From IMG/VR virus record IMGVR_UViG_3300047546_001437, positions 8,667 through 72,666 of that record: a stretch of 64,000 nt of DNA, one strand, 5' to 3'. The notes under the pieces are model-generated. The model was not told where the DNA came from. It searched no databases and saw nothing but the letters and a program-made list of their open reading frames with translations. Shown here piece by piece: positions 1 through 64,000 of this stretch. The stretch comes from a virus. Numbering within the stretch: the first letter of the stretch is position 1; each line of letters begins with the position of its first letter. Both the position numbers and the translations under genes were made by a program.

Positions 1-1
1 T

Positions 2-370
2 GGCAAGGGTAGTGGAACAACAGAACTTTATATACCAAAAAACTCAGTAGGGTTATGGAATTCTGAGTCTAGAACACTAAATTTTAGAGGTTTAAAAGAA
101 GGTGCTCAGGTTTTTATAACGTATAACTTTGATATAACTACATTTAATAATAATACAGAGGTTTGGATAAGAACCCTGCTTTCTGGGGCAGATAGAGATA
201 TTTCTCAGTTTGTAGCATCTTTAAAGTACCAGTATGATTACAGCATAAATGTTACACAGAATTTCTTTATAGAAAATGAGAAGATGAGATTCAGTCCAGG
301 CATACCACAAATAAGAACAGACTACGACGGTATAGTAAAAATGAATTCTATACACGTTGCTGTGCTATAA
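2..370 (+). CDS. 3' end of a hypothetical (probably virion) protein, truncated by window edge
   Basis: Open frame from base 2 (GKGSGTTELYIPKNSVGLW...MNSIHVAVL) to TAA at 368-370; absent from ORF track because it has no start. Confidence 0.75.
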   Translation, partial: GKGSGTTELYIPKNSVGLWNSESRTLNFRGLKEGAQVFITYNFDITTFNNNTEVWIRTLLSGADRDISQFVASLKYQYDYSINVTQNFFIENEKMRFSPGIPQIRTDYDGIVKMNSIHVAVL

Positions 371-371
371 T
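363..371 (+). promoter_or_regulatory. Extended -10 promoter (TGCTATAAT)
   Basis: TGnTATAAT followed by SD AGGAGG and ATG 387; same motif recurs before many genes. Confidence 0.65.
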
Positions 372-386
372 TGAGCAGGAGGAACT

Positions 387-812
387 ATGGCATTTCCAGG
401 TACATTCGATATTAAATATTATAAGGGCGACACCTATCAGTTTAGGATTTATCCAAAAGATACTGCTGGTAATGCTTTTGATCTATCTGATTACAGATAC
501 TTATATGATCATGACTCTAATCCATCTACCCCAAATATTCAGTTTGATACAGCAATCTTTGCTTTTGCCGAAACAAGAGGTGGAGATTCTGCTCCTGGAT
601 ATCATAAGTGTTTGGCAAAAATTTCTGATAATGCACAATATGTAACTTGTACAATTAGGCCTGGAGATGCAGCATATTTAGATCCAACAAAAACCTATGT
701 TTACGATGTTCAGGTAAGAAAACCAGGTGCTGATTTTGATACAGTATTAACCCTATTAACTGGAACAATAACTATTACAGATCAAGTAACAAGTTCGTTA
801 GGAACCCCATAA
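387..812 (+). CDS. Virion/baseplate protein, BppU-N-like Ig fold (paralog of 7547..7951)
   Basis: SD AGGAGG; 'KGDTYQFRIY...YVYDVQV...TGTITITDQVT' parallels 'RGDTASFRVY...IFDIQL...QGKMTILEDVT'. Confidence 0.6.
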   Translation: MAFPGTFDIKYYKGDTYQFRIYPKDTAGNAFDLSDYRYLYDHDSNPSTPNIQFDTAIFAFAETRGGDSAPGYHKCLAKISDNAQYVTCTIRPGDAAYLDPTKTYVYDVQVRKPGADFDTVLTLLTGTITITDQVTSSLGTP

Positions 813-813
813 T

Positions 814-1401
814 ATGGCAGAGGTTGTATTATCTACAGACGACCTCTTAGTTCTTGGAGGACCAGAGACAGTAAATGTTGAAGTTGATTATGGTCCAAAA
901 GGTGATCGTGGAAGTTTATTTTTTGCTGGTAATGGAGAGCCAGGTCCTTTAACATTACCATCTTCAGTAGAGACAAAGGTTTTTGATTTTTATTTAAATA
1001 CACAGCAATCACATACTAATTTTGCAAGCATATATCAATTGTTGACTATTCCTGGAACTGGAACACAATGGCAAAAAATAATGTCTCTATTGCCAAATGT
1101 ATATGCTGTTAATAAAGAGTCAATGAGTTTTGTTAATGGATCAGTAGGTCCAATAGTTATTCCTCTGATTAATCTTATACCGTCCGATATGGTTGGATCT
1201 GTAACTGCAGAAAACTTTAATATTCAATATTCTATTAGTGGAACTAATCCTATTGCATCTTCTTTATCTGTAGGCGCCATCGGCGGAGGAGTTGGGACAG
1301 AGTCTCTTCCAATTACAATTTATGCAAAAGAACTTGTTGGAGGGGAATGGGTAAGTCCTTCTGGTGCTAGAACAATACATTTATTCATTTCTATGGTATA
1401 A
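814..1401 (+). CDS. Putative virion structural protein (short collagen-like GPKGDRG)
   Basis: Coupled to upstream gene; beta-rich composition; tail accessory context. Confidence 0.55.
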   Translation: MAEVVLSTDDLLVLGGPETVNVEVDYGPKGDRGSLFFAGNGEPGPLTLPSSVETKVFDFYLNTQQSHTNFASIYQLLTIPGTGTQWQKIMSLLPNVYAVNKESMSFVNGSVGPIVIPLINLIPSDMVGSVTAENFNIQYSISGTNPIASSLSVGAIGGGVGTESLPITIYAKELVGGEWVSPSGARTIHLFISMV

Positions 1402-1402
1402 T
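1394..1402 (+). promoter_or_regulatory. Extended -10 promoter (TGGTATAAT)
   Basis: Perfect TGnTATAAT overlapping the upstream stop, 18 nt before ATG 1421. Confidence 0.65.
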
Positions 1403-1420
1403 CGAAGATGGTGACCCATA

Positions 1421-2716
1421 ATGGCTGAAGACATTGGTAATATTTACAAGACGAAGATCCCATCTTATGCTGAGGCAGCAGATATACAAGCAGCCCTAAA
1501 ATTATTTCATTATGGAACAACAACAGTACCAACCACAGAGGGTGAAATTCTTGCAGATTCTTTGGCTGGACATTTAAAAGCATTAGATACCAGACTTGAC
1601 ACAATAGAATCAGATCCAGCACGTTCAGACTTCCTGACTCAGGCTGAAATGGCAGTATCTTTTCCTACAAGAGTTAATGGATATATTTCAATGGATCCAA
1701 ACTCAAATGGCGGATCTGTCGAAGAACTTTATGCATCAGCAATTTATTCTAATGAACCACCAACAGTTGGATTGGTCAATGGTTTAATTTGGGTAGATAA
1801 AGATTCTCCTGCATTAGATACATATGTTTATGACTCTACATCAACACCGTCTCCTTGGGTACGAATTAATGATATTAAAAAAATTGTTCAGTCTAAGGGA
1901 GACTTGTTGGTAGGAAGCACAAGCGCAGATGTTGACAATCTGTCAGTTGGTGCTAATGGAACAGTTCTTACTGCAGATGACACACAAACACTTGGAGTTA
2001 AATGGCAAGCGGTATCAACATATTCGCAACCAACTCTTGGATCAACAGCAATTCCTTCTGGATCAACAATAAGTAATGTTAATGGTTTAACAATTAACTC
2101 TACTACTATTCCAACATCTAAAACTTTAGTTGCTACAGATTCTTATGCATACGTTATTCCATCTATGTCTGGTAACTCAGGAAAGTATTTGACAAATAAT
2201 GGAGATACACCTTCATGGGCAACCCTTCCAACATCTGGGGGAATGACATTATTGGCAAGCGGAACATTAACTGGTGCTAGTATTTCTATTGATTCGATTA
2301 GTGGGTCGTATCAAGATTTGCGATTGATTGTTCGTAACTTTAGACCTGCTACAGACGGCGCAGCGCTTAATGGAAGGGTAAATAACGATTCTTCTGCTAT
2401 CTATGGTAATAGGACTGGAGTTGCTGAATCAGATAACAGTTTTAGCAATACATCTTGGAATAATTTAAGTTATAATCAAGATAATGGATCAAGCACAAGT
2501 TTAATACGTTTAACATTTATTGATTATGCTAATACTACAACATTAAAGGTTGCAGAACTTTATTCAGTAACAAATAATGAAACAACACCAACAAATATAA
2601 ACTATACAACAGGTATTGCAATTGCCAGAACTACAAGCGCTATTTCTTCAATACAACTATTTCCTAGTAGCGGTAATTTTACTTCTGGTAATTATTACCT
2701 TTATGGAGTCAAATAA
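1421..2716 (+). CDS. Tail fibre / receptor-binding protein
   Basis: Fibre-type motifs (GLIWVD, KGDLLVG...VGANGTVLTAD, GNSGKYLTNNG..SW) and a C-terminal beta domain ending 'SIQLF..GNF..G.YYLYGVK'. Confidence 0.65.
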   Translation: MAEDIGNIYKTKIPSYAEAADIQAALKLFHYGTTTVPTTEGEILADSLAGHLKALDTRLDTIESDPARSDFLTQAEMAVSFPTRVNGYISMDPNSNGGSVEELYASAIYSNEPPTVGLVNGLIWVDKDSPALDTYVYDSTSTPSPWVRINDIKKIVQSKGDLLVGSTSADVDNLSVGANGTVLTADDTQTLGVKWQAVSTYSQPTLGSTAIPSGSTISNVNGLTINSTTIPTSKTLVATDSYAYVIPSMSGNSGKYLTNNGDTPSWATLPTSGGMTLLASGTLTGASISIDSISGSYQDLRLIVRNFRPATDGAALNGRVNNDSSAIYGNRTGVAESDNSFSNTSWNNLSYNQDNGSSTSLIRLTFIDYANTTTLKVAELYSVTNNETTPTNINYTTGIAIARTTSAISSIQLFPSSGNFTSGNYYLYGVK

Positions 2717-4953
2717 TGTCAACAGTTAGTTCATCAAGCAAAGTAGCATACATGTATGACGCAGCGTCAGATACTTGGTATGCAGTTGCTGGTGTTGCTA
2801 ACACAAATGTCCCATACTCTTGGACTCAAACACATACATTTGGTTCTGTAGTTACAGCAAATGATGTTATTCGTGCTAAGGCTGGTGTAAATAGATTCCA
2901 AAATCCTGCTGCTAGAGATGCAGTTATAACATCTCCACAAGAAGGAACTGTATGCTATGTTGAACAAACAAATGGCGGAACAGATATTAAAGAGATTCAA
3001 TGTTATGTAAATGGAAGTTGGAGAGGACTAACCAATACCGCTTTATTTGTTGAAAAAGTTTCAAATCATACACTAAATATATCTGATCCAGGGAAAACAG
3101 TATTAATGAATTCAGGAACAAGTGTTAATGTTACAGTTCCTTCAAATACTGATGTTCAATTTGCTATAGGACACACGATTAAAGTAGTTGCTATGGGTGC
3201 TGGTACTGTAAATTTTGTTGAAGGTTCTGGAGTAACAATATTAAGTAAAAACTCTAGTAAAACAATTGCCTATAGATACGGAGAAGCAGAATTAAAGAAA
3301 ACTGGAACAAACACTTGGCTACTTACTGGAGATTTAATTACTGGTGGAGGATTACTTTCTACTTTTAGTGTTACTTATGATTGTGATGGTGGAAGCAACT
3401 GTCCAGCAAACTCAAGTCACGCAAGCCCATATACAATACCATCAACTATTCCTGTAAAATCTGGATACCAGTTCCTTGGTTATGAAGTATCAGCAGCACC
3501 TGGAGCACTTTGTGTATTCCCATCAGTAGTTCCAAATGCACAGCCAGGACATACTATTAATTGTGAGTCTAACCTAACCATTAAGGCAGTCTGGACACCA
3601 TTACATACAGACCCACCATCAACTACCCAGGCAACTACCCAGGCAACTACCCAGGCAACTACCCAGGCAACTACCCAGGCAACTACCCAGGCAACTACCC
3701 AGGCAACTACCCAGGCAACTACCCAGGGTACAACAGAAGGAACTACACAGGGTACTACTCAAGGCACTACTGCATCAACAACCACCACTAGCGGTGGAGG
3801 ACAGGTAGTTTGTGGCGACTGTGAGGCATATACTGTTGAACAGCCTACCTGTAATGGAGAAGATGTTTATGTTGGTATTTATACTGGAACAAGAAAACTA
3901 TGTTCTGATGGATCATATCAGATTTGTACACAGCCAACACTTACTTCGTGGGGAGCATGCGTTGCAACAAATGTAAGTTCTTGTGGCGGTTCTGGTGGAT
4001 CTGGATCTCCATGCATAGCAACAACAACCACAACTGCTGGTCCGTACAACCCACCTACTGAGGCAACAACAACCACAACTGCTGGTCCGTACAACCCACC
4101 TACTGAGGCAACAACAACCACAACTAGTGGATATGGGGCACCAACAAGTGCAACCACCACAACAACACAAAATTGTACGCCAGTTCAAACTACTAATGAA
4201 GTAAGAGTATGTAATGGAACTCCAACATCTGTTGTAATGTATGTAAACCCATGTACAGGTGCTGAATCGTGGACATGTCCAGAAACCACAACCACAACTG
4301 CGGCTCCTTACAACCCACCTGCTCAAGTAACTACAACTACAACAGCAGCACCAGTAGCAACTACAACTACAACAGCAGCACCGACAATTACAACAACACA
4401 AAATTGTACGCCAGTTGCAACAAATAATGAGGTTAGAACCTGTAATGGTGTACCAACAAGTGTTGTAATTTATGTAAACCCATGTACAGGTGCAGAATCA
4501 TGGAATTGTCCACCTGCTGCAACTACAACTGCTGCACCAGCAGTAACTACAACTGCTGCACCATATAATCCACCTGTTCAAGCAACAACAACTGCTGCAC
4601 CAACAGTAACTACAACTGCTGCTTCAACTGTAACTACAACAGCAGCATCAGGTGGCGGTGGATGTGTAAGTTATGCTGATTTTGCTTGTGGATGGGATTG
4701 GAGCGGTCAATATGACTGTGCTGGTAACTGTGTAGGAGTTAATCCACAACCTACAACAACAGAAGCATCATCTGGCTCAGGAGGCACTGGCTCAGGAGGC
4801 ACTGGCTCAGGAGGCACTGGATCAGGAGGCACTGGCTCAGGCGGATCCAATACAACTGAGGCTACACAAGGTACAACTGCAGCAGATCCATGTTCACAAT
4901 GCTCATCATGTGAATATTGCTATGCTGGGGCATGCTGGAGTGATGGCTGTTAG
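2716..4953 (+). CDS. Mucin-like tail-associated protein: fibre adaptor domain + InlB B-repeat-like domain + Thr-rich repeats interspersed with small Cys-rich domains
   Basis: 'VTYDCDGG...P.KSGYQFLGY...LTIKAVW' resembles an InlB B-repeat; TTQA, TTTTTA and GSGGT tracts; many Cys in C-terminal half; coupled (TAATG) to upstream fibre gene. Confidence 0.7.
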   Translation: MSTVSSSSKVAYMYDAASDTWYAVAGVANTNVPYSWTQTHTFGSVVTANDVIRAKAGVNRFQNPAARDAVITSPQEGTVCYVEQTNGGTDIKEIQCYVNGSWRGLTNTALFVEKVSNHTLNISDPGKTVLMNSGTSVNVTVPSNTDVQFAIGHTIKVVAMGAGTVNFVEGSGVTILSKNSSKTIAYRYGEAELKKTGTNTWLLTGDLITGGGLLSTFSVTYDCDGGSNCPANSSHASPYTIPSTIPVKSGYQFLGYEVSAAPGALCVFPSVVPNAQPGHTINCESNLTIKAVWTPLHTDPPSTTQATTQATTQATTQATTQATTQATTQATTQATTQGTTEGTTQGTTQGTTASTTTTSGGGQVVCGDCEAYTVEQPTCNGEDVYVGIYTGTRKLCSDGSYQICTQPTLTSWGACVATNVSSCGGSGGSGSPCIATTTTTAGPYNPPTEATTTTTAGPYNPPTEATTTTTSGYGAPTSATTTTTQNCTPVQTTNEVRVCNGTPTSVVMYVNPCTGAESWTCPETTTTTAAPYNPPAQVTTTTTAAPVATTTTTAAPTITTTQNCTPVATNNEVRTCNGVPTSVVIYVNPCTGAESWNCPPAATTTAAPAVTTTAAPYNPPVQATTTAAPTVTTTAASTVTTTAASGGGGCVSYADFACGWDWSGQYDCAGNCVGVNPQPTTTEASSGSGGTGSGGTGSGGTGSGGTGSGGSNTTEATQGTTAADPCSQCSSCEYCYAGACWSDGC
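3622..3729 (+). repeat. Perfect 12-bp tandem repeat ACTACCCAGGCA x8 plus one variant (TTQA)
   Basis: Read directly from sequence. Confidence 0.95.
4018..4125 (+). repeat. 45-bp tandem repeat x2 plus partial (ATTTTTAGPYNPPTE)
   Basis: Read directly from sequence. Confidence 0.9.
4159..4512 (+). repeat. Duplicated 4-Cys mini-domain (TTTQNCTPV..NEVR.CNG.PTSVV.YVNPCTGAESW.CP), two copies
   Basis: Copies at about 4159-4280 and 4390-4512. Confidence 0.85.
4774..4845 (+). repeat. 15-bp tandem repeat GGCTCAGGAGGCACT x4 plus partial (GSGGT linker)
   Basis: Read directly from sequence. Confidence 0.9.
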
Positions 4954-4959
4954 TTGATA

Positions 4960-4968
4960 TGATATACT
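4960..4968 (+). promoter_or_regulatory. Extended -10 promoter (TGATATACT)
   Basis: TGnTAnnnT upstream of SD AAGGAG and ATG 4987. Confidence 0.55.
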
Positions 4969-4986
4969 TTATAAAAAGGAGAAAAA

Positions 4987-5193
4987 ATGTCTAAATTTAA
5001 ATTTGCTATTGTTGTAGGAAATGATGTGGCTGGAACTGTTGCTTTACAACAGGGCATAGATAGTACATTGGATGCTATTATTGCTGCCTATCAATCAGAT
5101 CCAAAAATTATTCCAATCACAGATGATAATATTAATTTTGGATGGACTTACGACGGCACTAACTTTTTCCCACCACTACCACCACAAGGATAA
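4987..5193 (+). CDS. Small hypothetical protein (C-terminal GWTYDGTNF motif typical of tail-fibre-associated small proteins)
   Basis: Good SD; position after a fibre gene. Confidence 0.6.
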   Translation: MSKFKFAIVVGNDVAGTVALQQGIDSTLDAIIAAYQSDPKIIPITDDNINFGWTYDGTNFFPPLPPQG

Positions 5194-5196
5194 TAA

Positions 5197-5433
5197 ATGT
5201 CAGAGTTGTCTGCTTGGCAAAAATACAAGCAAAATCTTGGCGAAACTCGTCCATGGGATTTGCTAAATCCAAATACACAATACGTTTCTGAGTATGAAAG
5301 TGACAAAAGATTTTCTATTTGTCAGGGGTGTCCAGAATTAATTGCACTTACAACTCAGTGCAAAAAATGTGGATGCATTATGAAATTAAAAACAAAACTA
5401 GAAAAGGCAACATGTCCATTAGGAAAATGGTAG
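5197..5433 (+). CDS. Small Cys-rich metal-binding protein (DUF6171-like)
   Basis: R..ICxxC...QCxxCGC...K......CPLGKW pattern. Confidence 0.6.
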   Translation: MSELSAWQKYKQNLGETRPWDLLNPNTQYVSEYESDKRFSICQGCPELIALTTQCKKCGCIMKLKTKLEKATCPLGKW

Positions 5434-5448
5434 ATATAATCAATAATT

Positions 5449-6330
5449 ATGGACAAAATATTTGTATCTATTGCATCTTATAGAGATCAAGAATTACTAG
5501 ATACTGTTTTTTCTATTTTAAAACAAGCAAAAAATCCAGAAAGACTATTTTTATCAATATTTTCTCAGGATGACAATCACCCAAATTTAGAACACTTGTT
5601 TGAGTTGTTTAACGTGAAACATTATGTTTATAAAAAAATACATTATAGCGATGCTCGTGGTGTTGGTTATGCTAGAGCAGAAACCCAAAAACCTTTAAAT
5701 AATTCTTATAAATATTATTTACAAGTAGACAGTCATACACAGTTTATTGAACACTGGGATGAAAAAATCGTAGATCATTACGAAAAGGCTATAGGGTATT
5801 GGGGAGACCTGATCTTTACAGCCTATCCAGGCACCTATGAGTACACAGAAACAGGCAACCTAAAGTTTGCTACCGTTCTTGTTCCAACATGCCTTAGAAT
5901 CCAACCTGCGACTGAAAACAGCCCAATCAGGTTTGAACCAAAATATAAGGACTATGTTGGCGGAGACATAGGTGAGTTTCATGGATATTTTTGTGCTGGT
6001 TTGGCTTTTGGATACTCTGAACATTTTTTAAAAGTTCCGTATGATGATCAAATTTATTTCAATGGAGAAGAGCAAACACTAGCAATAAGATTTTATTGTA
6101 ATGACATTAAATTGGTTGCTCCACCATACAATTATTGTTTTCATCATTATACTGGTAAAAAACGCATAAGACATTGGGAGCAAAGTGAAACCTGGAAAAA
6201 ATATGATGAAATTGGTACAAAAAGATTAAATGATTTTTACGAATATAAACTAGATGCCACATACGGTATTTCCAATAAAGAAAAGTACCATATGTGGCAA
6301 TCTTGTTTTGTAACTCCTAGAGTTACTTAG
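5449..6330 (+). CDS. GlcNAc transferase, GT60/PF11397-like (Gnt1/TcOGNT-type polypeptide or hydroxyproline alpha-GlcNAc transferase)
   Basis: 'IFVSIASYRD', 'RGVGYAR', 'LQVDSHTQF..HWD', 'VPYD..IYFNGEE..LAIR', 'FHHY' match the GT60 signature as I recall it. Confidence 0.8.
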   Translation: MDKIFVSIASYRDQELLDTVFSILKQAKNPERLFLSIFSQDDNHPNLEHLFELFNVKHYVYKKIHYSDARGVGYARAETQKPLNNSYKYYLQVDSHTQFIEHWDEKIVDHYEKAIGYWGDLIFTAYPGTYEYTETGNLKFATVLVPTCLRIQPATENSPIRFEPKYKDYVGGDIGEFHGYFCAGLAFGYSEHFLKVPYDDQIYFNGEEQTLAIRFYCNDIKLVAPPYNYCFHHYTGKKRIRHWEQSETWKKYDEIGTKRLNDFYEYKLDATYGISNKEKYHMWQSCFVTPRVT

Positions 6331-6883
6331 GGAATTTTTCCATCCACTGTTTTGTTCTTTGGGTTAGACCCTTCCAAGAACTCCAGTCCTGTCCTCCATT
6401 GGACATATGATATGCAATTTCTGCATTTATTACTGGATTAAATAAGTCTGCATTATGGTCTAACTCAAATTTGTCACGACGATCTAGACCAAGAACACCA
6501 AGCATATTAATCTGAAAGATACCATACGAACTGTCACCAGTTGAGATATTTCCGTTAAATGCTAGTGGACGACCATTACTTTCTTTTTTAGCAACAGCCC
6601 ATGCCTCCTTTAGATTTTGACCTTCAAAGCCCACTAACTTCAGTAGATTTTTTAGGTCTTTGTCAGATAGAGATGTAGCGTTTTGATATTTTTCTAACTG
6701 ATCTTCTTTAGCCTTAGAAACGACTTTGGCCACTTCCGTGGCCTCTATTGTTTCTGTCAGCACGACACTAGTGCCGTCTAATCGGTTTTCAGAAGCATTA
6801 GCAGCGTTTGACCAAACGGCAAACATTGCCAATATGCTGAGTGTACCAATGATTTGCCTGTTATTATTCATAAAGTTAATCAT
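6323..6883 (-). CDS. Secreted lytic transglycosylase / lysozyme-like (SLT, Rpf-related) protein
   Basis: SD AAGGAGG before ATG 6883; N-terminal hydrophobic signal ending ANA; catalytic 'KKESNG', 'SYGIFQIN', 'LFNPVINA', 'WSSW'. Confidence 0.8.
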   Translation of the reverse strand: MINFMNNNRQIIGTLSILAMFAVWSNAANASENRLDGTSVVLTETIEATEVAKVVSKAKEDQLEKYQNATSLSDKDLKNLLKLVGFEGQNLKEAWAVAKKESNGRPLAFNGNISTGDSSYGIFQINMLGVLGLDRRDKFELDHNADLFNPVINAEIAYHMSNGGQDWSSWKGLTQRTKQWMEKFPK

Positions 6884-6937
6884 AGTTTCCTCCTTAGAAA
6901 CGAATGACACCTTTTTAGGGGTGCCATGTTACTTCTT

Positions 6938-6967
6938 AGTATAACATAAATTTATTCTTATTGTCAA
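6938..6967 (-). promoter_or_regulatory. Sigma-A-type promoter for the SLT gene: TTGACA-N18-TATACT with TG extension
   Basis: Reverse complement of AGTATA (6938-43) and TGTCAA (6962-67); back-to-back with the + strand promoter at 6979. Confidence 0.7.
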
Positions 6968-6978
6968 ATACCTAAAAG

Positions 6979-6987
6979 TGGTATAAT
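6979..6987 (+). promoter_or_regulatory. Extended -10 promoter, probably leaderless (TGGTATAAT, 8 nt before ATG)
   Basis: No SD between motif and ATG 6996. Confidence 0.7.
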
Positions 6988-6995
6988 AAAACCAT

Positions 6996-7526
6996 ATGGC
7001 AACAGGAAATACAAATGATGGGGTATTTAATTTACCCTTTCCAATAGCAGAAGATCCAGTAAATGTACACGGAGATATTGAGCAGTTAGCAGATAGATTA
7101 CGTGTTGTTTTACCACCGCTTGGCATTTCTGCTTTTCAGATGAATGTTAAAAATGTGAGCGGTATCACATTAGAGGCAAGAACTCCCGTATATGTAACAA
7201 CCTCAGTTAATGGTGTTACACATGTCACAAAAGCAACATCATCAACAACTCAACCTATTCTTGGATTATTAAAAGAGACATTAGATAATAATGAAGAAGG
7301 TTTGGTAATTGTTGCTGGTGTTTTAGATAATATTAATACAAGTGATTTATCTCCAGCAGGTGCTGTTGTTTATGTTGGTACAACTGGAGGATTAACAACT
7401 ACTAGACCATCAACAGGTTCTGGGGCAGTTGGAATTGTTGCAAATGTATCTCCAACAGCAGGAATTATAATTGTTGAGGCTAAAGGCAACGGTACCTGGG
7501 GAGCACTCAGAGACGGTTTAGCCTAA
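6996..7526 (+). CDS. Putative virion structural/decoration protein
   Basis: Gly/Val/Thr-rich beta composition ('G..VYV...GGLTTTRP'); structural context. Confidence 0.55.
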   Translation: MATGNTNDGVFNLPFPIAEDPVNVHGDIEQLADRLRVVLPPLGISAFQMNVKNVSGITLEARTPVYVTTSVNGVTHVTKATSSTTQPILGLLKETLDNNEEGLVIVAGVLDNINTSDLSPAGAVVYVGTTGGLTTTRPSTGSGAVGIVANVSPTAGIIIVEAKGNGTWGALRDGLA

Positions 7527-7529
7527 TTG

Positions 7530-7538
7530 TGGTATAAT
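7530..7538 (+). promoter_or_regulatory. Extended -10 promoter, probably leaderless (TGGTATAAT, 8 nt before ATG)
   Basis: No SD before ATG 7547. Confidence 0.7.
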
Positions 7539-7546
7539 CTAATATT

Positions 7547-7951
7547 ATGGCAACACTGCGTGGATCTGCTTCTTATTACGATGTAGGAAATAAACCTCCA
7601 ACAGTTTCTTGGACGGTTGTGCGTGGTGATACAGCATCATTTAGAGTCTATGTAACAGATGACGAAAAACAACCCTTAAACATTCCTGACTGGACTATCG
7701 ATATGAAAATTAAACGTCCAAACAATTCATCAGATCTTGGGGTAATTACAGATAATGCAACATTAATACTATCATTAAATCCAGCAGCAGATGCAGATGA
7801 CCTACCAGGCGAATTTACAGTGTCTTTATTATCATCAGAATCACAAATACTTGAAACAGGAGATATCTTTGATATACAGTTGTCAAACGCAGCATATGTT
7901 TGGACAGTGGCTCAGGGTAAGATGACGATTCTTGAAGATGTAACAGATTAA
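7547..7951 (+). CDS. Virion/baseplate protein, BppU-N-like (paralog of 387..812)
   Basis: Shared pattern with 387..812. Confidence 0.55.
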   Translation: MATLRGSASYYDVGNKPPTVSWTVVRGDTASFRVYVTDDEKQPLNIPDWTIDMKIKRPNNSSDLGVITDNATLILSLNPAADADDLPGEFTVSLLSSESQILETGDIFDIQLSNAAYVWTVAQGKMTILEDVTD

Positions 7952-8175
7952 TGGCATCAGCAAAAATATTAGATAAAAATAATAATAAACTCAAGGCAAT
8001 CAATGCAGTATCTTATGCAATAATTAATGTAGCAAATGACACTAGAACAGTAAAAATTAACGAGGTACTGCCATTTAGAGTCAAGTTTACAAATATAGGA
8101 ATTGAAGGATATAACAGGTTAAATCCAGCAGGTATTGGAATCGCAGTAATTGGTTTCAATAACTATATTCTTTAA
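7951..8175 (+). CDS. Small hypothetical virion protein
   Basis: TAATG coupling; C-terminal 'PAGIGIAVIG.NNYIL'. Confidence 0.6.
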   Translation: MASAKILDKNNNKLKAINAVSYAIINVANDTRTVKINEVLPFRVKFTNIGIEGYNRLNPAGIGIAVIGFNNYIL

Positions 8176-8190
8176 TAATACAAAAATGGA

Positions 8191-8199
8191 GGTTATAAT
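8191..8199 (+). promoter_or_regulatory. -10 promoter, probably leaderless (GGTTATAAT, 6 nt before ATG)
   Basis: TATAAT 8194-8199, ATG 8206. Confidence 0.55.
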
Positions 8200-8205
8200 A
8201 TAGCC

Positions 8206-8652
8206 ATGGCAAAAATAACAATCCCTGCCGTTAAAGCAAAGTTCAGAACAGGTGATCGTCCTACACAGGAAGATTACGAAGATTTAATTGACACCCTTGC
8301 AGGTGCTGGAAATGATCTTGGCTCATCTGGTAATAATGAAAACACAATCTCTGGCATTGAAAATGTTACAGTGATAGATAATTTTGACGCCACACAATGG
8401 CGTATGGTTAAGTACTTGGTCTCCATAGCAAAAACAACTGCTGGAGATAACAAGTTTTATGCAACAGAGTTGACCATACTTGTAGACGGTACAAATGTAA
8501 ACGTCTCTGAGTATGGCACTATAGACAATGATGGGAATATTGGCACCATTAGCGTCTCACGGACTGGAAATACCGTGGCTTTAACAGTCACTCCAGATCC
8601 TGCAATTAAGCCAGTCACAGTTCGTTATGCACGAATTGGACTTAAGGCATAA
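8206..8652 (+). CDS. Virion protein sharing a C-terminal beta domain with 8669..10450
   Basis: 'F.TGDRPTQEDY.DLID' N-terminus; 'WRMVKYLVSI...VSEYGTI...IGTISVS' resembles 'YRSAEFLVKI...VTEYAMV...LGSVSAD'. Confidence 0.6.
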   Translation: MAKITIPAVKAKFRTGDRPTQEDYEDLIDTLAGAGNDLGSSGNNENTISGIENVTVIDNFDATQWRMVKYLVSIAKTTAGDNKFYATELTILVDGTNVNVSEYGTIDNDGNIGTISVSRTGNTVALTVTPDPAIKPVTVRYARIGLKA

Positions 8653-8668
8653 ATAAGGAGATAAAAAT

Positions 8669-10450
8669 ATGGCAACAGTAACAAAAGACTTCAAAGTAAA
8701 GAACGGTCTTATTGTTGAAGGCACAACAGGTACCATCAATAACCACGACATTCTTACAAAGAAGACAGACGATCAAAATTATATCGTCAACTTAATTGGT
8801 GGAACAGCCACCTCAGCAAACGAAGCAAACAAGGTTGTAAAGCGTGATGGCTCAGGCAACTTTGCTGCAGGAGTAGTAACAGCAGACCTCGTTGGTGATG
8901 TAACTGGTAATGCAGACACAGCAACAACACTTGAAACATCAAGAAAGATTGAACTTTCTGGAGATGTTACTGGTGAAGTAATGTTTAATGGCTCACAAAA
9001 TGTAGTCATTACAGCAACAATTGATGGATCTTTTGCAACAGATTCAGAAGTTGCTACAGCAAAGTCTGAAGCAATTTCAAGTGCAAATGATTATACAGAT
9101 GATGAAATTGCAGCAGAAGTAACTGCTCGTAATTCAGCAATTGCTACAGCAAAGTCTGAAGCACTTTCAGATGCAGCAGCAGATGCTACCTCAAAGGCTA
9201 ATGCAGCAGAAGCAGCAGCAATCGCTGCAGCAGCAGCAGATGCAACAACTAAGGCTAATGCTGCCGAGGTTGCTGCAAAGGCATACACAGATACTCGTGA
9301 GACTGCTATCACAAATGCATATCAGTCATATGCTAATCAAGCAGAACTTGATGCTATTTCATCAGCAAATGCTTATGCCGATGATAAGATTGCAGATCTT
9401 GTAGATTCTGCTCCAGCACTTCTTGATACACTCAATGAGTTGGCTGCAGCAATTAACGATAATCCAAACTTCTCAACAACAATCGCTACACAGATTGGTG
9501 AAAAGGTTGCTAAGTCTGGAGATACAATGTCTGGCGACCTTAATATGGGAAGCAACAAGGTTACAAGCCTTGCAGCACCAACTGCTAATGGAGATGCAGC
9601 AAACAAACTTTATGTTGATAATGCAGAGCAATCAGCAAAAGATTATGCTGATGACCTTGCATCAAATTATGATGCAGCAGGTTCTGCAGCAGCAGCACAG
9701 GCAGCAGCAGAAACATTTGCTACAAATGCAGATTCAGCACTTTATAATACAGTAACAGGTGATATTGCAACTGCTGTTTCAACTGCATCATCAGATGCTA
9801 CAAATAAAGCAAACACTGCACAATCAAATGCGGAAGCATTTGCTACAAATGCAATTAATGCACTTACAACTTCAGATATTGAAGAAGGTACAAACCAATA
9901 CTTCACATCTAATCGTGCAAAGATTGCAGCAGCACAATTAATCACAAGTGCAACAAAGACAAACATTCAAATCACAGGTGATGAGAATGGACTTACAATT
10001 ACTGCAGAAAATGGTGTTGCAGACTCTACAACATCAGATCTTGCAGAAGGATCAAACCTTTACTTCACAAATGCTCGTGCAGTTTCTGCTCTTGAAGCAG
10101 TAACTCCAGATTTCCCTGCAGTAGAGATTGCTTCCGTAGCAAAGCAGGTAGCGTCACAGGCAACTGTTACAACTGCAAGCACAAACACAGCAGTTTCATG
10201 GGCTAAGGCAGATTATCGTTCTGCTGAATTCCTTGTTAAGATTGCTAATGGAACTCATACAGAAGTTTCAAAGGTTATCCTAACACTTGATACATCAGAT
10301 AATATCGCAGTTACAGAATATGCAATGGTTGGAACAAACGGTTCTCTTGGATCAGTTTCAGCAGATGTTTCTGGAGCGGATGTTCGTCTTCGTGTAACAA
10401 CTGATAACAACAACTCAACAGTTGCTGTTGTTGGAACACTTTTAAAGTAA
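8669..10450 (+). CDS. Tail fibre / long Ala-rich coiled-coil virion protein
   Basis: SD AAGGAG; 'APALLDTLNELAAA' fibre motif; repeated 'DATTKANAA' and 'T.DL.EG.NLYFT..RA'. Confidence 0.7.
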   Translation: MATVTKDFKVKNGLIVEGTTGTINNHDILTKKTDDQNYIVNLIGGTATSANEANKVVKRDGSGNFAAGVVTADLVGDVTGNADTATTLETSRKIELSGDVTGEVMFNGSQNVVITATIDGSFATDSEVATAKSEAISSANDYTDDEIAAEVTARNSAIATAKSEALSDAAADATSKANAAEAAAIAAAAADATTKANAAEVAAKAYTDTRETAITNAYQSYANQAELDAISSANAYADDKIADLVDSAPALLDTLNELAAAINDNPNFSTTIATQIGEKVAKSGDTMSGDLNMGSNKVTSLAAPTANGDAANKLYVDNAEQSAKDYADDLASNYDAAGSAAAAQAAAETFATNADSALYNTVTGDIATAVSTASSDATNKANTAQSNAEAFATNAINALTTSDIEEGTNQYFTSNRAKIAAAQLITSATKTNIQITGDENGLTITAENGVADSTTSDLAEGSNLYFTNARAVSALEAVTPDFPAVEIASVAKQVASQATVTTASTNTAVSWAKADYRSAEFLVKIANGTHTEVSKVILTLDTSDNIAVTEYAMVGTNGSLGSVSADVSGADVRLRVTTDNNNSTVAVVGTLLK

Positions 10451-10479
10451 TAAAATAAAATAAGAGGGAGTGGTAGATC

Positions 10480-10935
10480 TTGGCAACAGTAGATAAAGAT
10501 TTCAAGGTCAAAAACGGACTAGTCGTAAATAACGGCGGTAGTTTTGGAGGTTCAGTAGTAGTTGGAGCACCAACACTTGCTTCACATGCTGCTACCAAAG
10601 AATACGTAGATTCTGTAATAGGCGGAATGGCTGTTGGATCTACCGCTCCTTCTTCACCAGATAATGGTGATTTATGGTTTGATACATTAACAGAAAGAGT
10701 TAATGTATATTATGGTGGCTCTTGGCTAACCATAGCAACAATTGATGATACTTTGAATTTGCCTCAACATATTCACGATACAGCAATTGATGGAACTGGA
10801 TTTATTGTTACAACCTTCCGTGAGGGTGGTAGTTTCAATAGCCCACAGGGCACAGGATTAGATGGTGGAGGACCAGCAAGTACTGTTTGGGCTCAAACAT
10901 TTGACGGTGGCTCACCTGTGGATAACTTCAATTAA
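10480..10935 (+). CDS. Short fibre-associated protein (N-terminus paralogous to 8669)
   Basis: TTG start; MATVDKDFKVKNGL vs MATVTKDFKVKNGL; 'HAATKEYVD' and 'P..P.NGDLWFD' fibre motifs. Confidence 0.65.
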   Translation: MATVDKDFKVKNGLVVNNGGSFGGSVVVGAPTLASHAATKEYVDSVIGGMAVGSTAPSSPDNGDLWFDTLTERVNVYYGGSWLTIATIDDTLNLPQHIHDTAIDGTGFIVTTFREGGSFNSPQGTGLDGGGPASTVWAQTFDGGSPVDNFN

Positions 10936-10942
10936 AAACTGA

Positions 10943-10951
10943 TGTTATAAT
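10943..10951 (+). promoter_or_regulatory. Extended -10 promoter (TGTTATAAT)
   Basis: Upstream of SD AAGGAG and ATG 10994. Confidence 0.65.
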
Positions 10952-10993
10952 AAGATATAAATTCATGGGTAGAACCCATAAGGAGAGATGTAA

Positions 10994-13111
10994 ATGGCAA
11001 CAAGAATGCAACAGCGCAGAGGAACTGCAGCACAATGGACTGCAGCAAATCCAATTTTAGCAGCAGGAGAAATCGGATATGAAACCGACACTGGTAAATT
11101 TAAAATTGGTGACGGTACTAACACTTGGTCTCTCCTCAAGTACTTCCTTAACTTAGAAGCATTAGACATAGATGCAGAGGGCTTTATTACAGATGATCAA
11201 AAAGGCGTTAATAACGGTGTAGCAACACTAGACTCAAATGGTCTTGTTCCAGTTATACAGATGCCAGATCAATATATTACAGATAAAATTATTACAAAAA
11301 TTGGAGAGGTTGTAGGGGCTGCCCCATCAACACTAAATACCCTTAATGAAATTGCAGCAGCATTTGACAACGATCCAAACTATGCAGATACAATTTCTGC
11401 AGCATTAGATTTAAAGGCACCAAAGGCAAGCCCAGCAATTACTGGAACAGCAACATTTGTAAATGCAACATTTAGTGGAGATGTAGATGTTCAAACTATG
11501 CCATTAAATGATAGTTCAACAAGACCTGCTACAACTGCATATGTTTCAGGAAGAATTCAAAATGTTAATACAGTTATATCAACATTAGCATCAGAAATAG
11601 ACGCAAGTCTTGAAACGCTTGGAGCAAACGATGCATCACAGGCAAGTTCTTTAGAAGCGCTTGATGTTCGTTTAGATTCAGCAGAGGCATCAATTACTGG
11701 AAATACAGCATCAATTGCAACAATTAATACAACTCTATCTGACCATACATCAGATATATCAGCATTAGATGTAAGAGTTGACGCAACTGAGTCTGATATT
11801 TCTACAATTAATGCAGATATCACATCTATTGAATCAAATATTGATACAGTAGAAGCAAATATAACAGGAATTCAAAGCGATGTAACAACATTGCAAAATG
11901 ATTTAAATGCTGCAGAAACAGATATCTCAGCATTGCAATCAGGAGCAACAACTACAACATCAACTATTTCAACAATACAAAATAATCTTACATCAATGAG
12001 TACTGAAATAGATGGAATTGATACAAGATTAACAGCAGCCGAAACTGATATTGATGCACTACAAACAAGTGCTACATCAGCAAGTGGACATGCTTCTGCA
12101 ACAACAAATGTTCATGGAATTGCAAATACAGCAGATCTTGCAACAAAGTCTTATGCAGATAATGCTAAGACTGAGGCAATTTCTACTTCAGCAACAGCAA
12201 TTGCCTTAAAGGCAGATATTGCTTCTCCAACATTTACTGGAACAGTAGTTCTTCCAGCAACAACATCTATCGGAACAGTATCTGCAACAGAGATCGGATA
12301 TGTTGATGGTGTAACATCAGCAATTCAAACTCAGTTAGATGCAAAGGCTCCTTTGGCATCACCAGCATTAACTGGTACACCAACTGCTCCTACCGCTACT
12401 GCTGGTACCAATACTACTCAGGTAGCAACTACAGCATTCGTTAAGACTGCCGTTGATAATGTAGTAGCAGCAGCACCTGGTGCACTAGATACTCTTAATG
12501 AGTTAGCAGCAGCACTTGGTAATGATGCAAACTTCTCAACAACATTAACAAACAATTTAGCAGCAAAGGCACCACTTGCTTCTCCAACATTTACTGGAAC
12601 AGTAACATTGCCTTCATCTACAAGTATTGGAAATGTTAGTTCAACAGAAATTGGCTATATTGATGGTGTAACGTCATCAATCCAGACACAATTAGATGCA
12701 AAAGCACCTTCTGCAAGTCCAACACTTACAGGAACAGTTGCTCTTCCAGCAGCATCTTCTGTAACTTTAAATGGTACAGCACTCTCAACAACATTGGCTC
12801 TTAAGGCAGATAATGCAGCAACAATTAACACTATGAGTGGTTCACACACAATTGTTTCTGCAGATGTTAGCAACGTACGTGAAATGAGCAATGGAGGAAC
12901 AATTACAATTCCTTCAGACAACTCTTTCTGGCCAGTAGGAGCAACCATGGATGTTATTCAAACTGGTTCTTCACAAGTAACAATCGGAGCAGGATCTGGA
13001 GTAACATTAAATGCTACACCAGGACTTAAACTTCGTGCACAATGGTCTTCTGCAACAATTCTTAAGAGAGCAGCAAATACATTCGTTGCTCTTGGCGACT
13101 TGTCAGCATAA
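10994..13111 (+). CDS. Tail fibre/spike with Mtd-N-like (major tropism determinant N-terminal) domain, heptad coiled coil and C-terminal adaptor domain
   Basis: 'MQQRRGTAAQWTAANPILAAGEIGYETDTGKFKIGDG'; heptad region; internal duplications 'KAPLASPTFTG..LP..TSIG.VS.TEIGY.DGVTS.IQTQLDAK'. Confidence 0.8.
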   Translation: MATRMQQRRGTAAQWTAANPILAAGEIGYETDTGKFKIGDGTNTWSLLKYFLNLEALDIDAEGFITDDQKGVNNGVATLDSNGLVPVIQMPDQYITDKIITKIGEVVGAAPSTLNTLNEIAAAFDNDPNYADTISAALDLKAPKASPAITGTATFVNATFSGDVDVQTMPLNDSSTRPATTAYVSGRIQNVNTVISTLASEIDASLETLGANDASQASSLEALDVRLDSAEASITGNTASIATINTTLSDHTSDISALDVRVDATESDISTINADITSIESNIDTVEANITGIQSDVTTLQNDLNAAETDISALQSGATTTTSTISTIQNNLTSMSTEIDGIDTRLTAAETDIDALQTSATSASGHASATTNVHGIANTADLATKSYADNAKTEAISTSATAIALKADIASPTFTGTVVLPATTSIGTVSATEIGYVDGVTSAIQTQLDAKAPLASPALTGTPTAPTATAGTNTTQVATTAFVKTAVDNVVAAAPGALDTLNELAAALGNDANFSTTLTNNLAAKAPLASPTFTGTVTLPSSTSIGNVSSTEIGYIDGVTSSIQTQLDAKAPSASPTLTGTVALPAASSVTLNGTALSTTLALKADNAATINTMSGSHTIVSADVSNVREMSNGGTITIPSDNSFWPVGATMDVIQTGSSQVTIGAGSGVTLNATPGLKLRAQWSSATILKRAANTFVALGDLSA

Positions 13112-13116
13112 AACAG

Positions 13117-13125
13117 TAGTATAAT
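13117..13125 (+). promoter_or_regulatory. -10 promoter (TAGTATAAT) heading the 13.15-17.9 kb operon
   Basis: Followed by SD AAGGAG (13135-40) and ATG 13151. Confidence 0.55.
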
Positions 13126-13150
13126 TTAAAAAATAAGGAGATTGATCTAG

Positions 13151-14278
13151 ATGGCACTATCAAGAGGTAAAGGTGGAAGAAACATTAGAAAGGCGTCGGT
13201 GCCTTCCTTTGACCAAACATATACAAGAAGTTCATACCAATCATATTTATCAAGCATTGGTCTGTTTTATTCAGAAAACTCTACCAACACCTCTGATAGT
13301 GGTCTAGATCAGCGCTGGAATTCACAAAATATTGCTCCAGGTACAGTAGTTCCATTTGGAACAACTATTGGTATTAATTACTACATTTATGTATACCCTG
13401 GTTTTAGCCATTATGGTGGTTTCTATCATGGCTTCTATCATGGATTTGGTCACTATGCTGGATTTACACACTATGCAGCATTTAGCCACTATGCTGGTTT
13501 CACACACTATGCAGCATTTGGACACTATGCAGCATTCGGACACTATGCAGCATTCGGACACTATGCTGGATTCTATCATGGTTTCTATCACTCATTTGCA
13601 CACTATTCTTCATTTGCACACTATTCTTCATTTGCACACTACGCAAACTTTAGCCACTACTATAGTGGATTCTCTCATGGTTATGGCGGATTCGGACATG
13701 GTTATGGCGGATTCGGACATGGTTATGGCGGATTCTATCATGGATTCGGACACGGTTATGGCGGATTCGGACACTACGGTGGCTTTGGTGGTGGCGGAGG
13801 TGCCAGAGGCTACTCAATTGGTGGAGAAACTGGTCTATTAAGTCCAACAGGAGTTATCTTGGCTGAAAACTTAAAGGTAGGAGACAAGTTATTAGCACTA
13901 GATATTTCAGAAATAGATATGGCTGGATTTAATCCTTCACAATGGTCTTCAGAAACAATATCTGGAAACGGTATAGTAGAGACAACAGTAGTATCAATTA
14001 ATAGCAGAGTCTCAGATCGTGCTATTGTTATAAATGGAGATATTTACTCTATACATCACTGGATCTTAGCAAGAAAAGATGGCGTTATTAGATTCGTAAG
14101 TTCTTCAGACATAGATACAACATATGAAGTTTATAACTTCCAGACTCTAGACTGGGTCGAGGTTCAGTCTGCTGAAAGTATCGCTTACATTGATAGAGTT
14201 TATACAATTAACTGTGAGCCTTACGATATGTTCTTTACTAACTCAATGTTAGTATATGACCGAGTAGAAACTGACTAA
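13151..14278 (+). CDS. PASTA-like domain + Phe-x-His/Tyr/Gly repeat tract + C-terminal Hint (intein/Hedgehog-like) domain
   Basis: 'VP.F...L.SIGL......SQNIAPGTVVPFGTTI.I' PASTA-like; 22 FxH units; Hint blocks 'SIGGETGLLSPTG...AENLKVGDKL', 'YSIHHWIL', 'VYTINCEPYDMFFTNSMLVYD'. Confidence 0.75.
   Translation: MALSRGKGGRNIRKASVPSFDQTYTRSSYQSYLSSIGLFYSENSTNTSDSGLDQRWNSQNIAPGTVVPFGTTIGINYYIYVYPGFSHYGGFYHGFYHGFGHYAGFTHYAAFSHYAGFTHYAAFGHYAAFGHYAAFGHYAGFYHGFYHSFAHYSSFAHYSSFAHYANFSHYYSGFSHGYGGFGHGYGGFGHGYGGFYHGFGHGYGGFGHYGGFGGGGGARGYSIGGETGLLSPTGVILAENLKVGDKLLALDISEIDMAGFNPSQWSSETISGNGIVETTVVSINSRVSDRAIVINGDIYSIHHWILARKDGVIRFVSSSDIDTTYEVYNFQTLDWVEVQSAESIAYIDRVYTINCEPYDMFFTNSMLVYDRVETD
13403..13790 (+). 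repeat. Degenerate 12/18/21-bp tandem repeats encoding FYHG, FxHYAA/AG/SS and FGHGYGG
   Basis: e.g. GGACACTATGCAGCATTC and GGATTCGGACATGGTTATGGC units read directly. Confidence 0.9.
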
Positions 14279-14279
14279 T

Positions 14280-15026
14280 TTGGCCAGACTACCCAATCAC
14301 GATTACTATTCTGATGAGTGGGCAAACGAACCATTCATAATACCTGATCAATTATTGGCATTACAGCAAAAAAGAATTGGCAGTGCAACACCATATAGCA
14401 TAAGCCCTCAAATTGCAACATTTACTAGAAAGTATAGTGAAAAAATACAAAATGCTCCAGATCACGATGCTGTAGAATTTGCAAAATATGAGGTAGATTG
14501 GCAAAAAGAATATCGTGAGCAAAAACATTTATTTGTTCCGCAAAATCGATGGGCACATGAAGTTGTTGAGCCACCAGTTCACATAAAAGATAATTTATAC
14601 AAAATAAATGTATCTGCTGATGTTTATCCACATTTAGAACCTTTAGAGCATCAGTATGAAGAATCTGGAACAATCATACGTGAAAAAGAATATAGGTTTA
14701 TTACTAGAACACTTTATAAGTATGTGGATGCTACAAAAAATGTTGTTTTGGAAAAGGATTTAGATCCAGAGTGGTGTTCGAGAGTTTATGTTTGGAAAAT
14801 TAGATGGCTACCACAAAAACCAGCAGTTTTAACATTTTTTTCAAATGAGGATATGGTATACTGGAAGACACCAGAAACAATAGTTGATACAAAAGATATT
14901 GCAGAAGATGCACAAGGAGTGATAGACGTGCCAGTTATATTTAAAAAAGGACTTAAGCGCAGTATGCACTACATAAAGCATGATACAACAATACTATATA
15001 TGAAGGTAGATTTTCATGAAGAATAA
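14280..15026 (+). CDS. Hypothetical protein, possibly a diverged member of the family at 15016 and 15732
   Basis: TTG start 1 nt after upstream stop; C-terminal 'VWKIRW...VIFKKG...IKHDTTILYM' echoes 'VWDMRW...FLRKDFEGTIKKGTPIMSI'. Confidence 0.55.
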   Translation: MARLPNHDYYSDEWANEPFIIPDQLLALQQKRIGSATPYSISPQIATFTRKYSEKIQNAPDHDAVEFAKYEVDWQKEYREQKHLFVPQNRWAHEVVEPPVHIKDNLYKINVSADVYPHLEPLEHQYEESGTIIREKEYRFITRTLYKYVDATKNVVLEKDLDPEWCSRVYVWKIRWLPQKPAVLTFFSNEDMVYWKTPETIVDTKDIAEDAQGVIDVPVIFKKGLKRSMHYIKHDTTILYMKVDFHEE

Positions 15027-15732
15027 AACAAACATTATAACATTTATACCTAAAAATGAATTTGTTATAGAGTATACAGATAAACCAGAACCTATGATAA
15101 AAAATCTTCCTTCTTGGTGGAGAAAGGTTCATCCATATGTTAATGGAGAAAAAACTTTACGTAATGGTCAATATAGTGAGACTGTAAAAAAGTGTCCTGG
15201 AATATTAGATTTGCTATCTACAGGATATTTATTAAAAACACCATGCGATATTTTTCTAGATGCAACTGGACCAAAACTAGATTGGCAAGTTCACCATGCA
15301 CACAAAGAATCTGTTACAGTTCATTCTCAACCACAAGTTGAAGGCTGGGATTTTGACAAAAATGATTGGATGGAAGATATATTTAGAATTCATCCAATGT
15401 GGGTAGTAGCAACAGAAAAAGGTTATAGTACTTTATTTGTGCAGCCATCATTTCATACAAGCCTACCATTTGAAATAGTTCCAGCAATTATTGATACAGA
15501 CATGTATCCTTCAGATGGACCATTCTCTATGAGAGTTAAAAGAGGCTTTAAAGGTGTCCTAGAGGCAGGAACTCCACTAGTTCAATGTATTCCTTATAGA
15601 AGAGAAAAGTGGGAAGCAAATATACTTGAAAAGCCAGATTTGAAAGTTTTAAACTCTATACCTTGGAAATTAAGGCATAAGTTTGGCGGGGCATACAAAA
15701 AACTTATGTGGGAAAAGAAGGTGTTTAATTAA
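15016..15732 (+). CDS. DUF6065-like protein (dUTPase-like C-terminal pattern), paralog 1
   Basis: 'LP.WW.K...TVKKCPGILD..STGY', 'W.V.T.KGYS.LF..P', 'IIDTD', 'F.G.LEAGTPLVQCIP.RRE.W'. Confidence 0.6.
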   Translation: MKNKTNIITFIPKNEFVIEYTDKPEPMIKNLPSWWRKVHPYVNGEKTLRNGQYSETVKKCPGILDLLSTGYLLKTPCDIFLDATGPKLDWQVHHAHKESVTVHSQPQVEGWDFDKNDWMEDIFRIHPMWVVATEKGYSTLFVQPSFHTSLPFEIVPAIIDTDMYPSDGPFSMRVKRGFKGVLEAGTPLVQCIPYRREKWEANILEKPDLKVLNSIPWKLRHKFGGAYKKLMWEKKVFN

Positions 15733-16493
15733 TGGATAAATTTGAAGAAAGATATGCAAACCCAGAACCACTTGAAAATTTAAAGGTTCAGTTTTATACA
15801 TCTAATGCATATGTAAATACAACTCCTGGTCCAGTGCCAGCAATTGACAATCTTCCAGAATGGTGGAAGGATCGTCCTATATATCAAAAAAATGATCAAA
15901 TTGATAGACTATCTATCATGAATAATCGTGGTGCAGATGCTGCATCAATTAGTGTAAAGCATTGTATGCCATTTTTTGATGCAATAACTTGTGGATATCA
16001 TTATTTATTGCCAACAGATGTTCATGTTGCAAAAACAGAAGACCCAGATAGACCAGATATTTGGTGGGATGAAGATGCTCCAAGACCAATTGAGATGCGT
16101 GGTCATTTAGAGTTACCAGTTCCATCTGGATGCTATCCAATTCATTTTGTTTGGGATATGAGATGGGGAACAAAGATGCCAGACGGATGGTCTGCAATGA
16201 TCACACACCCTATAGACAGATATGATTTACCATTCTTTACTATGACAGCCATACAGGATTCTGACAGATGGTTTACTGGAAACGTTGTTACCTTCTTTTT
16301 AAGAAAAGATTTTGAAGGTACAATTAAAAAGGGTACACCAATAATGTCAATTATTCCAATAAAAAGAGCAAACTGGAATATGGAAATAGACCATTCCCTA
16401 CAAACTGAGGGTTTATGGGATCTTGAAAGAAAAAGAAATTACATTTATGGATTTTATAAAAAACATAGATGGATCAGAAAGAAATATAGATAG
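15732..16493 (+). CDS. DUF6065-like protein, paralog 2
   Basis: 'LPEWWK...SVKHCMPFFDAITCGY', 'W..K.PDGWS.MITHP', 'IQDSD', 'FEGTIKKGTPIMSIIPIKR..W'; TAATG-coupled. Confidence 0.6.
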   Translation: MDKFEERYANPEPLENLKVQFYTSNAYVNTTPGPVPAIDNLPEWWKDRPIYQKNDQIDRLSIMNNRGADAASISVKHCMPFFDAITCGYHYLLPTDVHVAKTEDPDRPDIWWDEDAPRPIEMRGHLELPVPSGCYPIHFVWDMRWGTKMPDGWSAMITHPIDRYDLPFFTMTAIQDSDRWFTGNVVTFFLRKDFEGTIKKGTPIMSIIPIKRANWNMEIDHSLQTEGLWDLERKRNYIYGFYKKHRWIRKKYR

Positions 16494-16501
16494 GATAAAT
16501 A

Positions 16502-17164
16502 ATGGAAAAACATTACGAATATGGTGATGCTAATCAACCAAGTAATAGCAAGTCTACTAAAGAGCATAAATTCTTCGATAGAAATATAGAGATTAATAAT
16601 CTTGAACAACTTGAGAAATTATTAATTACTCAATATGAAAGAATTAATCGTGGAGAGATTATTAAGGGGAACAAAAATGAGCATACCCCTTGGGATCAAT
16701 CTGGTAGTGCAACTACAATAAATTGGAATAAGTATAATGTCTTTCAATTCTATGATGAGAATATCTATACTCTTTTCAGAGCGGTAAGAGACATGACAGT
16801 TGATGCTTGTCAGCATTATGAATTAGATTTTATAAAAGAACAATTTTATGTTCAGGGATGGTTCAATGTTAACTATAACCATATTGGAAAGTTAGATTGG
16901 CATGAACATGGTGGAGAAGGTGCACCACATTTCCATGGCTATTATTGTGTAAAGGCAGAGCCATCTAAAACTCATTATAGAGTTTTTGAAAAAGAAATTG
17001 AAGTAAATAATAAAAATAACCGTGCCATTCTTTCAGAAACTGGCCATCCTCACGCAATGGGTGACTGGGATTGGGATGGACCAAGAATCACAATAGCATA
17101 TGACGTAATTCCACTAAGATTTATACCAAAAGAGTGGGAACAACACTGGATACCACTAATCTAA
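16502..17164 (+). CDS. 2OG-Fe(II) oxygenase-like (double-stranded beta-helix) protein
   Basis: 'QGWFNVN...WHEH...FHGYYCV...HPHAM......RITIAYD': HxH, distal His and RxT 2OG-binding pattern. Confidence 0.7.
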   Translation: MEKHYEYGDANQPSNSKSTKEHKFFDRNIEINNLEQLEKLLITQYERINRGEIIKGNKNEHTPWDQSGSATTINWNKYNVFQFYDENIYTLFRAVRDMTVDACQHYELDFIKEQFYVQGWFNVNYNHIGKLDWHEHGGEGAPHFHGYYCVKAEPSKTHYRVFEKEIEVNNKNNRAILSETGHPHAMGDWDWDGPRITIAYDVIPLRFIPKEWEQHWIPLI

Positions 17165-17174
17165 GGAGGAAGTT

Positions 17175-17288
17175 ATGGACGTAAGAATAGAAATTGCTGG
17201 TCAATATCAGTTCACTGTTATTAAAGAACTAGCAGATCTTCTGGCTAAAGAATGCCCAGATACAGTTAAACTTGTCATTGAGGAATAA
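17175..17288 (+). CDS. 37-aa small protein (MDVRIEIAGQYQFTVIKELADLLAKECPDTVKLVIEE), missed by ORF track
   Basis: Strong SD AAGGAGG; fills the gap between flanking genes. Confidence 0.6.
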   Translation: MDVRIEIAGQYQFTVIKELADLLAKECPDTVKLVIEE

Positions 17289-17291
17289 TTA

Positions 17292-17633
17292 ATGCGTATA
17301 GCATCTTTAACTTTCTTAATGCTATTAGTATCTTTGATGGTAGGTTTAGTGATCTATAAATATACTATAGACACAAGACTTACCATTAAAGAACTAAAAA
17401 AAGATCGTGATACCTATAGAAATAATATTTGGAATTTCATGAAGGGTATGGATAAAGAAAGAAAACGTATGGAACAAATAAATGAACAAACAAATAATTT
17501 GGCCTATACTAATTTAAAGAAAAAGATTAAAAAACTTCATGATGACATAGAGGATACAGATTTTACAACTTTTGAAAATGTAAAAGAAGAAATTTTGTCT
17601 TCATTAAAGGATATAGACTCATATGGCGATTAG
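17292..17633 (+). CDS. Membrane-anchored coiled-coil protein
   Basis: N-terminal hydrophobic helix followed by charged helical region. Confidence 0.6.
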   Translation: MRIASLTFLMLLVSLMVGLVIYKYTIDTRLTIKELKKDRDTYRNNIWNFMKGMDKERKRMEQINEQTNNLAYTNLKKKIKKLHDDIEDTDFTTFENVKEEILSSLKDIDSYGD

Positions 17634-17826
17634 TATTAAAATAAACAAAGATTGCCAGGCTTGGGGTCAATGTGTATTTGATGCTCCAGAAGTATTTGAT
17701 TTAGTTGAAAGTGAAAGAAAGACCTGGAAGTATGTTGTAGATGATTCTCTTTTAGAAAAAGTAAAGATGGCTCATTCTCATTGTCCAAATAGAGCAATTT
17801 CTTTCGAGGTGCTTAAAGATGAATAA
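17623..17826 (+). CDS. Single-cluster ferredoxin (3Fe-4S type, actinobacterial P450-partner-like)
   Basis: 'CQAWGQCVFDAPEVFDL...CPNRAISF' = CxxXxxC...CP. Confidence 0.8.
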   Translation: MAISIKINKDCQAWGQCVFDAPEVFDLVESERKTWKYVVDDSLLEKVKMAHSHCPNRAISFEVLKDE

Positions 17827-17935
17827 AATTAAATGTTTAATTTTTGGTCACAGAATTGAAGAATCTTCTTGTCCATATACAATGAGGACATATCAAACCT
17901 GCATCCGTTGTGGATCTAAAGGTATTAAGTCTTAA
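17819..17935 (+). CDS. 38-aa putative Zn-binding protein (DUF1660-like; MNKIKCLIFGHR...C...CIRCGSK), missed by ORF track
   Basis: C..FGH...CxRCG pattern; overlaps ferredoxin stop. Confidence 0.6.
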   Translation: MNKIKCLIFGHRIEESSCPYTMRTYQTCIRCGSKGIKS

Positions 17936-17962
17936 CAATAAACATAAACAGTAAGTTGAGAG

Positions 17963-17991
17963 TTTACAAAAATTAAAAACTCTGCTATACT
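17963..17991 (+). promoter_or_regulatory. Sigma-A-type promoter for nrdJ: TTTACA-N17-TATACT with TG extension
   Basis: Followed by SD AAGGAG and GTG 18025. Confidence 0.6.
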
Positions 17992-18024
17992 TACTCAATC
18001 ACAGTTTTTAAAAAGGAGAAACAC

Positions 18025-20055
18025 GTGTCAGATTTTTTTAGTTTTCGTTTGCCAGATGAGTTCATTAATGAGTATAAAGACAAGGAGTCGCCTTTTGGTT
18101 TTATAGACGCTGGTGGTAACTCATTAGGAGAGATTACCTTTATTAGAACCTACTCAAGAATGAAGGAAGACGGAACTAAAGAGCGTTGGCACGAAGTTTG
18201 TCGTCGTGTAATCGAAGGTATGTATTCAGTACAAAAGAATCATGCTAAGGAAAACAGACTACCTTGGAATGACTATAAGGCTCAGAAGTCAGCACAAGAA
18301 GCATTCCAAAGAATGTTTGAATTAAAGTGGACACCACCAGGTCGTGGTATGTGGGCATTTGGAACCCCTATGACCATGGAGAAAAAGAACTCTGCAGCAT
18401 TACAAAACTGTGCCATGGTTTCAACAAAGGACCTTGACAAGAATGATCCAGGAGCATTATTTGCTTGGGTTATGGACGCATTGATGCTTGGCATTGGTGT
18501 AGGGTTTGACACAGTAGGACAGGATAAGAATTTTCATATTTATGCACCTACAGAGCCAATTGTCACCTATGAAATACCAGACACACGTGAGGGCTGGGTT
18601 GAATCAGTTCGTCTTCTCTTGAACTCATTCCTTAGACCAAATCAAAATATACAGGAATTTAATTATGATCTAATACGTCCACTGGGAGCACCCATTAAGG
18701 GCTTTGGAGGGGTTGCTAGTGGCCCAGAACCATTAATTAGGTTACACAACAACATACGCACCGTCATTGGCTCTAGAAATGGCGAGACGCTTGATTCTAG
18801 GGCTATTGTTGATATTGTTAATTTAATTGGAACATGTGTTGTGGCAGGAAATGTTAGAAGGTCTGCAACACTTGCCCTTGGTTCTTCTGGAGACGAAAAT
18901 TTTATTAATTTAAAAAATCCAGAAATGTTTCCAGAACGAAACTCCTTTGACCCAGAAAATCCAGGTTGGGCATGGATGTCAAATAATTCTATATCTGCAA
19001 CAGTTGGAACAAATTATGAACAATATGTTGACAGAATAGTAGATAACGGAGAGCCAGGATTTATCTGGCTTGATGTAGCAAGAAACTATGGCAGACTTAA
19101 GGATGCGCCAGACGGTAAGGATTATAGAGTTATGGGCTTTAATCCTTGTGCAGAGCAGCCACTAGAGTCATACGAACTCTGTACACTTGTAGAAGTACAT
19201 TTAAATCGTCATGAATCCAAGGAAGACTTTTTGCGTACCCTTAAGTTTGCCTATCTTTATGGCAAAACAGTAACTCTTGTACCAACACATTGGCAACAGA
19301 CAAATGGAATTATGCAACGAAATCGTCGTATCGGTACATCACTTACTGGTATCGCATCATTCTCTGATAAAAATGGTTTGCCAACAGTTCGTGAATGGAT
19401 GGATGAGGGATATAATACAATACGTAAATATGATCATCAATATTCAGAATGGCTATGTGTGCGTGAGTCAATTCGTGTAACGACAGTTAAGCCTTCGGGT
19501 TCAGTATCAATTCTTTCTGGTGCAACCCCTGGGGTACATTGGGGTCCAGGAGGAAACTTCTTCCTTCGTGCAATTAGATTTGGTGAAACAGATCCAATGA
19601 TGCACCTATTTAAGGCTGCAGGTTATAAAATAGAAAAAGACCTGGTTTCAGCAAATACATCAGTTGTATATTTTCCAGTAAAATCTGGACATGCAAGATC
19701 AGAAAAAGATGTAACATTATTTGAAAAGATTGCTCTTGCAGCAACCGCTCAAAAATATTGGTCAGATAATGGTGTTTCTGTAACATTATCCTTTGATAAG
19801 GAAACAGAGTCAAAGCATGTCGCACCAGCACTACACATGTATGAAGGACAACTAAAGGCTGTTTCTTTCCTACCCATGGGCAACACGGTATATCCACAAC
19901 AACCGTATACACAAATAACAGAGCAAGAATATAATGAATATATTGGAAAAATCAAGAAAATTGATTGGTCTGCAATATATGACGGTGTAGATAATCTAGA
20001 GGCTCAAGGCGAGGCTTACTGCACAACAGATGCTTGCGAAATAAAAATCTCGTAG
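18025..20055 (+). CDS. nrdJ: Class II (adenosylcobalamin-dependent) ribonucleoside-triphosphate reductase, monomeric RTPR type
   Basis: 'PPGRG', 'LQNC', 'GNVRRSA', 'NPCAEQPL', 'TTVKPSG', C-terminal 'CTTDAC' redox pair. Confidence 0.93.
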   Translation: MSDFFSFRLPDEFINEYKDKESPFGFIDAGGNSLGEITFIRTYSRMKEDGTKERWHEVCRRVIEGMYSVQKNHAKENRLPWNDYKAQKSAQEAFQRMFELKWTPPGRGMWAFGTPMTMEKKNSAALQNCAMVSTKDLDKNDPGALFAWVMDALMLGIGVGFDTVGQDKNFHIYAPTEPIVTYEIPDTREGWVESVRLLLNSFLRPNQNIQEFNYDLIRPLGAPIKGFGGVASGPEPLIRLHNNIRTVIGSRNGETLDSRAIVDIVNLIGTCVVAGNVRRSATLALGSSGDENFINLKNPEMFPERNSFDPENPGWAWMSNNSISATVGTNYEQYVDRIVDNGEPGFIWLDVARNYGRLKDAPDGKDYRVMGFNPCAEQPLESYELCTLVEVHLNRHESKEDFLRTLKFAYLYGKTVTLVPTHWQQTNGIMQRNRRIGTSLTGIASFSDKNGLPTVREWMDEGYNTIRKYDHQYSEWLCVRESIRVTTVKPSGSVSILSGATPGVHWGPGGNFFLRAIRFGETDPMMHLFKAAGYKIEKDLVSANTSVVYFPVKSGHARSEKDVTLFEKIALAATAQKYWSDNGVSVTLSFDKETESKHVAPALHMYEGQLKAVSFLPMGNTVYPQQPYTQITEQEYNEYIGKIKKIDWSAIYDGVDNLEAQGEAYCTTDACEIKIS

Positions 20056-20057
20056 TA

Positions 20058-20066
20058 TGATAAAAT
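20058..20066 (+). promoter_or_regulatory. Extended -10 promoter (TGATAAAAT), 9 nt before ATG, no SD
   Basis: Read directly from sequence. Confidence 0.5.
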
Positions 20067-20075
20067 AGACTCATA

Positions 20076-23000
20076 ATGTCTAGTCCATCAAATCTATATG
20101 CAGAAAAGGTATTTTCGGAACATCCGACAGTTCTTTGGGCATTGGACGATCAGGCAGACTACATATCTTTAATATCTGAAAATGATCGTAAAGTATACAA
20201 CTGGACAGTAACTGGCGGAACTGCAACATTAGAGCCTTCTATTGTAGACGAACCATTTCCACTATCTGCAACAACAAAGTTGGTAGGAAATGTAACAACT
20301 GAAGACTATTCTAAGGTTGTATGTGTCAGCAATGATGTGTTTAATTTAGAAGATCTCAATACCTATATGGGAACATTTTCTATAGGATCTTATGTGTACT
20401 CTGACAGCCCCTATATTTCTGGTATTGAAATTGGATATCAGTATTATGATGAAACAACTGCATCTATTGTAGAAAAATTAAAAAATTATGGAACTTCTGT
20501 TTATGGAAGATGGATATTTGTATCTGAGACATTTAATATACCATCTGAGATAGCAGCAGTAAAATTGGTTATAAAAATTAACTATATTGGTGGAGCAGAA
20601 TCCACAGACGACTATGTATTTTTTGTTAATGGTGTTACTGCTGGTCAATGGTCAGAAGAATTTAACTCTAGTTCTCTTGGATCAAACAAGATCGCTCTTC
20701 CATCAACAATAGCACTAGACCCATCATTTGTCATAGAAGCATTGTCATATGGTTTGCAAGAAACTCCTGGTTATTATTTTATAAACGATAACTCATTAGT
20801 TGCAAAAAATTCTGGTATACCAATTGTATATGGATCAAGCAATACAACTATTCTATATCCTAATAACAACAAGCCATCATTAATAATTCCTGGTTATGGG
20901 TTCTTAAACAATTCTGGTAAATTTAAAGAATATACAGTAGAAATGTGGCTAAGAGTAAACTCTGATTCATTTACAAGAAAAAGAATTTTTGGGCCAATAG
21001 CATCAACAGACGGACTATATGTTGAGGGACCGTTTATATTATTAAAAATTGGTAATAATTTTGCATCACATTATATTGGAGAATGGACAAGGCCCATGAT
21101 TGTTCATATTAAATATAGTAACAATACTGCCTCATTAATGATTAATGGGGAAGAAGTTATATCGTTAAATATTATTACATCAGATCTTTCTTTTCCAGAT
21201 ATACTTTCAGACCAGGGAAAGACTCAAGATTGGTTGGGCTTTTACGCTTACGAAGATGTAACCCCAATAGAGGTTGACTGTGTATCTATTTATTCTTATC
21301 CAGTTCCATCTTTAGTTGCAAAAAGAAGGTTTGTATACGGACAAGGAGTCGAGGTACCAGAAAATATTAATGCATCATATAGTGGAACATCTATGTTTAT
21401 AGATTATCCTTTTGCCGATTATGCAAATAACTATATGTATCCAGACCTTGGATCTTGGTCTCAGGCATCTATAGACAACCTATCTGTTAATAAAAATTTT
21501 TTAACAACTAAAGAATACTCTTTGCCAGAAATATTTTTAAGTAATAAAACAACAGAAGAGTTGTATGCTGCATGTAAGAATCTTCCAACAGAAGATAACT
21601 TATATCTAAGACTTAAGCCAGCAGGCTGGGATACTACAACTGGCTACTTACTGTTTAATGATATTTCATTGCTAACATCTTCAAAGGCATTTTATGGTAT
21701 CTTTAAAGCATTGAATGTTAGCGGAACCAAAATTTTATTTAGAATAGACAACTCAGTTACAAAAGAATATTTCAGTATTGAACTTGTTCCAAGCACAACT
21801 GCTTCTGGAAATGAAATAAAGTATTTACATAAATATGAAAAGGTTCAGGAAAATGGATCTGTAGTTGATCAGATAGATGTTATATATACTTCAAATCCGA
21901 TATCTGTCGGCGAGGACTTTGTTGCTGGAATTGATGTACCAACTTTTATTTCTGGTTTTGGAGGAAGGTTAACATCATTTTTTGGTAATCTTTCTTCAGC
22001 AAAATTATATGTAGGTGGTTGTAAAGAATTAACTAACACTTTTGATGGAAATATTTATCATGTTGGATTTTGTAGTAGCAAAAACTTTTTACCAATTTCG
22101 CACGTCTTTAATTCTACATTAGGAATTCCAGCAGATTTTGAAAATATCTTCAACCTATATTCCTCTCAAGTAGACTATGATGCTGGAGAATATTATGGAA
22201 CCAATCAATATTTTTGGCTATATATATTAGATGGAGGATCTCCAACATCTTTTGCAAGCAATACATTAGATCTTCATACTGCAAGTTATACACTTTCACC
22301 AGTTCTTGATTTTAACAAGTTTTCTTTAGGTATAGATATCCAGGGAACCTGGGAAGATCAAATACCGCTTTCTTATTTTGCAAAGTATGTAACAGATGCA
22401 AGAGGTGATTCATACTACGATTTAGATTTTATACAGTTTAATTTAAATTATCCAGCACCATCAATATTTTTAGAACAAGAAACAGAAGGTACATGGAATT
22501 ACGGAGAACTACACTCTGAGTATTCAAACCCAATTCTAAGAACGTATGAGTCGTTAGATAATCATCTATTTACAGGATACCTTAATTACGAAGATTTAGA
22601 AAATAGATCTCAAAAAAATTATAAATACGATACGTCAAATTCTTTGGTTAAGTCATACATAACATTTCAGTATATAGCAACAGGTGCTAATGCACCAGAT
22701 TCATTTTTTATAAACAAAGAACTAGCACCAAAAAATGGAATCATTGATCCACAAGATGACTGGGTTCAAACAAAATATGAGATTGTAGACAATATGCTTA
22801 TATATCCACCAAAGGGTGCAAAGTTTGAGGACTTGTCTATTGTTGTAGAACTAAACTTTAAGGTTAAGAATATTTTAAAGAATAAGGTTCAAGTTAAAAA
22901 ATTACAACTTGCTTCTCAGGCATTTAATGATGTATCCCCAAATGAAATTGGAACAAGATTTGCTGTACCAATTTATCCTTATAGGAAAACTGGGTTTTAC

Positions 23001-23804
23001 TATGATTTTAAAAATCAAAATCCTTTTACTATATACAAGGGAAGTTCTCCATATCTTTATTTAACAAGATATTCTGGCATTCAGGTTCGTGGTCAATATG
23101 ACCCAGTTATAAATAGAGGAATATTTGTTCCCATAAATCCTGGATCTGCATCAAATTATAAAGTGATGGCTATGCAAGCAGCAATTAGATTTGATGAAGA
23201 CTTTTTCCCATATGCACCAACACAAATCTTTGAAATAGAAGGCAAGGATAATCTAATTAAATTTTTTATGGTTGCATCACATCCAGACGGAAAGAGAGCA
23301 AGAATATATGCAATTAATGCAAAGACTGGACAAGTGGAAGAGGGCATAGGATTTTATCTAAATGGAAAAATAGTCAAGGATCCAACAATAACTGTTAAAG
23401 AATGGTCTATGCTTGGTATTTCATTTTCTAGTTTATTAGATTTTAATAACTATGTTGGTTCTATTAAAATCAATGGGCCTCTTCTTGTTAATCTTGTTTC
23501 GCATTATAAATCAACTAACCTTCAGGAAGTTCAAAATGTTATAGAAAGGCCATGGTTTAGGGTTAAAAGAGACGGCGGGTTACAGTTTGACTGGCAGTAC
23601 TGGGAGTCTGCATATATTTGGCAGGGTGTATTGGTCCTATCAACAACATCTTATTATGGTGTAAAACCATCAGATATTTATAAAAGTTATACAGGAACCA
23701 ATAAAATTATAGTTGACGATACAAGAGAGTTTAGGCTAAACTCGTATCAATATAAGGTCTATGCAGATATTTCATGGCAGTCAAAGATCCAAAATGCCGT
23801 ATAG
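20076..23804 (+). CDS. Large virion structural protein with LamG/concanavalin-like beta-sandwich segments
   Basis: 'HP..LWALDD' N-terminus, 'YTVEMWLR', 'SLMINGEEV', 'FDGNIY' LamG-like motifs; 1242 aa; precedes head genes. Confidence 0.55.
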   Translation: MSSPSNLYAEKVFSEHPTVLWALDDQADYISLISENDRKVYNWTVTGGTATLEPSIVDEPFPLSATTKLVGNVTTEDYSKVVCVSNDVFNLEDLNTYMGTFSIGSYVYSDSPYISGIEIGYQYYDETTASIVEKLKNYGTSVYGRWIFVSETFNIPSEIAAVKLVIKINYIGGAESTDDYVFFVNGVTAGQWSEEFNSSSLGSNKIALPSTIALDPSFVIEALSYGLQETPGYYFINDNSLVAKNSGIPIVYGSSNTTILYPNNNKPSLIIPGYGFLNNSGKFKEYTVEMWLRVNSDSFTRKRIFGPIASTDGLYVEGPFILLKIGNNFASHYIGEWTRPMIVHIKYSNNTASLMINGEEVISLNIITSDLSFPDILSDQGKTQDWLGFYAYEDVTPIEVDCVSIYSYPVPSLVAKRRFVYGQGVEVPENINASYSGTSMFIDYPFADYANNYMYPDLGSWSQASIDNLSVNKNFLTTKEYSLPEIFLSNKTTEELYAACKNLPTEDNLYLRLKPAGWDTTTGYLLFNDISLLTSSKAFYGIFKALNVSGTKILFRIDNSVTKEYFSIELVPSTTASGNEIKYLHKYEKVQENGSVVDQIDVIYTSNPISVGEDFVAGIDVPTFISGFGGRLTSFFGNLSSAKLYVGGCKELTNTFDGNIYHVGFCSSKNFLPISHVFNSTLGIPADFENIFNLYSSQVDYDAGEYYGTNQYFWLYILDGGSPTSFASNTLDLHTASYTLSPVLDFNKFSLGIDIQGTWEDQIPLSYFAKYVTDARGDSYYDLDFIQFNLNYPAPSIFLEQETEGTWNYGELHSEYSNPILRTYESLDNHLFTGYLNYEDLENRSQKNYKYDTSNSLVKSYITFQYIATGANAPDSFFINKELAPKNGIIDPQDDWVQTKYEIVDNMLIYPPKGAKFEDLSIVVELNFKVKNILKNKVQVKKLQLASQAFNDVSPNEIGTRFAVPIYPYRKTGFYYDFKNQNPFTIYKGSSPYLYLTRYSGIQVRGQYDPVINRGIFVPINPGSASNYKVMAMQAAIRFDEDFFPYAPTQIFEIEGKDNLIKFFMVASHPDGKRARIYAINAKTGQVEEGIGFYLNGKIVKDPTITVKEWSMLGISFSSLLDFNNYVGSIKINGPLLVNLVSHYKSTNLQEVQNVIERPWFRVKRDGGLQFDWQYWESAYIWQGVLVLSTTSYYGVKPSDIYKSYTGTNKIIVDDTREFRLNSYQYKVYADISWQSKIQNAV

Positions 23805-23806
23805 TA

Positions 23807-23815
23807 TGGTATACT
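23807..23815 (+). promoter_or_regulatory. Extended -10 promoter, probably leaderless (TGGTATACT, 7 nt before ATG 23823)
   Basis: Read directly from sequence. Confidence 0.65.
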
Positions 23816-23822
23816 TGTGGTT

Positions 23823-24191
23823 ATGAAAGACCCTAAAAAGCCAAATATAGGTAAAACTAAAATAAAAGTCATAGACAAGAACTATGACTGGGGTGTTTAT
23901 GTTTGGAAAAAGTCAAATGGTAAGTGGTTTACAGATGGACAGGGAAATGTCTTAAATATACCAGCCATGAAGGGTGATATCGCCAAAATTGCAGAATTAA
24001 AACAGGCTGCAGCACATTATGGTGAGCCAGATGGAGAAGCAATATTTTTTGCTGGATTAAACAGAATCTCGGATGAAGAATATGCGGAACAGCAAGAGAG
24101 AATGCGTCAGGGTCTAATCCCAAATCTAAACGATCTTGGTGCAGTGCATGCAGCACAACAAACAATTAAGCGTTATGGAGCACAAGACTAA
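23823..24191 (+). CDS. Hypothetical protein upstream of portal
   Basis: ATG 23823 preferred over GTG 23817 on promoter spacing; coupled to portal. Confidence 0.65.
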   Translation: MKDPKKPNIGKTKIKVIDKNYDWGVYVWKKSNGKWFTDGQGNVLNIPAMKGDIAKIAELKQAAAHYGEPDGEAIFFAGLNRISDEEYAEQQERMRQGLIPNLNDLGAVHAAQQTIKRYGAQD

Positions 24192-25759
24192 TGTCAGAAG
24201 AAAATGAATATATTATAGGCGCAAGAATTGATAATGCGATTCAGCAAGATGACTCTTTTGTAAAGGCAGATCCATTTAATAAAAGTTGGGAAGACTTAAA
24301 GTCTTTATCTGGTTTGGACAATAACTTTAAACGTAGAGCAGCAAGAATATCAAAAGCAAATGAGCCTGGTCAGGCATACATGGATAGTGCACGAACAAAT
24401 CAGGCTGGTATTAACGGAGCACAATCTAAAGAAATTAATCCTGGCACTGTATATAGAAATGGTTATGGTTTGTTTGATGTTATTACACCACCATGGAATT
24501 TATATGAATTAGCAAACTATTACGATACATCTTTTGCAAACCATGCAGCAATCGATGCAAAAGTAGAAAACATCGTGGGCTTAGGCTACGACTTTGAAAT
24601 TTCTCCAAGAACCATGTTGAAGTTAGAATCTTCAAGTGATAGAGATGCTGTTGGTCGTGCACGTAATCGAATTGAAAGAGCAAAAATAGAACTGCGTGAC
24701 TGGCTTGAATCCTTAAATGATGATGACTCATTTACAACAACAATGGAAAAAGTTTATACAGATGTTCAGGCTACAGGAAATGGTTATTTAGAAATAGGAA
24801 GAACCGTAACTGGAGAAATTGGATACGTTGGACACATTCCAGCAACCACAATTCGTGTTCGTAGATTGCGTGATGGCTATCTACAAATTATTGGAAACAA
24901 GGTTGTATATTTCCGTAATTTTGGTGCAACTAACCCAAATCCAGTAACCGATGATGCTAGACCAAATGAAATAATTCATTTTAAACAATATTCACCATTA
25001 AACACATTTTATGGTGTTCCAGACATAATGTCTGCAATTACATCTTTGCAGGGAGATCAGTTAGCAGCACAATACAACATAGATTATTTTGGAAACAAGG
25101 CAGTGCCTAGATATGTTGTTTGGCTTAAGGGTGCAAAACTATCTGCTGATGCAGAAGATAAGATGTTTAGATTTTTACAAACTGGACTTAAGGGGCAAAA
25201 CCACAGAACTCTATATATTCCTCTTCCAGGAGATACAGATACAAATAAGGTAGAGTTTAAGATGGAGCCGATTGAAAATGGGGTACAAGAGGGCTCATTT
25301 GAAAGATATCGTAAGCAAAATCGTGATGATATTTTGATCGCACATCAGGTTCCGTTGTCTAAAATTGGTGGCGGAGATTCTGGGGCTATTGCAGCAGCCC
25401 TAGCCCAAGATCGTACATTTAAAGAACAGGTCGCAAGACCAGCACAGCGTCAACTTGAAAAGATGATTAACAAAGTAATAAGAGAAAAAACAGATATTTT
25501 GGAGTTAAAGTTTAATGAACTCACTCTAACAGACGAAATTGCACAGTCTCAAATCTTGGAGCGATATGTAAAAACCCAGGTCATGGTTCCAAATGAGGCA
25601 CGACAAATTCTTGGTTTGCCAATGATTGCTGGAGGAGACGAGCCAGCAGAATTAAATCAGGGTAGACAAAGAGATGCAGAAAGAGTTAATAATCAGTCCG
25701 ATGGATCAGCCACCGTTAATGGGAGAAATCCCAAGGGTGAAGGCAGGGCATCAGAATAA
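24191..25759 (+). CDS. Portal protein
   Basis: 'TGNGYLEI.R', 'EIIHFKQYSP...YGVP', 'YF.N.AVP', 'RDDILIAHQVP...IG', 'PNEARQ.LGLP...GGD'. Confidence 0.9.
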   Translation: MSEENEYIIGARIDNAIQQDDSFVKADPFNKSWEDLKSLSGLDNNFKRRAARISKANEPGQAYMDSARTNQAGINGAQSKEINPGTVYRNGYGLFDVITPPWNLYELANYYDTSFANHAAIDAKVENIVGLGYDFEISPRTMLKLESSSDRDAVGRARNRIERAKIELRDWLESLNDDDSFTTTMEKVYTDVQATGNGYLEIGRTVTGEIGYVGHIPATTIRVRRLRDGYLQIIGNKVVYFRNFGATNPNPVTDDARPNEIIHFKQYSPLNTFYGVPDIMSAITSLQGDQLAAQYNIDYFGNKAVPRYVVWLKGAKLSADAEDKMFRFLQTGLKGQNHRTLYIPLPGDTDTNKVEFKMEPIENGVQEGSFERYRKQNRDDILIAHQVPLSKIGGGDSGAIAAALAQDRTFKEQVARPAQRQLEKMINKVIREKTDILELKFNELTLTDEIAQSQILERYVKTQVMVPNEARQILGLPMIAGGDEPAELNQGRQRDAERVNNQSDGSATVNGRNPKGEGRASE

Positions 25760-25805
25760 GTGATTTTTAACACATAGTAAAAAAGGTTATATAATATATT
25801 CTAGT

Positions 25806-27149
25806 ATGACTATATCTAAAGCCCATTGGAATACAGAGGGCGACAACGTTCGCCTTTCACTACCATTTGCCAAGGTAGATAAGGAGCGTCGCATCGTCTC
25901 TGGTTTTGCATCCCTTGACAATGTTGATAAGCAGGGTGATATAGTTACAGCAGAAGCATCAATGAAGGCATTTTCAGAATTCCGTGGAAATATTCGTGAG
26001 ATGCATCAGCCATCTGCAGTTGGAAAGATGGTTTCATTTAAGCAAGATAGATATTTTGATCCAAACTCAAAAAAGTTTTATAACGGAGTGTTTGTTTCTG
26101 CATATGTTTCAAAGGGTGCACAAGATGCATGGGAAAAAGTTTTAGATGGCACATACACAGGATTTTCAATTGGTGGTCGCATGAACAAGTGGGATGATGG
26201 ATATGACGAAAAGTCAGATACCACAATTAGAATTATTAAAGATTATGATCTCGTAGAGTTGTCACTCGTTGACTCTCCAGCAAATCAATTTGCAAATATC
26301 ATGCACGTTGAAAAGGTTGATGGTGTTGCTGTTGTTAAGGGTCAGGATGTTGCACTTGAAAATGTTTTTTATGATGAAGAGTCTGGAATTGTTATGGTTT
26401 CAGAAGAGGAATCTGTTATTAGTCCAACAAGCGGAAACCCAATGAAAAATATAGGATTCGTTGAAAAAACGGATAATGAAAAGATAGATATGGTCAAATT
26501 CTTAGTTGATAGTGCTAAAGGCATTAATACTTCTAAGATTAACAAGGAGGTAAATCCTATGACAGAAGAAACAACAGTTGTTGAAGAAACAACAGAAGTT
26601 ACAAAGTCAGAAGAAATCGCTCCAGAGGCAGATGCCGTAGTAGAGGCTCCTGTTGCAGAAGTTGCTGAAAAGTCAGATGAGACTCCAGTAGCAGAAGAAG
26701 TTGCTAAGGCTGAAGAAGCCACAGCAACAGAGGAAGTTGCAAAGTCTGAAGAGACAGTTGTAGCAGAATCAACAGAAGAAACTTCAGAAGTATCTAAATC
26801 AGATGATGTAGTTGCAGAGTCAATTGCAGAAATCAAGAACACTATTACATCAGCCTTTAGCGATTTAGTAGAAACTGTAAAATCTTTGCAGGCAGAAGTA
26901 GAAATGCTTAAGTCAAACAAAGTTGATACAGCAGCAGTAAAGAGTTCACTTGAAGCAGTCGCCAAAGACATTGCTGCAACAAATGAGCGTTTTAATGAGT
27001 TTGGAAAGAGAGTCGACGCTGTAGAAGCAGATACCGCTTTCCGAAAGTCTGGCGATCTAGGCGAGATCGTACAGGAACTTCAGATGGAAAAATCTGAAAA
27101 ATCCCTATGGGGCGGACGTTTCCTCAAAACAGCCGACTTATTTAAATAG
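25806..27149 (+). CDS. Prohead protease (HK97/XkdF-like) fused to acidic scaffold domain
   Basis: 'RIVSGFAS...DKQGD', 'REMH', 'TGFSIGG', 'ELSLVDSPAN'; Glu/Ala-rich coiled-coil C-terminal half. Confidence 0.85.
   Translation: MTISKAHWNTEGDNVRLSLPFAKVDKERRIVSGFASLDNVDKQGDIVTAEASMKAFSEFRGNIREMHQPSAVGKMVSFKQDRYFDPNSKKFYNGVFVSAYVSKGAQDAWEKVLDGTYTGFSIGGRMNKWDDGYDEKSDTTIRIIKDYDLVELSLVDSPANQFANIMHVEKVDGVAVVKGQDVALENVFYDEESGIVMVSEEESVISPTSGNPMKNIGFVEKTDNEKIDMVKFLVDSAKGINTSKINKEVNPMTEETTVVEETTEVTKSEEIAPEADAVVEAPVAEVAEKSDETPVAEEVAKAEEATATEEVAKSEETVVAESTEETSEVSKSDDVVAESIAEIKNTITSAFSDLVETVKSLQAEVEMLKSNKVDTAAVKSSLEAVAKDIAATNERFNEFGKRVDAVEADTAFRKSGDLGEIVQELQMEKSEKSLWGGRFLKTADLFK
26559..27149 (+). CDS. Probable nested in-frame scaffolding protein (196 aa, MTEETTVVEE...)
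   Basis: Strong internal SD AAGGAGG at 26544-26550, 8 nt before in-frame ATG 26559, at the protease/acidic boundary. Confidence 0.6.
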   Translation: MTEETTVVEETTEVTKSEEIAPEADAVVEAPVAEVAEKSDETPVAEEVAKAEEATATEEVAKSEETVVAESTEETSEVSKSDDVVAESIAEIKNTITSAFSDLVETVKSLQAEVEMLKSNKVDTAAVKSSLEAVAKDIAATNERFNEFGKRVDAVEADTAFRKSGDLGEIVQELQMEKSEKSLWGGRFLKTADLFK

Positions 27150-27174
27150 GTTAAATCACTTAGGAGGTGACAAT

Positions 27175-28305
27175 ATGTCGGAAGAGATTAAGAAAAACCA
27201 GCCAGGAGAAACTGGCGAACTAGGCGGAACAGCACCTGGTCTATATCAAGGCCAAGGCGCATTCGCTTCAGGTGGTATTGGTGGTGTAACAGATCCAGGT
27301 GCAAGTACACTTGGCAACATCCCTAATGCTAACTTTGGTGTAACATCTGGTCCTAATGCCGTAAACCCTTCGGGTGATGCTGCAAGCGGAATTCTACGTC
27401 CTGAACAAGCACAACGTTTTATTGACTATGTGTGGGATGCAACCGTTCTCGCCCAGGATGGTCGTCGTGTGACCATGAGAGCAAACACCATGGAACTAGA
27501 GAAGATTAACGTAGGTGAGCGTGTAATTCGTGCTGCTGCACAAGCAGTTGGTAACTACACTAACACAGGCGCAACCTTCTCCAAGGTCGAATTAACAACA
27601 AAGAAACTTCGCCTTGATTGGGAAGTTTCTGCAGAAGCACTTGAAGACAATGTCGAGGGGGCTGCATTAGAAGATCATCTTGTTCGCTTGATGACCAATG
27701 CATTCGCTAATGACATCGAAGACCTCGCTATCAATGGCGACGGTGCAACAGGTGACTTCCTCTCAATTATGCCTGGCTTCATCAAGAAGCACAAGGATAA
27801 TGGAGATTCCCATGAATCTGTAGTAACAGTTGCAGATAATGCATGGACACCAGAAGTTATGCAAAACATCATCCTTGCGATGCCACGTAAGTATCGTGCA
27901 CTTAAGAACAATCTTAAGTTCTATGCAGGTACAGACGCATTCGCAGGTATTGTTAAGAATAACGGAACACTCGCTGATGCAGTAGCAGAAGCGTTTGCTG
28001 GCCGTGTTGCTGGCACATCCGCTAACCGTCAAGCATACCTTGATGGTGGCGCACAGACATTCGGTGGAGCACGTACAACTCGTGTTCTCGGAATCGATGT
28101 ACAAGAAGTTCCTTACTACCCTGCAGGATATGTCGATTTGACATTCCCACAGAACCGTGTTTGGGGCTTCCAGCGTGATATCGTCGTCAACCGTGAATAT
28201 GTTGCGAAGAAGGATACAATTGAATATACTGTATTCGTTCGCTTCGGTATTCAATGGGAAGAAGAAGACGCAATTGCGTGGGCAGATGCTGCAGCAGATG
28301 CATAA
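27175..28305 (+). CDS. Major capsid protein (HK97 fold)
   Basis: SD AGGAGG; 'GILRPEQAQRFID', 'EALEDNVEG', 'DIEDLAINGD'; biased high-expression codon usage; follows protease. Confidence 0.9.
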   Translation: MSEEIKKNQPGETGELGGTAPGLYQGQGAFASGGIGGVTDPGASTLGNIPNANFGVTSGPNAVNPSGDAASGILRPEQAQRFIDYVWDATVLAQDGRRVTMRANTMELEKINVGERVIRAAAQAVGNYTNTGATFSKVELTTKKLRLDWEVSAEALEDNVEGAALEDHLVRLMTNAFANDIEDLAINGDGATGDFLSIMPGFIKKHKDNGDSHESVVTVADNAWTPEVMQNIILAMPRKYRALKNNLKFYAGTDAFAGIVKNNGTLADAVAEAFAGRVAGTSANRQAYLDGGAQTFGGARTTRVLGIDVQEVPYYPAGYVDLTFPQNRVWGFQRDIVVNREYVAKKDTIEYTVFVRFGIQWEEEDAIAWADAAADA

Positions 28306-28323
28306 TCTGTGATCAGTACCTTT

Positions 28324-28366
28324 TGAGAGGGGGCAGGGGTTATATCTCCTCCCCCTCTTAATCTTT
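28324..28366 (+). terminator. Intrinsic terminator after MCP
   Basis: TGAGAGGGGGCAGGGG-ttatat-CTCCTCCCCCTCTTA stem followed by ATCTTT. Confidence 0.75.
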
Positions 28367-28373
28367 AGTATTC

Positions 28374-28382
28374 TGTTATAAT
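28374..28382 (+). promoter_or_regulatory. Extended -10 promoter (TGTTATAAT)
   Basis: Directly after the terminator; SD AGGAGG; ATG 28404. Confidence 0.65.
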
Positions 28383-28403
28383 AGACACACAGGAGGTATA
28401 AAA

Positions 28404-28934
28404 ATGTCAGAAGAAAACAACAATGGTTCAGTAGAATATACAGCACCAGAAGTACAGTTTGCACCATATATGGCTCCAGAAAATTCTGTAGATTCAATTT
28501 GGGGTAGCCCAGCAGCACCTGCTACTTATGAGGCTCCAGGAGCACCAGAAGAAACTCCAGCCCCAGCATATGAAGCACCAGTTGCTCCAGTAGAAGTTCC
28601 TGCAGCGTATGAGGCACCAGTAGCACCATCAGACAATGTAATTACAGCACCAGCATTTGCTAGGTCAGAAGTTCCAGCAATGGGAGTTGTTGAAAATGGT
28701 GTAATTGGAGCAACCGTATTAAAGCCAGAACCTAAAAAGACTGGTAAAAAGCCTGCTTCAAAGAAGGCAGAAACTGTTGCAATTTATTCAACCAAAAATG
28801 TAACATGGAACGGTGTTGGAAAAGTTTATCGTGGCTACAATATTGTAGAAAAAGATGCTGCAGATAAATGGCTTACCCGTGATCATTGCCGTATTGCTAC
28901 ACCAGAAGAAGTAAAAAAGGAATTTGGTAAGTAG
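28404..28934 (+). CDS. Hypothetical head-associated protein with Pro/Ala/Glu-rich YxAP repeats and small C-terminal domain
   Basis: Five YxAP motifs in N-terminal half; position after MCP. Confidence 0.6.
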   Translation: MSEENNNGSVEYTAPEVQFAPYMAPENSVDSIWGSPAAPATYEAPGAPEETPAPAYEAPVAPVEVPAAYEAPVAPSDNVITAPAFARSEVPAMGVVENGVIGATVLKPEPKKTGKKPASKKAETVAIYSTKNVTWNGVGKVYRGYNIVEKDAADKWLTRDHCRIATPEEVKKEFGK

Positions 28935-28936
28935 TA

Positions 28937-29812
28937 ATGGAAATTTTGAGAGTTCCGCCACTTCCAATAACTGTACTTATTGATGTACCAAGTGCATCAA
29001 CTGAGTACGAGTATAAGGTTATTGATTTGGCGGACTCATCAGAAATTAATGAAACCGTTACATCAAATACATCATCAAAAATATTAGTTACGCTACCATC
29101 AATATACGATAATGATTATGAAGTTGTTGTCGAAGGAAACTCACACTTCTATGAATTAAGAAGGCCTTATTCAAATCCAGAAAATTATGGAACAACTGCG
29201 TCAGAGATTAACGCATACAAACTTAATGAAGAATTAGCAAGAGCAATTATAGATGCAGATAGCGAAGAATTTTATTATAAAAAAGAAGTAATAGAAACAA
29301 CAGGTCTAGGCTTAGACTATATTCCTGTTTGGAAAGAAGTTCACAAAGTACTTAAAGTCTATGAAAACAATGTTTTGGTTTGGGATGCAGATAATCCAGA
29401 CGATTATTCAGTTGAATATGTATTAACAGATGACAAGACCGCTATAACTATGGCCTCGTCTGAACCAGTAAATAGAGATGAGTCTGCAAGAATATTATTA
29501 CCAGCATCTCCTACAGATGTAGTTGATTTTCATTATGCTCCACGAGGATTTCCAAAAGGCTGGGATTATAAAATAATTGTTGCAACAGGATATCCATCAT
29601 TGCCATCAGACATTACTAGAGCAGCAGAGATTTTGATTCATGATATTGAGTGTGGAAAGTTAGATTATTATAAAAGATATATTGCTGCATACAATACGGA
29701 TCAATTTAGAATTCAGTTTGACAAATCGGTTTTTAGTGGAACAGGGAACCTAATCGTAGACAAAATACTATCTAAGTATGAAAAGTCTATTAAATATATC
29801 GGGGTGTTGTAA
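28937..29812 (+). CDS. Head-tail adaptor/connector protein
   Basis: 'GYPSLPSDITRAA..LI.D' and 'VDKILSKY' adaptor-like motifs; synteny. Confidence 0.6.
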   Translation: MEILRVPPLPITVLIDVPSASTEYEYKVIDLADSSEINETVTSNTSSKILVTLPSIYDNDYEVVVEGNSHFYELRRPYSNPENYGTTASEINAYKLNEELARAIIDADSEEFYYKKEVIETTGLGLDYIPVWKEVHKVLKVYENNVLVWDADNPDDYSVEYVLTDDKTAITMASSEPVNRDESARILLPASPTDVVDFHYAPRGFPKGWDYKIIVATGYPSLPSDITRAAEILIHDIECGKLDYYKRYIAAYNTDQFRIQFDKSVFSGTGNLIVDKILSKYEKSIKYIGVL

Positions 29813-30261
29813 TGGTAATATGCGAAACACCAGACTTCGCCTTCCCAATGCTTGCTGACGTATATCATCCAATTGTAGAGCAAGGAGTTTATGGAGAAGT
29901 TAAAAAGACTTGGATTTTGGATAGAACAATAGCATGTTCTTTTAATTCAGCAGGAACTGCTTTTAAAGAAGAGATCACACCAAACATAAATATAACACAA
30001 GACAAACTACTTCTTGGTAGGGCAAAGAATGATATAAGAATGTCAAGTTTAGAGGCTCGTAACTCTATAAATAATGTTATTATTACAAATATTCGTGATA
30101 AAAATTGTAATGAAATATATACAGAAACATCAGGGCCACGTGCAGGCAAGTCTACAATTTTTGAGATTGCAACTCAAGACCCATTTACTGGTCCGTTTGG
30201 AAATGTTGAATATTATAAATTAGTTATACGTAGATCAGAAAATCAGGCGGTAGACGTATGA
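29812..30261 (+). CDS. Head closure/stopper protein (putative)
   Basis: Synteny and size; coupled genes. Confidence 0.5.
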   Translation: MVICETPDFAFPMLADVYHPIVEQGVYGEVKKTWILDRTIACSFNSAGTAFKEEITPNINITQDKLLLGRAKNDIRMSSLEARNSINNVIITNIRDKNCNEIYTETSGPRAGKSTIFEIATQDPFTGPFGNVEYYKLVIRRSENQAVDV

Positions 30262-30932
30262 TAGTTAAATTTAATAATGCAATGTTTAAAAAAGATATGA
30301 AGAACATAATTGATTATTCTATTGGCTTTTTAGATGGTGTAAAAAAGGGCAAGACCCCATTCTTACAGGCAGTAGGTTTAGAAACAGTAGAATTAATGAA
30401 GCAATACATTGACTCAAGTGCAAGAACAAATCCAGCAGTTCTTCATCACGTATATGAGTGGAATCAGGCTGGAAGTCCAAATGCAAGATTATTTGATATT
30501 AATTATACGGTTAGTGGGCTCGGACTTTCTTTTAGATCTACATTTACACAATCTACATCGATTAAAAACGGATCTCGTGTTCCATTTTATGACAAAGCAA
30601 GAATTATGGAGCAAGGAATTTCTGTAACAATAAAACCAAAGCAGGCTCAGGTTTTAGCATTTACTGATAATGGTGAAGAGATTTTTACTAAGGGGCCAGT
30701 TAACGTAAGTAATCCTGGTGGCGATGCCGTTGCTGGAGGATTTGAGAGAACGTTTGATGAATTTTTTAATAGATACTTTACTCAGGCATTTTTAAGAGTA
30801 AGCGGTGTTGCAAAATATTTAGAAAATCCAATAGCGTATAAGAAAAATCTTCCTGCAGGTAAAAGGACTGGAAGATCAAAGGGTATCGAAACAGGATATC
30901 GCTGGATAGCAAACGCAGGAGTAGGTGCATAA
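30258..30932 (+). CDS. Neck/tail completion protein (putative)
   Basis: Synteny; basic helical protein. Confidence 0.45.
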   Translation: MIVKFNNAMFKKDMKNIIDYSIGFLDGVKKGKTPFLQAVGLETVELMKQYIDSSARTNPAVLHHVYEWNQAGSPNARLFDINYTVSGLGLSFRSTFTQSTSIKNGSRVPFYDKARIMEQGISVTIKPKQAQVLAFTDNGEEIFTKGPVNVSNPGGDAVAGGFERTFDEFFNRYFTQAFLRVSGVAKYLENPIAYKKNLPAGKRTGRSKGIETGYRWIANAGVGA

Positions 30933-31534
30933 TGGCCATTTCATATCCACCAATATTTATAAATGACTATTTGCAGGAAAAGATTGCACAAGCCTTTGAA
31001 ACTGAGTGGAAGTTTGAGGACGATGTCACACGTACCAAACTTAATATCCCATTTTTCCCAACAGGTCCAAGCACAATAGAGCAACTTACATCACAGTTTC
31101 CAAGTTCTGAATATGGACTATTTTGTGTATATGACAGAATGTTCAGGATGCGTCGCAAAGCATTCCCACACATTAAAGACGAACAAATTTTGTATTATTT
31201 TTATAAAACTGTGGGGGACCCAGCATTACTTATAGAAACTACTCAGAAGGTTCAAGATCTGCTCGACAGAGGCGATGAGTCTGCACAAGAAGTCAATAAA
31301 TGGATTCAGGATAAACTGGACCCAGAGACAAAATTATATAAAGGTAAATTTCTTCCAGTATATTTTCATGAATTTACGATATATCAATTAGAAGAGGCAC
31401 GAGATATAATTGATTTTGGTACGGCCAGAACCTATGCTGGAAATAAGATAATTATTAGTTATTGTTATCACTCCAAGGGTGAGGGCAAAAATGCAGACGG
31501 AAATCGCACATATAATAGTACAATAATTTCATAA
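30932..31534 (+). CDS. Tail terminator/completion protein (putative)
   Basis: Synteny, immediately before the tail tube gene. Confidence 0.45.
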   Translation: MAISYPPIFINDYLQEKIAQAFETEWKFEDDVTRTKLNIPFFPTGPSTIEQLTSQFPSSEYGLFCVYDRMFRMRRKAFPHIKDEQILYYFYKTVGDPALLIETTQKVQDLLDRGDESAQEVNKWIQDKLDPETKLYKGKFLPVYFHEFTIYQLEEARDIIDFGTARTYAGNKIIISYCYHSKGEGKNADGNRTYNSTIIS

Positions 31535-31601
31535 AAGGCCTGTATAATAATAAACGAGGAAACACGCCTTTTATTTCTATAGAAAAAAAGAGGTGAAATT
31601 A

Positions 31602-32216
31602 ATGGCTCTAGGTAATAGCAGTAATATTATCGTAGGTGCAGCGCAGGTCTGGGTACATGACGGACTACTTACGGACGCCGCTCTGCCAGCATATGTTGAT
31701 GCCGTAAAGTACGGAACAACACTTGATGCAGATGCTGACTTCCGCAATGTTGGTTACACCATGAATGGTTTGGAACTACAGTTCCAGCCAGATTTTGGTG
31801 AAGTCGCAGTAGATCAGGTTCTTGACGTTGCCAAGTTGTTCAAGCAAGGTATGCAGGTAAACCTAAATACCACATTTGCTGAATCAACACTAGAAAATCT
31901 TCTTGTTGCAACTGCAGGATCTGACTCAGATCTTAGCACTGTATCAGGAAACCCAACACTCAATCTTAAGGCAGGAACCCTTGGTGAATGTCCTATTGAG
32001 CGTGGTATTGTAGCGGTTGGACCAGGAACAGGTGACTGTGAAGCAGGTTCAAACTTGGAACGAGTCTATGTTGCGTATCGTGCACTTTCAATTGAGAGCG
32101 TAACGGTATCTGCAAAGCGTGATGAGGCAACAATGTTTGAAGTTTCATTCCGCCTACTCCCTAATGACAATGGATCTTATGGTAAGATCGTTGATCGTAC
32201 AGTCGACGTAGCATAA
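31602..32216 (+). CDS. Major tail tube protein
   Basis: SD GAGGTG before ATG 31602; 'NIIVGAA', 'VGYT.NGLE', 'T.FAE.TLENL'; own -10 (31543-48) and downstream terminator. Confidence 0.8.
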   Translation: MALGNSSNIIVGAAQVWVHDGLLTDAALPAYVDAVKYGTTLDADADFRNVGYTMNGLELQFQPDFGEVAVDQVLDVAKLFKQGMQVNLNTTFAESTLENLLVATAGSDSDLSTVSGNPTLNLKAGTLGECPIERGIVAVGPGTGDCEAGSNLERVYVAYRALSIESVTVSAKRDEATMFEVSFRLLPNDNGSYGKIVDRTVDVA

Positions 32217-32230
32217 TACAATTTAATAAT

Positions 32231-32269
32231 ACAGATAGCCCAGCCCACAAGGTTGGGCTTTTCTGTTTT
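32231..32269 (+). terminator. Intrinsic terminator after tail tube gene
   Basis: ACAGA-TAGCCCAGCC-cacaa-GGTTGGGCT-TTTCTGTTTT. Confidence 0.8.
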
Positions 32270-32277
32270 GGTATACT
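32269..32277 (+). promoter_or_regulatory. Extended -10 promoter, probably leaderless (TGGTATACT, 8 nt before ATG 32286)
   Basis: No SD before the ATG. Confidence 0.6.
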
Positions 32278-32285
32278 TATATGTA

Positions 32286-32972
32286 ATGGCAACAAAGATA
32301 TATGATACAGCAAAAATATCACTGGTAGATGGAGAGGAAATAACTTTAACTCCATTAAAAATAAAATACCTTCGTGAGTTTATGTCAGCATTTGAATTAG
32401 TTAAAGATGCAAAAGATGACGATGATGCAATAACTAAACTATCTGAATGCGCTAGAATAACTATGCAACAGTATTGTCCTAGAATAAAAACAATTGAAGA
32501 TTTAGAAGATAATTTAGATTTGCCATCAATTTATAAAATATTAGATATTGCAGCAGGTATTAAGGTAAGTGACAAATCTGATAAATCTGTCAAAAATCAG
32601 GCAACCGAAAGTGGTTCTACATGGGAAACACTAGATTTGGCTAAACTAGAATCAGAAACATTTTTATTAGGAATTTGGAAAGACTATGAAGAATTGGAAA
32701 CATCTCTTTCTATGCCAGAAATGCTTGCTACACTAGAAATAAAAAGAGAACTAGACTACTCTGAAAAGAAGTTCTTGGCTGCAATTCAAGGGGTAGATCT
32801 AGACAAGCAGTCAAATAAATCTAATGCTTGGGAAGATATGAAGGCTAGAGTATTCAGCAAGGGCAAGGCTAAAGATGCAAATGATATTGTGGCCCTACAA
32901 GGTGTTAATGCACAACAGGCTGGATTTGGTATTGGTTTGGGATTAGACTATGAGGATCTCACCAAAAAATAA
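32286..32972 (+). CDS. Tail assembly chaperone, long 'GT-like' form
   Basis: Between tail tube and TMP; N-terminal ~105 aa paralogous to 33018..33347; extra C-terminal helical domain. Confidence 0.65.
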   Translation: MATKIYDTAKISLVDGEEITLTPLKIKYLREFMSAFELVKDAKDDDDAITKLSECARITMQQYCPRIKTIEDLEDNLDLPSIYKILDIAAGIKVSDKSDKSVKNQATESGSTWETLDLAKLESETFLLGIWKDYEELETSLSMPEMLATLEIKRELDYSEKKFLAAIQGVDLDKQSNKSNAWEDMKARVFSKGKAKDANDIVALQGVNAQQAGFGIGLGLDYEDLTKK

Positions 32973-32981
32973 AGTGCACTA

Positions 32982-32990
32982 TGGTATAAT
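32982..32990 (+). promoter_or_regulatory. Extended -10 promoter (TGGTATAAT)
   Basis: Followed by SD AAGGAGG (33005-11) and ATG 33018. Confidence 0.7.
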
Positions 32991-33017
32991 TAATTCAACC
33001 TTATAAGGAGGCAATAA

Positions 33018-33347
33018 ATGGCTACTACCGTACATGAAGAAAAAACGGTAACATTAATCGATGGAACAACAATAAAGGTACGCCCTTTGAAGATCTCTCT
33101 ACTTCGTCAGTTTATGTCTAAGTTTGAGGGTATCGCTGCTGTGGCGGAAGATAATGAAAAATCAATGAATCTACTTATGGAGTGTGTTGCTATTGCAATG
33201 AAGCAATACAAGCCTGAGTTAGCAGAAGACATGGAGGCTCTAGAAGAAAATCTAGATCTTCCAACTGTATACAAGATTGTCGAAGAAGCATCTGGAATCA
33301 AATTAACTGATGCATCGCTAGTAGGCAGTTTTGTAACAAACAGTTAA
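33018..33347 (+). CDS. Tail assembly chaperone, short 'G-like' form
   Basis: Immediately before TMP; 'L.DG..I...PLKI..LR.FM..FE' and 'LE.NLDLP..YKI...A.GIK' shared with 32286 gene. Confidence 0.7.
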   Translation: MATTVHEEKTVTLIDGTTIKVRPLKISLLRQFMSKFEGIAAVAEDNEKSMNLLMECVAIAMKQYKPELAEDMEALEENLDLPTVYKIVEEASGIKLTDASLVGSFVTNS

Positions 33348-33362
33348 TAGAGGTGCAAGTGA

Positions 33363-36300
33363 ATGGCTGATATTCAGTCAAATATTCAAGTAAATATAGA
33401 TACGTCGGAAGCGTTAGCAAGTATAAAGGCGCTTCAACGACAGATATCAGCCTTTCACACCTCAATGGCAAAAAGTGGTGCTGCTGCTGCTGCAGTATCC
33501 GCTAACTTACAACAAAACTTAGTTAACTCTCTTAATGCTACTGGTAAGTTTGCAGCAGAGATGCGAACAATTCGCACAAGTACAGAATCATTTACAAATT
33601 CTTTAGAAAAAAATAAATTTACAATGCGGGAATACTTCCGCTATGCTGGTGCATCAACAAAAACCTTTGGCAGACTTTTTAGATCCGAATTTGATACTAT
33701 TGAAAAGGTTGCTCGTGAAAGAGTAAAAACTTTACAAACACAATACATAAAGATGGGCCGTGATGCCAACGGTGCAATGAAGGCAATTGCTGTTAGACCT
33801 CTTGCACTCGATATGGAAAATCTTGCTACAAAAACTCAAATTGCAGCACAAAGACAGCAACTCCTAAATCAACTTCTTAAGCAAGGCTCTACAAATCTTC
33901 TAAATTTTGGTAAGAATACACAGTGGGCTGGTCGTCAGTTAATGGTTGGTTTCACAATTCCTTTGATGTATCTTGGCACTGCAGCATCTAAAACATTTAT
34001 GAAATTAGAAGAGCAGGCTATTAGATTTAAGCGTGTTTATGGTGAAATGTTTACAACTGGACAAGAGACAGACAAGATGCTCAAAGAGGTTCAGTTACTT
34101 GCAAAAGAGTTTACAAAGTATGGCGTTGCTGTTGAAAAAACAATGGAAATGGCTGCAACTGCAGCAGCAAGCGGTAAAATGGGAGCAGACTTACTTGCAC
34201 AAGTAAATCAGGCAACACGACTTGCAGTTCTTGGTGGAGTAGAGCAAGAGCAAGCACTCGAGACAACAATTTCATTAACTAATGCTTTTGGTGTAGCAGC
34301 AGAAGATTTAACTAAAAAGATTAACTTCCTTAACGCAGTTGAAAATCAAACTGTTGTATCTATTGAAGACTTAACAGTTGCAATTCCAAAGGCTGGACCA
34401 GTGGTTCAACAATTGGGTGGAGACGTAGAGGATTTAGCATTCTTCCTAACTGCCATGAAGGAAGGTGGAATTAATGCATCAGAAGGTGCCAACGCACTCA
34501 AGTCTGGTCTTGCATCATTAATTAATCCAACTAAAAAAGCAAGCGCAATGCTTGCTGATATGGGAATTAATATTACAGGAATTGTTGAAGCAAACAAGGG
34601 TAACGTAAAGGGAGTAGTTGTTGAATTTGCTAAAGCATTAGATACTCTAGATCCACTAAATCGTGCTCGTGCAATTGAGCAGTTATTTGGCAAGTTCCAG
34701 TTTTCACGTTTGTCTACATTATTTCAAAATGTTATTGCACAAGGCAGTCAGGCAAGTCGTGTTTTATCTTTAACACAGGCAACCACTGAAGAGTTAGCAA
34801 TTCTAGCAGAACGAGAATTAAAGCGTGTTGAAGAATCCCCAATGTATAAATTTAAGAAATCTATTGAAGATCTTAAAGTTACTCTTGCGCCAGTAGGAGA
34901 AGCATTCCTTAAGGCTGTAACACCAATTGTAGAATTTGTTGCAAAAATATTAGATAAGTTTAATAACTTAGGTGATGGTGCCAAAAACTTTGTTGTTATT
35001 TTAACAACTGTTCTTGCTGGTATTGGTCCAGTAGCACTTATGACATTTGGTTTGCTTGCAAACGGATTAGCAAACATTATTAAACTGTTTACAAGTGTTA
35101 AAAGTTTATTTAATCGTGTAGGACAGTCATCTCAAACACTTGGTGCCACAACCGAATACATGACACAAGAACAACTACAGGCTGCTGCAGTAGCGTCGTC
35201 GCTTGATCAAGTTCATAATAAATTAATACAAACATTTACATCTGAAAGAAATGCACTTACTGCTTTAATTGCTGCATATCAAAGAGCAGTTGCAGCACAA
35301 GCAGCATTTATGCCAGTTGCTGGAATGGTTCGTGGCAAGGGTGGTCCAAAGAAATTTAATAAGGGTACAGTTGGTGTACGTTATTATGCTAATGGAACAG
35401 ATACAGTTCCAGCAATGCTAACTCCTGGTGAAGCAGTAATTCCTGCAGGACCAGCACAACATCCAGCCAATAAACCAGCAATTGCATACATGGTTGCAGG
35501 TGGTATTCTTGGACAACATGCTACTGGAACCACAAAAATTGTTGGAGACAGATCTGTTGGTTTTGGTGGAAAGCAGTTTGTTGCATCTACCAGTGCCAGC
35601 GTTATTGGAATTCAGAATTTAATTAAAGATGCACAAAGACTATCTGGTGTAATCTCAAATATAGACGATTTAATTTTACAGGCATTGAATGAAGCAGTAA
35701 ACGCAATTAACTCAAAGGGTAAAGTTTCTATTAAAAACTTTAAGTCTGCACTTGCAACTGTGGGTGGCGGAGCAATTCCTATGGGCAAAACAACAAAGGC
35801 TTATCAAGGTGGATTTGCTGGAAATGCTGGAGTTGTTGCTGCACACGGAACTCCTGGTGTAGTTCTTTCTGCATCTCAGGCAAATAAACTTGGAGCACAA
35901 CTAGCCCCAGGTGCAGTGGCAAGTCAATTAATGCAAACAACTGGAAATGTAAGAATGCTTTCAAACATGACATTCCCAATGCCAGCATCATTTAATAAAG
36001 GACAAATGACTGGTGCAGAAGGTGCAAAATGGGTTGGACAAAATAGAGCAAGATTTACATCTATGATTGCACAACAGCATGGCTTAAGTCCAAATGATCC
36101 AGGACTACTTGAGTTTGGAAAAATTATTGGACAAGCCTTAAAACGTATGGGTAATACTGTTGTTAGCGAAAGTCAGTTTGAAGAGATTATTGAACAAGGA
36201 CTAAAGAGAGATCTTGATGCAGCAGCAAAGGGAGCATTATTAAAGTCTAAGAATACATTTGCAACTGCACAAATTGGTGGATTTGCTGGACGTGCAGGAC

Positions 36301-39300
36301 ATGGTGGAATACAAAGAGTAAATCTTCCAGCAAATGCAGCAGGACAAAGTTTTGCTGGACTTAATTTAGGTGGAAGAAGTTATAGGTCTCAAAATATTGC
36401 TCAATACAATGAACAGGCAGATAAGTTTGTAGTAAAAAGAGTTAGAGAACGTGCAAAGAGATTTGCAATTACAACTGCAACAGCATTTGAGTCTGGAATA
36501 AAAGAAGTTCTTCAGGTCGCATCTCCTTCAAAGAGAATGCAAAAAATTGGACAAGACTCTGGTCGTGGTCTTATTCTTGGAGCACAAGAGTTTGTAGATG
36601 ATGCAAGAGCAGCAGGACAACAAATTGGTGGCGCTGCTGCACAAGGAGTGATGAGCCAATCTCAAAAGATTGCAGCCTCAAGAACAGCACTTTATGGAAC
36701 TGGGCCAATAGATCCTGCACAGAAATCAATAAGAAGACAATTAGAAAAACAAGAAAGACTTCGTGCTATTCAAGAAAGAAGAATGCTTCAGCAAAGTACA
36801 GTTGCTGGAATGGTAGCAGGCGGAGCAGGAGTAAAGAATGCACCAGCACCTGCCGATCCAGATGGTCCTGGAACTACTAGAGGAAGAATGGGTGCTGGAA
36901 CAGGAATGATGGCAGCATCTGGGGTTATGATGGCAGCATCAATGGCACCAGGAAAAGTTGGCGAGGTAGCACAAAAATTAATGATGCCATTAATGACATT
37001 AACAATGCTCCTTCCATTAATTCAAAGCCCATTGGGAGCATTTGCAGTTGGTTTAACAGCAGTTGTTGCAGCAACCCTTGCTCTAAGGATGGCATTTGAC
37101 AAAGCACAAGATAATGCAATGAAAATGGCTGAAGCCATGGGTAGTGGTGAAAAGGCCATTCAAGATTTATCTGAGTTTGCTGGAACTGCTCGTGCTGGAG
37201 AAATTATGGATAAGAGAAGGTCAAATGCTCTTTCACAATTCCAGGTTCAACCAGGAAAGACTACATTTGGACAAGCATATGTTCAGTCTGAACAAGGCAA
37301 GGCAATGCTTAAGAATATAACAGAAACAATGCAGACTGGTGGTAAGGGTGCTGCTAAGAGCCAACTAATTAATCAATTAACAACTGGTGTTGCATCTGGT
37401 GCAATCACTGTAGAACAAGCAAGAAGTATGGCAGCAAACATATCACAGCAACTAGGAGATTATGGTTTTGGAATACAGGTAAGTGCAAAGTTAACTGAAT
37501 TGCTTGGTGTTAATGGAGAAAACTTACAGAAAGATCCATTAACGCTTAGAGTAAGATTGGTAGAAGAATCAAGAAAAGATTTGCAATCAAAATCTAAACT
37601 ACTCAACACTGCTGCCCCAGGAGCATTGACACAAACACAAGGTAAGGTCCAAATGGCTGGTCTTGGTGCTGTAGGAGCCATAGCAGGAGGCAGTTTAGCA
37701 GCAGGTGCATTAGCGGGTGCAACAGCAGGATCTGTAGTCCCAGTAGTTGGAACTGCAATTGGTGCTGCGATTGGTGCAACAATTGCTGCAGGTGTTGGAT
37801 ACTTTGCTCAAAAAGGTCAGCAGGAAAAACTTGGTCGTGCTTCTGGAGCACATGTTGCAATGCAAAAAATGGCATTAGAACAAAGTCAAGAAATGCAAGA
37901 TTCACTTAGACTTGAATACGAACAAAGAATTGCTAATGCTAAGGCAGCAGGAGACACTGCTGAAGCAATAAGATTACAAGGAGAGTATGAGGCAGCAAAT
38001 GCTAAACTACTTGCTGAAAATGGAAGACTTGTAACGGATATACAGACGACATATGCTAATGCATCAGGTGCGGTTAAGGGAGCACTTGAAACTGGTGTTG
38101 ATAAAGCAATCACACAAAAATACAAGGGTACAGCAATGGAAGACATTGCACCAATGGCAAAAGATTTAATTAATGATAGTGGGCTATCTAAAGAGCAGCA
38201 ATATACATTAAAGATGCAAGTTGCATCTGGCAATATGGACCCAATGCAAATTGTAAATCTTATGGATTCATTTGGAAAAGATCAACAAACACTTACAAAG
38301 GTAATGGAAATTGTTACAAAATTTGGTGGAACTTTTGCAAATCAAGCGATGTCTATATCTAGTTTGTTTGTCGACAAAGATGGTAAGCCACTTAAGAAAC
38401 AACAGACAAAGTTTATTGCAGATATTAGTACTAAGACTCCAGCAGAAGCAGAAAAATATCTAAATCTATTTACTCAAATTGGCAAAGTCGGACAATCTGA
38501 ACTTGTAGATCTTGGAGTTGCACTAACATATTATAATAATAATCCAGAAGCAGCACAAAAACTAGATGAAACTATTAATAAGATTAATGAACAAAAAGGA
38601 AAGATAAGTCTTGATATTGCAACAAAAATTGTTGGTGCAAAGGAAATGGAAGTTCTTAGAGCAAATCAGGAATACTTTAACTCTCTTCCACCAGAACAAC
38701 AAAAGATATACTTGCAAACACTAACAACTGTTGTTAATATGGAAGGTAATAATAAAGATGCAGTTCAGGCTTGGCTTAAGGCAAATCCTGGAAAAACAGA
38801 ATTAGATTATTATGGTCAAGCAACATACCAAGTAACAAAAACATCTTCAGACTCAACAACTAAACCAACTGGCAAAACTCCAAGCAGTGCAGGTAAGGCA
38901 GAGTCCTCCGTTCTTGACGACCTATTAAAGAAATTAAGAGATGTTAGAAAGAATCAGATTAAGGTTACTGAAGGCTGGGGCGCTTCTCGTAAAGCATTAG
39001 AAAGTTTGTTTGGTGGAAAGAAAACAATTACAGCATTTAGTGGTATAGAGCAAGACTTAAGAAAACTTGGTGCTGGACAAAATCTTATTGAACTTATCAT
39101 TGGTATGGATCCAAAAGAATATGAGAAACGTAAAAAATCTTTATTTAAGTTTGATAATAAAGGAAATATTATTGGTCTAAAAAGAGATGCTAAGAATATT
39201 CAAGAAGCACTCAATTCAATAGTTGCTGGACAGTTCCAGTCAGGAATCGAAGAGCAGAGACAAGGAATTATAGATCAAAATAAAGCATTTGAAAAACTAT

Positions 39301-41450
39301 CACAACTAGGAGTTCCAGTAGGAAAGGCGTATGAACTTATTGCTGATAAATCTTTTAGAGCAATGATTGCTACCGCTAAAAATAAAAAAGAACTTAAGTC
39401 AATGATTGACCTTTATAATAAATTTATTAAAGAGCAAGCAGCAAGTGATGCTGTCGCAGATGCAAATAAGGCTTTAGAAGATTTTGGCAAAGACTTTAAT
39501 TTAACTGAAAAAATTAAAATGAATTTTTCATACGAAGAAGCCCAAGCAATATTTGCAGACCCAGTACTTAAAGCATTGGTAGAGGCTGGTCAAGAGGGCT
39601 CTGAACAATTTAAAAAACTACTAGAAGCAAGAATGAGCACTATTGACTTTATGCAGGGAATATTTGATGACGGATTTAATAAAGCGATGGAATGGTTTGA
39701 TGTACAAGAAAAATCAATTCAACTAGACTTTGAATTGGGAACAAACATTAGTGGAAAAAATACTGTATCAGATGCTCTTGCCAAACTTTATGAAGGTACC
39801 CCAGTATTTACTGGTCCAGATGGAAAACCAATTTTAACTTTTAATCTTGAAGCAGATGCAAAGAATATATTAAAGTATGAAGATGAAGTTGCAAGAATGC
39901 AATACCAGATTGATGACTGGGAGTATTCGTTAAAGGAAATTGAAGATCAAGAAAATAAAATTAATGAATCTTATGATGCTAAATATAAAGCATTAGATGC
40001 AATTGCACAAGTTAATGCTAGAATAACTCAGCAAAATAAATCACAGTTAACTATTGCAGATGCTTTAGCGCAAGGAGATATTGCAGCAGCAGCAAAGGCT
40101 GTTCAAGAAGCACGTGCTCAAGCAGCACAAAACGCAATAGATGACCAAAAGAAGGCTTTAGATCAGGCAAAAGAAAACGCATTGGCCAATGTTAGAAATT
40201 CTCAAGGCTTTACAAGAGTTCAGATAGAAGAAAAAATAAAAAATCTTCAGGATGAAATTGCAAAGATTGAAGAGGCACAACTTGAGCCAGCAAGAGAAAG
40301 AAATAGACTTGCAGAAGTATTAAAGGAGCAGGCTGTTTCTACTTTAGAAGTTCTTGGAAAAACACGTACCGAATGGGAGCAGGTAAAGAACGGTATTGAT
40401 TTGGCAAGAGTAACGAGCAAAGAATATCTTGCTGCAATGCAGGCTGCCCTTGATATTGTAGATAAAATTAAGAAATACTGGAATGATTTAAATAATAAAG
40501 AATATAAGACTTATCATAAAATAATAACAACCTTTGAATCAGGAACTGGTGGACCAGGTCCAGAGACACCACCAGTAGAACCACCACCATTTGTTCCGCC
40601 ATCTGGTCCATATACTGCGCCAGACGATCCATTTATTCCTAGTGGTGGATACACCGCTCCAAGTGGTTCAACGAATGGTTCAAAGGGAGGCTCATCAGGA
40701 GGATCGACAAATAAAGGTTCTTATTCAGCACCTGGCACAGACATTAATTATGGTTTAAATACTGGTGGATCCACTGCTGCACTACATTTACAAGATTTAG
40801 CAAGATTGGCAAATGCTGTAACAGTTGCTAATATTACAAAAAATGCTGGACAGACTGCTGGTCAGCATGTTAATGATTTATTAAATATGAATGCTAGAGC
40901 AGATGCATTTTCAAAAGAAATAATTAATGCTAATGTAAAAAAGATGGGTTCAACTGCATACGGACATCTAGACGAACTCACAAACACTCCAGCACAAAAA
41001 GCAGCATCAGCAGCAGCCTTCGCTGCAGAGGCAAAAGCAGCAGCAGCAAAGAAAGCAGCAGAGGAAGCAGCAAAGAAAAAGGCTGCAGCAGATATTAAAA
41101 AGTTTGGTGGAAATGCAATAGCAGCATCACAGTTTGCAAATTGGCCTAGTGGAAAAGCATCTGGTGGATTAATTAAAAGATTTGCCTTGGGTGGACCAAT
41201 TATAGGAACCGATGTTGTTCCAGCAATGTTGACACCAGGTGAATTTATAATGAGCAGATATGCGGTCGAGTCATTTGGTGTAGATAAGATGAAGGCTATT
41301 AATAGCGGAACATATGATTCTGGTTCAGTGTATAATTATAACTTAAGCGTAAACGTAAGGTCTGACGCAAATCCAGATCAGATTGCAAATACTGTTATGG
41401 CAAAAATACGACAGATTGATTCGTTGAGGCTGAGAGGCGGAAGAATGTAA
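33363..41450 (+). CDS. Tape measure protein (2695 aa)
   Basis: TP901-type core ('LAAMKEGGI.ASEGANALKS'-like 'LTAMKEGGINASEGANALKSGL'), 'ASPSKRM' motif, TM segments, coiled coils, C-terminal 'GTDVVPAMLTPGEF'. Confidence 0.92.
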   Translation: MADIQSNIQVNIDTSEALASIKALQRQISAFHTSMAKSGAAAAAVSANLQQNLVNSLNATGKFAAEMRTIRTSTESFTNSLEKNKFTMREYFRYAGASTKTFGRLFRSEFDTIEKVARERVKTLQTQYIKMGRDANGAMKAIAVRPLALDMENLATKTQIAAQRQQLLNQLLKQGSTNLLNFGKNTQWAGRQLMVGFTIPLMYLGTAASKTFMKLEEQAIRFKRVYGEMFTTGQETDKMLKEVQLLAKEFTKYGVAVEKTMEMAATAAASGKMGADLLAQVNQATRLAVLGGVEQEQALETTISLTNAFGVAAEDLTKKINFLNAVENQTVVSIEDLTVAIPKAGPVVQQLGGDVEDLAFFLTAMKEGGINASEGANALKSGLASLINPTKKASAMLADMGINITGIVEANKGNVKGVVVEFAKALDTLDPLNRARAIEQLFGKFQFSRLSTLFQNVIAQGSQASRVLSLTQATTEELAILAERELKRVEESPMYKFKKSIEDLKVTLAPVGEAFLKAVTPIVEFVAKILDKFNNLGDGAKNFVVILTTVLAGIGPVALMTFGLLANGLANIIKLFTSVKSLFNRVGQSSQTLGATTEYMTQEQLQAAAVASSLDQVHNKLIQTFTSERNALTALIAAYQRAVAAQAAFMPVAGMVRGKGGPKKFNKGTVGVRYYANGTDTVPAMLTPGEAVIPAGPAQHPANKPAIAYMVAGGILGQHATGTTKIVGDRSVGFGGKQFVASTSASVIGIQNLIKDAQRLSGVISNIDDLILQALNEAVNAINSKGKVSIKNFKSALATVGGGAIPMGKTTKAYQGGFAGNAGVVAAHGTPGVVLSASQANKLGAQLAPGAVASQLMQTTGNVRMLSNMTFPMPASFNKGQMTGAEGAKWVGQNRARFTSMIAQQHGLSPNDPGLLEFGKIIGQALKRMGNTVVSESQFEEIIEQGLKRDLDAAAKGALLKSKNTFATAQIGGFAGRAGHGGIQRVNLPANAAGQSFAGLNLGGRSYRSQNIAQYNEQADKFVVKRVRERAKRFAITTATAFESGIKEVLQVASPSKRMQKIGQDSGRGLILGAQEFVDDARAAGQQIGGAAAQGVMSQSQKIAASRTALYGTGPIDPAQKSIRRQLEKQERLRAIQERRMLQQSTVAGMVAGGAGVKNAPAPADPDGPGTTRGRMGAGTGMMAASGVMMAASMAPGKVGEVAQKLMMPLMTLTMLLPLIQSPLGAFAVGLTAVVAATLALRMAFDKAQDNAMKMAEAMGSGEKAIQDLSEFAGTARAGEIMDKRRSNALSQFQVQPGKTTFGQAYVQSEQGKAMLKNITETMQTGGKGAAKSQLINQLTTGVASGAITVEQARSMAANISQQLGDYGFGIQVSAKLTELLGVNGENLQKDPLTLRVRLVEESRKDLQSKSKLLNTAAPGALTQTQGKVQMAGLGAVGAIAGGSLAAGALAGATAGSVVPVVGTAIGAAIGATIAAGVGYFAQKGQQEKLGRASGAHVAMQKMALEQSQEMQDSLRLEYEQRIANAKAAGDTAEAIRLQGEYEAANAKLLAENGRLVTDIQTTYANASGAVKGALETGVDKAITQKYKGTAMEDIAPMAKDLINDSGLSKEQQYTLKMQVASGNMDPMQIVNLMDSFGKDQQTLTKVMEIVTKFGGTFANQAMSISSLFVDKDGKPLKKQQTKFIADISTKTPAEAEKYLNLFTQIGKVGQSELVDLGVALTYYNNNPEAAQKLDETINKINEQKGKISLDIATKIVGAKEMEVLRANQEYFNSLPPEQQKIYLQTLTTVVNMEGNNKDAVQAWLKANPGKTELDYYGQATYQVTKTSSDSTTKPTGKTPSSAGKAESSVLDDLLKKLRDVRKNQIKVTEGWGASRKALESLFGGKKTITAFSGIEQDLRKLGAGQNLIELIIGMDPKEYEKRKKSLFKFDNKGNIIGLKRDAKNIQEALNSIVAGQFQSGIEEQRQGIIDQNKAFEKLSQLGVPVGKAYELIADKSFRAMIATAKNKKELKSMIDLYNKFIKEQAASDAVADANKALEDFGKDFNLTEKIKMNFSYEEAQAIFADPVLKALVEAGQEGSEQFKKLLEARMSTIDFMQGIFDDGFNKAMEWFDVQEKSIQLDFELGTNISGKNTVSDALAKLYEGTPVFTGPDGKPILTFNLEADAKNILKYEDEVARMQYQIDDWEYSLKEIEDQENKINESYDAKYKALDAIAQVNARITQQNKSQLTIADALAQGDIAAAAKAVQEARAQAAQNAIDDQKKALDQAKENALANVRNSQGFTRVQIEEKIKNLQDEIAKIEEAQLEPARERNRLAEVLKEQAVSTLEVLGKTRTEWEQVKNGIDLARVTSKEYLAAMQAALDIVDKIKKYWNDLNNKEYKTYHKIITTFESGTGGPGPETPPVEPPPFVPPSGPYTAPDDPFIPSGGYTAPSGSTNGSKGGSSGGSTNKGSYSAPGTDINYGLNTGGSTAALHLQDLARLANAVTVANITKNAGQTAGQHVNDLLNMNARADAFSKEIINANVKKMGSTAYGHLDELTNTPAQKAASAAAFAAEAKAAAAKKAAEEAAKKKAAADIKKFGGNAIAASQFANWPSGKASGGLIKRFALGGPIIGTDVVPAMLTPGEFIMSRYAVESFGVDKMKAINSGTYDSGSVYNYNLSVNVRSDANPDQIANTVMAKIRQIDSLRLRGGRM

Positions 41451-42133
41451 TGGCAGCACCAACATATTTAACGGGACGTAAAAAATATCAGAGACCACAG
41501 GCTATGCTATGGTCAGAAAATGCTGGCACCCTAGTTGCTGCTCCTACCCCAACTGATCCAGATTTTACCCTATATGTTCCAACAGGCCTAGAGATAGGCT
41601 CAGATCCTGGCTCAGAGACCAATACAGCCATGATTGACCAGTTCTTGATACTTTCAGATGACAATCGCAGTCCAATCGATTTTAGGCCTATTAGAATCGA
41701 AAAGCGGGAAAGAATGGTAAATGGCCGTATGAGGTCCTATCATATTGCAGATAAGATGGGTATTGATGTCTCATGGCAAATGTTACCATCTAGATCATTT
41801 TATACTAGACCAGATTTTAATTCAACAACTGGATTACCATCAGTTAGCGGGTATGGCAGACCAAACTATTTAGACGAGCAATATACAACAGATGGTGGAG
41901 CAGGCGGAGTTGAACTATTAGACTGGTATAAAAATCATACTGGCTCATTTTGGGTTTATCTTTCATATGACAATTATGCAAACTTTGGTAAAGACGAAAA
42001 GGCTTATGGGCATCTTGGTCAATATAATGAATTAATTGAAATGTTTTTTACAGACTTTCAATATACCGTTGTTAAGCGTGGTGGAAGTAACTATGATTTT
42101 TGGAATATTTCTGTAACTCTGGAAGAGGTATAA
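41450..42133 (+). CDS. Distal tail protein-like
   Basis: First gene after TMP; 'RM.NGRMRSY..ADK....SW', 'WNISVTLEEV'. Confidence 0.55.
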   Translation: MAAPTYLTGRKKYQRPQAMLWSENAGTLVAAPTPTDPDFTLYVPTGLEIGSDPGSETNTAMIDQFLILSDDNRSPIDFRPIRIEKRERMVNGRMRSYHIADKMGIDVSWQMLPSRSFYTRPDFNSTTGLPSVSGYGRPNYLDEQYTTDGGAGGVELLDWYKNHTGSFWVYLSYDNYANFGKDEKAYGHLGQYNELIEMFFTDFQYTVVKRGGSNYDFWNISVTLEEV

Positions 42134-42134
42134 A

Positions 42135-45100
42135 GTGTTTCAGAATGAAGAATTAAAAAATCATTTAGAGACATCTTCTGTTATTAGAACTCAATCTGCT
42201 GTAATTGCAGAATGGAATATGAATATTCCTAATAATATTTTACAAATAGGAAATTATAGATATAGACCAACTGCATCAGATTCTAGCGCAGACGCAAAAT
42301 ATAGAATACCAGCAGGAACATTTGATATTAATGATTCTGGTAATTTTTATACTGGTGCAACAGATGCAGATATTAAAATAGATGGTGGCCTAGATCCAGA
42401 AGATAATGCAACACCAATGTTTTTAATTTCTAAAAAAGAAAAACAAAAAATGCTATATTCTTTAGAAGACTGTTTTAATAGATTTAGACCAAGATCTGGA
42501 ATTAATAAAGCCTCATATATGAGTGGTAGATTTTTACATCATGCAAACTTGAACATGTTTAATCGTCCAAGATACTATATGCCAGACAAGAATGACTCTT
42601 TTAAATACTGGACATCTCATAGAACAGAAAATGGAAATGAATATGGCATTGCAAATATATTGTTAAATGGTCAAAATTATATAGATGATGCAGCACCATA
42701 TGTTGTTTACAAAGAAAAGGTTCCAGCAAATAGAATTGTTGTAAAAATGCAAACTCACGTAGGAGAAACCGATCTTGGAACTTTTACTAGTTTAGGTAAA
42801 ACATTTTCAGACCCATTTTATGGCGATGTAAATAAGAGAACGCCAACTAAGTGGAAAGTTCAGTATCTAGACGACAAAAATAATTGGATAGATATTATAG
42901 GATTTAATGGCTCTTCAAAAAGAAGAGACGGAACTCCAGTAATTAAATCTGACGGGTATGTAGAGTTAGCATATGGTTTAATAGTTCCAGATAAATATAG
43001 AGACACCTTTATTAAGGCTGAAGAGTTTGCAACAGCGCTTTTATTGCCAAAAGAGAGTTTAGTTGGGTATGCCTACCTCATCAAATCTTCTGAAACAGAT
43101 ATTGGTACATACCATATTTGGACTGGTAATACTCCAAGCGGTTACGAACAGTTTACCCCAGTTTATGGTTGGTACTTAGAAGAGGAGACAGTTGATAGAT
43201 TAACAAATTTTGTAACAGATCTTACATCTCCAATATCATATAAAGGTGCCCAAGATAATCAAACCAAATATCGTGAATTCTCTTATATAAATGGGCTCAG
43301 GGTTGTTGTAGAAACAATGAACAAGTTCGACTCATGTTTTGAACTAATTGAATTATCGCCAAGATTATGCGTAGATTTATCTGATAAAACCACAGCGTTT
43401 TCATTAAATAAAATAGGGTCAGATATTGGAACATCTGGCCTACCAGTTGGTCAGTTATTAGCATCTAATGGCTCACTAACATTGTTTGATTATGATCAAG
43501 CATTTAATACAAATAATTTAACTAGCATAGTTAAAGACTTTATTACAAAAAATATACAGATTAAGTTCTATGAAATAATTATTGACGTTGATGGATATGA
43601 TTATTTTATTCCATTAAAAACGATGTATACAGAAGGATTTCCAACAACAGATAGTAGGTCTAGAACAGTTACTTTAACCCTAAGAGACATGTTCTTTTAT
43701 ATGGAATCGCTGCTTGCCCCACAAATTTTACTTACAAATGTTTCATTAAGTAGTGCTGTATCAATGCTATTAGATTCAGTAGGATTTTCTAATTACACAT
43801 TTAAAAGATTATCTTCAGATAAAGAAAGTATTATTCCATATTTCTTTATTCCACCAGATAAAACGATAGCAGAAATATTAAATGACATTGCTCGATCTAC
43901 ACAAACTGCAATGTTTTTTGACGAATATAATAATTTAGTCTGTATGAGTAAAGAATACATGTTGCCGACATTGACACAAAGAGATACAGATTTTACGCTT
44001 ATTGGATCAAAGGATATGCAACAAGACGGCGCTATTAAAAATAAAACTACCTCTAATAAATTATCTAATATTATTGGAATATCTTCTCAAAATAGTGATG
44101 TATTTAATGATGGGTCAATTAGATATAAGACACGGTATATTCAAAAAACATATGGCAGTATTCGTCAGGCCAGTTTAATTGATAGAGAAAAAACCTGGAT
44201 TTATAAACCCGTACTTTTATGGGAGGTCGAAGGAACAGAAAATACAAAATCTGTAAATGATCAATCTGGAAAGCAGTCAGACTATGTTCTTAGTGCTATT
44301 CCACTAAACTCAGATTTAAGCAATACAGTTCCCACAGTATCAAATAACACTGTAATTAATAATACTATGGATTTAGGCGAAGGTGTTTATTGGATAAGCA
44401 GATATAACGGATATTTTTATGCAAATGGAGAAATTATTAAGTATGATGCTGTTCAATATAGTATTACAGATTTTGGAAATGTTTGGATTACGAGCACAAG
44501 AGATTATCAAAACTACTTTTCAAAATTAAGACATAATGGCAAAATATATCCAACAGGACTTGTAAGAATCTATACTAAGCCATACTATGAGATTATAAAT
44601 GGAACAACAAGGCTAAAGTCTGGAGCAGTAGAAAAGCATGGTCGTGGGCAGTTTGGTACATCTGTTGTTTCTCATAATGCTGGCCTGTCTTCATATTGGT
44701 CAGACAATGCGAATGTACGTGGATGCTCCATGAAGTCAGAATTCTTATTTTCATTAATACCAACATCAGACGCTAAAGAAGCATCCCTTGAATTAGAACT
44801 TGATAACGGTCCTGCTGGAATAAATAATGAATTAGCAAAACAAACTGTTAGAAACGGAACTATAAAAAATTTCCTTGCCTTGTCTTATTCAAATGAAACA
44901 TCTTCTAATGCAATATCATCTACACAATCTGGAACAATTCAGTCATCTGCATTAGTTATGAACGGTCCATCTTTTCCTACAACTCAAAAGAGTATTGACT
45001 TTATATCATATATAAATAAGCCATTAGATAATAGATTTAAGCACTTTGGAACACGAATGAGAATTATCGGAAAAATAGAAAATAATGAAAATCGTGGACA

Positions 45101-46499
45101 AACTCCAATTGGCTCAACAACATATTTTGTTGTAACAGGAAATACTCCAGATCAAAATATCAACGTAAGTGGTGGCTCTGGAGGATTAGCAGTAATGCTC
45201 AATCCATCTACAAATGTTGGATACTACTTTGAGATCATGGCTCTTACTGAAAATAACATAACTGATTATAATTCGTCTGCAGAAAATTTGCATAACATTA
45301 TTTTTTATAAAGTTTTAAGAAGTTCTGAGGATGTAGAAAATACAACAATCAAACAGGGAGATGCAATTCCAGTAAAACTATGGGGAGGATTATCAAACAT
45401 TATTGTTGATGATGGAAACTTTACTGGTCAATATAGAATGACTGGAGAAGAGAACCCAACAGTTTATGATCTTGCTGTTGAATATCAGGATATTGGAACA
45501 TTTAGAAGATTCTTTCTTTATATCAATAATAAAATAGTGGCAACTGTTGATGATACAGAACCATTACCAATTTATAATAATATGGCACCATTTATTCGTG
45601 GTTCTGCACGATGCATGTTTGAGAATATATATGCATTGACAAATAACTATAGTCAAAATACTGTGTTTGCTTTAGACACACCGATTATGTCTGCAATCAA
45701 TGACTCTGAAATTGATGTCAATGAGTCATTTAGAAAATATTCTATGAGTGGTATTGTTCAATCTACATACCTTTCTGGAATTAGCCCGAACGATCCTCCA
45801 AAATACAATATGTATTTTGAAGAATTTGGAACTATTATGCGTGAGGCCTCCTATTTTAATATTAGATATGATAAGGCATATCCAGCACTATACGCCAAAA
45901 TGTCTCCAACATTCAACAAACTAAAGGGGTATGTTGTTTCTGGATTTAGGGCGGGATCTTATGGTGCAGAATTTTTAATATTTAATGCCACAGACACAGC
46001 ATTAAACCTAGATGCAAGTAGTGGTAATTATTTAAGAATACAAGGAATAACCTTTACACAGGAATCAGAGCATGATTATAAGGTTGATGAATATTTTTCT
46101 AGAAATAGTGATTTTTCAAATCCACAATTTAAAGCGGATACACTTGTTAGATCACCATTAATAATTAAACAGCAATATGATGATATTAAGGCAAGTAGAA
46201 TGACATACGGTAAAAAAGACTTCTCTATTGATGCACCATATTTACAAACACAAGATGATGCACAAAATATTATGTCTTGGATTATTTCTAAAATTATGAA
46301 GCCAAGAAAGTCTGTAGGAGTTCAGGCTTTTGGAGTTCCTATATTACAATTAGGAGATATTGTAAAAATTGACTATAAGGACTCAGAAGGAAATAATGAG
46401 ATTTGCTCAGATGACTCTAGATTTGTTGTTTATAATATTGAATATAGTAGGCAGTCCGATGGACCAGAGGCTAAAATATATTTAAGTGAGGTTGTGTAA
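42135..46499 (+). CDS. Baseplate hub / Tal-like large tail tip protein
   Basis: 'L.DIA.STQTAMFFDEYN.L' hub motif; C-terminal 'P.LQLGDIV.I' and 'V.NIEY'. Confidence 0.6.
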   Translation: MFQNEELKNHLETSSVIRTQSAVIAEWNMNIPNNILQIGNYRYRPTASDSSADAKYRIPAGTFDINDSGNFYTGATDADIKIDGGLDPEDNATPMFLISKKEKQKMLYSLEDCFNRFRPRSGINKASYMSGRFLHHANLNMFNRPRYYMPDKNDSFKYWTSHRTENGNEYGIANILLNGQNYIDDAAPYVVYKEKVPANRIVVKMQTHVGETDLGTFTSLGKTFSDPFYGDVNKRTPTKWKVQYLDDKNNWIDIIGFNGSSKRRDGTPVIKSDGYVELAYGLIVPDKYRDTFIKAEEFATALLLPKESLVGYAYLIKSSETDIGTYHIWTGNTPSGYEQFTPVYGWYLEEETVDRLTNFVTDLTSPISYKGAQDNQTKYREFSYINGLRVVVETMNKFDSCFELIELSPRLCVDLSDKTTAFSLNKIGSDIGTSGLPVGQLLASNGSLTLFDYDQAFNTNNLTSIVKDFITKNIQIKFYEIIIDVDGYDYFIPLKTMYTEGFPTTDSRSRTVTLTLRDMFFYMESLLAPQILLTNVSLSSAVSMLLDSVGFSNYTFKRLSSDKESIIPYFFIPPDKTIAEILNDIARSTQTAMFFDEYNNLVCMSKEYMLPTLTQRDTDFTLIGSKDMQQDGAIKNKTTSNKLSNIIGISSQNSDVFNDGSIRYKTRYIQKTYGSIRQASLIDREKTWIYKPVLLWEVEGTENTKSVNDQSGKQSDYVLSAIPLNSDLSNTVPTVSNNTVINNTMDLGEGVYWISRYNGYFYANGEIIKYDAVQYSITDFGNVWITSTRDYQNYFSKLRHNGKIYPTGLVRIYTKPYYEIINGTTRLKSGAVEKHGRGQFGTSVVSHNAGLSSYWSDNANVRGCSMKSEFLFSLIPTSDAKEASLELELDNGPAGINNELAKQTVRNGTIKNFLALSYSNETSSNAISSTQSGTIQSSALVMNGPSFPTTQKSIDFISYINKPLDNRFKHFGTRMRIIGKIENNENRGQTPIGSTTYFVVTGNTPDQNINVSGGSGGLAVMLNPSTNVGYYFEIMALTENNITDYNSSAENLHNIIFYKVLRSSEDVENTTIKQGDAIPVKLWGGLSNIIVDDGNFTGQYRMTGEENPTVYDLAVEYQDIGTFRRFFLYINNKIVATVDDTEPLPIYNNMAPFIRGSARCMFENIYALTNNYSQNTVFALDTPIMSAINDSEIDVNESFRKYSMSGIVQSTYLSGISPNDPPKYNMYFEEFGTIMREASYFNIRYDKAYPALYAKMSPTFNKLKGYVVSGFRAGSYGAEFLIFNATDTALNLDASSGNYLRIQGITFTQESEHDYKVDEYFSRNSDFSNPQFKADTLVRSPLIIKQQYDDIKASRMTYGKKDFSIDAPYLQTQDDAQNIMSWIISKIMKPRKSVGVQAFGVPILQLGDIVKIDYKDSEGNNEICSDDSRFVVYNIEYSRQSDGPEAKIYLSEVV

Positions 46500-46500
46500 T

Positions 46501-47106
46501 ATGTCATTTGATTATAGTGGATATCCAGAAACACCAGACGTTATATATCACCATAAAGGGTACTCTGCACCTACAGCAGCATCATCCAATGTTGAGGCAG
46601 TATCCGCAAGCCTTATGGGAATTTCTGGATCACAAAATACTGGTTCCTCTTCTAGCGCTTCAACGACAGATTCTGTTAAGGCAGCAAGGCCAGACATTAT
46701 TATTACAACAGAAGAAGCAACACCAATTGAGTTAATGACAGACCTTATATTTGAGGATATAGGTGGACAAGAATTAATTAATATTGCAAGAACAGATATT
46801 GTAAATGGTCAAAATGTTCTTTATCATCCAATTAAAAATTTAAGCAGTATATATTTTAAGTATAATCCACAAAATATATTAGCACTACAAAAAACCTCTG
46901 AAGAGTATTTTAAAAAATTTCCAATAAAACTGGGTGATAAAATCCCTACCTGCGGAACTGGGCCAGATTGTAAAACAGTATATTTAGAGGATGGAACAGG
47001 AAATCTTATCATAAACGTGATAAATCTTGAGGATGATGAGCAGGTAGAGGTTCAGATCCTTATTAATGGAAAAATTTATAATGGTACAATATATGAGGCG
47101 GAATAA
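46501..47106 (+). CDS. Tail tip/minor tail protein (putative)
   Basis: ATG 46501 just after upstream stop; structural context. Confidence 0.55.
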   Translation: MSFDYSGYPETPDVIYHHKGYSAPTAASSNVEAVSASLMGISGSQNTGSSSSASTTDSVKAARPDIIITTEEATPIELMTDLIFEDIGGQELINIARTDIVNGQNVLYHPIKNLSSIYFKYNPQNILALQKTSEEYFKKFPIKLGDKIPTCGTGPDCKTVYLEDGTGNLIINVINLEDDEQVEVQILINGKIYNGTIYEAE

Positions 47107-47108
47107 CT

Positions 47109-48251
47109 ATGATAACTAATACTGGTAAAAACATACTTGCAAAATATTTGATAGGACAGGCCCCTGCGTATGCCTCATATATTGCAATAGGCTGTGGAGC
47201 AAAGCCATTATCCTTAGATGCTAATTTTGGAGATTATTCAAATAAAACACGTTTAGATTTTGAAATGCTGCGTGTACCAATTACTTCTCGTGGGTATGTA
47301 ACAGAAGATGGCATTTCTAAGATAGTTTTAACTGCAGAACTTCCAAGCGAAGAAAGATATGAGATTTCTGAGGTTGGTGTATTTTCTGCTGGAGCAAATT
47401 CTCAGGCTGGGGCATATGACAGTAAGACAGTTTATGCATTTACTCAGGATGAAAATTGGCAGCATCACGTTCCATCTTCTGGCACGGGTTTAGCAACAGC
47501 GATTCCAATTGTTTATTCTCCATTAGACGGAGACCTAGAAAATAATGTTATTAATCAACCATATTCAGTTTTTCAAACAAATGCAGATAATAGAATTTTT
47601 ACAAATTCAAATAGAGTAAATAGATACGAAAGATGTAGATTTTTTAATAATATTGTTGTAATGCGTGGTAATTCATCATCTCTTACCTCTTCAGGTGGGC
47701 ACATTAATGTTGGCTCTGGATCAGAGCACATACACCTAACTGGAGCAATAGTTGACTTTACCAAAAACTCACCAACAGACGATATCAAATTTGGATTTAC
47801 TGTTATAAATAAAACAGGCAACTCTATTGCTGTTCCAGACAATGTAAAAATTCTTTTAGAATTTTCTTCTACGGATGTTCATAATACGGGGCAGTGGGCC
47901 AGATTTGAGTTAGATTTAAGCAATGGTACGGGTGCTAATCAACATGACTTTTCTACAAGCAGATACGTTGTAGCATCTAAGCAATTACAACAGTTATATA
48001 TGAGTGACGGGTTTACTTGGAATAGCGTAGATGTTGTAAAAATTTATGCATGTGTTACTGAAAACGGTTCGCCATCAGAAGATTTTTATGTATGTTTTGA
48101 TGCAATTAGATTAGAAAATAATAGCAGTATAAATCCATTATATGGAATGACTGGTTACTCTGTTATAAAGACAAATGGATCTCAAACAATTGTTAAGGCA
48201 GCAAATACTACTAACTATATAGAATTTAGATTTGCTTTGGATGTACAATAA
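47109..48251 (+). CDS. Minor tail/baseplate protein with collar-like N-terminus
   Basis: 'MITNTGKNILAKYL', 'YIAIG.G', 'ISEVGVF' resemble tail-collar N-terminal domains; TGGTACAAT at 47082-90. Confidence 0.55.
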   Translation: MITNTGKNILAKYLIGQAPAYASYIAIGCGAKPLSLDANFGDYSNKTRLDFEMLRVPITSRGYVTEDGISKIVLTAELPSEERYEISEVGVFSAGANSQAGAYDSKTVYAFTQDENWQHHVPSSGTGLATAIPIVYSPLDGDLENNVINQPYSVFQTNADNRIFTNSNRVNRYERCRFFNNIVVMRGNSSSLTSSGGHINVGSGSEHIHLTGAIVDFTKNSPTDDIKFGFTVINKTGNSIAVPDNVKILLEFSSTDVHNTGQWARFELDLSNGTGANQHDFSTSRYVVASKQLQQLYMSDGFTWNSVDVVKIYACVTENGSPSEDFYVCFDAIRLENNSSINPLYGMTGYSVIKTNGSQTIVKAANTTNYIEFRFALDVQ

Positions 48252-48685
48252 TGGCAGATAATAATATTAAAAAAGTTATTATACTAAAAAAAGATTTGCC
48301 ACAATTTTATGGTTCAGATCAAGAGTATGTAGTTAAATATAGAATAATCACAGAAGATAAGAACAGGACTTCTCATTGGTCTCCAAACTATAAATTACCT
48401 GTAGCACCAGTTACAGCAATAGATTATAGAATTGCTGTAGAGCAGTCTCACGATATGATCAATGCTGTATGGACTCCAAATTCTACAACAAAGTCAGAAT
48501 TTGATATTTATGTTAAATGGGACAGTGATCCATGGCAGTTTATATCTACTGTTTTTACAACAAGTTATTCTACAATTATTAAATCTGGAGCAGCACATTT
48601 TCAACTTGCTGTACAGGTTCCAACATTTCCGAAGGAGCGTTTTTCTGGGGCTACATTATTTGAGTCTACCCAGATAAACGTTTAA
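48251..48685 (+). CDS. Minor tail protein (Fn3/Ig-like, putative)
   Basis: 'YRI...D.NRTSHWSP'; coupled. Confidence 0.5.
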   Translation: MADNNIKKVIILKKDLPQFYGSDQEYVVKYRIITEDKNRTSHWSPNYKLPVAPVTAIDYRIAVEQSHDMINAVWTPNSTTKSEFDIYVKWDSDPWQFISTVFTTSYSTIIKSGAAHFQLAVQVPTFPKERFSGATLFESTQINV

Positions 48686-48694
48686 TGGTATAAT
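48686..48694 (+). promoter_or_regulatory. Extended -10 promoter, probably leaderless (TGGTATAAT, 5 nt before ATG 48700)
   Basis: Read directly from sequence. Confidence 0.65.
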
Positions 48695-48699
48695 TAAAT

Positions 48700-49143
48700 A
48701 TGGCAAAATTACCTTTACCAGAAAGAGGGCAGCCACTAGATGTTGCCTATATATATGAACTTGCAAATGCATTAAACGATGTTGCATCTCAAGTTTCCTA
48801 CTCTACAAATAAGTATGTTTCTGTAGATGCACCAGGCGTTGGAAGGCAGAACGTAAAAGCATCTGAAGCAAGAATAATTGGTGGATACGTAGATGTTGTA
48901 ATTAGTTCTACAAGAACAAAGGGACAGGAGTCACCATTCTCATATGACTTTCCAACCGATTTTAAGTATACCCCAATAGTTACAGCAACTCCTATAAATG
49001 TGGGAGCAACGGATGCTGGAAAAGATGTCACGGTAGTACTAAAGAGTATTACAACTTCTAAAGTTGAGGGCGTTATAAGATTTAACAATACGGGTGATGT
49101 ATCTGTTGCGGTCAATCTTATAATTGTTGGTATACCTAATTAA
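48700..49143 (+). CDS. Minor tail protein with H-lectin/gp53-like C-terminal domain
   Basis: 'F...FKYTPIVTAT...VNLIIVG'. Confidence 0.5.
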   Translation: MAKLPLPERGQPLDVAYIYELANALNDVASQVSYSTNKYVSVDAPGVGRQNVKASEARIIGGYVDVVISSTRTKGQESPFSYDFPTDFKYTPIVTATPINVGATDAGKDVTVVLKSITTSKVEGVIRFNNTGDVSVAVNLIIVGIPN

Positions 49144-49334
49144 TGATTGTATGTCAAAAATGCAAAAAAAGAATGTTTGTAGATAGGCAATACAGCAAGA
49201 TAGACCATCTTGAGGTATACTGTTTGTATTGTGGATCACGAAGATTTTTTCATCCACCTAGTCAATCCTTGGAGGGGCAATGGCTACTAGAAAAGGAAAA
49301 GTCTCTAGCGAAGAGTACAATAGCGCCCCTGTAA
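49143..49334 (+). CDS. Small Zn-ribbon protein
   Basis: CQKC...CLYCG. Confidence 0.65.
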   Translation: MIVCQKCKKRMFVDRQYSKIDHLEVYCLYCGSRRFFHPPSQSLEGQWLLEKEKSLAKSTIAPL

Positions 49335-49822
49335 TACCTGGAAATAAAAAAGTTTGGTTTTTAAATAAAGATTTAGTTAGGGTGCACCATATAAATAGAT
49401 CTAATGGGATTATGTCTATTTATAATATAACACAAGATAGACTGGAAAGTTGTTTGATAAGTGATTTTAAAAAACATCGTGAAAGAGCATATACAGTTGG
49501 AGAAACAGCAGATCTTGTTAATAGGCATAAAAAATATATGCCATCTTTAATGAAGCGTGGGATTATTCCATTTCCAACTGGATCACAAAAGGGTGGTGCA
49601 CGAGGGTGGCAGGTGAGATCATATTACTCAGAATCTCAAATTTTTGAAATTAGAGATATTCTTGCTACATACCATATAGGTAGACCTAGAAAAGATAAAT
49701 TAGTTACAAATGATATTACGCCTAGTAAAGCAGAGTTGACACGAAGAATGGGCGGTGGTATAATTACTTATACGAGAACGGAAGATGGAAGATTTATACC
49801 AGTTTGGTCAGAAAGTATATAA
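49280..49822 (+). CDS. MerR-like HTH DNA-binding protein
   Basis: 'YTVGETADLVNRH...L.KRGIIP.P...R.YYSE..I'. Confidence 0.6.
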   Translation: MATRKGKVSSEEYNSAPVIPGNKKVWFLNKDLVRVHHINRSNGIMSIYNITQDRLESCLISDFKKHRERAYTVGETADLVNRHKKYMPSLMKRGIIPFPTGSQKGGARGWQVRSYYSESQIFEIRDILATYHIGRPRKDKLVTNDITPSKAELTRRMGGGIITYTRTEDGRFIPVWSESI

Positions 49823-49836
49823 TTAAATTTAGTGGC

Positions 49837-49865
49837 TTGACATGTATCAAAGAGTTTGATACCAT
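49837..49865 (+). promoter_or_regulatory. Sigma-A-type promoter TTGACA-N17-TACCAT (TG extended) heading the replication module
   Basis: Followed by SD GGAGG and ATG 49884. Confidence 0.65.
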
Positions 49866-49883
49866 AGATATAACGGAGGAACA

Positions 49884-50096
49884 ATGACAGAAAACGATTC
49901 TACAAAAGTAAATGTAACACTTGGATATACACTTAATCTTGGTAATTTTCAGTCTTTAAGGCTGGATCTTGGAATTATTGATTCAAAGCGTGATGGAGAA
50001 AATATTGATCAGGCTTTTGAAAGAGTATATAAATTTGTTGAAGACAAATTAACAGAAAAAATCGCAGAAGCAAAGTCTGAGTTAGACGAACAGTAA
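49884..50096 (+). CDS. Small conserved hypothetical protein
   Basis: SD GGAGG; 'TLNLGNFQSLRLD'. Confidence 0.65.
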   Translation: MTENDSTKVNVTLGYTLNLGNFQSLRLDLGIIDSKRDGENIDQAFERVYKFVEDKLTEKIAEAKSELDEQ

Positions 50097-50404
50097 TGGC
50101 AGAACGCAAAGACCGAATGGCTTTGCTTAGTCGTTATAGCAAGTTACATACTCAGCGATATGAGCAGAAGCCTTCTCTCAATCTTAATGTAGAGCAATGG
50201 GCTGCCGATGCACTCATAGAATCATATGGTATTGCTGCTTGCTATGATTTACTGGCATATTATTTTGAAGTAGCATCTTCTCCTTCTTGGAAGTACTTTG
50301 TAAATTATGCTGATGATATAATTGAAAAAAAGGAACAATTGATACAAGATAAAAAAGAAAGAGAGCAGAGAAGGGCTATGGCGAGGAAGTGGTTAAGTGA
50401 ATAA
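50096..50404 (+). CDS. Hypothetical protein before helicase (possible loader)
   Basis: Coupled on both sides; function inferred from position only. Confidence 0.55.
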   Translation: MAERKDRMALLSRYSKLHTQRYEQKPSLNLNVEQWAADALIESYGIAACYDLLAYYFEVASSPSWKYFVNYADDIIEKKEQLIQDKKEREQRRAMARKWLSE

Positions 50405-51614
50405 TACAGAGGCAAAACTAATTTCCGCAGTCCTTAATGATAAGCAAATACATGTATTATTACAGGCAAATGTAGAAAACTTGCTAAGAACTCATAATGA
50501 TATTTGGCAATTTATTAGAAGATATTCAGAAGCAAACGGTTCTGTTCCACCAGAAAGTTTAGTTGTAGAAAAGTTTAGAGACTTTGTTCCAGTCAAGGGT
50601 GTTGGCGCAACAAAGCACCACCTTGATGAATTACAAACAGAATACTTGAATGATAGTCTAAAAGATATTTTAAGATCTACTGCATCAGAGGTACAAAGTG
50701 GTTTGGGTGTAGAGGCGCTAGAATCATTAATTACAAAAACATCAGAGTTAAAAAAGAATACTGCAGCAATTAGAGACATTGATGTAACTGATTTAGATTC
50801 TGCAATTGGATATTTTGAAAATGTAAAGAAACAGCAAGAGTTGGGTGCTGTAGGAATTAAGACTGGTCTCCCAGGGTTTGACAACTATCTGCCTGCAGGA
50901 ATTATGCCAGGTCAACTTGGAGTATTCTTAGCATATCCTGGAATTGGAAAGTCTTGGCTATCTTTATATTTTGCTGTTCAGGCTTGGAAACAAGGCAGAA
51001 GCCCTCTTGTAATTTCCTTAGAAATGTCTGAAACAGAGGTTAGAAATCGTGTCTTTGCCATTATGGGAGAGGGACTGTGGTCTCATAGAAAGTTAAGTTC
51101 TGGACAGGTTGAGATTGACATGTTAAAACAATGGCATGCCAAAAACCTAGCAGGCAAGCCTGAGTTCCATATTATTTCTAATGATAACGGTGGAGAAATT
51201 ACACCATCAGTTCTTCGTGGAAAGATAGATCAGTATAAGCCAGACTTTGTAATTGTGGATTATCTGCAATTAATGAGTCCTAATCAAAAGTCAGATAACG
51301 AGACGGTACGAATGAAGAATCTTTCAAGAGAATTAAAGTTAATGGCTATTGCAGAAGAGGTTCCAATTATTGCTATTTCTTCTGCTACTCCAGATGACGT
51401 TACTAAGTTAGATACCGTGCCAACACTTGGTCAAACTGCTTGGTCTCGCCAGATTGCATATGATGCAGACTGGGTATTGGCTCTTGGTCGTGGTCCAAAT
51501 AGTGATATTATTGAATGCGTATTTCGTAAAAATCGTAACGGTTTTATGGGAGAGTTTTTAGTACAGGCTGATTTTGACAAAGGATACTATAGATACAAGG
51601 ACTATGAAAATTAA
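50397..51614 (+). CDS. dnaB: DnaB-like replicative helicase
   Basis: Walker A 'AYPGIGKS', 'SLEMS', 'IVDYLQLM', 'SRELKLMA', 'YDAD', 'KNRNG'. Confidence 0.9.
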   Translation: MNNTEAKLISAVLNDKQIHVLLQANVENLLRTHNDIWQFIRRYSEANGSVPPESLVVEKFRDFVPVKGVGATKHHLDELQTEYLNDSLKDILRSTASEVQSGLGVEALESLITKTSELKKNTAAIRDIDVTDLDSAIGYFENVKKQQELGAVGIKTGLPGFDNYLPAGIMPGQLGVFLAYPGIGKSWLSLYFAVQAWKQGRSPLVISLEMSETEVRNRVFAIMGEGLWSHRKLSSGQVEIDMLKQWHAKNLAGKPEFHIISNDNGGEITPSVLRGKIDQYKPDFVIVDYLQLMSPNQKSDNETVRMKNLSRELKLMAIAEEVPIIAISSATPDDVTKLDTVPTLGQTAWSRQIAYDADWVLALGRGPNSDIIECVFRKNRNGFMGEFLVQADFDKGYYRYKDYEN

Positions 51615-51637
51615 TATAATTCATTATAATATACAGT

Positions 51638-51964
51638 ATGGCAAATTTTCACCACAAGCCCATAAAGAAGTTTGGTTTAGATGGAGTAATCCATGATGAA
51701 TCTGCTATTGGCAGGCTTAAGGGTGAATATATCAGACTTATCGTATCTGAAATGCGATTATCTGGATATGTTCCAAGATTTGACATCGAGCCAGACTTTA
51801 CTATAGACTATAATGAGAAAAAGAAATACTTTGAATTTGAATTAACAGTACATGGAGTATACACAGGAAGAAAACAGAGCGAATGGATACTAGGAATAGA
51901 CGAAACCAAACCGATATATATACAAAAGAGCAAATCAAGCGAGTACTCTCAGGTTCAGGAATAA
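51638..51964 (+). CDS. Hypothetical protein
   Basis: TATAAT at 51625-30, 7 nt before ATG (leaderless-type). Confidence 0.6.
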   Translation: MANFHHKPIKKFGLDGVIHDESAIGRLKGEYIRLIVSEMRLSGYVPRFDIEPDFTIDYNEKKKYFEFELTVHGVYTGRKQSEWILGIDETKPIYIQKSKSSEYSQVQE

Positions 51965-52827
51965 CTGTAGAGTCAGAGGTAGACTCTGATTATATTATTT
52001 TTTGTCCATTTCACTCAAACTCAAGAACCCCTGCTGGAGAAGTTGATAAGCGTACAGGTAAGTTTTTTTGTTTCTCTTGCCAACACGTTGCTGATTTAAC
52101 AGAACTAGTTATGCATACCTCAAGCAGGACTTACTTTGAAGCAATTAGGTTTATTAAAAGTAAGCAGACAGAGACAAACTTAGAAAAAGAAGTTAACCAG
52201 GCTCTATTTGTAAAACCAGACTTTATCCAATTTGATGAATCTCTTCTTGCAAGGTTGCATGGCACACTAATGAGCGTAGAAAGAGCAAGACAATATTTCT
52301 TATCTAGAAAAATAGTAGAGTCTTCATGGGTAAAATTTTCATTGGGGTATTCAGAAAAACAGGATATGGTTACTGTTCCAGTACACAGTCCAGATGGTAT
52401 GCCTATAGGATTTGTTGGAAGATCTATAGAAGGTAAAGAGTTTAAGAATACTCCAGGATTACCTAAATCAAAGACATTGTTTAATTTAAATAGAGTTAAA
52501 ACTGCAGACAGGGTTTATGTTGTAGAATCTTCATTTGATGCTATAAGATTAGATCAGGTTGGATTTCCAGCAGTTGCAACATTAGGTGCTAATGTATCAA
52601 ATGCACAAGTAGAATTGCTTCAAAAGTATTTTAATAATATAATTATTATTGCTGATAACGATGAAGCAGGCGGTAACATGAAAGAGAGAATCTTAGAAAG
52701 ATTAGGCTCACGTGTTAGCGTAATACAATTAGATAATCAGTATAAGGATATAGGCGATATGACAGATGATGCAATTAAAAATTTAGAGTATCAGTTTGAC
52801 AAATCAATACTATCTATGCTAAACTAG
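51883..52827 (+). CDS. dnaG: DNA primase (CHC2 Zn finger + TOPRIM)
   Basis: 'CPFH...CFSC', 'GFVGR', 'VVESSFDA', 'ADNDEAG', 'KDIGD'. Confidence 0.88.
   Translation: MDTRNRRNQTDIYTKEQIKRVLSGSGITVESEVDSDYIIFCPFHSNSRTPAGEVDKRTGKFFCFSCQHVADLTELVMHTSSRTYFEAIRFIKSKQTETNLEKEVNQALFVKPDFIQFDESLLARLHGTLMSVERARQYFLSRKIVESSWVKFSLGYSEKQDMVTVPVHSPDGMPIGFVGRSIEGKEFKNTPGLPKSKTLFNLNRVKTADRVYVVESSFDAIRLDQVGFPAVATLGANVSNAQVELLQKYFNNIIIIADNDEAGGNMKERILERLGSRVSVIQLDNQYKDIGDMTDDAIKNLEYQFDKSILSMLN
52796..52825 (+). promoter_or_regulatory. Sigma-A-type promoter TTGACA-N18-TAAACT (TG extended) for SSB/DnaE
   Basis: Inside primase 3' end; SD AAGGAG before ATG 52851. Confidence 0.55.
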
Positions 52828-52850
52828 ACAATACACAAAGGAGAAAAACT

Positions 52851-53504
52851 ATGAGCGTAATTAAGGGACTAAAAGATATAAACGCCCTGCTCGAAAAACC
52901 AAAATATGATGGAAACGCACAAAAGGTTCGTTGGTTGAAGTTGGCTGACGGACAATCCGCAAAGATTCGATTTGTGGAAGAATTGGATCCAGATTCAGCA
53001 AACTATGATGAATCTCGTGGTCTATCTGTTGTTGTAGCAGAACATACAAATCCAAAGGACTATAAGCGTAAAGCAGCATGTACTCAGGAAACAGAGGGTC
53101 GTTGCTTCGGTTGCGAAATGGCACGTAAAGAGCCAAAAAGCGGTTGGAGAGCACGTCTTCGTTTTTACTGCAACGTTCTTGCAGATGATGGGTTAGAAGA
53201 TCCATATATTGCTGTTTGGTCACAAGGCATTAGCAAGCAATCAGCATTCAACACTATTCGTGAGTATGCACTTGAAACAGGAAGCATCTCAAATCTAGAG
53301 TGGAAGTTAAAGCGTAATGGACAGGGAACTGAAACCAATTACACACTCCTTCCAACAAAACCAGACTCTGAGCCATTTAAGTGGGAAGGTAAAGAGTATT
53401 TCAACCTAGAAAAGGTTGTTCGTGAAGTTCCTTATCCAGAGCAAGAAGCATTTTACTTTGGGTTTGACACTCCATCAGTTACCTCAACAAACATTGACTG
53501 GTAA
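52851..53504 (+). CDS. Single-stranded DNA-binding protein (gp32-like, Zn-binding)
   Basis: 'KLADGQSAKIRF', H/C..C..C, 'KLKRNGQGTET.Y'; position between primase and polymerase. Confidence 0.7.
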   Translation: MSVIKGLKDINALLEKPKYDGNAQKVRWLKLADGQSAKIRFVEELDPDSANYDESRGLSVVVAEHTNPKDYKRKAACTQETEGRCFGCEMARKEPKSGWRARLRFYCNVLADDGLEDPYIAVWSQGISKQSAFNTIREYALETGSISNLEWKLKRNGQGTETNYTLLPTKPDSEPFKWEGKEYFNLEKVVREVPYPEQEAFYFGFDTPSVTSTNIDW

Positions 53505-53507
53505 TTG

Positions 53508-56500
53508 ATGCAATACGTAGGCTTACACGTTCATACCCATTACTCGCTGTTTGACGGAATCGCTACTCCACAAGAGTATGTAGATCGTGCAGTGAGTTTG
53601 GGTATGCCAGCAATAGCGATTACAGACCATGGCTCCCTTTCTGGCCATAGAGAGATGTATCGTGCTGCTAAAGAAAAAGGTGTTAAGCCTATACTTGGCA
53701 TAGAAGGATATATGTGCGATGATCGATTTGATCGTAGAGACAAAGAAGATCGCAAAGAGCCATTAGATATGGTTTATAACCACATTATCCTTCTTGCCAA
53801 GAATCAAAAAGGTTTAGAAAATCTAAATAAGTTAAATGAAATTGCTTGGACTGAAGGCTATTATAAAAAACCAAGAATTGATTTTGAAGTTTTAGAGAAG
53901 TATTCTGAAGGAATCATTGTTTCTTCTGCATGCCCAAGTGGAATTATTGCTAAGTCAATTGAACTTGGAGAACTGGCAATAGCAAAAAAGCATATTGAAT
54001 GGTTTAAGAAAGTTTTTAAAGATGATTACTACATAGAAGTTATGCCACATAACTCTCCAGAAATAAATAAAGTTTTATTAGAATTGGCAGATCAATATAA
54101 GATTAAGGCAATTGCAACACCAGACTGCCACCATGTAGATCCATCTCAAAAAGAGATTCAAGAATTTAAATTAATTTTAAATACCTATAGCAATAAAACA
54201 CAAAAAGATGCGACTTATGAAAAATCTAAAAAGTATAAAGACATGATGTCTAGACTAGATTATTTATATGGAGCCGATAGGCAAATGTCGTTTAATAAGT
54301 TTGAAATACATCTTTTGTCGTATGAAGAAATCAAGTCTGCCATGCAGAAGCAGGGTATTGATAGAGAAGATATTTATCAAAACACCATTGACCTTGCAAA
54401 TAAGGTAGAAGACTACGATATTCGTGATGGATTAAATTTACTACCAGTACAATATAAAAACCCAGACAAAGAATTAGAAGATTTAGCAATTGCTGGACTA
54501 AAAGAAAAAGGTCTAGATGTTGATGAAAGATATATAGAAAGAATTCAAGAAGAATTATCTATAATTAAAGATAAAAAGTTTGCACCATACTTTCTTGTAG
54601 TTAGAAGCATGATTGCTTGGGCTAAAAAGGAAGGCATCATGGTTGGTCCTGGTCGTGGATCGTCTGCTGGCTCACTTCTTTGCTACACACTTGGAATTAC
54701 CGACATTGATCCAATTAAGCACGGCCTACTCTTTTTCCGTTTTATTAATCCAGAACGTAATGACTTTCCAGATATTGATACAGATATTCAAGATTCACGT
54801 CGTGAAGAGGTAAAAGATTATTTAGTTAGACAGTATAGGCATGTTGCTTCTATTGCAACATTTTTATCATTTAAAGATAAGGGTGTTGTAAGAGATATTT
54901 CTCGAGTATTAAATATACCATTACCAGATGTTAACAAGGTATTAAAACTTGTAGATGGATGGGATGATTTTTGTACATCAAAAACAACAGAATGGTTTAG
55001 AGAAAAATATCCAGAAGTAGAAATTTATGGAGAAATGATTCGTGGCAGAATTCGTGGAACTGGTATTCATGCTGCTGGTGTTGTAACAAGTAAAGAGCCT
55101 ATCTTTAAGTATGCTCCAATGGAAACAAGAAATTCTCCAGGAAGCGATGAAAGAATTCCTGTTGTTGCAGTCGACATGGAAGAAGCAGAAAAAATTGGTT
55201 TAATTAAAATTGATGCTCTAGGATTAAAGACACTATCAGTATTAAAAGATACTTTAGATATTATAGAATCTAGAGAGGGCAAGAAAATTGACCTATTGTC
55301 TATAGACATGGATGACAAAAATGTATACCAGATGTTATCTGAAGGATATACAAAGGGTGTTTTTCAATGTGAAGCAACTCCGTATACTAACTTATTAATT
55401 AAGATGGGTGTAAAGAATTTAGCAGAACTTGCTGCTTCAAATGCTCTTGTTAGACCAGGAGCAATGAATACAATTGGAAAAGATTATATTGATAGAAAAC
55501 ATGGTAGACAAAATATAGACTATGGGCATCAAATATTAAAAGCATTTACAGAGGAGACTTATGGCTGTATTCTTTACCAGGAACAGGTTATGCAAGCATG
55601 CGTATCGCTTGGCGGTATGTCCATGTCGGAAGCAGATAAAGTTAGAAAGATCATTGGAAAGAAAAAAGATGCTAAAGAATTTGATGTGTTCAAAGACAAG
55701 TTTATTGATGGCGCTTCTGCTTATATTTCTCCTAACTCTGCTCGTGACCTATGGCATGATTTCGAAGCCCACGCAGGATATTCTTTTAATAAGTCCCACG
55801 CAGTAGCATATTCAACATTATCTTATTGGACTGCGTGGCTAAAATATCATTACCCACTTGAATTTATGTACTCACTATTAAAAAATGAAAAGGATAAAGA
55901 TGCACGAACTGAATATCTTATTGAAGCGAAAAGAATGGGTATTAGCATTAAACTACCTCATATTAACGATTCGGATATTGATTTTAAAATTGAGGGTAAG
56001 GGTATTAGGTTTGGACTCTCGGCAATCAAGTTTATCTCTGATAAGATTGCAGAACGATATATATCGGCACGACCTTTTAAGTCTTATGCAGAACTTGAAC
56101 AGTTTACATTTACAAAAGGTAACGGAGTAAATAGTCGTGCATTACAGGCACTTCGTATAATTGGTGCAGCAACATTTGCAGACAATCCACGCAACGATGA
56201 AGAAATTAAAAATAATTTATATGAGTATTTAAATCTTCCAGAATTTAATTTGACCGTTCCATCTCATTATCATGCTTTTATAACTCCTGCAGAGGATTAT
56301 GAAGAAAAGGGTTCTTTTATTTTAATGGGCATGGTTAAAAATATTAAAAGGGCTAAGGGCTGGTCAAGAGTTGAGATATTAGATAAAACTGGAAGCGTTG
56401 GCATTTTTGACGAGGAGCAGACAACCATTGAAGCAGGTGTATCATATATAGTTCTTGCTAATGACAACAGGATTCTGTCTGCTGTTCCTGTAGACTCAAT

Positions 56501-56783
56501 AAAAGGGTCAGAAAGTGCTTTAGTAAAATTTTTAAACTATAAGATGCTTCCATATAAAGATGATGAGATGTTTGTGGTATCATTTAAACCAAGAGTAACA
56601 AAGGCTGGAAAGAAAATGGCATCGCTTACTGTAGCGGATTCATCTAGAGATTTACATTCTATTACAGTATTTCCTACTGCATTTGCAAAAGCATATATGA
56701 AAATAGAAGAGGGCAATGCCTATAAATTTACACTTGGAAAAACAAAAGACGGAACTGTTATATTGGAGGATATAAATGTTTGA
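53508..56783 (+). CDS. dnaE: DNA polymerase III alpha subunit (C family)
   Basis: PHP 'LHVHTHYSLFDG', 'AITDHG'; 'GPGRGSSAGS', 'PDIDTD', 'HAAGVV', 'KIDALGL', 'YSFNKSHA'. Confidence 0.95.
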   Translation: MQYVGLHVHTHYSLFDGIATPQEYVDRAVSLGMPAIAITDHGSLSGHREMYRAAKEKGVKPILGIEGYMCDDRFDRRDKEDRKEPLDMVYNHIILLAKNQKGLENLNKLNEIAWTEGYYKKPRIDFEVLEKYSEGIIVSSACPSGIIAKSIELGELAIAKKHIEWFKKVFKDDYYIEVMPHNSPEINKVLLELADQYKIKAIATPDCHHVDPSQKEIQEFKLILNTYSNKTQKDATYEKSKKYKDMMSRLDYLYGADRQMSFNKFEIHLLSYEEIKSAMQKQGIDREDIYQNTIDLANKVEDYDIRDGLNLLPVQYKNPDKELEDLAIAGLKEKGLDVDERYIERIQEELSIIKDKKFAPYFLVVRSMIAWAKKEGIMVGPGRGSSAGSLLCYTLGITDIDPIKHGLLFFRFINPERNDFPDIDTDIQDSRREEVKDYLVRQYRHVASIATFLSFKDKGVVRDISRVLNIPLPDVNKVLKLVDGWDDFCTSKTTEWFREKYPEVEIYGEMIRGRIRGTGIHAAGVVTSKEPIFKYAPMETRNSPGSDERIPVVAVDMEEAEKIGLIKIDALGLKTLSVLKDTLDIIESREGKKIDLLSIDMDDKNVYQMLSEGYTKGVFQCEATPYTNLLIKMGVKNLAELAASNALVRPGAMNTIGKDYIDRKHGRQNIDYGHQILKAFTEETYGCILYQEQVMQACVSLGGMSMSEADKVRKIIGKKKDAKEFDVFKDKFIDGASAYISPNSARDLWHDFEAHAGYSFNKSHAVAYSTLSYWTAWLKYHYPLEFMYSLLKNEKDKDARTEYLIEAKRMGISIKLPHINDSDIDFKIEGKGIRFGLSAIKFISDKIAERYISARPFKSYAELEQFTFTKGNGVNSRALQALRIIGAATFADNPRNDEEIKNNLYEYLNLPEFNLTVPSHYHAFITPAEDYEEKGSFILMGMVKNIKRAKGWSRVEILDKTGSVGIFDEEQTTIEAGVSYIVLANDNRILSAVPVDSIKGSESALVKFLNYKMLPYKDDEMFVVSFKPRVTKAGKKMASLTVADSSRDLHSITVFPTAFAKAYMKIEEGNAYKFTLGKTKDGTVILEDINV

Positions 56784-57093
56784 TGACCTAGCAGAAGAAA
56801 TACATAAAAATGCAGTAGACAAAGGATTTTGGGATAGAACCGTAGATCCCATTTTTATAGCAAAACAGATGATGATGATTGTTTCAGAGGTATCTGAGGC
56901 CATGGAGGCACTTCGTAAAGATATGGATCCAGATCAGATATCAGATGAGTTTGCAGATATTATTATTCGTACTTTAGATCTTTATGCTGGTATTGCAGAA
57001 GCAGGGTACGTAAAGAAATCTCTTGATTATGCTATTAAAGAAAAAATGGAAAGAAATTCACATAGACCAAAGAAGCATGGAGTAAGATTCTAA
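56776..57093 (+). CDS. MazG-like NTP pyrophosphohydrolase
   Basis: 'SEVSEAMEA...DEFADIIIR..D' EXXE...EXXD motif; 'KME.N..RP'. Confidence 0.75.
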   Translation: MFDDLAEEIHKNAVDKGFWDRTVDPIFIAKQMMMIVSEVSEAMEALRKDMDPDQISDEFADIIIRTLDLYAGIAEAGYVKKSLDYAIKEKMERNSHRPKKHGVRF

Positions 57094-58106
57094 TGACAAT
57101 AACAGTAGAAGATGTATTAGCACAACTAAACCCAAAATTGCGTAAGGGTGTGATGATTGGTGACACAGTGCCAGAAACTCAGTATGCAGCAACACCAAGT
57201 TATGGACTAAATCGTGCATTAAATGGGGGACTTCCATATGGCAGACAAGTTCTTATTTGGGGATCTAAGTCATCTGCGAAGTCCTCACTATGCTTACAGA
57301 TGATTGCAGAAGCACAAAAAGAAGGAAAAATCTGTGCTTGGATTGACGCAGAAATGTCATATGATAAAGAGTGGGCAACAAAACTTGGAGTAGATACGTC
57401 TAAGTTAATTGTTACACAAACAAGGACCATCAATGAGATGGTTGATGTTGGGGTGCAGTTGATGGAGGCTGGAGTAGATTTAATTGTCGTCGACTCTATT
57501 ACATCCTTATTGCCTGCAATTTATTTTGAAAAAGATTCTGATGAATTAAAACAACTTGAAAACACAAAGCAAATTGGTGCAGAGTCTAGAGATTTTAGTA
57601 ATGCTTGGAAGATGCTTAACTATGCAAATAATAAAGTTAAGCCAACACTACTTGTACTTATTAGTCAATCTCGTAATAACATTAGTGCTATGTATACAAG
57701 TCAGCAACCAACGGGTGGTCAAGCCACCAAGTTTTATTCGTCTACTGTGATTAAACTATTCTCGTCTGAGTCAGATAATCAGGCTATTAAAGGTAAAATT
57801 AATGTAGCAGATAAATTGATTGAAGAAAAAATTGGTAGAAAAGTTAGATGGGAACTTCAGTTTTCTAAAACATCTCCTGCGTTTCAAAGTGGTGAATATG
57901 ATTTTTATTTTAGAGGAGATCATGTTGGTATAGACACTATAGGAGATTTGGTCGATACAGCAGAACTTATGGGTATTGTAGAAAGAACTGGAGCATGGTA
58001 TGTTCTTCCAGATGGAACAAAGGTTCAGGGAAGAGAAGGTTTTATTAATAGAGTAAGAGAGGACCTTGATCTTCAAGATATGATTAAGAGTAAAGTACGT
58101 GAATAA
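57093..58106 (+). CDS. recA: RecA/UvsX-like recombinase
   Basis: 'GGLPYGR', P-loop 'GSKSSAKS', 'WIDAE', 'IVVDS', 'PTGG.A.KFYSS', 'GAWY', 'QGRE'. Confidence 0.9.
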   Translation: MTITVEDVLAQLNPKLRKGVMIGDTVPETQYAATPSYGLNRALNGGLPYGRQVLIWGSKSSAKSSLCLQMIAEAQKEGKICAWIDAEMSYDKEWATKLGVDTSKLIVTQTRTINEMVDVGVQLMEAGVDLIVVDSITSLLPAIYFEKDSDELKQLENTKQIGAESRDFSNAWKMLNYANNKVKPTLLVLISQSRNNISAMYTSQQPTGGQATKFYSSTVIKLFSSESDNQAIKGKINVADKLIEEKIGRKVRWELQFSKTSPAFQSGEYDFYFRGDHVGIDTIGDLVDTAELMGIVERTGAWYVLPDGTKVQGREGFINRVREDLDLQDMIKSKVRE

Positions 58107-58290
58107 GTACTCAGTTTATCCTGGCAAGTTTCCATGTAAAGTCTGTAGAGAAGAAGTAAAGAGCATTAGAATTTATGCAGCAACTGGAATGGGGTCTTGG
58201 ATGTGCTCAAAGAAACATCTATCTGAGGTCCATGTTTTTCAGGTTGGATATAAAAAGAAAAAGGATTATGACAGAAAAGAACGAGAGTAA
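58099..58290 (+). CDS. Small Zn-finger protein
   Basis: CKVC...WMC..KH. Confidence 0.55.
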   Translation: MNKYSVYPGKFPCKVCREEVKSIRIYAATGMGSWMCSKKHLSEVHVFQVGYKKKKDYDRKERE

Positions 58291-58564
58291 AAGAATAGGT
58301 GCTAGACAGCATAAAAATTCTGGTAGAAATACCAAAAAAGGCGATGCCACTTGGGAAAATTTTACTGTAGACTTTAAAGAATCTTCTAAATCATTTACAT
58401 TAAATAAAGATGTTTGGGCCAAAGCGGTTACGGATTCTATAAAAAATAATAATGACCCAGCAATTGTTGTTATTTTGGGAGAGGGTAATCAAAAGGTCAG
58501 GCTTGCTATAATAGAGTTTGCAATACTAGAAGAAATGGTGAATAATGGAAAAGACAGAGAATAA
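58268..58564 (+). CDS. PD-(D/E)xK nuclease, Holliday-junction-resolvase-like
   Basis: 'E..E.....A...NSG....KGD......D.K' pattern; ATG 58268 after AAGGA. Confidence 0.6.
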   Translation: MTEKNESKRIGARQHKNSGRNTKKGDATWENFTVDFKESSKSFTLNKDVWAKAVTDSIKNNNDPAIVVILGEGNQKVRLAIIEFAILEEMVNNGKDRE

Positions 58565-58859
58565 TAAAACTACGCTAGAAATGATAAATGGATTATCTGA
58601 AATAGCAGATTATATGCAGGACGAAGACTTAAATACTGCCCTAACATTTATTGCTAAGGTTATCATAAAGCCAGATATACCAATGAATGTTGCCACACTA
58701 GAAATAGTCAGGTTGCAGGCCATTGCAGCAAAGATGGCGTTTAAGGCAACATGGATGGCTAATGTAGACAAGTCAGACAGAGGAAAGAAGAATATTTATT
58801 ACACAGCAGCAGAGTCAATAAACAACCTTGTATCTGCTCTCAAGTATATTACTCGATGA
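58545..58859 (+). CDS. Helical hypothetical protein (possible recombination mediator)
   Basis: Context only. Confidence 0.55.
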   Translation: MEKTENNKTTLEMINGLSEIADYMQDEDLNTALTFIAKVIIKPDIPMNVATLEIVRLQAIAAKMAFKATWMANVDKSDRGKKNIYYTAAESINNLVSALKYITR

Positions 58860-58863
58860 GTAA

Positions 58864-58872
58864 TGGTATAAT
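58864..58872 (+). promoter_or_regulatory. Extended -10 promoter (TGGTATAAT)
   Basis: Upstream of ATG 58894. Confidence 0.65.
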
Positions 58873-58893
58873 TATATAGAACAAGGGAAATTT

Positions 58894-59754
58894 ATGACAA
58901 AAAATTTATTAAAGCAAGTTATGATCAAGGACACAAAAAAGAAATCAGAGCCCATAAAGGCAGATAATTCTTTTATTGATGGACTTATAGAAACAATACA
59001 GTCTGGCTATACAATTAAAATAAAACCAAAATTTACAAAAAAGCAGGCCTTCAGTCCATCTACTCTTACATATGGTGCTGGAGAATGTCCTAGATTTTGG
59101 TACCTAGCATTTGACGGAGCAAACTGGTTTGATAATGCTGACGCCTATGGTGTTGCAAACAGAACTTCTGGAACACTTAGCCATGATAGAATTCAAGATG
59201 CCATACTTGATGCTGGAATATTAGATGAAAGTATGGAGTTTGATAAAGAGCCAAATAAATATAAAAAGCAAAAACATCCAGCAATGGAGTTTAGAATAAC
59301 ATATGACGATCCACCAATCTCAGGATATGGTGATGTAATGTTAGACTATAATAACAATAAAATCTTGGGTGAAATTAAAACAATGCCCAACGAAGGCTTT
59401 GAGTATAAAAAGGCAAGTAGAAAACCAAAATCTGGTCACCTTATGCAACTTCTTATGTATATGAAAATAAAGAAGATGGATAAGGGTGTTTTGATTTATG
59501 AAAATAAAAACAATCATGAGTTATTAACATTACCAGTATTAGTTAGCGATCATTATCGTCGGTGGGTAGATCAGGCGTTTGATTGGATGAGAACTGTGAG
59601 AAAGGCCTGGGAAGACAGGACTTTACCAGAAAAGACATACAGAGCAAATTCAAGAATTTGTAAAGCATGTCCAATCCAAAAAGCATGTGCTGAAGCAGGA
59701 ACAGGGGTAATCAAAATTAAACCTCTGGAGTTGCTAGAAGATGAAGCATTGTAA
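58894..59754 (+). CDS. cas4: Cas4-like exonuclease (PD-(D/E)xK with Fe-S Cys)
   Basis: 'CPR..Y', 'GT..H', 'G..D', 'EIKT', 'QL..Y', 'CKACP....C'. Confidence 0.75.
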   Translation: MTKNLLKQVMIKDTKKKSEPIKADNSFIDGLIETIQSGYTIKIKPKFTKKQAFSPSTLTYGAGECPRFWYLAFDGANWFDNADAYGVANRTSGTLSHDRIQDAILDAGILDESMEFDKEPNKYKKQKHPAMEFRITYDDPPISGYGDVMLDYNNNKILGEIKTMPNEGFEYKKASRKPKSGHLMQLLMYMKIKKMDKGVLIYENKNNHELLTLPVLVSDHYRRWVDQAFDWMRTVRKAWEDRTLPEKTYRANSRICKACPIQKACAEAGTGVIKIKPLELLEDEAL

Positions 59755-60025
59755 TTGGTGTGACAATGAATTTGTAACAACAATAAGTTATCAAATATAC
59801 TGCTCTACTAAATGTAGGGATGAAGCAACAAAACAAAAGATTGCTACAAGGTATATGATTACTAGAAGACAAAAAAGAAAAGGCAAAGATAGAAGATGTA
59901 AATCTTGTAAAAAGATTTTATCTATTTATAATGATGACTTATTGTGTGGTCTTTGCCAAGTAAATCCCAGAGATGTTGACAAGGCACTAAAAGATATTAA
60001 AGGCAGGATGAATGGAAAGCAATAG
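59741..60025 (+). CDS. Zn-finger protein
   Basis: CxxC...YCS..C and CxxC...CxxC. Confidence 0.65.
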   Translation: MKHCNWCDNEFVTTISYQIYCSTKCRDEATKQKIATRYMITRRQKRKGKDRRCKSCKKILSIYNDDLLCGLCQVNPRDVDKALKDIKGRMNGKQ

Positions 60026-60590
60026 CCCAAAAATTATTTGTTCTATAGATGCAAGTACAAATAGCCTTGCCTTTGCTCTTTTTGATACCGAAGAAAAAAC
60101 ATTAGGAGTTGTTGGAAAAATCAACTTTAGTGGAAATGATACTTATAAAAAAGTTATGGATGCTGGTCAAAAGGTTAGGGCATTTTTTGACTACTACGGC
60201 GGATTTGAAGCAATCGTAATTGAGCATACAGTATTTATGAATAGCCCAAAAACTGCTGCTGATCTAGCATTGGTACAAGGTGCTATCCTTGGTGCTGCTG
60301 GTCAGTCTGGTACCAAAATTATAGGCAAGGTATCTCCAATAACGTGGCAAAATTTTATTGGAAATAAAAAGTTGACTAAAGAAGAGCAATTGCTAATAAG
60401 AAGTCATAATCCTGGAAAATCTGATTCTTGGTATAAGTCTTACGAAAGATCTTTCAGAAAACAAAGAACAATCAATTTTATTAATCTAAACTATGATAGA
60501 AAAATTGATGATAATGATGTTGCAGATGCCTGTGGAATTGGCCACTGGGCAATGCATAACTGGAATAAGGCTATAGGGGTTGACAAATAG
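60012..60590 (+). CDS. ruvC: RuvC-like Holliday junction resolvase
   Basis: 'SIDAST', 'IVIE', 'P..W', 'DDNDVADA.GI'. Confidence 0.75.
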   Translation: MESNSPKIICSIDASTNSLAFALFDTEEKTLGVVGKINFSGNDTYKKVMDAGQKVRAFFDYYGGFEAIVIEHTVFMNSPKTAADLALVQGAILGAAGQSGTKIIGKVSPITWQNFIGNKKLTKEEQLLIRSHNPGKSDSWYKSYERSFRKQRTINFINLNYDRKIDDNDVADACGIGHWAMHNWNKAIGVDK

Positions 60591-60594
60591 GGCT

Positions 60595-60750
60595 ATGGGT
60601 GCTAAACTATATACAAGCGAGGCTTGGCTCCGTAAAAGGTACCTTATGGACAAAAAGTCTCCACAAGACATAGCCAAAGAGTGCGGGGCAAGTGTAGAGA
60701 CCATCTACGTATATCTTGCAAAGTTTGGACTAAGGAGGTCAAAAAGATGA
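60595..60750 (+). CDS. 51-aa HTH protein (MGAKLYTSEAWLRKRYLMDKKSPQDIAKECGASVETIYVYLAKFGLRRSKR), missed by ORF track
   Basis: 'SPQDIAKECGASVETIY.YL.KFGL' HTH; ATGA overlap with next gene. Confidence 0.75.
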   Translation: MGAKLYTSEAWLRKRYLMDKKSPQDIAKECGASVETIYVYLAKFGLRRSKR

Positions 60751-60896
60751 GTACTATAAAAAAATTATTAGCAGTGCTAACTATTTTTGGTGCATTTGGA
60801 ATAGTTTATGCCCTGTATGCATTAAAGACTATACCAGATACATTTGAGTTTGATATAGATGAAATGGAGCGACGTGACTATGACAGAGAAATTTAA
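60747..60896 (+). CDS. Small membrane protein
   Basis: SD AAGGAGG; MSTIKK followed by a hydrophobic helix; start corrected from 60681. Confidence 0.6.
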   Translation: MSTIKKLLAVLTIFGAFGIVYALYALKTIPDTFEFDIDEMERRDYDREI

Positions 60897-61125
60897 TATT
60901 ACAGTTGATCAAGTTAATCATCCAGAACATTATACAAGCGATCCGTCTGGTGTAGAGTGTATACAGATTACTCGTCATAGAAATTTTAACATTGGAAATG
61001 CCTTTAAGTATTTATGGAGGGCAGGACTAAAAAATGAAAAAACCCATATTGAAGATTTAAAAAAGGCAATCTTTTATATACAGGATGAAATTAAAAGACT
61101 AGAGGGGAATTATGACAAGCCCTGA
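60880..61125 (+). CDS. DUF3310 (SaV-like) protein
   Basis: 'DQVNHPEHY', 'ECI', 'GNAFKYLWRAG.K', 'EDLKKA.FY'. Confidence 0.8.
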   Translation: MTEKFNITVDQVNHPEHYTSDPSGVECIQITRHRNFNIGNAFKYLWRAGLKNEKTHIEDLKKAIFYIQDEIKRLEGNYDKP

Positions 61126-61651
61126 AGAGGATTTAGTAAAACATTTAGATCAGGTAAACCTTGTTGTTGGAGAATATCTAAAAGGAAATGATCCAACACA
61201 AATTTCCAAAGAGTTAGCAATACCAAGGCAAACCGTTGTAGGTTATATCAATGAATGGAAAGTCATGGCATCTGCCAATGATGCTATTCGTGCTCGTGCT
61301 AAAGAAGCACTTGCTGCAGCAGATACACACTACAGCAAACTTATATCTAAATCATATGAAGTTATAGATGAAGCATCGATGACAAATAATCTTGGTGCCA
61401 AAACTGCTGCAATTAAATTAGTTATGGATATTGAGTCTAAGAGAATTGATATGTTGCAAAAGGCTGGGCTACTAGAAAATAAAGAACTAGCAGAGGAAAT
61501 GGTTCAGATTGAAAGAAGACAAGAAGTTCTTATGGGAATACTTAGAGACATAGCATCTGAATATCCACAAATTCGTGATGAAATTATGAGAAGGCTGTCT
61601 GATATTGCAAAAGACAATGAGGTTATAACAATTGTCCACGATGTTCGATGA
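61112..61651 (+). CDS. Terminase small subunit (putative; N-terminal HTH + helical)
   Basis: 'YLKG..PTQISKELAIPR..V' HTH; directly upstream of TerL. Confidence 0.55.
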   Translation: MTSPEEDLVKHLDQVNLVVGEYLKGNDPTQISKELAIPRQTVVGYINEWKVMASANDAIRARAKEALAAADTHYSKLISKSYEVIDEASMTNNLGAKTAAIKLVMDIESKRIDMLQKAGLLENKELAEEMVQIERRQEVLMGILRDIASEYPQIRDEIMRRLSDIAKDNEVITIVHDVR

Positions 61652-63416
61652 CTTTTTAGAAGCATTAAAAGATGATCATTTTGCTGAAAAACCAGTAGAT
61701 GTAAAAACCTTCGTTGAATCAGCAGATTTTTTGGGGCAGCCGAAACTTTCAACTATTCAATATGATATTGTCGAAGCAATGAGCCAAATATACAAAAAAG
61801 AAGATTTGCAAAATCTTTTTGGTGAACAAGATGGGTCCAAACATTATGATAAGTATACAAAAAATGAAATCATACTTCAACTAGGAAAAGGTAGTGGAAA
61901 AGATCATACATCCACAGTAGCCTGTGCATATGTTGTTTATAAGTTGTTGTGCCTAAAAGATCCAGCACGGTATTTTGGTAAGCCACCAGGAGATGCTATA
62001 GATATTATCAATGTTGCTATTAACGCACAACAGGCTAAGAATGTTTTCTTTAAAGGCTTCAAAACAAAGATTGAGAAATCTCCTTGGTTTGCTGGCAAGT
62101 TTAATGCTAAAGCAGATTCTATTGAATTCGATAAATCAATTACAGTTTATTCTGGACACTCAGAAAGAGAGTCTCACGAAGGTTTAAACTTAATGATGGC
62201 AGTTCTTGATGAGATTTCTGGTTTTGCTCAGGAAATCGGTACTGGAAATGATCAAGGGAAGACTGCAGACAATATATATAAAGCCTTTCGTGCATCAGTA
62301 GATTCTCGTTTTCCAGATCTTGGGAAGGTAGTTCTTTTATCATTTCCTAGATATCAAGGAGACTTTATTTCAAAAAGATATGACGAAGTTGTTGTAGATA
62401 AAGATGTTTTACAAAAAAGTCATACGTTTATAATTGATCCATTACAAAGTGAAAACAATCCAGATAACCAACTTCAAATTACTTGGGAAGAAGACCATAT
62501 TAAATCTTACAGGTATCCTGGCGTTTTTGCATTAAAAAGACCTACGTGGGAAGTTAATCCAACTAGAAAAATTGATGATTTTAAAATTGCATTTTTAACA
62601 GATCTTGGAGATGCAATGCAAAGATTTGCTTGTGTTCCAACCTACTCATCTGATGCTTTTTTTAAGCAAACAGAAAAGGTAAGAAACTGTATGAGCATAA
62701 GAAATCCTCTCGACAATTTTAAAAGATTTGAAGAAAGTTTTAAGCCAGATCCAGATAAAACATACTTTGTGCATGCAGATCTTGCACAAAAGCATGACAA
62801 GTGTGCCGTAGCAATTGCTCATGTCGATAAGTGGGTTAATGTTCAGGTAATTAAAGACTATCAGCAAATATCTCCGATAGTTATTGTAGATGCAGTAGCC
62901 TGGTGGGAGCCAAAGGTAGAAGGTCCAGTAAACCTGTCAGAAGTAAAACAATGGATTCAAAACCTTAGAAGGCTTGGCTTTAATATAGGAATGGTCTCAT
63001 TTGACCGTTGGCAATCTTTTGATATACAAAATGAATTAAGAGCGGTAGGCATGAGAACAGAAACGGTATCAGTAGCAAAAAAACATTATGAGGATATGGC
63101 CATGCTTGTATATGAAGAAAGACTTATAATGCCATCAATTGACCTGCTTTTTGAAGAATTAACAGAACTAAAGATTATGAAAAATGATAGGGTTGACCAT
63201 CCAAGAAAAAAATCTAAAGATCTTGCAGACGCTGTGTGTGGCGCTGTTTTTGGTGCTATATCGCACACCCCTAAAGATCAAAACCTTGAAGTAGAGATTC
63301 ATACTTTTAGAGACAAGCCACGTAGAGTTGACACGCTCCCAGAGAACGTGATACAATATAATCCTAGTCAAATAGAAGCAATAAATGACTATTTGGATAG
63401 GCTAAAAACAATATAA
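61641..63416 (+). CDS. terL: Terminase large subunit
   Basis: Walker A 'LGKGSGKD', Walker B 'AVLDE', nuclease 'HADLA', 'FDRW', 'DHP...SKDLADA'. Confidence 0.9.
   Translation: MFDDFLEALKDDHFAEKPVDVKTFVESADFLGQPKLSTIQYDIVEAMSQIYKKEDLQNLFGEQDGSKHYDKYTKNEIILQLGKGSGKDHTSTVACAYVVYKLLCLKDPARYFGKPPGDAIDIINVAINAQQAKNVFFKGFKTKIEKSPWFAGKFNAKADSIEFDKSITVYSGHSERESHEGLNLMMAVLDEISGFAQEIGTGNDQGKTADNIYKAFRASVDSRFPDLGKVVLLSFPRYQGDFISKRYDEVVVDKDVLQKSHTFIIDPLQSENNPDNQLQITWEEDHIKSYRYPGVFALKRPTWEVNPTRKIDDFKIAFLTDLGDAMQRFACVPTYSSDAFFKQTEKVRNCMSIRNPLDNFKRFEESFKPDPDKTYFVHADLAQKHDKCAVAIAHVDKWVNVQVIKDYQQISPIVIVDAVAWWEPKVEGPVNLSEVKQWIQNLRRLGFNIGMVSFDRWQSFDIQNELRAVGMRTETVSVAKKHYEDMAMLVYEERLIMPSIDLLFEELTELKIMKNDRVDHPRKKSKDLADAVCGAVFGAISHTPKDQNLEVEIHTFRDKPRRVDTLPENVIQYNPSQIEAINDYLDRLKTI
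63328..63357 (+). promoter_or_regulatory. Sigma-A-type promoter TTGACA-N18-TACAAT (TG extended), inside terL 3' end
   Basis: Upstream of SD AAGGAG and ATG 63443. Confidence 0.65.
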
Positions 63417-63442
63417 ATCAAATGAATAATAAAAGGAGAAAA

Positions 63443-64000
63443 ATGAATTCATTTAAGAAGATCGCTCTAGCCTTGGTTGCAGCCATGTCTTTGAGCACAC
63501 TCGTAGTGACACCTGCAAGTGCCAATACCGTTTCTGTAGACGTAACAACAGAAATTTCTGGCGCAGGTACTGCAGCCTCACCATTTACAGTTAAGGTTCC
63601 ATCTGACAACGTAGTAAGCGTTGCAGATACCACAACTGCTACAAATAACGAAGCACTTCTTATCACCGCTACAGTTGTTGCTGGAACACCAGTAACATTT
63701 ACTGCAGTTGGTGCTAACACACGCCTCGTCTCTGCAATTGGTTCAACAGTTAATGCATCTGCTGGATCCTCATCAATCACAGTCACACCTGCTTCAACAA
63801 CAGCGACTGTCTATGCATATACAACAAGTACTGCTGCATCTGCTGTTACAGTTTCTGTAACTGGTGCAAGCACAACAATTTATCTTAAGGGTGTTGCAGG
63901 TCCTGCATATGAACTTAAGATGTCAATCCCTGCTTCAGGAAATATTTCTGGCAAGGTAACTGCAACTCTTGATGTAGCAGATATTTTCGGCAACGCTGTT
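63443..64000 (+). CDS. Secreted Ala/Thr/Val-rich Ig-like surface protein (host-like), truncated by window end
   Basis: SD AAGGAG; signal peptide 'MNSFKKIALALVAAMSLSTLVVTPASA'; open to the end of the window; absent from ORF track because it has no stop. Confidence 0.75.
   Translation, partial: MNSFKKIALALVAAMSLSTLVVTPASANTVSVDVTTEISGAGTAASPFTVKVPSDNVVSVADTTTATNNEALLITATVVAGTPVTFTAVGANTRLVSAIGSTVNASAGSSSITVTPASTTATVYAYTTSTAASAVTVSVTGASTTIYLKGVAGPAYELKMSIPASGNISGKVTATLDVADIFGNAV

Follow-up and report, generated by a model that had tools for sequence, protein, structure and literature searches.

Aquatic phages carry numerous 2OG oxygenases, GNATs and DUF6065-like genes without a known substrate, and this locus raises the question of whether such enzymes could act on the repetitive protein encoded immediately upstream of them. 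The window (the whole 64,000-nucleotide stretch of viral DNA that was analysed) belongs to a freshwater actinophage-type genome, and the cassette is located after its last tail-fibre gene. The nine open reading frames (ORFs) of the cassette, all on the + strand, lie where the initial annotation placed them and are as tightly coupled as it proposed, with intergenic gaps of -11 to +10 bases. The downstream end also agrees with that proposal, being marked by the promoter (17963..17991, + strand) of the next gene, nrdJ, which encodes a B12-dependent ribonucleotide reductase (18025-20055). However, the promoter assumed ahead of the first gene is reduced to a -10-like hexamer (13120..13125, + strand) with no good -35 element, followed by the ribosome-binding site of the precursor gene (13135-13140, + strand). 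This hexamer was left uncalled in a promoter scan whose total was 44 compared with 44.1 in shuffles; a similar one recurs in 21/32 loci with Phe-x-His repeats (His type) against 26/116 others. One contig of an independent DNA run covers the region 13612-18122 with 12 differences and no gaps. Moreover, RNA-library contigs from two studies overlap parts of all five large genes, overlaps from which neither transcription, nor strand, nor a single transcript is deducible.

The first gene (13151..14278, + strand) encodes a precursor of 375 aa composed of a basic N-terminus, a PASTA-like domain (about residues 14-80), a Phe-x-His tract and a Hint domain. The tract, which is the presumed substrate, comprises residues 84-221 (13400..13813, + strand) and contains 22 F-x-H copies that hold 22/22 of its His residues, whereas the best of 20,000 shuffles reached 10. 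Originally described as charge-free and about 130 aa long, it extends over 138 aa and is nearly uncharged, with a single charged residue, an Arg located in a linker. Mixed synonymous codons encode it. The pattern recurs across 33 His-type tracts, in which 566/566 His residues occur within F-x-H and charged residues amount to 0/3275. The window protein itself gives no Pfam match to PASTA, whereas 13/22 aligned His-type members do (best E 5e-9), in agreement with the PASTA-like domain first recognized. The precursor also matches the virion-protein family PHROG 38766 (E 3e-6).

The Hint domain (13814..14275, + strand) begins at Ser222, contains Ser300 and His303 in block B and an invariant Cys355, and has an Asp end that replaces His-Asn. 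Its profile matches the BIL domain 2LWY (E 1.9e-6) and the gp41-1 intein, Intein_splicing is matched in Pfam by 10/22 aligned His-type members, and the similarity to the Hint superfamily covers blocks A, B, and F, all of which bears out the initial assignment. Ser is found at position 1 in 24/24 aligned sequences, and Ser or Thr precedes the block-B His (Thr/Ser-x-x-His) in 162/169; some His-type members (L070, P0217, P0232, P0237) are devoid of Ser1. The window protein terminates in Tyr-Asp-Arg plus four residues, and F/Y/H-Asp is present in 160/169 relatives. The roles of the first nucleophile and of the block-B His are treated in PMC4031507. Judging from these residues, the repeat protein is probably self-cleaving. 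A class 1 splicing intein was discarded, as the C-terminal His-Asn is missing, and so was a class 3 intein, since the conserved Cys does not occupy F4 in our reading of the alignment. BIL and Hedgehog Hint domains likewise stand at the C-terminus of surface-type proteins and keep the first nucleophile and the block-B His. In contrast to them, the window Hint lacks His-Asn, has the F4 Asp replaced and its invariant Cys elsewhere in block F, and belongs to a gene coupled with enzyme genes, the residue at -1 being tied to a GNAT gene in relatives.

Among annotated Hint relatives, the closest are proteins that combine collagen repeats with a Hint domain and are labelled virion or tail. They are encoded in the tail-gene cluster of Alexandravirus jumbo phages (Dickeya AD1 gp108, Erwinia pEa_SNUABM; PHROG 38766), where they are annotated as virion structural or tail proteins, and, like the window protein, they join a low-complexity repeat to a C-terminal Hint domain, the two Hints being homologous (28% over 138 aa, E 7e-14). 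However, their Hint starts with Cys1 and closes with His-Asn where the window protein has Ser1 and Asp, their repeat is Gly-X-Y instead of Phe-x-His, and none of the seven annotated neighbours of the Hint gene is a tailoring gene. Display on the virion, one of the two fates initially suggested for the product, is consistent with these relatives and with the gene position. We incline, somewhat more than evenly, to the reading that freshwater actinophages display on their virion a filament which Hint trims and whose repeat is modified by the cassette.

The genes that follow encode three paralogs. The first is a degenerate dUTPase-fold protein of a family here named F18 (14280..15026, + strand), which is always the next gene and occurs only with His repeats. 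The other two belong to the dUTPase-fold DUF6065-related family (D6; PHROG 7084): protein a (15016..15732, + strand), with the invariant Lys58-x-Cys60, and protein b (15732..16493, + strand), which forms a separate deep subfamily and is 71-93% identical among His-type loci. The window copies yield no match to DUF6065 (PF19541) above the Pfam cut-off, and 5/21 relatives match it below the cut-off (best E 1.6e-4). Profile-profile comparison of D6 with true DUF6065 neighbours gives Prob 89 and E 2e-6, so that the original description of two clear and one degenerate DUF6065-like paralogs stands at this level. The modelled 15016 protein shows the trimeric dUTPase fold (Z 10.7, rmsd 3.1 over 120), with herpesvirus ORF10 and UL82 among its matches. 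For the 14280 model (pLDDT 68) the top 21 rows are dUTPase-fold chains (best Z 7.5, rmsd 3.5 over 115), with no Foldseek match at E<=0.001, and an Atlas search with this protein returned only unnamed viral clusters, all <0.9. A beta-barrel dUTPase fold is thus predicted for 15016 by model, less firmly for 14280, and by homology only for 15732. When precursor residues 150-375 were paired with the three paralogs in a complex prediction without controls, the score was 0.00, which was counted neither for nor against an interaction.

This fold admits a different explanation of the whole locus, in which the precursor would serve unmodified as a fibre or decoration protein and the adjacent genes, inherited as a block, would encode enzymes acting on nucleotides, sugar nucleotides or the host surface, D6 substituting for a dUTPase or dCTP deaminase in a shared variable slot. 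We consider this unlikely, even though no canonical dUTPase was found in five records, four of them at least 90% complete. D6 shares with the DUF6065 and trimeric dUTPase superfamily its fold, a motif-III-like Asp-x-Asp and the DUF6065 profile link; however, it differs by its sub-threshold Pfam scores, its invariant Lys-x-Cys and its three diverged tandem paralogs. The full set of five catalytic dUTPase motifs was not recovered, the record itself has no PF00692 match, and motifs II and V are not visible in the D6 alignment A2. These two motifs are the phosphate-binding ones. Cys60 is invariant in 291/291 D6 proteins, and Lys-x-Cys, Asp162, and Tyr227 are invariant across phages and haloviruses and partly in a cyanophage. 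A conserved His metal site was rejected (His103 in 208/291 and His126 in 120/291 only), as was a specificity of D6 for Phe, since D6 also follows Phe-free Ile/Val-Pro repeats.

Catalytically dead dUTPase folds work as adaptors in herpesviruses. By analogy, D6 trimers could be non-catalytic chaperones threading three hydrophobic repeat chains, so that only the oxygenase, or nothing, alters the chain. The variable His residues and the herpesvirus fold matches are in line with this proposal, and a dUTPase-fold gene is present in 34/36 cassettes of relatives with FGA repeats, where an intact oxygenase is mostly absent. Nevertheless, the invariant Lys-x-Cys, Asp162, and Tyr227 look catalytic and D6 occurs in viruses without such repeats, which makes this explanation very unlikely in our estimation.

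The fifth large gene (16502..17164, + strand) encodes a 2OG-Fe(II) oxygenase-like protein (2OG-FeII_Oxy_5-like) with His134/His136/His184 and Arg195. The H-x-H/D...H iron triad and the R-x-S/T motif are invariant in 18/18 His-type rows, and the Atlas neighbours are 2OG-FeII_Oxy_5 at 0.96, which supports the initial assignment; no HMM match was obtained, the profile had 0 matches in the PDB, and the Pfam and NCBIfam scans of the five large ORFs were likewise empty. The His-type oxygenases constitute one starred clade of 19 rows. Four small ORFs complete the cassette. The first (17175..17288, + strand) encodes the 37-aa peptide seen initially, which is conserved yet accessory, as only 13/27 His loci have space for it and its motif was found in 10. 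The second (17292..17633, + strand) encodes a 113-aa membrane protein with an N-terminal hydrophobic helix and a coiled coil, present in 25/25 closed His cassettes versus 0/92 others; its identification as a spanin was rejected on weak PHROG matches (E 4e-5). The third is a three-cysteine single-cluster ferredoxin (17623..17826, + strand) that passes the Pfam cut-off and appears in 24/25 closed His cassettes versus 0/92 others. Finally, a 38-aa DUF1660-like Cys/His mini-protein (17819..17935, + strand), narrowly below the DUF1660 cut-off, is found in 19/25 versus 2/92.

As far as the sequence reveals, a ribosomally synthesized precursor with a repeated core thus adjoins modifying-enzyme-like genes, the arrangement of multicore RiPPs. 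Biarylitides and triceptides are built on a three-residue aromatic cross-link motif, and the locus resembles these systems in its aromatic-x-His spacing and in a repeated core served by oxidative enzymes and a ferredoxin. The initial RiPP-like reading can accordingly be phrased as a multicore tract cross-linked at F-x-H and freed by Hint together with Cys-dependent D6 proteins as small peptides that would bind metal or act as signals in the infected cell's course of infection. The strict i,i+2 Phe-His motif, the invariant Cys60, the restriction of the ferredoxin to the His type and a higher conservation of the enzymes than of the precursor would suit it. However, the leader, protease and exporter that this reading calls for were not seen in the family scans, although Hint might itself act as follower and release device; ORF reading and family scans of the cassette revealed neither a P450 nor a radical-SAM gene, no signal peptide is evident in the cassette proteins, and no spacer or cleavage motif separates the repeat units. 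Furthermore, the precursor has several folded domains and is encoded in a virion module, the repeats of relatives are attached to folded PASTA or Fn3-like domains or to very long bodies (up to 1108 aa) that resemble fibres, and certain repeats contain no aromatic residue. Compared with a tailored virion filament, a peptide-releasing RiPP is the less likely reading, and we regard it as quite unlikely.

The comparison of relatives, drawn from the best 80 per search of 250 viral and 175 metagenome matches, bears on the question. The slot is constant in the 71 loci compared, always behind the final Mtd_N fibre gene, and the repeats found in it include FxH, FGA, FPPF, FNPG, and FTP. The co-variation of enzyme set and repeat type, which the initial annotation proposed to test, largely holds for the adjacent genes (GNAT, P4H, F18, ferredoxin). 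Firstly, Lys just before the Hint Ser (-1) coincides with an adjacent GNAT-like gene in 53/53 main-slot rows versus 0/92; both traits change five times on the Hint tree, with the Hint lying between codon and gene, and 0/4000 simulated independent traits equalled the match. The GNAT profile has five PDB matches, all acetyltransferases (E 0.08-1.8). Secondly, an intact P4H-like gene occurs within the next six genes in 35/55 Pro-type rows versus 0/67 others (simulated p 0.003), and any intact adjacent 2OG oxygenase in 77/83 His/Pro rows versus 0/39 others. Thirdly, F18, two D6 genes and an intact oxygenase are found together in 28/28 of the His type, with F18 in 0/97 others. This His-type set may have been inherited once as a block (3 changes on the tree), and starred branches provide just 3-4 independent pairs, too few for a sign test to be informative (p 0.25-1). 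D6 starts a median of 12-20 bases behind the Hint gene, a conserved promoter separates it from nrdJ in 42/44 gaps, and in three loci it lies beside a repeat gene although Hint is absent. An unmodified fibre with unrelated neighbours leaves unexplained the single-codon Lys/GNAT match, the absence of adjacent intact oxygenases in 39/39 non-His, non-Pro rows and the D6/nrdJ-separating promoter. On sequence grounds, the co-variation suggests an undescribed chemical tailoring of a surface filament.

Nevertheless, the cassette genes are partly independent of repeat-Hint genes, in the manner that the initial annotation had named as counter-evidence. D6 has no Hint neighbour in 27/79 loci, of which 21 carry it in a separate cassette of a triplet, a glycosyltransferase and a P4H-like gene, three are cut off and three have a Hint-less repeat gene. 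A Hint search in five contigs with the Hint-free triplet, 31-48% complete, gave 0/5; one complete genome has a D6-like triplet plus an oxygenase some 57 kb away from a Hint gene of the FGA type. Stray D6 genes adjoin genes that read as halogenase-, sulfotransferase-, glycosyltransferase- and oxygenase-like. D6 relatives occur in 58 phage records of haloviruses and cyanophages, and in the two inspected they stand beside genes for thymidylate synthase and ribonucleotide reductase, where a repeat gene of this kind was not seen. This dispersal, the adjacency to thyX and nrdAB in other viruses and the frequent position directly before nrdJ speak for the explanation by nucleotide, sugar-nucleotide or host-surface enzymes. 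P4H-like genes are found elsewhere in 3/3 His-type and 1/1 FGA-type genomes searched; hence, the link between P4H and Pro repeats is one of adjacency only. Oxygenase, glycosyltransferase and halogenase islands of cyanophages and pelagiphages also place tailoring-type enzymes near tail-fibre genes (PMC7824862, PMC7029224, PMC3037559). The parts of these papers considered here propose roles in host surface, metabolites, 2OG or DNA repair without mentioning a protein substrate; for similar cyanophage clusters the interpretation was capsule decoration or the synthesis of metabolites (PMC7824862). In contrast, here a candidate substrate adjoins the enzymes and co-varies with them.

In the favoured reading, a tailored virion filament, the precursor would be made with the tail-fibre genes, next to which its gene is observed, and PASTA would form the cell-wall-binding end. 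Hint, in which Ser1 and the block-B Ser/His are retained, would hold the C-terminus and remove itself through N-O acyl shift at Tyr221-Ser222, after which the repeat tract would form the end of the chain, either free or ligated. Before or during this removal, the neighbouring proteins would act on the repeat. Hydroxylation of one residue within the F-x-H(-Y) unit would be the most likely task of the His-clade 2OG oxygenase. The three dUTPase-fold paralogs would probably assemble into a single heterotrimer that has an invariant Cys and is fed by the ferredoxin, and this would either perform a further step, dependent on redox chemistry, or hold on to the aggregation-prone tract while assembly proceeds. 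The resulting filament tip, uncharged, aromatic and rich in imidazole, would serve adhesion or metal binding. Relatives would exchange repeat and tools together, Pro repeats with P4H-like enzymes and the cleavage-site Lys with a GNAT-like acylase. A more ambitious version, possible but doubtful as a whole, is a modular phage tailoring system with a self-cleaving Hint as follower on an interchangeable repeat, in which dUTPase-fold proteins have turned into Cys-dependent, ferredoxin-fed enzymes that would cross-link Phe-x-His or derivatise it, and would do the same to different aromatic-x-residue triplets in relatives. If true, this would give DUF6065 its first function and the dUTPase fold a possible non-nucleotide one, and would bring RiPP-like chemistry to viruses for metal-binding or adhesive virion filaments.

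Searches of the open-access literature yielded no description of this cassette and no paper on DUF6065, and none of the phage records searched is a cultured phage carrying the cassette. The locus and its relatives offer adjacent, sequence-matched candidate protein substrates, namely the His repeat for one oxygenase clade, Pro repeats for P4H-like enzymes and the -1 Lys for GNAT, and the enzyme roles thereby become testable by co-expression. The repeat-Hint module appears widespread on phage surface proteins, with about 170 distinct relatives among the matches listed (171 clusters at 50% identity, E<=1e-10), and a search of cellular genomes returned one match, a 10-kb contig in a MAG.

The repeat-Hint cassette is real, conserved and, apparently, undescribed; searches of open-access papers turned up no description of it. 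All open reading frames of the operon noted in the initial annotation are present in the window as described. The analysis directly shows the architecture and the folds, the retention of catalytic residues, and how the genes are coupled and co-vary. The precursor (13151-14278, 375 aa) joins a PASTA-like domain, a repeat tract (residues 84-221) and a Hint domain starting at Ser222. All 22 His residues of the tract lie in F-x-H, the best of 20,000 shuffles placing 10 there, and this regularity, combined with mixed codons, indicates that the pattern is kept at the protein level. Across 33 His-type tracts, F-x-H accounts for 566/566 His residues, and 0/3275 residues are charged. PASTA was assigned through relatives (13/22 match) and Hint through a profile match to BIL 2LWY and through 28% identity to a canonical Cys/His-Asn Hint. 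The first Hint residue is Ser in 24/24 aligned domains, and the block B Ser/Thr-x-x-His is kept in 162 of 169 Hint proteins; according to excerpts of PMC4031507, Ser1 and block-B residues drive the N-terminal acyl shift. An aromatic/His-Asp pair stands in place of the C-terminal His-Asn in 160/169, with few residues beyond and, therefore, N-terminal cleavage rather than splicing is the reaction expected from sequence. The precursor is, then, no splicing intein. Ser1 is lost in some His-type members and, thus, cleavage would not be universal.

Relatives were gathered by scans of viral and metagenome contigs (best 80 of up to 546 matches per scan), which yielded at least 160, later at least 169, distinct Hint proteins with PASTA or Fn3-like N-termini and FxH, FGA, FPPF, FNPG, FTP/FSP, IIAEP or PPADP repeats. 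A profile search at E<=1e-10 gave 171 clusters; the remoter relatives carry Cys1 and His-Asn, again FTP and FPPF repeats, and bodies of up to 1108 aa. The one cellular-genome match is a short MAG contig. Twelve cultured-phage records match Hint, all being Erwinia, Dickeya, Alcaligenes or Salmonella phage proteins annotated as virion, tail or hypothetical; AD1 gp108 joins a collagen repeat to Hint. Three genes 3' of its Hint-bearing tail protein, Alcaligenes phage Afa-NA1 has another tail-cluster gene (locus L393, 7592-8818), annotated as 'large intein domain protein'. Two Hint-repeat genes share a contig and a repeat in L104/L105 and L121/L140 (FGFTP with FGFTP, PPFP with PPFP), only one of each pair adjoining a cassette, and loci L352-L356 have a variant repeat, Asn-Tyr-Gly, together with Lys at -1 (the residue just before Hint) and GNAT and P4H-like genes.

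The enzyme set was anticipated to follow repeat type, and adjacent genes do co-vary, with labels taken from our own cluster HMMs and 'intact' oxygenases defined by a motif regex. Among 125 rows whose cassette is closed or has four genes or more, the degenerate dUTPase-fold family F18 (14280 in the window), two D6 genes (DUF6065-related; 15016 and 15732) and an intact oxygenase (16502-17164) occur in 28/28 His-type rows, F18 being found in 0/97 others. Closed His cassettes hold the ferredoxin (17623) in 24/25 and the membrane protein (17292) in 25/25, both 0/92 elsewhere. His-type oxygenases form one starred clade (19/33 rows, HEH motif), and relatives adjoining FTP/FSP repeats are mostly HDH. 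In 122 closed rows, any intact oxygenase accompanies 77/83 His or Pro repeats versus 0/39 others, and an intact P4H-like gene is among the next six genes in 35/55 Pro-type rows versus 0/67. A quick tree was made for 166 Hint domains, from which 21 rows that lack a cassette or occupy a second slot were dropped. In the other 145, the next gene is GNAT-like in 53/53 rows with Lys at -1 and is not in 92/92 rows without it, each trait changing five times, an agreement equalled in 0/4000 simulations of independent traits with equal changes; with second-slot copies included, two Lys(-1) proteins lack an adjacent GNAT. The GNAT label comes from five weak PDB matches, all acetyltransferases; where the GNAT-like gene occurs, a degenerate oxygenase accompanies it. 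The Lys/GNAT match, drawn from relatives and not from the window locus, is the strongest sign that slot genes act on the Hint protein. Supported pairs on starred branches are few: three for Lys/GNAT, all in the same direction, give a sign test p of 0.25, and P4H/Pro, with a simulated p of 0.003, scores 0.8 among 4 such pairs (p 1).

D6 is coupled to the Hint gene, the median gap being 12-20 bases, whereas ~90 bases with a conserved extended -10 in 42/44 gaps set it apart from nrdJ. The promoter of this B12-dependent ribonucleotide reductase gene forms the 3' border of the cassette. The upstream promoter of the initial annotation reduces to a -10 hexamer, and at 14854, within the 14280 gene, there is an extended -10 match. 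In FGA-type loci (L045 and others), a conserved inverted repeat in the D6-nrdJ gap overlaps the nrdJ promoter and is a possible terminator or operator. A GT2 glycosyltransferase extends 13/25 closed His cassettes (L012, L014, L017, L018, L083 and others), often with an NAD-dependent epimerase-like gene, and hydroxylated residues could be glycosylated there; three further genes are inserted in the His cassette of L070.

The predicted model of the 15016 protein (pLDDT 84.5) matches trimeric dUTPases, a fold also found in the top 21 rows for the weaker 14280 model (pLDDT 68), and D6 is linked to true DUF6065 proteins, themselves present in the same loci. Canonical dUTPase was not found in five virus records, so that D6 could be its substitute; against this, Cys60 (291/291 D6 proteins) is invariant, as are Lys58 and Tyr227, and the phosphate-binding motifs of dUTPases are not visible in the alignment. 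Neither motif nor HMM makes D6 a dUTPase. The cassette oxygenase has no HMM match; its Atlas neighbours are 2OG-FeII_Oxy_5 and its iron triad is invariant in 18/18 rows. A pure chaperone role for the dUTPase-fold proteins is improbable.

Whether the enzyme genes are independent of repeat-Hint genes received a divided answer, D6 standing without a Hint gene in 27 of 79 fetched loci but coupled to one elsewhere. These 27 comprise 21 triplets of the gene family F16 and two D6 genes, with glycosyltransferase and P4H-like genes alongside, three cut-off loci and three Hint-less repeat loci keeping repeat, DUF6065 and D6, with a short Cys tail where Hint would stand. The deep subfamilies of both window D6 paralogs also include genes of the triplets and, therefore, the trio is an ancient module rather than one invented for His repeats. 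That the cassette neighbours are an unrelated accessory island is unlikely. Triplet loci (L184, L188-L193; L179-L228) carry two P4H-like genes and no Hint gene in range, with a carbamoyltransferase-like gene (read from sequence) 5' of the triplet. In L202, L213 and L217, an Fn3 and (Y/F)-x-FTP repeat protein has a four-Cys tail and no Hint; the genes behind it are DUF6065, one that resembles Asp/Asn beta-hydroxylases (read from sequence) and D6. Extra D6 copies in complete genomes adjoin halogenase-, sulfotransferase- and glycosyltransferase-like genes (labels likewise read from sequence), one sitting between a DNA-binding gene region and polymerase, and P4H-like genes also occur elsewhere in His- and FGA-type genomes. 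Cultured phages supply 58 records of D6 relatives, in haloviruses and cyanophages; in S-RIM4 the gene is close to ribonucleotide reductase, and Halorubrum virus HRTV-7 gp38 (L391, 5905-6789), conserved across cultured HF1/HF2-like haloviruses, is 3' of thymidylate synthase and faces tail adhesin genes. HRTV-7 gp38 and its kin are a tractable model for D6 function.

On balance, we favour a cassette that tailors the repeat of a virion-displayed, Hint-cleaved protein. The precursor would be displayed on the virion and cleaved at Tyr221-Ser222, the F-x-H unit may be hydroxylated by the cassette oxygenase, a putative D6 heterotrimer might perform a ferredoxin-dependent or chaperoning step, and the modified product could serve adhesion or metal binding. 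In operation, such a cassette is akin to the modification of virion proteins by virus-encoded enzymes. In appearance it resembles a multicore RiPP cluster, although no machinery for RiPP release is visible, and released RiPP-type peptides are improbable. Excerpts of PMC7824862 (section 22), PMC7029224 and PMC3037559 describe enzyme islands of cyanophages and pelagiphages but name no protein substrate for them. New chemistry in the cassette is less likely than not.

The virus record of which the window is a part (72.7 kb, 67% complete) holds genes for portal, head protease, tape measure, DnaE-type polymerase and helicase, and near-identical DNA occurs in river, lake, estuary and aquaculture sequencing runs. 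WhiB, an actinophage marker according to excerpts of PMC6802176, is above cut-off in 4/4 near-complete relatives and a sub-threshold match in the record itself. Three fibre-like genes precede the cassette; the third of them encodes an Mtd_N domain and matches many tail-fibre PHROGs. Conserved 5' of this fibre cluster is a secreted-looking gene (6323-6910, minus strand), which from its motifs we take to be lytic transglycosylase/Rpf-like, a PHROG search giving no match at E<=1e-5. A second repeat protein (2716-4953, 745 aa) has Thr-rich TQAT and TTTA tracts, Cys knots and no Hint, and adjoins a DUF6171-like Cys protein (5197-5433) and a glycosyltransferase-like gene (5449-6330), with which it possibly forms a Thr-repeat/glycosylation pair; in relatives, its place is taken by second copies of the Hint-repeat gene, accompanied by P4H-like genes.

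Follow-up and report, generated by a model that had tools for sequence, protein, structure and literature searches.

A charge-free Phe-x-His repeat between a PASTA-like domain and a predicted C-terminal Hint domain in the tail-fibre module of an uncultured phage

The window analysed here, a stretch of 64,000 nucleotides from a virus, contains an open reading frame in which phenylalanine and histidine recur at one fixed distance over 130 residues. What would a phage use such a segment for, and is it the peptide that is maintained or only the DNA repeat that encodes it? The decisive context, which lies beyond what an earlier note on this DNA had considered, is that the tract directly precedes a C-terminal Hint domain in a tail-fibre module. 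We propose that the tract is a lineage-specific, charge-free aromatic linker that joins a PASTA-type domain to the Hint domain in an uncultured freshwater siphophage, and that the Hint cap processes itself; we put this reading at a little short of an even chance.

The tract occupies 13403..13792 on the plus strand. In frame 1 this is aa 85-214 of a 375-aa open reading frame (ORF list; 13151..14278, plus strand), made up of 22 units of 4, 6 or 7 residues and then one F-G-G. Position 13790, given as the end in the earlier note, falls inside the last codon of the tract. The 130 residues comprise 34 G, 23 F, 23 Y, 22 H, 15 A, 10 S, 2 T and 1 N, with D, E, K, R and P at zero. There are 22 F-x-H triplets, and all 22 histidines lie two residues C-terminal of a phenylalanine, x being G in eight units, Y in five, S in four, A in three and T in two. 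The histidines are spaced at 6 residues eleven times and at 4 and 7 residues five times each. Tyrosine follows the histidine in 13 units and G-Y in four; the remaining five read F-Y-H-[G/S], with the tyrosine at x. Shuffling the tract 100,000 times with its composition preserved gave at most 12 F-x-H triplets and never 22, which places the register far above chance. At the DNA level, Tandem Repeats Finder detects periods of 12, 18, 21 and 36 with 80-100% matches, and codons vary (Phe TTC 13, TTT 10; His CAC 14, CAT 8). The earlier description of the tract, namely 22 charge- and proline-free units in strict register, of 4, 6 or 7 residues, usually followed by Y or GY and written in variable codons, thus holds in each of these particulars. 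Other frames and the opposite strand also carry ORFs over the repeat, e.g., 13356..13841 on the plus and 13322..13591 on the minus strand. These we set aside as by-products of the repeat, the homologues conserving frame 1 alone.

For the 375-aa protein, 31 homologous protein clusters and 71 viral loci were found, and 37 homologues contain an F-x-H run. In these 37, the register is kept by 473 of 473 tract His and by 473 of 484 Phe, and the 2412 tract residues include two charged residues and no proline. The flanking domains of homologues that keep the register diverge down to about 30% identity, and the number of F-x-H copies ranges from 3 to 26. Tract dN/dS is 0.09-0.14 with synonymous sites close to saturation (pS 0.36-0.69), values to be read with the caveat that aligning inside repeats biases both dN and dS. 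The F, H and Y of the tract are under purifying selection while whole units are gained and lost fast. Since dN/dS is about 0.1 and all 473 histidines are in register, it is selection on the peptide motif, and not slippage alone, that shapes the tract, as the earlier note had suggested; loss of the register among homologues, which that note had named as a refutation, is not what the homologues show. The motif is confined to this family: a tract-only search of 5.8 billion proteins (206-657 aa: nine matches) returned members of the same family in every case. Near-identical DNA is present in riverine, freshwater and estuary metagenomes from several studies. The short-read contigs of these runs break at about 13533-13744 and none spans the tract, so that copy-number variation within populations is not readable from them. 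Two RNA libraries also yielded contigs over the flanks of the gene, which is not proof of its transcription.

By direct reading of the plus strand, the gene is preceded by a TATAAT-like hexamer at 13120-13125, a putative promoter, and by a Shine-Dalgarno sequence, AAGGAG, at 13135-13140; its start codon, ATG, is at 13151. AlphaFold2 (AF2) modelling of the full-length protein gives pLDDT values of about 80-88 for aa 10-85, 28-41 for aa 86-218 and above 86 for aa 222-370; the model thus shows a three-part architecture, with a PASTA-like domain, an unstructured tract and a C-terminal Hint domain. The N-terminal part (aa 14-82; 13190..13396, plus strand; AF2 and family profile) is modelled as strand-helix-strands at pLDDT 77-88. 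The profile of its family (A6) matches the PDB entries 3m9g (E 6.3e-6), 3py9 (1.9e-5) and 2kui (5.5e-5), which include PASTA domains of Ser/Thr kinases (3m9g, 2kui). Homologues pass the Pfam cut-off for PASTA (PF03793; 23.2 bits), P0007 with 33.4 bits; the window protein's own sequence has no Pfam match. With a sequence match of the family to the PASTA model and a predicted beta-alpha-beta arrangement of about 65 aa, we assign this domain to the PASTA type, which would make it a putative binder of peptidoglycan. Automatic, UniProt-derived names in BFVD read 'PASTA_pknB domain containing protein' and 'Hint domain containing protein'.

For the tract itself, AF2 predicts no secondary structure at its pLDDT of 28-41; such values are not proof of disorder, as an oligomeric or metal-loaded fold would likewise be missed by AF2. 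A homotrimer prediction for aa 78-228 scored 0.00, a run made without controls that has no bearing on self-association either way. A search of PDB sequences with the tract gave no match at E<=10. We considered and rejected a collagen-like fold, a left-handed beta-helix (hexapeptide) and polyglycine II for the tract, since the mixture of 4-, 6- and 7-residue units breaks any fixed register; the glycine period of 3 that marks collagen-like fibre repeats is absent from the tract.

Behind the tract lies a Gly-rich junction, G-G-G-A-R-G-Y (aa 215-221; 13793..13813, plus strand; alignment A2), whose final residue, Tyr221, is residue -1 of a predicted scissile bond, Tyr221|Ser222. The domain that follows runs from aa 222 to about aa 370 (13814..14260, plus strand; AF2, Foldseek and profile). 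Modelled alone it reaches pLDDT 90.3 and pTM 0.84, and Foldseek places it closest in the PDB to 2lwy (E 5.9e-7) and 6y75 (2.8e-6), with inteins and the Hedgehog entries 6tyy (4.3e-4) and 1at0 (8.8e-4) also matched. There are 48 matches at E<=1e-3, and those listed are nearly all inteins, bacterial-intein-like (BIL) domains or Hedgehog domains; TM-scores are 0.64-0.65 when normalised to the query and reach 0.78 when normalised to the target. The sequence profile of the domain also finds 2lwy (E 1.1e-4) and the gp41-1 intein (1.6e-3) among PDB sequences; the Pfam Hint and intein models stay below threshold for it. Ser222 (13814-13816, in the context Y-S-I-G-G) is the candidate position-1 nucleophile, its column being at least 90% conserved in alignment A1. 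Block B, Thr-x-x-His in this superfamily, reads S300-I-H-H303 (His codon at 14057-14059), and column conservation singles out one further residue, Cys355 (14213-14215), the single conserved Cys, in I-N-C-E-P. On the modelled fold, the candidate nucleophile and block B, the domain belongs to the Hint superfamily.

Features of a canonical intein are absent: the protein ends in L-V-Y-D-R-V-E-T-D, with no His-Asn and no C-extein. The terminal His-Asn of A-type BIL domains is likewise missing, with Tyr-Asp in its place. As the His-Asn of inteins and A-type BILs is lacking, only N-terminal processing would be possible, and this is the activity that we infer for the domain from the conservation of its residues.

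How general is this arrangement? At E<=1e-3, relatives of the Hint domain form 151 clusters (50% identity), and in nearly all matches listed the Hint match stops within about 10 residues of the protein end. Of the 152 domain matches taken from cluster representatives, 64 have S at position 1, 32 have C, 2 have F and 54 are unaligned there. The T/S of block B is found in 135 and its His in 120, and at the close of the last strand, the column of the Asn in His-Asn, D stands in 77 and N in 55. The Cys of I-N-C-E-P accompanies Ser1 in 50 of 64 members and is found in 7 of 31 with Cys1. A 3-mer repeated at least four times occurs in the 60 residues before the Hint domain in 55 of 89 proteins and in the first 60 residues in 4 of 80, and the median charged fraction is 5% in the pre-Hint residues versus 13% in the first 60. 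Sister proteins carry polyproline, FTPFG, NPGF or GAF repeats in the same slot, and FN3 or PASTA domains of adhesin type stand at the N-terminus of other members. The Hint domain thus usually sits behind a charge-poor aromatic or proline repeat, of which the F-x-H tract is one rare variant.

A cultured representative of the wider family is the 'putative tail protein' AXG67152.1 of Dickeya phage AD1, which adjoins tail-fibre genes and whose C-terminal part is a related Hint domain (Cys1, T-H-E-H, H-N). In the same phage, gp108 combines collagen repeats with a canonical Hint domain of the Cys1...His-Asn kind. On a distant jumbo-phage relative, 'virion structural protein' (phrog_38766, RefSeq) is a mere database label. 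A megablast of 10900-16600 against cultured phages found no match, and a tRNA scan found no tRNA. One A2 peptide pattern, run against species-representative genomes of bacteria and archaea, matched four stretches, none of which was confirmed, so there is no host clue from this search, itself weak as a negative. Full-text literature searches found no paper on this Hint-capped family; in the available text of the phiCbK paper (PMC3556154), Hint is named for ordinary inteins in TerL and RNR only.

One may ask whether the Hint fold cuts at all. It could instead be a virion-docking module, the whole protein being a Hoc-like decoration or side fibre that presents a PASTA adhesin on a tether. Such a protein would explain why one subfamily, P0014-P0022 (9 of the 32 sequences of A2), lacks Ser at position 1 and His in block B, has in part lost the Cys as well, and still keeps the domain together with 5-8 FYH-type (F-x-H) units. 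It would also agree with the virion structural or tail annotations that phrog_38766 and RefSeq give to distant jumbo-phage relatives, and with the FN3 and PASTA N-termini, which are like those of decoration proteins. However, position 1, where aligned, is Ser or Cys in 96 of 98 cases, and 120 of 145 domains have the His of block B. Conserved catalytic positions are unexpected in a pure docking module, and the placement of the domain at the extreme C-terminus, directly after the repeat, in nearly all matches listed also speaks against it. We therefore consider docking without cutting unlikely. The subfamily is informative in another respect: since it lost the catalytic residues and kept the units, the repeat can work without an active Hint domain.

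The neighbourhood of the gene bears on what else may act on the tract. Directly upstream is a tail-fibre gene (10994..13111, plus strand; 705 aa) with an N-terminal Mtd_N domain (Pfam, E 3.1e-15) and, in PHROG, matches to families of tail fibres such as phrog_454 (E 6.8e-41). Downstream, all on the plus strand, lie five small genes that are present in 11 of 11 FxH-type loci, the loci counted being those with at least 4 kb downstream. The first (14280..15026; 248 aa) belongs to no known family, with no match in Pfam, PHROG or PDB, and is found beside FxH-type proteins only, being absent from all 7 FGA-type and all 7 NPGF-type loci. Two paralogues of 238 and 253 aa follow (15016..16493); they match phrog_7084 (E 5.2e-40 and 4.9e-27) and weakly DUF6065, which is detected in 6 of 25 members of the paralogue family (best E 0.0015) and in 12% of Atlas cluster members. 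The fourth gene, w16502 (16502..17164; 220 aa), may be 2OG-Fe(II)-oxygenase-like, a lead only, taken from Atlas language-model features: 22 of its 30 Atlas matches lie in clusters carrying PF13759 (2OG-FeII_Oxy_5), with a score of 0.96. Pfam HMMs match none of 17 members of its family, and PDB sequences none either. The fifth (17292..17633; 113 aa) has a weak DUF3473 match (E 6e-4) that is below the cut-off. Profiles of the DUF6065-like (A3), w16502 (A4) and 248-aa (A5) families gave nothing meaningful against PDB sequences, and hhalign found no relation of A5 to A3 or A4.

Loci with other repeats have other neighbours. NPGF-type loci carry a different gene set in 7 of 7, with one gene whose sequence, as we read it, resembles a prolyl-4-hydroxylase. 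All 7 FGA-type loci have a DUF6065-like gene, and 6 of them share two further genes. In every locus type the Hint protein comes after a tail-fibre gene, and FxH-type loci share the order tail fibre, Hint protein, cassette, RNR. An RNR gene on the downstream flank, as in the FxH and FGA loci and one other-type locus, shows 87-96% identity, against 25-76% for the Hint protein and 32-59% for the fibre; in NPGF-type loci the RNR is upstream and 28-30% identical. The Hint protein is thus part of a hypervariable host-recognition module and is co-inherited with a small gene cassette.

This co-inheritance raises the question of whether the tract is a substrate, its His, Tyr or Phe being hydroxylated, cross-linked or decorated by the cassette so that the modified polymer is the functional form, a scheme that can be combined with Hint processing. 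Cassette content follows repeat type, and because FxH- and FGA-type phages share an RNR at 87-96% identity, the Hint protein and the cassette are exchanged as a pair. The resemblance of w16502 to 2OG-FeII_Oxy_5 and the presence of a GlcNAc-transferase family gene (PF11397, E 1.6e-36) at 5449-6330 point the same way. Against this, the evidence goes no further than linkage, each of the three types is a lineage of its own, which makes the counts phylogenetically non-independent, and the cassette enzymes have neither HMM nor PDB sequence support. Moreover, genes of 2OG-oxygenases are said to occur commonly beside phage fibre genes, and no enzyme class is known to target F-x-H. Modification as the basis of function seems to us rather improbable. 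The proposal in the earlier note that the tract is an enzyme-recognised motif survives in a weaker form, that of the 2OG-oxygenase-like cassette in 11 of 11 FxH loci, and is not supported as regards the core of a ribosomally synthesised, modified peptide (RiPP).

In the self-processing linker that we favour, the Hint domain would carry out an N-to-O acyl shift at Tyr221|Ser222, and the resulting ester would be hydrolysed or handed to another nucleophile. Either way the cap would be removed, and the PASTA-plus-tract part (about 221 aa) would be released or attached. The tract would serve as a disordered, self-adhesive tether. Its computed charge, with an assumed pKa of 6.3, is near-neutral at pH 8 and about +15 to +21 at pH 5-6; with 22 histidines it would be collapse-prone at the higher pH and a polycation at the lower. 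As these histidines are titratable, the tract could be switched by pH or by metal ions close to the cell wall to which the PASTA domain would bind. The Hint cap may keep the sticky tract soluble until assembly, and the tract may be modified by the co-inherited cassette, including the 2OG-oxygenase-like gene.

It is tempting to extend this to a complete protein adhesive system, although we regard the extension as decidedly improbable. Here the Hint cap would make a C-terminal ester of a PASTA-(G-F-x-H-Y)n polymer, and a nucleophile on the tail fibre or the host wall would take up that ester, as in Tetrahymena BIL2 or Hedgehog, ligating the polymer in place. Co-inherited enzymes of oxygenase type would alter His or Tyr, and the tract would become a covalently anchored glue or tether, switched by pH or metal during adsorption. 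The FxH, FTPFG, NPGF, GAF and polyPro repeats would then be interchangeable cartridges, each with its own enzyme set, serving one undescribed mechanism of virion maturation.

Less probable again is a tract that gains structure in the oligomer alone, as an ordered rod with a Phe/His core whose His layers bind Fe, Zn or Ni like the T4 gp37 needle. The tail-fibre setting would suit it, as would 22 regularly spaced histidines and an F and H two residues apart, which would lie on the same face of a strand; HxH-iron fibres are known in T4 and, in the portions of PMC11705849 available, proposed for marine phages. Yet the tract contains no HxH motif and mixes units of 4, 6 and 7 residues, copy number varies from 3 to 26, and monomer AF2 gives pLDDT of about 30 and no strands. 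In addition, the polyproline, FTPFG, NPGF and GAF repeats of the same slot cannot share one fold.

That the tract is a neutral spacer made by slippage, with no sequence-specific role, would account for the perfect 18- and 21-bp DNA repeats, for the gain and loss of units between relatives and for the breaks of short-read contigs within it, but is made very improbable by the dN/dS of about 0.1 at pS 0.36-0.69, by the 473 of 473 histidines held in register beside flanking domains down to about 30% identical, and by a composition kept strictly to G/F/Y/H/A/S. The earlier parallel with biarylitides and triceptides, a RiPP-type precursor with its F-x-H core cross-linked by a P450 or radical-SAM enzyme, has the aromatic-x-His spacing as its sole point in favour and can practically be dismissed, given a 375-aa protein with two folded domains, Phe and not Tyr as the aromatic residue, and no P450, radical-SAM or YcaO among the window ORFs scanned (55 with Pfam, 48 with PHROGs).

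The known Hint domains are those of inteins, of Hedgehog and of a small number of proteins in bacteria and ciliates; the 151 clusters described here are a large, unstudied set that caps fibre-module proteins of uncultured phages. The FxH form offers a clean test case, with one in-register His per unit, purifying selection and a motif unique among 5.8 billion proteins. Should the cap cut or ligate, virion proteins would be seen to mature by a new route, and the domain would be a natural tool for ligation without ATP. If the tract is switchable by pH or metal, it would amount to a responsive polymer of just 130 residues that is encoded by a gene, and would give a new idea of how phages hold on to cell walls.

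Among known systems, C-terminal intramolecular chaperones of Peptidase_S74 type on phage tail spikes and fibres are thought to be autoproteolysed at a conserved Ser after assembly; their chemistry is that of a Ser-Lys dyad, as opposed to the N-O acyl shift proposed here, the fold differs, and no homology of the window protein to them was found. With the HxH fibres of T4 gp37 and of marine phages (available text of PMC11705849), the tract shares a regularly spaced His motif in a tail-fibre module; it differs in having no HxH, one His per unit and no predicted trimeric beta structure. In the squid-beak proteins HBP-1/2, as the excerpts of PMC6884462 describe, deprotonation of His is followed by clustering of Tyr and other aromatic residues, so that GHGxY and GAGFA repeats form coacervates in a pH-dependent manner. 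The alphabet of the tract, G/H/Y/F/A, its lack of charge and its short tandem units are alike, whereas its units are G-F-x-H-[G]-Y and not G-H-G-x-Y, its Phe is invariant and folded domains flank it. The tract has no sequence match to these proteins, and the GHGxY units that define them (at least four, or two with spacers) are absent, the units here being F-G-H-G-Y-G-G or F-x-H-Y-x-x.

The Hog part of Hedgehog proteins is also a C-terminal Hint domain and frees the N-terminal part through a (thio)ester. The window protein has no sterol-recognition region, with about 5 residues after the Hint domain, has Ser for Cys, and comes from a phage and not an animal. The best structural matches are the BIL domains of Clostridium thermocellum (2LWY, E 5.9e-7) and of Tetrahymena BUBL (BIL2, 6Y75, E 2.8e-6), with which the window family shares the position-1 Ser/Cys and block B T/S-x-x-H. 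BIL domains are described in the accessible part of PMC7765530 as residing in hypervariable, non-conserved proteins and as cleaving rather than splicing; the window domain likewise resides in a hypervariable protein and would cleave, not splice. Unlike BILs, it stands at the very end of a fibre-module protein from a phage, has Ser for Cys at position 1, ends in V-Y-D plus five residues with no His-Asn, and carries the extra conserved Cys of I-N-C-E-P that is linked to Ser1. Finally, passages of PMC8616854 report that Tetrahymena BIL2 transfers its N-terminal partner to lysines, a precedent for ligation over hydrolysis.

The 375-aa protein encoded at 13151..14278 (+), whose ATG lies 10 nt downstream of a Shine-Dalgarno-like AAGGAG, is very probably built of three parts: a PASTA domain, a tract of F-x-H units and a C-terminal Hint domain. 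This architecture is drawn from profile, Pfam, AlphaFold2, Foldseek and BFVD results taken together. The window protein itself yields no domain in Pfam, and its PHROGs match is confined to aa 237-370 (phrog_38766, "virion structural protein"), the part that tblastn also finds in seven Erwinia and Dickeya jumbo phage records at 27-28% identity. An N-terminal profile of the homologues (A6) matches Ser/Thr-kinase PASTA repeats (3m9g 6.3e-6, 3py9 1.9e-5, 2kui 5.5e-5), and homologues pass the Pfam PASTA cut-off. The C-terminal sequence profile matches, in the PDB, the structures 2lwy (1.1e-4) and the gp41-1 intein (1.6e-3). An AlphaFold2 model of the Hint domain, built from 50 aligned C-terminal parts (A1), has a pLDDT of 90.3 and a pTM of 0.84; Foldseek against the PDB returns 48 matches at E<=1e-3, led by bacterial intein-like (BIL) domains (Clostridium thermocellum 2lwy, 5.9e-7; Tetrahymena BUBL BIL2 6y75, 2.8e-6), followed by inteins (gp41-1, DnaB, DnaE and others) and then Hedgehog (6tyy 4.3e-4, 1at0 8.8e-4). 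The best BFVD matches, from uncultured Caudovirales, are named "PASTA_pknB domain containing protein" and "Hint domain containing protein". In the full-length model, aa 10-85 form strand-helix-strands (pLDDT about 80-88), the Hint part (aa 222-370) lies above 86, and aa 86-218, the tract region, have a pLDDT of 28-41 and no secondary structure; the tract is thus predicted to lack a fixed structure.

The tract occupies aa 85-214 (nt 13403-13792, +). Each of its 22 His lies two residues after a Phe, and its 130 residues (G34 F23 Y23 H22 A15 S10 T2 N1) include no D, E, K, R or P, which confirms as written the earlier note's 22 strictly registered units free of charge and proline. Successive His are 6 (11 times), 4 (five times) or 7 (five times) residues apart and are followed by Y (13 units) or GY (four), the remaining five units being F-Y-H-G/S. 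Composition-preserving shuffles reach at most 12 FxH (n=100,000), against the 22 of the real tract. In the DNA, Tandem Repeats Finder gives periods of 12, 18, 21 and 36, and the codons are mixed (Phe TTC 13 / TTT 10; His CAC 14 / CAT 8), as that note had observed. Compared with 20 other window genes (TTC 81 / TTT 456; CAC 43 / CAT 122), C-ending codons are favoured for tract Phe and His, unlike tract Tyr, which remains TAT (20/23); the GC content is 44% in the tract versus 36.6% in the window.

A word-indexed search gave 31 protein clusters and a scan of IMG/VR gave 71 loci, one of them (L001) identical to the window. Among the 37 distinct proteins with an FxH run, the register holds for 473/473 tract His and 473/484 Phe, with two charged residues and no Pro in 2412 tract residues, and the number of units, which are gained and lost between relatives, varies from 3 to 26. 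Since the strict alphabet and register persist where identity in the flanking domains falls to about 30-40%, pure slippage is untenable. For eight unsaturated pairs (pS 0.36-0.69), Nei-Gojobori dN/dS on codon alignments is 0.09-0.14 in the tract, where aligning within repeats flatters dN and dS alike, 0.07-0.31 in the PASTA part and 0.10-0.18 in the Hint part. The peptide motif, F, H and Y, is under selection, as had been proposed in preference to pure slippage. The tract alone, searched against 5.8 billion proteins of 206-657 aa, matched nine proteins, every one of the same family, and had no match among PDB sequences. Contigs assembled from short reads in four public runs invariably stop inside the tract (13533-13744) and never bridge it, so assemblies published for this phage group may carry a wrong repeat number.

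At the junction, G-G-G-A-R-G-Y221 / S222-I-G-G-E-T-G-L-L-S-P-T-G aligns with intein block A, Ser222 (13814-13816, +) replacing Cys at position 1 of the Hint domain; block B reads S300-I-H-H303. A HMMER search of the 160-aa domain against 1.84 billion cluster representatives found 151 proteins at E<=1e-3, including 82 at <=1e-10. Among 152 profile-realigned domain matches, 64 have S, 32 have C and 2 have F at position 1, which is unaligned in the other 54, these being fragments or short alignments; 135 show T/S and 120 show His in block B, and the final residue of the last strand is D in 77 and N in 55. The window protein terminates in L-V-Y-D-R-V-E-T-D. It was rejected as an intein, having neither His-Asn for C-terminal cleavage nor a C-extein, and as an A-type BIL, the terminal His-Asn being missing. 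Because His-Asn is missing, no C-terminal cleavage is expected, and an N-terminal acyl shift, with hydrolysis or transfer as the next step, is the possible remaining chemistry. Judged from these residues, we lean towards Hint-domain processing of the window protein. A caution attaches to the only Cys of the protein, Cys355 (14213-14215, +), which lies in a near-invariant I-N-C-E-P strand and might serve as an additional or relay nucleophile; its counterpart tracks Ser1, being present in 50/64 Ser1 versus 7/31 Cys1 members (Fisher p 3e-7, a test that ignores kinship).

It is unlikely that the Hint fold instead serves for non-catalytic docking, with the PASTA domain displayed on a tether. As a caution on Hint activity, position-1 Ser and the block B His, and partly the Cys, are lost in 9/32 sequences of the family alignment that includes the junction (P0014-P0022), which still hold 5-8 F-x-H units, mostly F-Y-H. 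In these proteins (e.g., L070:6001-6819) the block B His has become Tyr and the Cys is often gone, making them a natural "dead-cap" control.

Repeats ahead of the Hint domain are a trait of the wider family. The 60-70 residues before it, in cluster representatives, typically hold short tandem repeats with few charges and an abundance of Phe, Tyr, Pro and Gly (FTPFG, PFFPP, GAFGAF, NPGF, PPYDN, polyPro, GFYGGF, YYAP). A 3-mer is repeated at least four times in the 60 aa before Hint in 55/89, versus 4/80 for the N-terminal 60 aa of those proteins; median charged fractions are 5% versus 13%, and aromatic fractions 20% versus 8%. With a His-rich segment in 1/89 representatives, the FxH form ranks as a rare variant. 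The N-terminal domains vary as well, being PASTA or one to three FN3.

The source record (72.7 kb, estimated 67% complete) is a large siphophage-type genome, of which the window encodes a portal, a prohead protease, a major capsid-like protein, a class II ribonucleotide reductase (RNR), DnaB, a primase, RecA/UvsX and Pol III alpha (53505-56783; PHP, NTPase, finger and HHH domains), as well as a 2695-aa tape measure (33363-41450) that implies a very long tail. The 13 distinct FxH-type loci share the order w8206, a 593-aa fibre-like gene, w10480, tail fibre (Mtd_N), Hint protein, a cassette and RNR, and in loci with FGA or NPGF repeats the Hint protein likewise directly follows the tail-fibre gene. 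Across related loci, identity to the window is 25-76% for the Hint protein and 32-59% for the fibre, versus 87-96% for the downstream RNR (FxH, FGA and one other-type locus), so the gene lies in a hypervariable part of the genome, presumably one for host recognition. NPGF-type loci have an upstream RNR merely 28-30% identical to the window's. The fibre-gene region also holds, 7 kb upstream, a GlcNAc glycosyltransferase family gene (5449-6330; PF11397, E 1.6e-36; phrog_24687), and is flanked by two small paralogous genes (387-812 and 7547-7951; phrog_1084).

The cassette comprises w14280 (14280..15026), two DUF6065-like genes (15016..16493), w16502 (16502..17164) and w17292 (17292..17633). In a count of distinct loci that extend 4 kb or more downstream, the repeat types being also lineages and the counts therefore not independent, all five genes occur in 11/11 FxH loci; N180, N174, a prolyl-4-hydroxylase-like gene (by eye) and a distant w16502 relative in 7/7 NPGF loci; and, among seven FGA loci, a DUF6065-like gene in 7/7 and N180 plus G138 in 6/7. 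Protein-language-model features liken w16502 to 2OG-FeII_Oxy_5 (22/30 matches, score 0.96), a likeness for which HMM and PDB sequence searches give no support. The DUF6065 link is weak (6/25 members, best E 0.0015), and w14280 had no match in Pfam, PHROGs, PDB sequences or profile comparisons with the DUF6065-like and w16502 families. Sister loci with NPGF/GAF repeats (L022:7070-9915, L032:6505-8160) have other downstream genes, including one for a 219-aa prolyl-4-hydroxylase-like protein and one whose 165-180-aa product carries an acetyltransferase-like motif, the assignment being made by eye in both cases. As cassette content follows repeat type in the loci counted, Hint protein and cassette are swapped together, as a unit, between phages that are otherwise close; this linkage fits modification of the repeat by the cassette. 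That the tract is mainly an enzyme substrate is doubtful, and would be compatible with Hint processing.

We propose that the Hint domain would cut or transfer at Tyr221/Ser222, freeing a 221-aa PASTA-tract product whose tract would act as a self-adhesive tether, the Hint cap perhaps holding it soluble until assembly. The computed tract charge is about 0 at pH 8, about +15 at pH 6 and +21 at pH 5 (assumed pKa 6.3). A switchable-tether role is a tentative assignment, and architecture, processing and tether as one package fall a little short of an even chance. An ordered, metal-loaded oligomeric rod is quite improbable, the tract containing no HxH motif, and there is very little to commend a neutral spacer. 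A RiPP precursor, the crosslinked-core parallel of the earlier note, can practically be set aside, as Pfam scans of 55 ORFs and PHROGs scans of 48 reveal no maturase families.

Precedents exist separately for the Hint superfamily, for PASTA domains and for His/aromatic low-complexity polymers. The portions of the literature searched contain no description of a phage fibre-module protein that combines the three, of a strict G-F-x-H-Y repeat, or of the family rule of an aromatic or proline repeat followed by a C-terminal Hint domain. A cultured case of a fibre-type protein with a Hint cap is gp108 of the Dickeya jumbo phage vB_DsoM_AD1 (AXG67152.1, "putative tail protein"; L073:4984-6423), which adjoins two "putative tail fiber" genes and has collagen-like G-X-Y repeats and a related C-terminal Hint domain that shows Cys1, T-H-E-H and an A-H-N with a 10-residue tail behind it. 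Hedgehog has a sterol-recognition region, which the window Hint domain lacks. Cys355 recalls the block-F cysteine of class-3 inteins, as described in excerpts of PMC2807308, but occupies a different column when aligned by hand. Finally, the squid-beak GHGxY/GAGFA peptides, in which, according to excerpts of PMC6884462, a His charge switch drives coacervation, resemble the tract in composition, and by analogy the tract's computed charge switch may be likened to theirs.

Follow-up and report, generated by a model that had tools for sequence, protein, structure and literature searches.

Hint domains are known from mobile inteins, from Hedgehog processing modules and from the BIL domains of bacterial secreted proteins. 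What might such a domain do at the very end of a phage reading frame, with a serine as its nucleophile and only five residues behind it? The question arises from a frame that is present in single copy in a 72.7-kb virus record (IMG/VR IMGVR_UViG_3300047546_001437), of which positions 8,667–72,666, a stretch of 64,000 nt, form the window analysed here. A first-pass annotation had read the end of this frame as an atypical terminal Hint domain with a Ser nucleophile, a Tyr-Asp end and no C-extein. All motifs that it quoted were found in the frame on the plus strand, and their coordinates were verified codon by codon (Table 1): Ser222 occupies the nucleophile position, the domain closes with Tyr369-Asp370, and only RVETD follows. 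Domain and tail together (13814–14278) make up the final 154 residues of the 375-aa product, and the motif set is far more than chance would be expected to supply.

Table 1. Features of the Hint-encoding frame and of its neighbours, as positions in the window.
Feature	Positions	Strand	Description
Upstream tail-fibre gene, 705 aa	10994..13111	+	Pfam Mtd_N 3e-15; PHROG tail-fibre families 7e-41
Whole ORF	13151..14278	+	375 aa + TAA: PASTA-like domain, aromatic repeat, Hint domain, 5-aa tail
PASTA-like N-terminal domain	13190..13396	+	Residues 14-82
Low-complexity repeat	13397..13813	+	Residues 83-221; units e.g. GFxHY, AFGHYA, GYGGFGH; end GGGGGARGY
Hint (BIL-type) domain	13814..14260	+	Residues 222-370; from model, fold searches and profile against PDB sequences
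Ser222, putative nucleophile, intein position 1	13814..13816	+	Junction Tyr221/Ser222, then SIGGETGLL...AENLKVGD
Block B, S300-I-H-H303 ([ST]xxH)	14048..14059	+	Within YSIHH; His303 codon 14057-59
Blocks F and G, VYTINCEPYDMFFTNSMLVYD	14198..14260	+	End Tyr369-Asp370; Asp370 codon 14258-60
F:4 = Thr352, F:13 = Asp359, G:6 = Tyr369, G:7 = Asp370			Register from alignment to 9hth
Five-residue tail RVETD + stop (miniature 'C-extein')	14261..14278	+	TAA at 14276-78
Downstream gene, no family assigned, 248 aa	14280..15026	+	Starts 2 nt past the stop of the Hint ORF
Two paralogous phrog_7084 genes, 238 + 253 aa	15016..16493	+	PHROG 5e-40 and 5e-27
Candidate 2OG-Fe(II) oxygenase, 220 aa	16502..17164	+	ESM Atlas feature scores 0.96-0.97

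Structure prediction with AlphaFold2 on a 57-sequence alignment yielded an all-beta model of the domain (pLDDT 90.4, pTM 0.86), i.e. the Hint fold that the first-pass annotation had expected. A Foldseek search of this model against the PDB returned 46 matches at E ≤ 1e-3, and among the matches listed all were BIL domains, inteins or Hedgehog proteins. Aligned with VIA against 48,161 chains, the model reached a Z score of at least 8 with 29 chains, every one a Hint-fold entry, 27 Hint-fold entries lying in the range Z 12–18; the entries 6tmm (BIL2, Z 18.4), 2lwy (BIL, 16.7) and 1at0 (Hedgehog, 16.6) stood out. Several of these alignments placed model residue 9 (Ser222) opposite intein residue 1 and model residue 157 (Asp370) opposite the last intein residue. 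Compared with PDB sequences, the family profile found its best match in the Clostridium thermocellum BIL 2lwy (E 7e-5, covering the N-terminal third only), while its alignment to the Aes123 PolB1 intein (9hth) paired block B ‘sesH’ with ‘TADH’ and extended to blocks F and G. Profile and structural alignments thus agree with the block assignments made at first pass, and the C-terminal domain is, as modelled, a genuine Hint fold whose nearest neighbours are BIL domains, inteins and Hedgehog. A homotrimer prediction of the domain scored 0.00 and gave no answer, being evidence neither for nor against a trimerising cap.

Neither the query frame nor the domain alone matched a Pfam family at E ≤ 1, and the signal emerged only in relatives and profiles. 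A tblastn search confirmed 198 related loci in IMG/VR, the best 80 of which were kept; 57 non-redundant viral proteins, 37–75% identical to the query, served as the set of near relatives. Among these 57, sub-threshold Pfam matches were to Intein_splicing (PF14890; 29 proteins), Hint_2 (PF13403; 15) and PT-HINT (PF07591; 2). Across 82 full-length representatives, the best score of any Hint-type model was 32.7 bits against a gathering cut-off of 35.8. As no curated model reaches its threshold, the family is missed by current annotation. At 50% identity, the wider family falls into 735 representative clusters. When 185,579 species genomes (one per species) were scanned with a sequence pattern, just two matches were confirmed, each on a ~10-kb MAG contig, one labelled Gammaproteobacteria and the other Saccharimonadales; since both are probably binned phage DNA, we draw no conclusion on hosts. 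Judged by these searches, the family is large, almost purely viral and captured by no Pfam model.

Cultured representatives are few. An 11-kb segment spanning the gene had no Megablast match among 50,697 phage records, and the relatives found in cultured phages were gp108 of Dickeya phage vB_DsoM_AD1 and its Erwinia phage homologues (seven records from five phages). These belong to phrog_38766 (27–28% identity; hhalign probability 97.8%), annotated as ‘virion structural protein’ or ‘putative tail protein’. The main text of the Dickeya phage AD1 paper (PMC6143709) makes no mention of gp108, mass spectrometry, inteins or collagen. Literature searches for phage BIL, Hint, PASTA-Hint or autoproteolytic virion proteins brought up no description of the family, the hits being general reviews, or papers on true inteins located in RNR or terminase genes.

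The residues that would carry out the chemistry are the most strictly kept. Serine occupies the position of Ser222 in all 57 near relatives, as does histidine that of block-B His303, and the latter recurs in 142 of 155 aligned representatives; position 300 of the same block is Ser in 43, Thr in 10 and Val in four proteins (Ser/Thr in 53/57). Thr227, Cys355, Glu356, Pro357, Asp359 and Thr363 are each invariant across the near relatives. The end residue G:7 is Asp in 51 cases, Asn in five and Glu in one, all three being side chains described as able to cyclise at an intein end in a passage of PMC4031507. By the same source, Asp is a known cyclisable substitute, and the query ends in Asp370, but the penultimate His is absent: position G:6 is Phe in 34, Tyr in 14, His in six and another residue in three relatives. 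F:4 is Ser or Thr in 56 of 57. The query hence departs from canonical inteins at three assisting residues (F:4 Asp to Thr, F:13 His to Asp, penultimate His to Tyr), so that rates, and even the pathway, may differ.

The same three replacements are what would be expected to favour a catalytically silent module, i.e. a Hint fold that stays on as a C-terminal knob for binding or oligomerisation. We regard this as quite unlikely. Conservation is strictest exactly where chemistry would need it, with Ser or Cys at position 1 in 102 of 103 aligned proteins alongside the block-B His, and clades with the fully canonical Cys...TxxH...His-Asn set have the same architecture. The first-pass annotation had offered release, trans-ligation and a dead folding module side by side. 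With the Ser at position 1, the His of block B and an end residue able to cyclise all persisting at 37–75% identity, the dead module is disfavoured. The evidence does no more than rank the three, and sequence cannot tell release from ligation.

The claim that the domain is not a mobile intein held up. In all 57 near relatives the Hint domain is C-terminal, spans 146–157 aa and contains no endonuclease insert, and the query has no +1 Cys, Ser or Thr, its first tail residue being Arg371. A decayed mobile intein, whose C-extein was lost through truncation of the host gene, could account for the intein-like blocks A, B, F and G and for the sub-threshold Intein_splicing matches in 29 relatives, yet we give it hardly any credence: an endonuclease domain is missing, and the terminal position with a short tail is kept in 57/57 relatives and in most of the 150 representatives listed. 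Moreover, N-terminal partners differ (PASTA in 18 and fn3 in 30 of 82 proteins), and thus no conserved host protein is interrupted. We read the domain as the Ser/Asp form of a BIL-type, putatively autoprocessing cap.

What would such a cap do? We infer that the protein most likely cuts off its own Hint cap or hands its N-terminal part to another molecule. Our preferred reading, with a probability of roughly 55%, is that this phage PASTA-repeat-Hint protein, taken to be of an appendage type, bears a self-removing C-terminal cap and releases its N-terminal fragment via an ester at Ser222. The Hint domain would act once, on its own chain. Ser222, aided by Ser300 and His303 of block B, would attack the carbonyl of Tyr221 in an N-to-O acyl shift at the Tyr221/Ser222 junction. 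The resulting ester would be resolved, most simply by water, freeing a 221-residue PASTA-repeat fragment that ends in ...GGGGGARGY from the 154 residues of Hint domain and tail. Asp370, at the site of the cyclising Asn of inteins, may also clip the RVETD tail. Removal of the cap would accompany folding or assembly of the fibre-associated protein. The lower reactivity of oxygen esters compared with thioesters counts against a Ser-ester pathway. If the cap is active, it would provide phage appendages with a built-in step of maturation or attachment, and would itself be a natural self-cleaving tag of the Ser/Asp type.

Hydrolysis at the N-terminal junction leaves one observation aside, which the first-pass annotation had missed. 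The tail, 3–12 aa long in 54 and 28 aa in three of the 57 relatives, carries Asp or Glu at its third position in 48. This acidic +3 residue, together with the retained end residue, suggests from conservation that the C-terminal junction matters too, for which plain N-terminal hydrolysis gives no explanation. A type A BIL ‘splicing without a nucleophile’ would involve both ends: Asp370 cyclises and frees the tail, whose alpha-amine then attacks the Ser222 ester, so that the Hint domain is excised and the N-terminal fragment becomes joined to RVETD. Such a mechanism has been proposed for type A BILs in a passage of PMC4031507, and a BIL, 2lwy, is the best sequence match of the family. In line with it are the acidic +3 residue, an Asp, Asn or Glu end in 57/57 relatives, a Ser or Thr at +1 in 16 of them, and the Dickeya AD1 homologue, which ends AHN followed by Thr, with a 10-aa tail counted from that Thr. 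In the query, however, +1 is Arg and the penultimate residue Tyr rather than His; five residues added to a disordered repeat bring no obvious benefit; and in BILs the cleavage products outweigh the spliced product, as a passage of PMC4031507 has it. We therefore find splicing in the query doubtful, and place it no higher than the silent module. Across the near relatives, +1 is Arg in 21, Ser in 11, Thr in five, Ala in five and another residue in 15, and never Cys; in members with Ser or Thr at +1 or with the AHN/Thr end, canonical splicing could occur, as far as their residues indicate.

The wider family extends beyond the Ser/Asp type. Among 103 aligned proteins, position 1 is Ser in 77, Cys in 25 and Tyr in one. 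Members with a canonical Cys...His-Asn set, overlooked at first pass, sit within the same family: these Cys-type relatives combine PASTA or fn3, a Pro/Phe repeat and the Hint domain, and end in His-Asn plus 1–17 residues. A His-Asn end is absent among the 57 near relatives and present in 22 of 100 wider-family proteins, all with Cys1. Tabulated over 100 proteins, nucleophile and end residue pair as Ser..Asp in 64, Ser..Asn in nine, Cys..Asn in 23 and Cys..Asp in none (Fisher p 3e-15). These raw counts look striking, but on a tree built without the nucleophile and end columns Ser and Cys interchange only about twice. That leaves one or two contrasts that are independent, and the AU test does not reject a tree with just one Cys clade (p-AU 0.89). 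With so few contrasts, we make no claim of co-evolution.

Upstream of the junction, the first-pass description as a ‘repeat protein’ overlooked the PASTA-like N-terminus. Pfam PASTA (PF03793) was detected at E ≤ 1 in 12 of 19 close relatives (best E 1.4e-9), the query itself having no match. A family profile of residues 14–82 aligned with PASTA repeats of Ser/Thr kinases (3m9g and 2kui; E 1e-3 to 8e-3), and hhalign to a Pfam-positive PASTA repeat of P0033 gave a probability of 97.6% (E 4e-12). This amounts to profile-level homology to PASTA repeats and makes the domain a putative cell-wall binder. The 13 residues that precede it are conserved and basic. The repeat, 139 aa long, is composed largely of Gly (39), Tyr (24), Phe (23), His (22), Ala (16) and Ser (10), and its DNA shows tandem repeats with periods of 12, 18, 21 and 36; in two of these the copies match at 100%. 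An aromatic/Gly/Pro repeat lies immediately before the Ser in 57/57 relatives, while its unit varies among them.

Of 79 related loci, 69 carry a homologue of the tail-fibre gene, and the Hint ORF lies directly downstream of the tail-fibre gene. From this position, a weak PHROG match to ‘virion structural protein’ (E 3e-6) and the product name that RefSeq gives to the Dickeya and Erwinia phage proteins, we infer that the Hint protein is virion-associated. Further downstream, the 248-aa gene has no Pfam or PHROG match, nothing in the PDB profile search and ESM Atlas scores of at most 0.84; its homologues occur in 23/79 loci and are confined to the near clade of the query. The phrog_7084 genes, found in 59/79 loci and often immediately after the Hint gene, have a predicted dUTPase-like fold: the model (pLDDT 86) aligned in VIA with trimeric dUTPases at Z 9.3–10.1 over ~118 of 238 residues, with Foldseek reaching E 2.7e-3 only. 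The 220-aa product, encoded in 40/79 loci, is probably a 2OG-Fe(II) oxygenase, as a lead only: PF13759 is found in 57–79% of the members of the ESM Atlas viral clusters that it matched, and its family gave nothing below E 0.017 against Pfam. Profiles of the three downstream gene families, compared with PDB sequences, had best E-values of 2.3, 0.36 and 0.014, to unrelated proteins.

A fibre-associated tether with a distal binding domain needs an anchor at its other end, and this is the attraction of reading the Hint domain as a single-turnover ligase. An external amine or hydroxyl would attack the Ser222 ester, so that the PASTA-repeat fragment becomes joined through Tyr221 to another molecule; the acceptor might be a Lys on the adjoining fibre protein, some other virion protein, or a free amine in the stem peptide of the host peptidoglycan. 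The linkage to a fibre gene in 69/79 loci fits such a role, as do two precedents with the same fold: BIL2 (Z 18.4), the best structural match, is reported in a section of PMC8616854 to form an isopeptide bond, and the Hedgehog Hint (Z 16.6) transfers its N-terminal fragment to cholesterol, as stated in a passage of PMC7765530. Against it, the five residues after the Hint domain leave no region for adduct recognition, amines are poorly acylated by oxygen esters, and the basic, conserved N-terminus could give ordinary non-covalent attachment. On balance we hold ligation to be unlikely. More speculative still is its placement in infection, as an ATP-independent, single-use phage ligase in which, after assembly or host contact, an amine attacks the Ser222 ester and the repeat tether is welded to the virion or the host wall; the amine would come from a Lys of the adjacent fibre protein or from the stem peptide of PASTA-bound peptidoglycan. 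If true, phages would have their own equivalent of sortase anchoring or of BUBL ubiquitin-like conjugation, and viruses a new route to covalent links. Irrespective of the reaction, the known Hint types are joined by a large, almost purely viral family in which aromatic-repeat proteins, headed by PASTA or fn3 and encoded beside tail-fibre genes, carry the domain as a fixed cap at the C-terminus.

Self-removal after assembly is familiar from phage appendages, since tailspikes and fibres have a C-terminal intramolecular chaperone (Peptidase S74) that detaches itself by cleavage at a conserved Ser; the analogy to the self-removing cap preferred here is one of function only, the S74 family being unrelated to the Hint fold of the query. 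With class 1 mini-inteins the query shares blocks A, B, F and G in register, but it lacks their C-extein, +1 Cys/Ser/Thr, penultimate His, conserved host protein and homing endonuclease. Inteins that end in Asp, Gln or Glu undergo cleavage by cyclisation, according to a passage of PMC4031507. The invariant Cys355 also raised the class 3 inteins, described in the same source as having no nucleophile at position 1 and a Cys at F:4 (WCT triplet), a reading that we rejected: Cys355 lies three positions past F:4, and Ser1 is present.

Among BIL domains, the type A representative 2lwy superimposes with an rmsd of 1.7 over 130 residues. Type A BILs share with the query an N-terminal nucleophile, a block-B His, the lack of a +1 nucleophile and residence in variable, non-housekeeping proteins, a likeness judged via 2lwy. 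In contrast to them, the query has Ser1 instead of Cys1, Tyr-Asp instead of His-Asn, and a viral instead of a bacterial origin, and its phage family is always C-terminal with a 3–28-residue tail. BIL domains without a +1 nucleophile yield mostly cleavage products, as passages of PMC4031507 and PMC7765530 describe. In type B BILs the block G motif is lost. In the alignment to a solved intein, block G of the query keeps its register (MLVYD opposite ILVHA, an ILVHN end that carries the N159A mutation in the structure), which speaks somewhat against type B, but its two key residues differ. BIL2 of Tetrahymena thermophila BUBL1 (6tmm, 6y75), the top structural match (139 residues aligned; Foldseek E 1e-6), resembles the proposed phage Hint in that it targets the C-terminus of the domain before it, where, according to the authors of the structure (PMC8616854, section 2.4), a Lys side chain forms an isopeptide bond without ATP. 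Unlike the query, to which it is 14% identical, it is flanked on both sides by a ubiquitin-like domain, starts with Cys1 and closes with Asn (both residues mutated, as C1A-N143A, in the chains solved). The Hog domain of Hedgehog (1at0) is likewise a C-terminal Hint that releases an N-terminal ‘cargo’, but with a Cys and a sterol-recognition region after the Hint, where the query has Ser and RVETD alone. Closest in setting are Dickeya AD1 gp108 and its Erwinia homologues, which likewise place a Hint domain at the C-terminus, behind a repeat region, and are encoded among tail-fibre genes. gp108 differs from the query in its collagen-like Gly-X-Y repeats, the lack of a PASTA domain, Cys1, a block B of THEH and an AHN end followed by Thr and nine residues, and thus displays the fully canonical intein-type residue set.

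The C-terminal domain of the 375-aa ORF is a Hint domain, a reading on which structure modelling and profile searches agree. Against Pfam, the ORF matched no model at E ≤ 1. Homologues were gathered from the protein database (13) and from viral loci, for which 294 pattern matches gave 198 loci confirmed with tblastn; the best 80 of these 198 yielded 57 non-redundant domain sequences that served as the AlphaFold2 alignment. The predicted structure is all-beta (pLDDT 90.4, pTM 0.86), and Foldseek gave 46 PDB hits at E ≤ 1e-3, led by a bacterial intein-like (BIL) domain of C. thermocellum (2lwy) and by the BIL2 domain of the BUBL locus in Tetrahymena, then mini-inteins and Hedgehog. VIA, an all-against-all search independent of Foldseek, scored 6tmm (Z 18.4), 2lwy and the NrdJ-1 intein (both 16.7) and Hedgehog 1at0 (16.6) highly among 48,161 chains; each of the 29 chains with Z ≥ 8 has a Hint fold, and the next unrelated fold reached Z 2.5. 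The family profile matched 2lwy (E 7e-5) and the gp41-1 intein (E 7e-3) as well. The first-pass annotation, which had called an atypical terminal Hint domain from sequence, is thus borne out by model, structure searches and profiles alike.

In VIA pairings (e.g. with 2imz, 2cw8 and 7cfv), Ser222 (model residue 9) falls on the first residue of the intein and Asp370 (model residue 157) on its final one. The family profile aligned to the Aes123 PolB1 intein at block B ('sesH' to 'TADH') and at blocks F/G ('vysInCEPYDnFFTenmLvfd' to 'VYDIEVDGNHNFFGNDILVHA'), which sets the register as F:4 = Thr352, F:13 = Asp359, G:6 = Tyr369 and G:7 = Asp370. Codon by codon, Ser222, block B, Tyr369-Asp370 and the RVETD tail proved to be as first described.

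Features of the Hint-capped gene, its neighbourhood and a cultured-phage relative (window positions unless stated; loci, number with a homologue among 79 related loci)
Feature	Position	Strand	Remarks
Fibre-type gene	8669-10450		directly upstream of ORF, with the next
Fibre-type gene	10994-13111		69/79 loci
ORF, 375 aa	13151-14278	+	C-terminal 154 residues = 13814-14278, the feature noted
Basic N-terminus, residues 1-13	13151-13189		consensus MALQRxxxRxxRK, kept across near relatives
Tandem DNA repeats, 18 and 21 nt	13592-13641 and 13676-13735		perfect (100% match)
Tyr221; Ser222	13811-13; 13814-16	+	codons checked directly
Ser300 and His303 (block B)	14048-59	+	codons checked directly
Thr352, Cys355, Asp359		+	codons checked directly
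Tyr369 and Asp370	14255-60	+	codons checked directly
Tail RVETD, then TAA	TAA 14276-78	+	codons checked directly
Gene, 248-aa product	14280-15026		starts 2 nt after Hint gene stop; 23/79 loci
phrog_7084 pair	15016-15732, 15732-16493		'unknown function'; tandem paralogues; 59/79 loci
Gene, 220-aa product	16502-17164		40/79 loci
Tape-measure protein, 2695 aa	33363-41450		very long
gp108, Dickeya phage vB_DsoM_AD1	2984-4423 of related locus L082		cultured jumbo phage; tail protein, Hint-capped

Residues 14-82 are PASTA-like: PF03793 was matched by 12 of 19 near relatives (best 1.4e-9) and not by the query's own segment, and the family profile aligned to the PASTA repeats found in Ser/Thr kinases (E 1e-3) and to a Pfam-positive repeat of the relative P0033 (97.6% probability). 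The basic residues before this domain may serve for attachment or recognition. Residues 83-221 form a 139-aa repeat in which Gly, Tyr, Phe and His make up 78% of the sequence. The DNA that encodes it is itself tandemly repeated; as two of the tandem repeats are perfect, recent expansion is suggested, and repeat number is probably unstable. Every relative carries a low-complexity aromatic/Gly/Pro stretch directly N-terminal of the Ser, with varying units (GFxHY, FFPP, FTPFG, GAF, VIIAEP, GSPV). Among 82 full-length representatives, PASTA occurs in 18, an fn3-type domain in 30 (both in one) and TIG in 1, and none reached the curated cut-off of a Hint-type Pfam model.

Across the 57 viral relatives (domain identity to the query 37-75%, length 146-157 aa), Ser222, Thr227, His303, Cys355, Glu356, Pro357, Asp359 and Thr363 are invariant. 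Block B position 300 is Ser (43), Thr (10) or Val (4), F:4 is Ser (47), Thr (9) or Arg (1), and G:6 is Phe (34), Tyr (14), His (6) or another residue (3). The end residue, G:7, is Asp in 51, Asn in 5 and Glu in 1. Tails span 3-12 aa in 54 relatives and 28 aa in three; their +1 position is Arg (21), Ser (11), Thr (5), Ala (5) or other (15), never Cys, and +3 is acidic (Asp/Glu) in 48/57. That both the end residue and the +3 acid are constrained suggests a role for the C-terminal junction too. In L016, L020 and L023, three related loci whose Hint genes end near 2807, 1784 and 2269, the domain ends in THD, followed by Ser and a conserved 28-aa tail (SISWLTDNEGNAILD...); given the His-Asp end and +1 Ser, these proteins may be capable of canonical splicing, with the tail as a true mini C-extein. 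Another viral contig (L039 and L063) encodes two different Hint-capped genes (429 and 312 aa), so some phages have more than one such protein.

When 1.84 billion cluster representatives were searched with a profile, 735 proteins scored E ≤ 1e-3; of these, 208 reached ≤ 1e-10 and 70 reached ≤ 1e-30. Position 1 in 162 wider-family proteins was Ser (77), Cys (25) or Tyr (1), the remaining 59, many of them truncated, being unaligned there. With both ends aligned (n = 100), combinations were Ser..Asp (64), Cys..Asn (23), Ser..Asn (9) and other (4), with no Cys..Asp. A tree built without the position-1 and end-residue columns showed ~2 Ser/Cys changes; the pattern therefore amounts essentially to one split and does not reflect repeated co-evolution of nucleophile and end residue. 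Since Cys-type members have a His-Asn end (plus 1-17 residues) and an unchanged domain order (a head of fn3 or PASTA type, a Pro/Phe repeat, then the Hint domain), the window's Ser/Tyr-Asp form is a derived variant in a family that includes the canonical catalytic set. Scanning 185,579 species genomes for the pattern yielded just two confirmed matches, both on ~10-kb MAG contigs (L083, L084) whose labels are Gammaproteobacteria and Saccharimonadales; the contigs probably represent phage DNA that was binned into cellular genomes.

Conservation of the nucleophile at position 1 and of block B ([ST]xxH), both needed for the first intein step, points to an N-to-O acyl shift that would occur between Tyr221 and Ser222. 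A silent structural role for the domain would be hard to square with conservation at precisely the catalytic positions and is improbable. The fixed terminal position and varied N-terminal partners uphold the earlier view that this is not a mobile intein, and make a decayed one highly implausible. As a +1 nucleophile is missing, the ester would be open to water, an outside nucleophile or the tail amine. We favour hydrolysis of the Ser222 ester, with a probability of roughly 55%. According to PMC4031507 and PMC7765530, BILs have no +1 nucleophile, type A BILs have a His-Asn end and react mainly by cleavage, and cyclisation is the route by which inteins whose last residue is Asp, Gln or Glu cleave. 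Attack by an outside nucleophile, for which the isopeptide formation reported for BIL2 offers a precedent (PMC8616854, section 2.4), is rather unlikely; attack by the tail amine once Asp370 has cyclised, a route put forward for type A BILs, is unlikelier still. The query has none of the residues usual at F:4 (Asp), F:13 (His) and G:6 (His), which counts against a simple mechanism.

The domain occurs once in the 72.7-kb IMG/VR virus record of which the window is a part. The record looks like a siphovirus-type phage and has portal, protease, capsid, tape-measure, DnaB-like helicase and DNA polymerase genes; the tape-measure length implies an unusually long tail. The Hint gene often lies directly upstream of a phrog_7084 gene, whose product model (pLDDT 86) resembles trimeric dUTPases (Z ~10 over ~118 of 238 residues), with weak Foldseek backing (E 2.7e-3). 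The 220-aa product had no Pfam match and fell among viral 2OG-FeII_Oxy_5 clusters (scores 0.96-0.97, ESM Atlas features only); it resembles a 2OG-Fe(II) oxygenase of viruses and could be one that travels with the repeat protein. Homologues of the 248-aa product, which matched no family in Pfam, PHROG or PDB profile searches, are confined to the query's near clade, and the invariant positions (Trp, His, Asp and Arg) are suggestive of an enzyme or binding protein.

The only relatives from cultured phages are seven records (27-28% identity) from Dickeya phage AD1 and four Erwinia phages, annotated as 'virion structural' or 'putative tail' proteins. The literature search listings and matching passages held no description of Hint-capped phage appendage proteins, and the main text of the AD1 phage paper does not discuss gp108. 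The Ser/Asp variant is new and its family phage-specific; the kind of domain is known, and its chemistry here is putative. AD1 gp108, which would be a tractable experimental model for the family, has collagen-like (Gly-X-Y) repeats and then a Hint domain whose residue set is fully canonical: Cys1, THEH, and an AHN end ahead of the Thr that opens its 10-aa tail.
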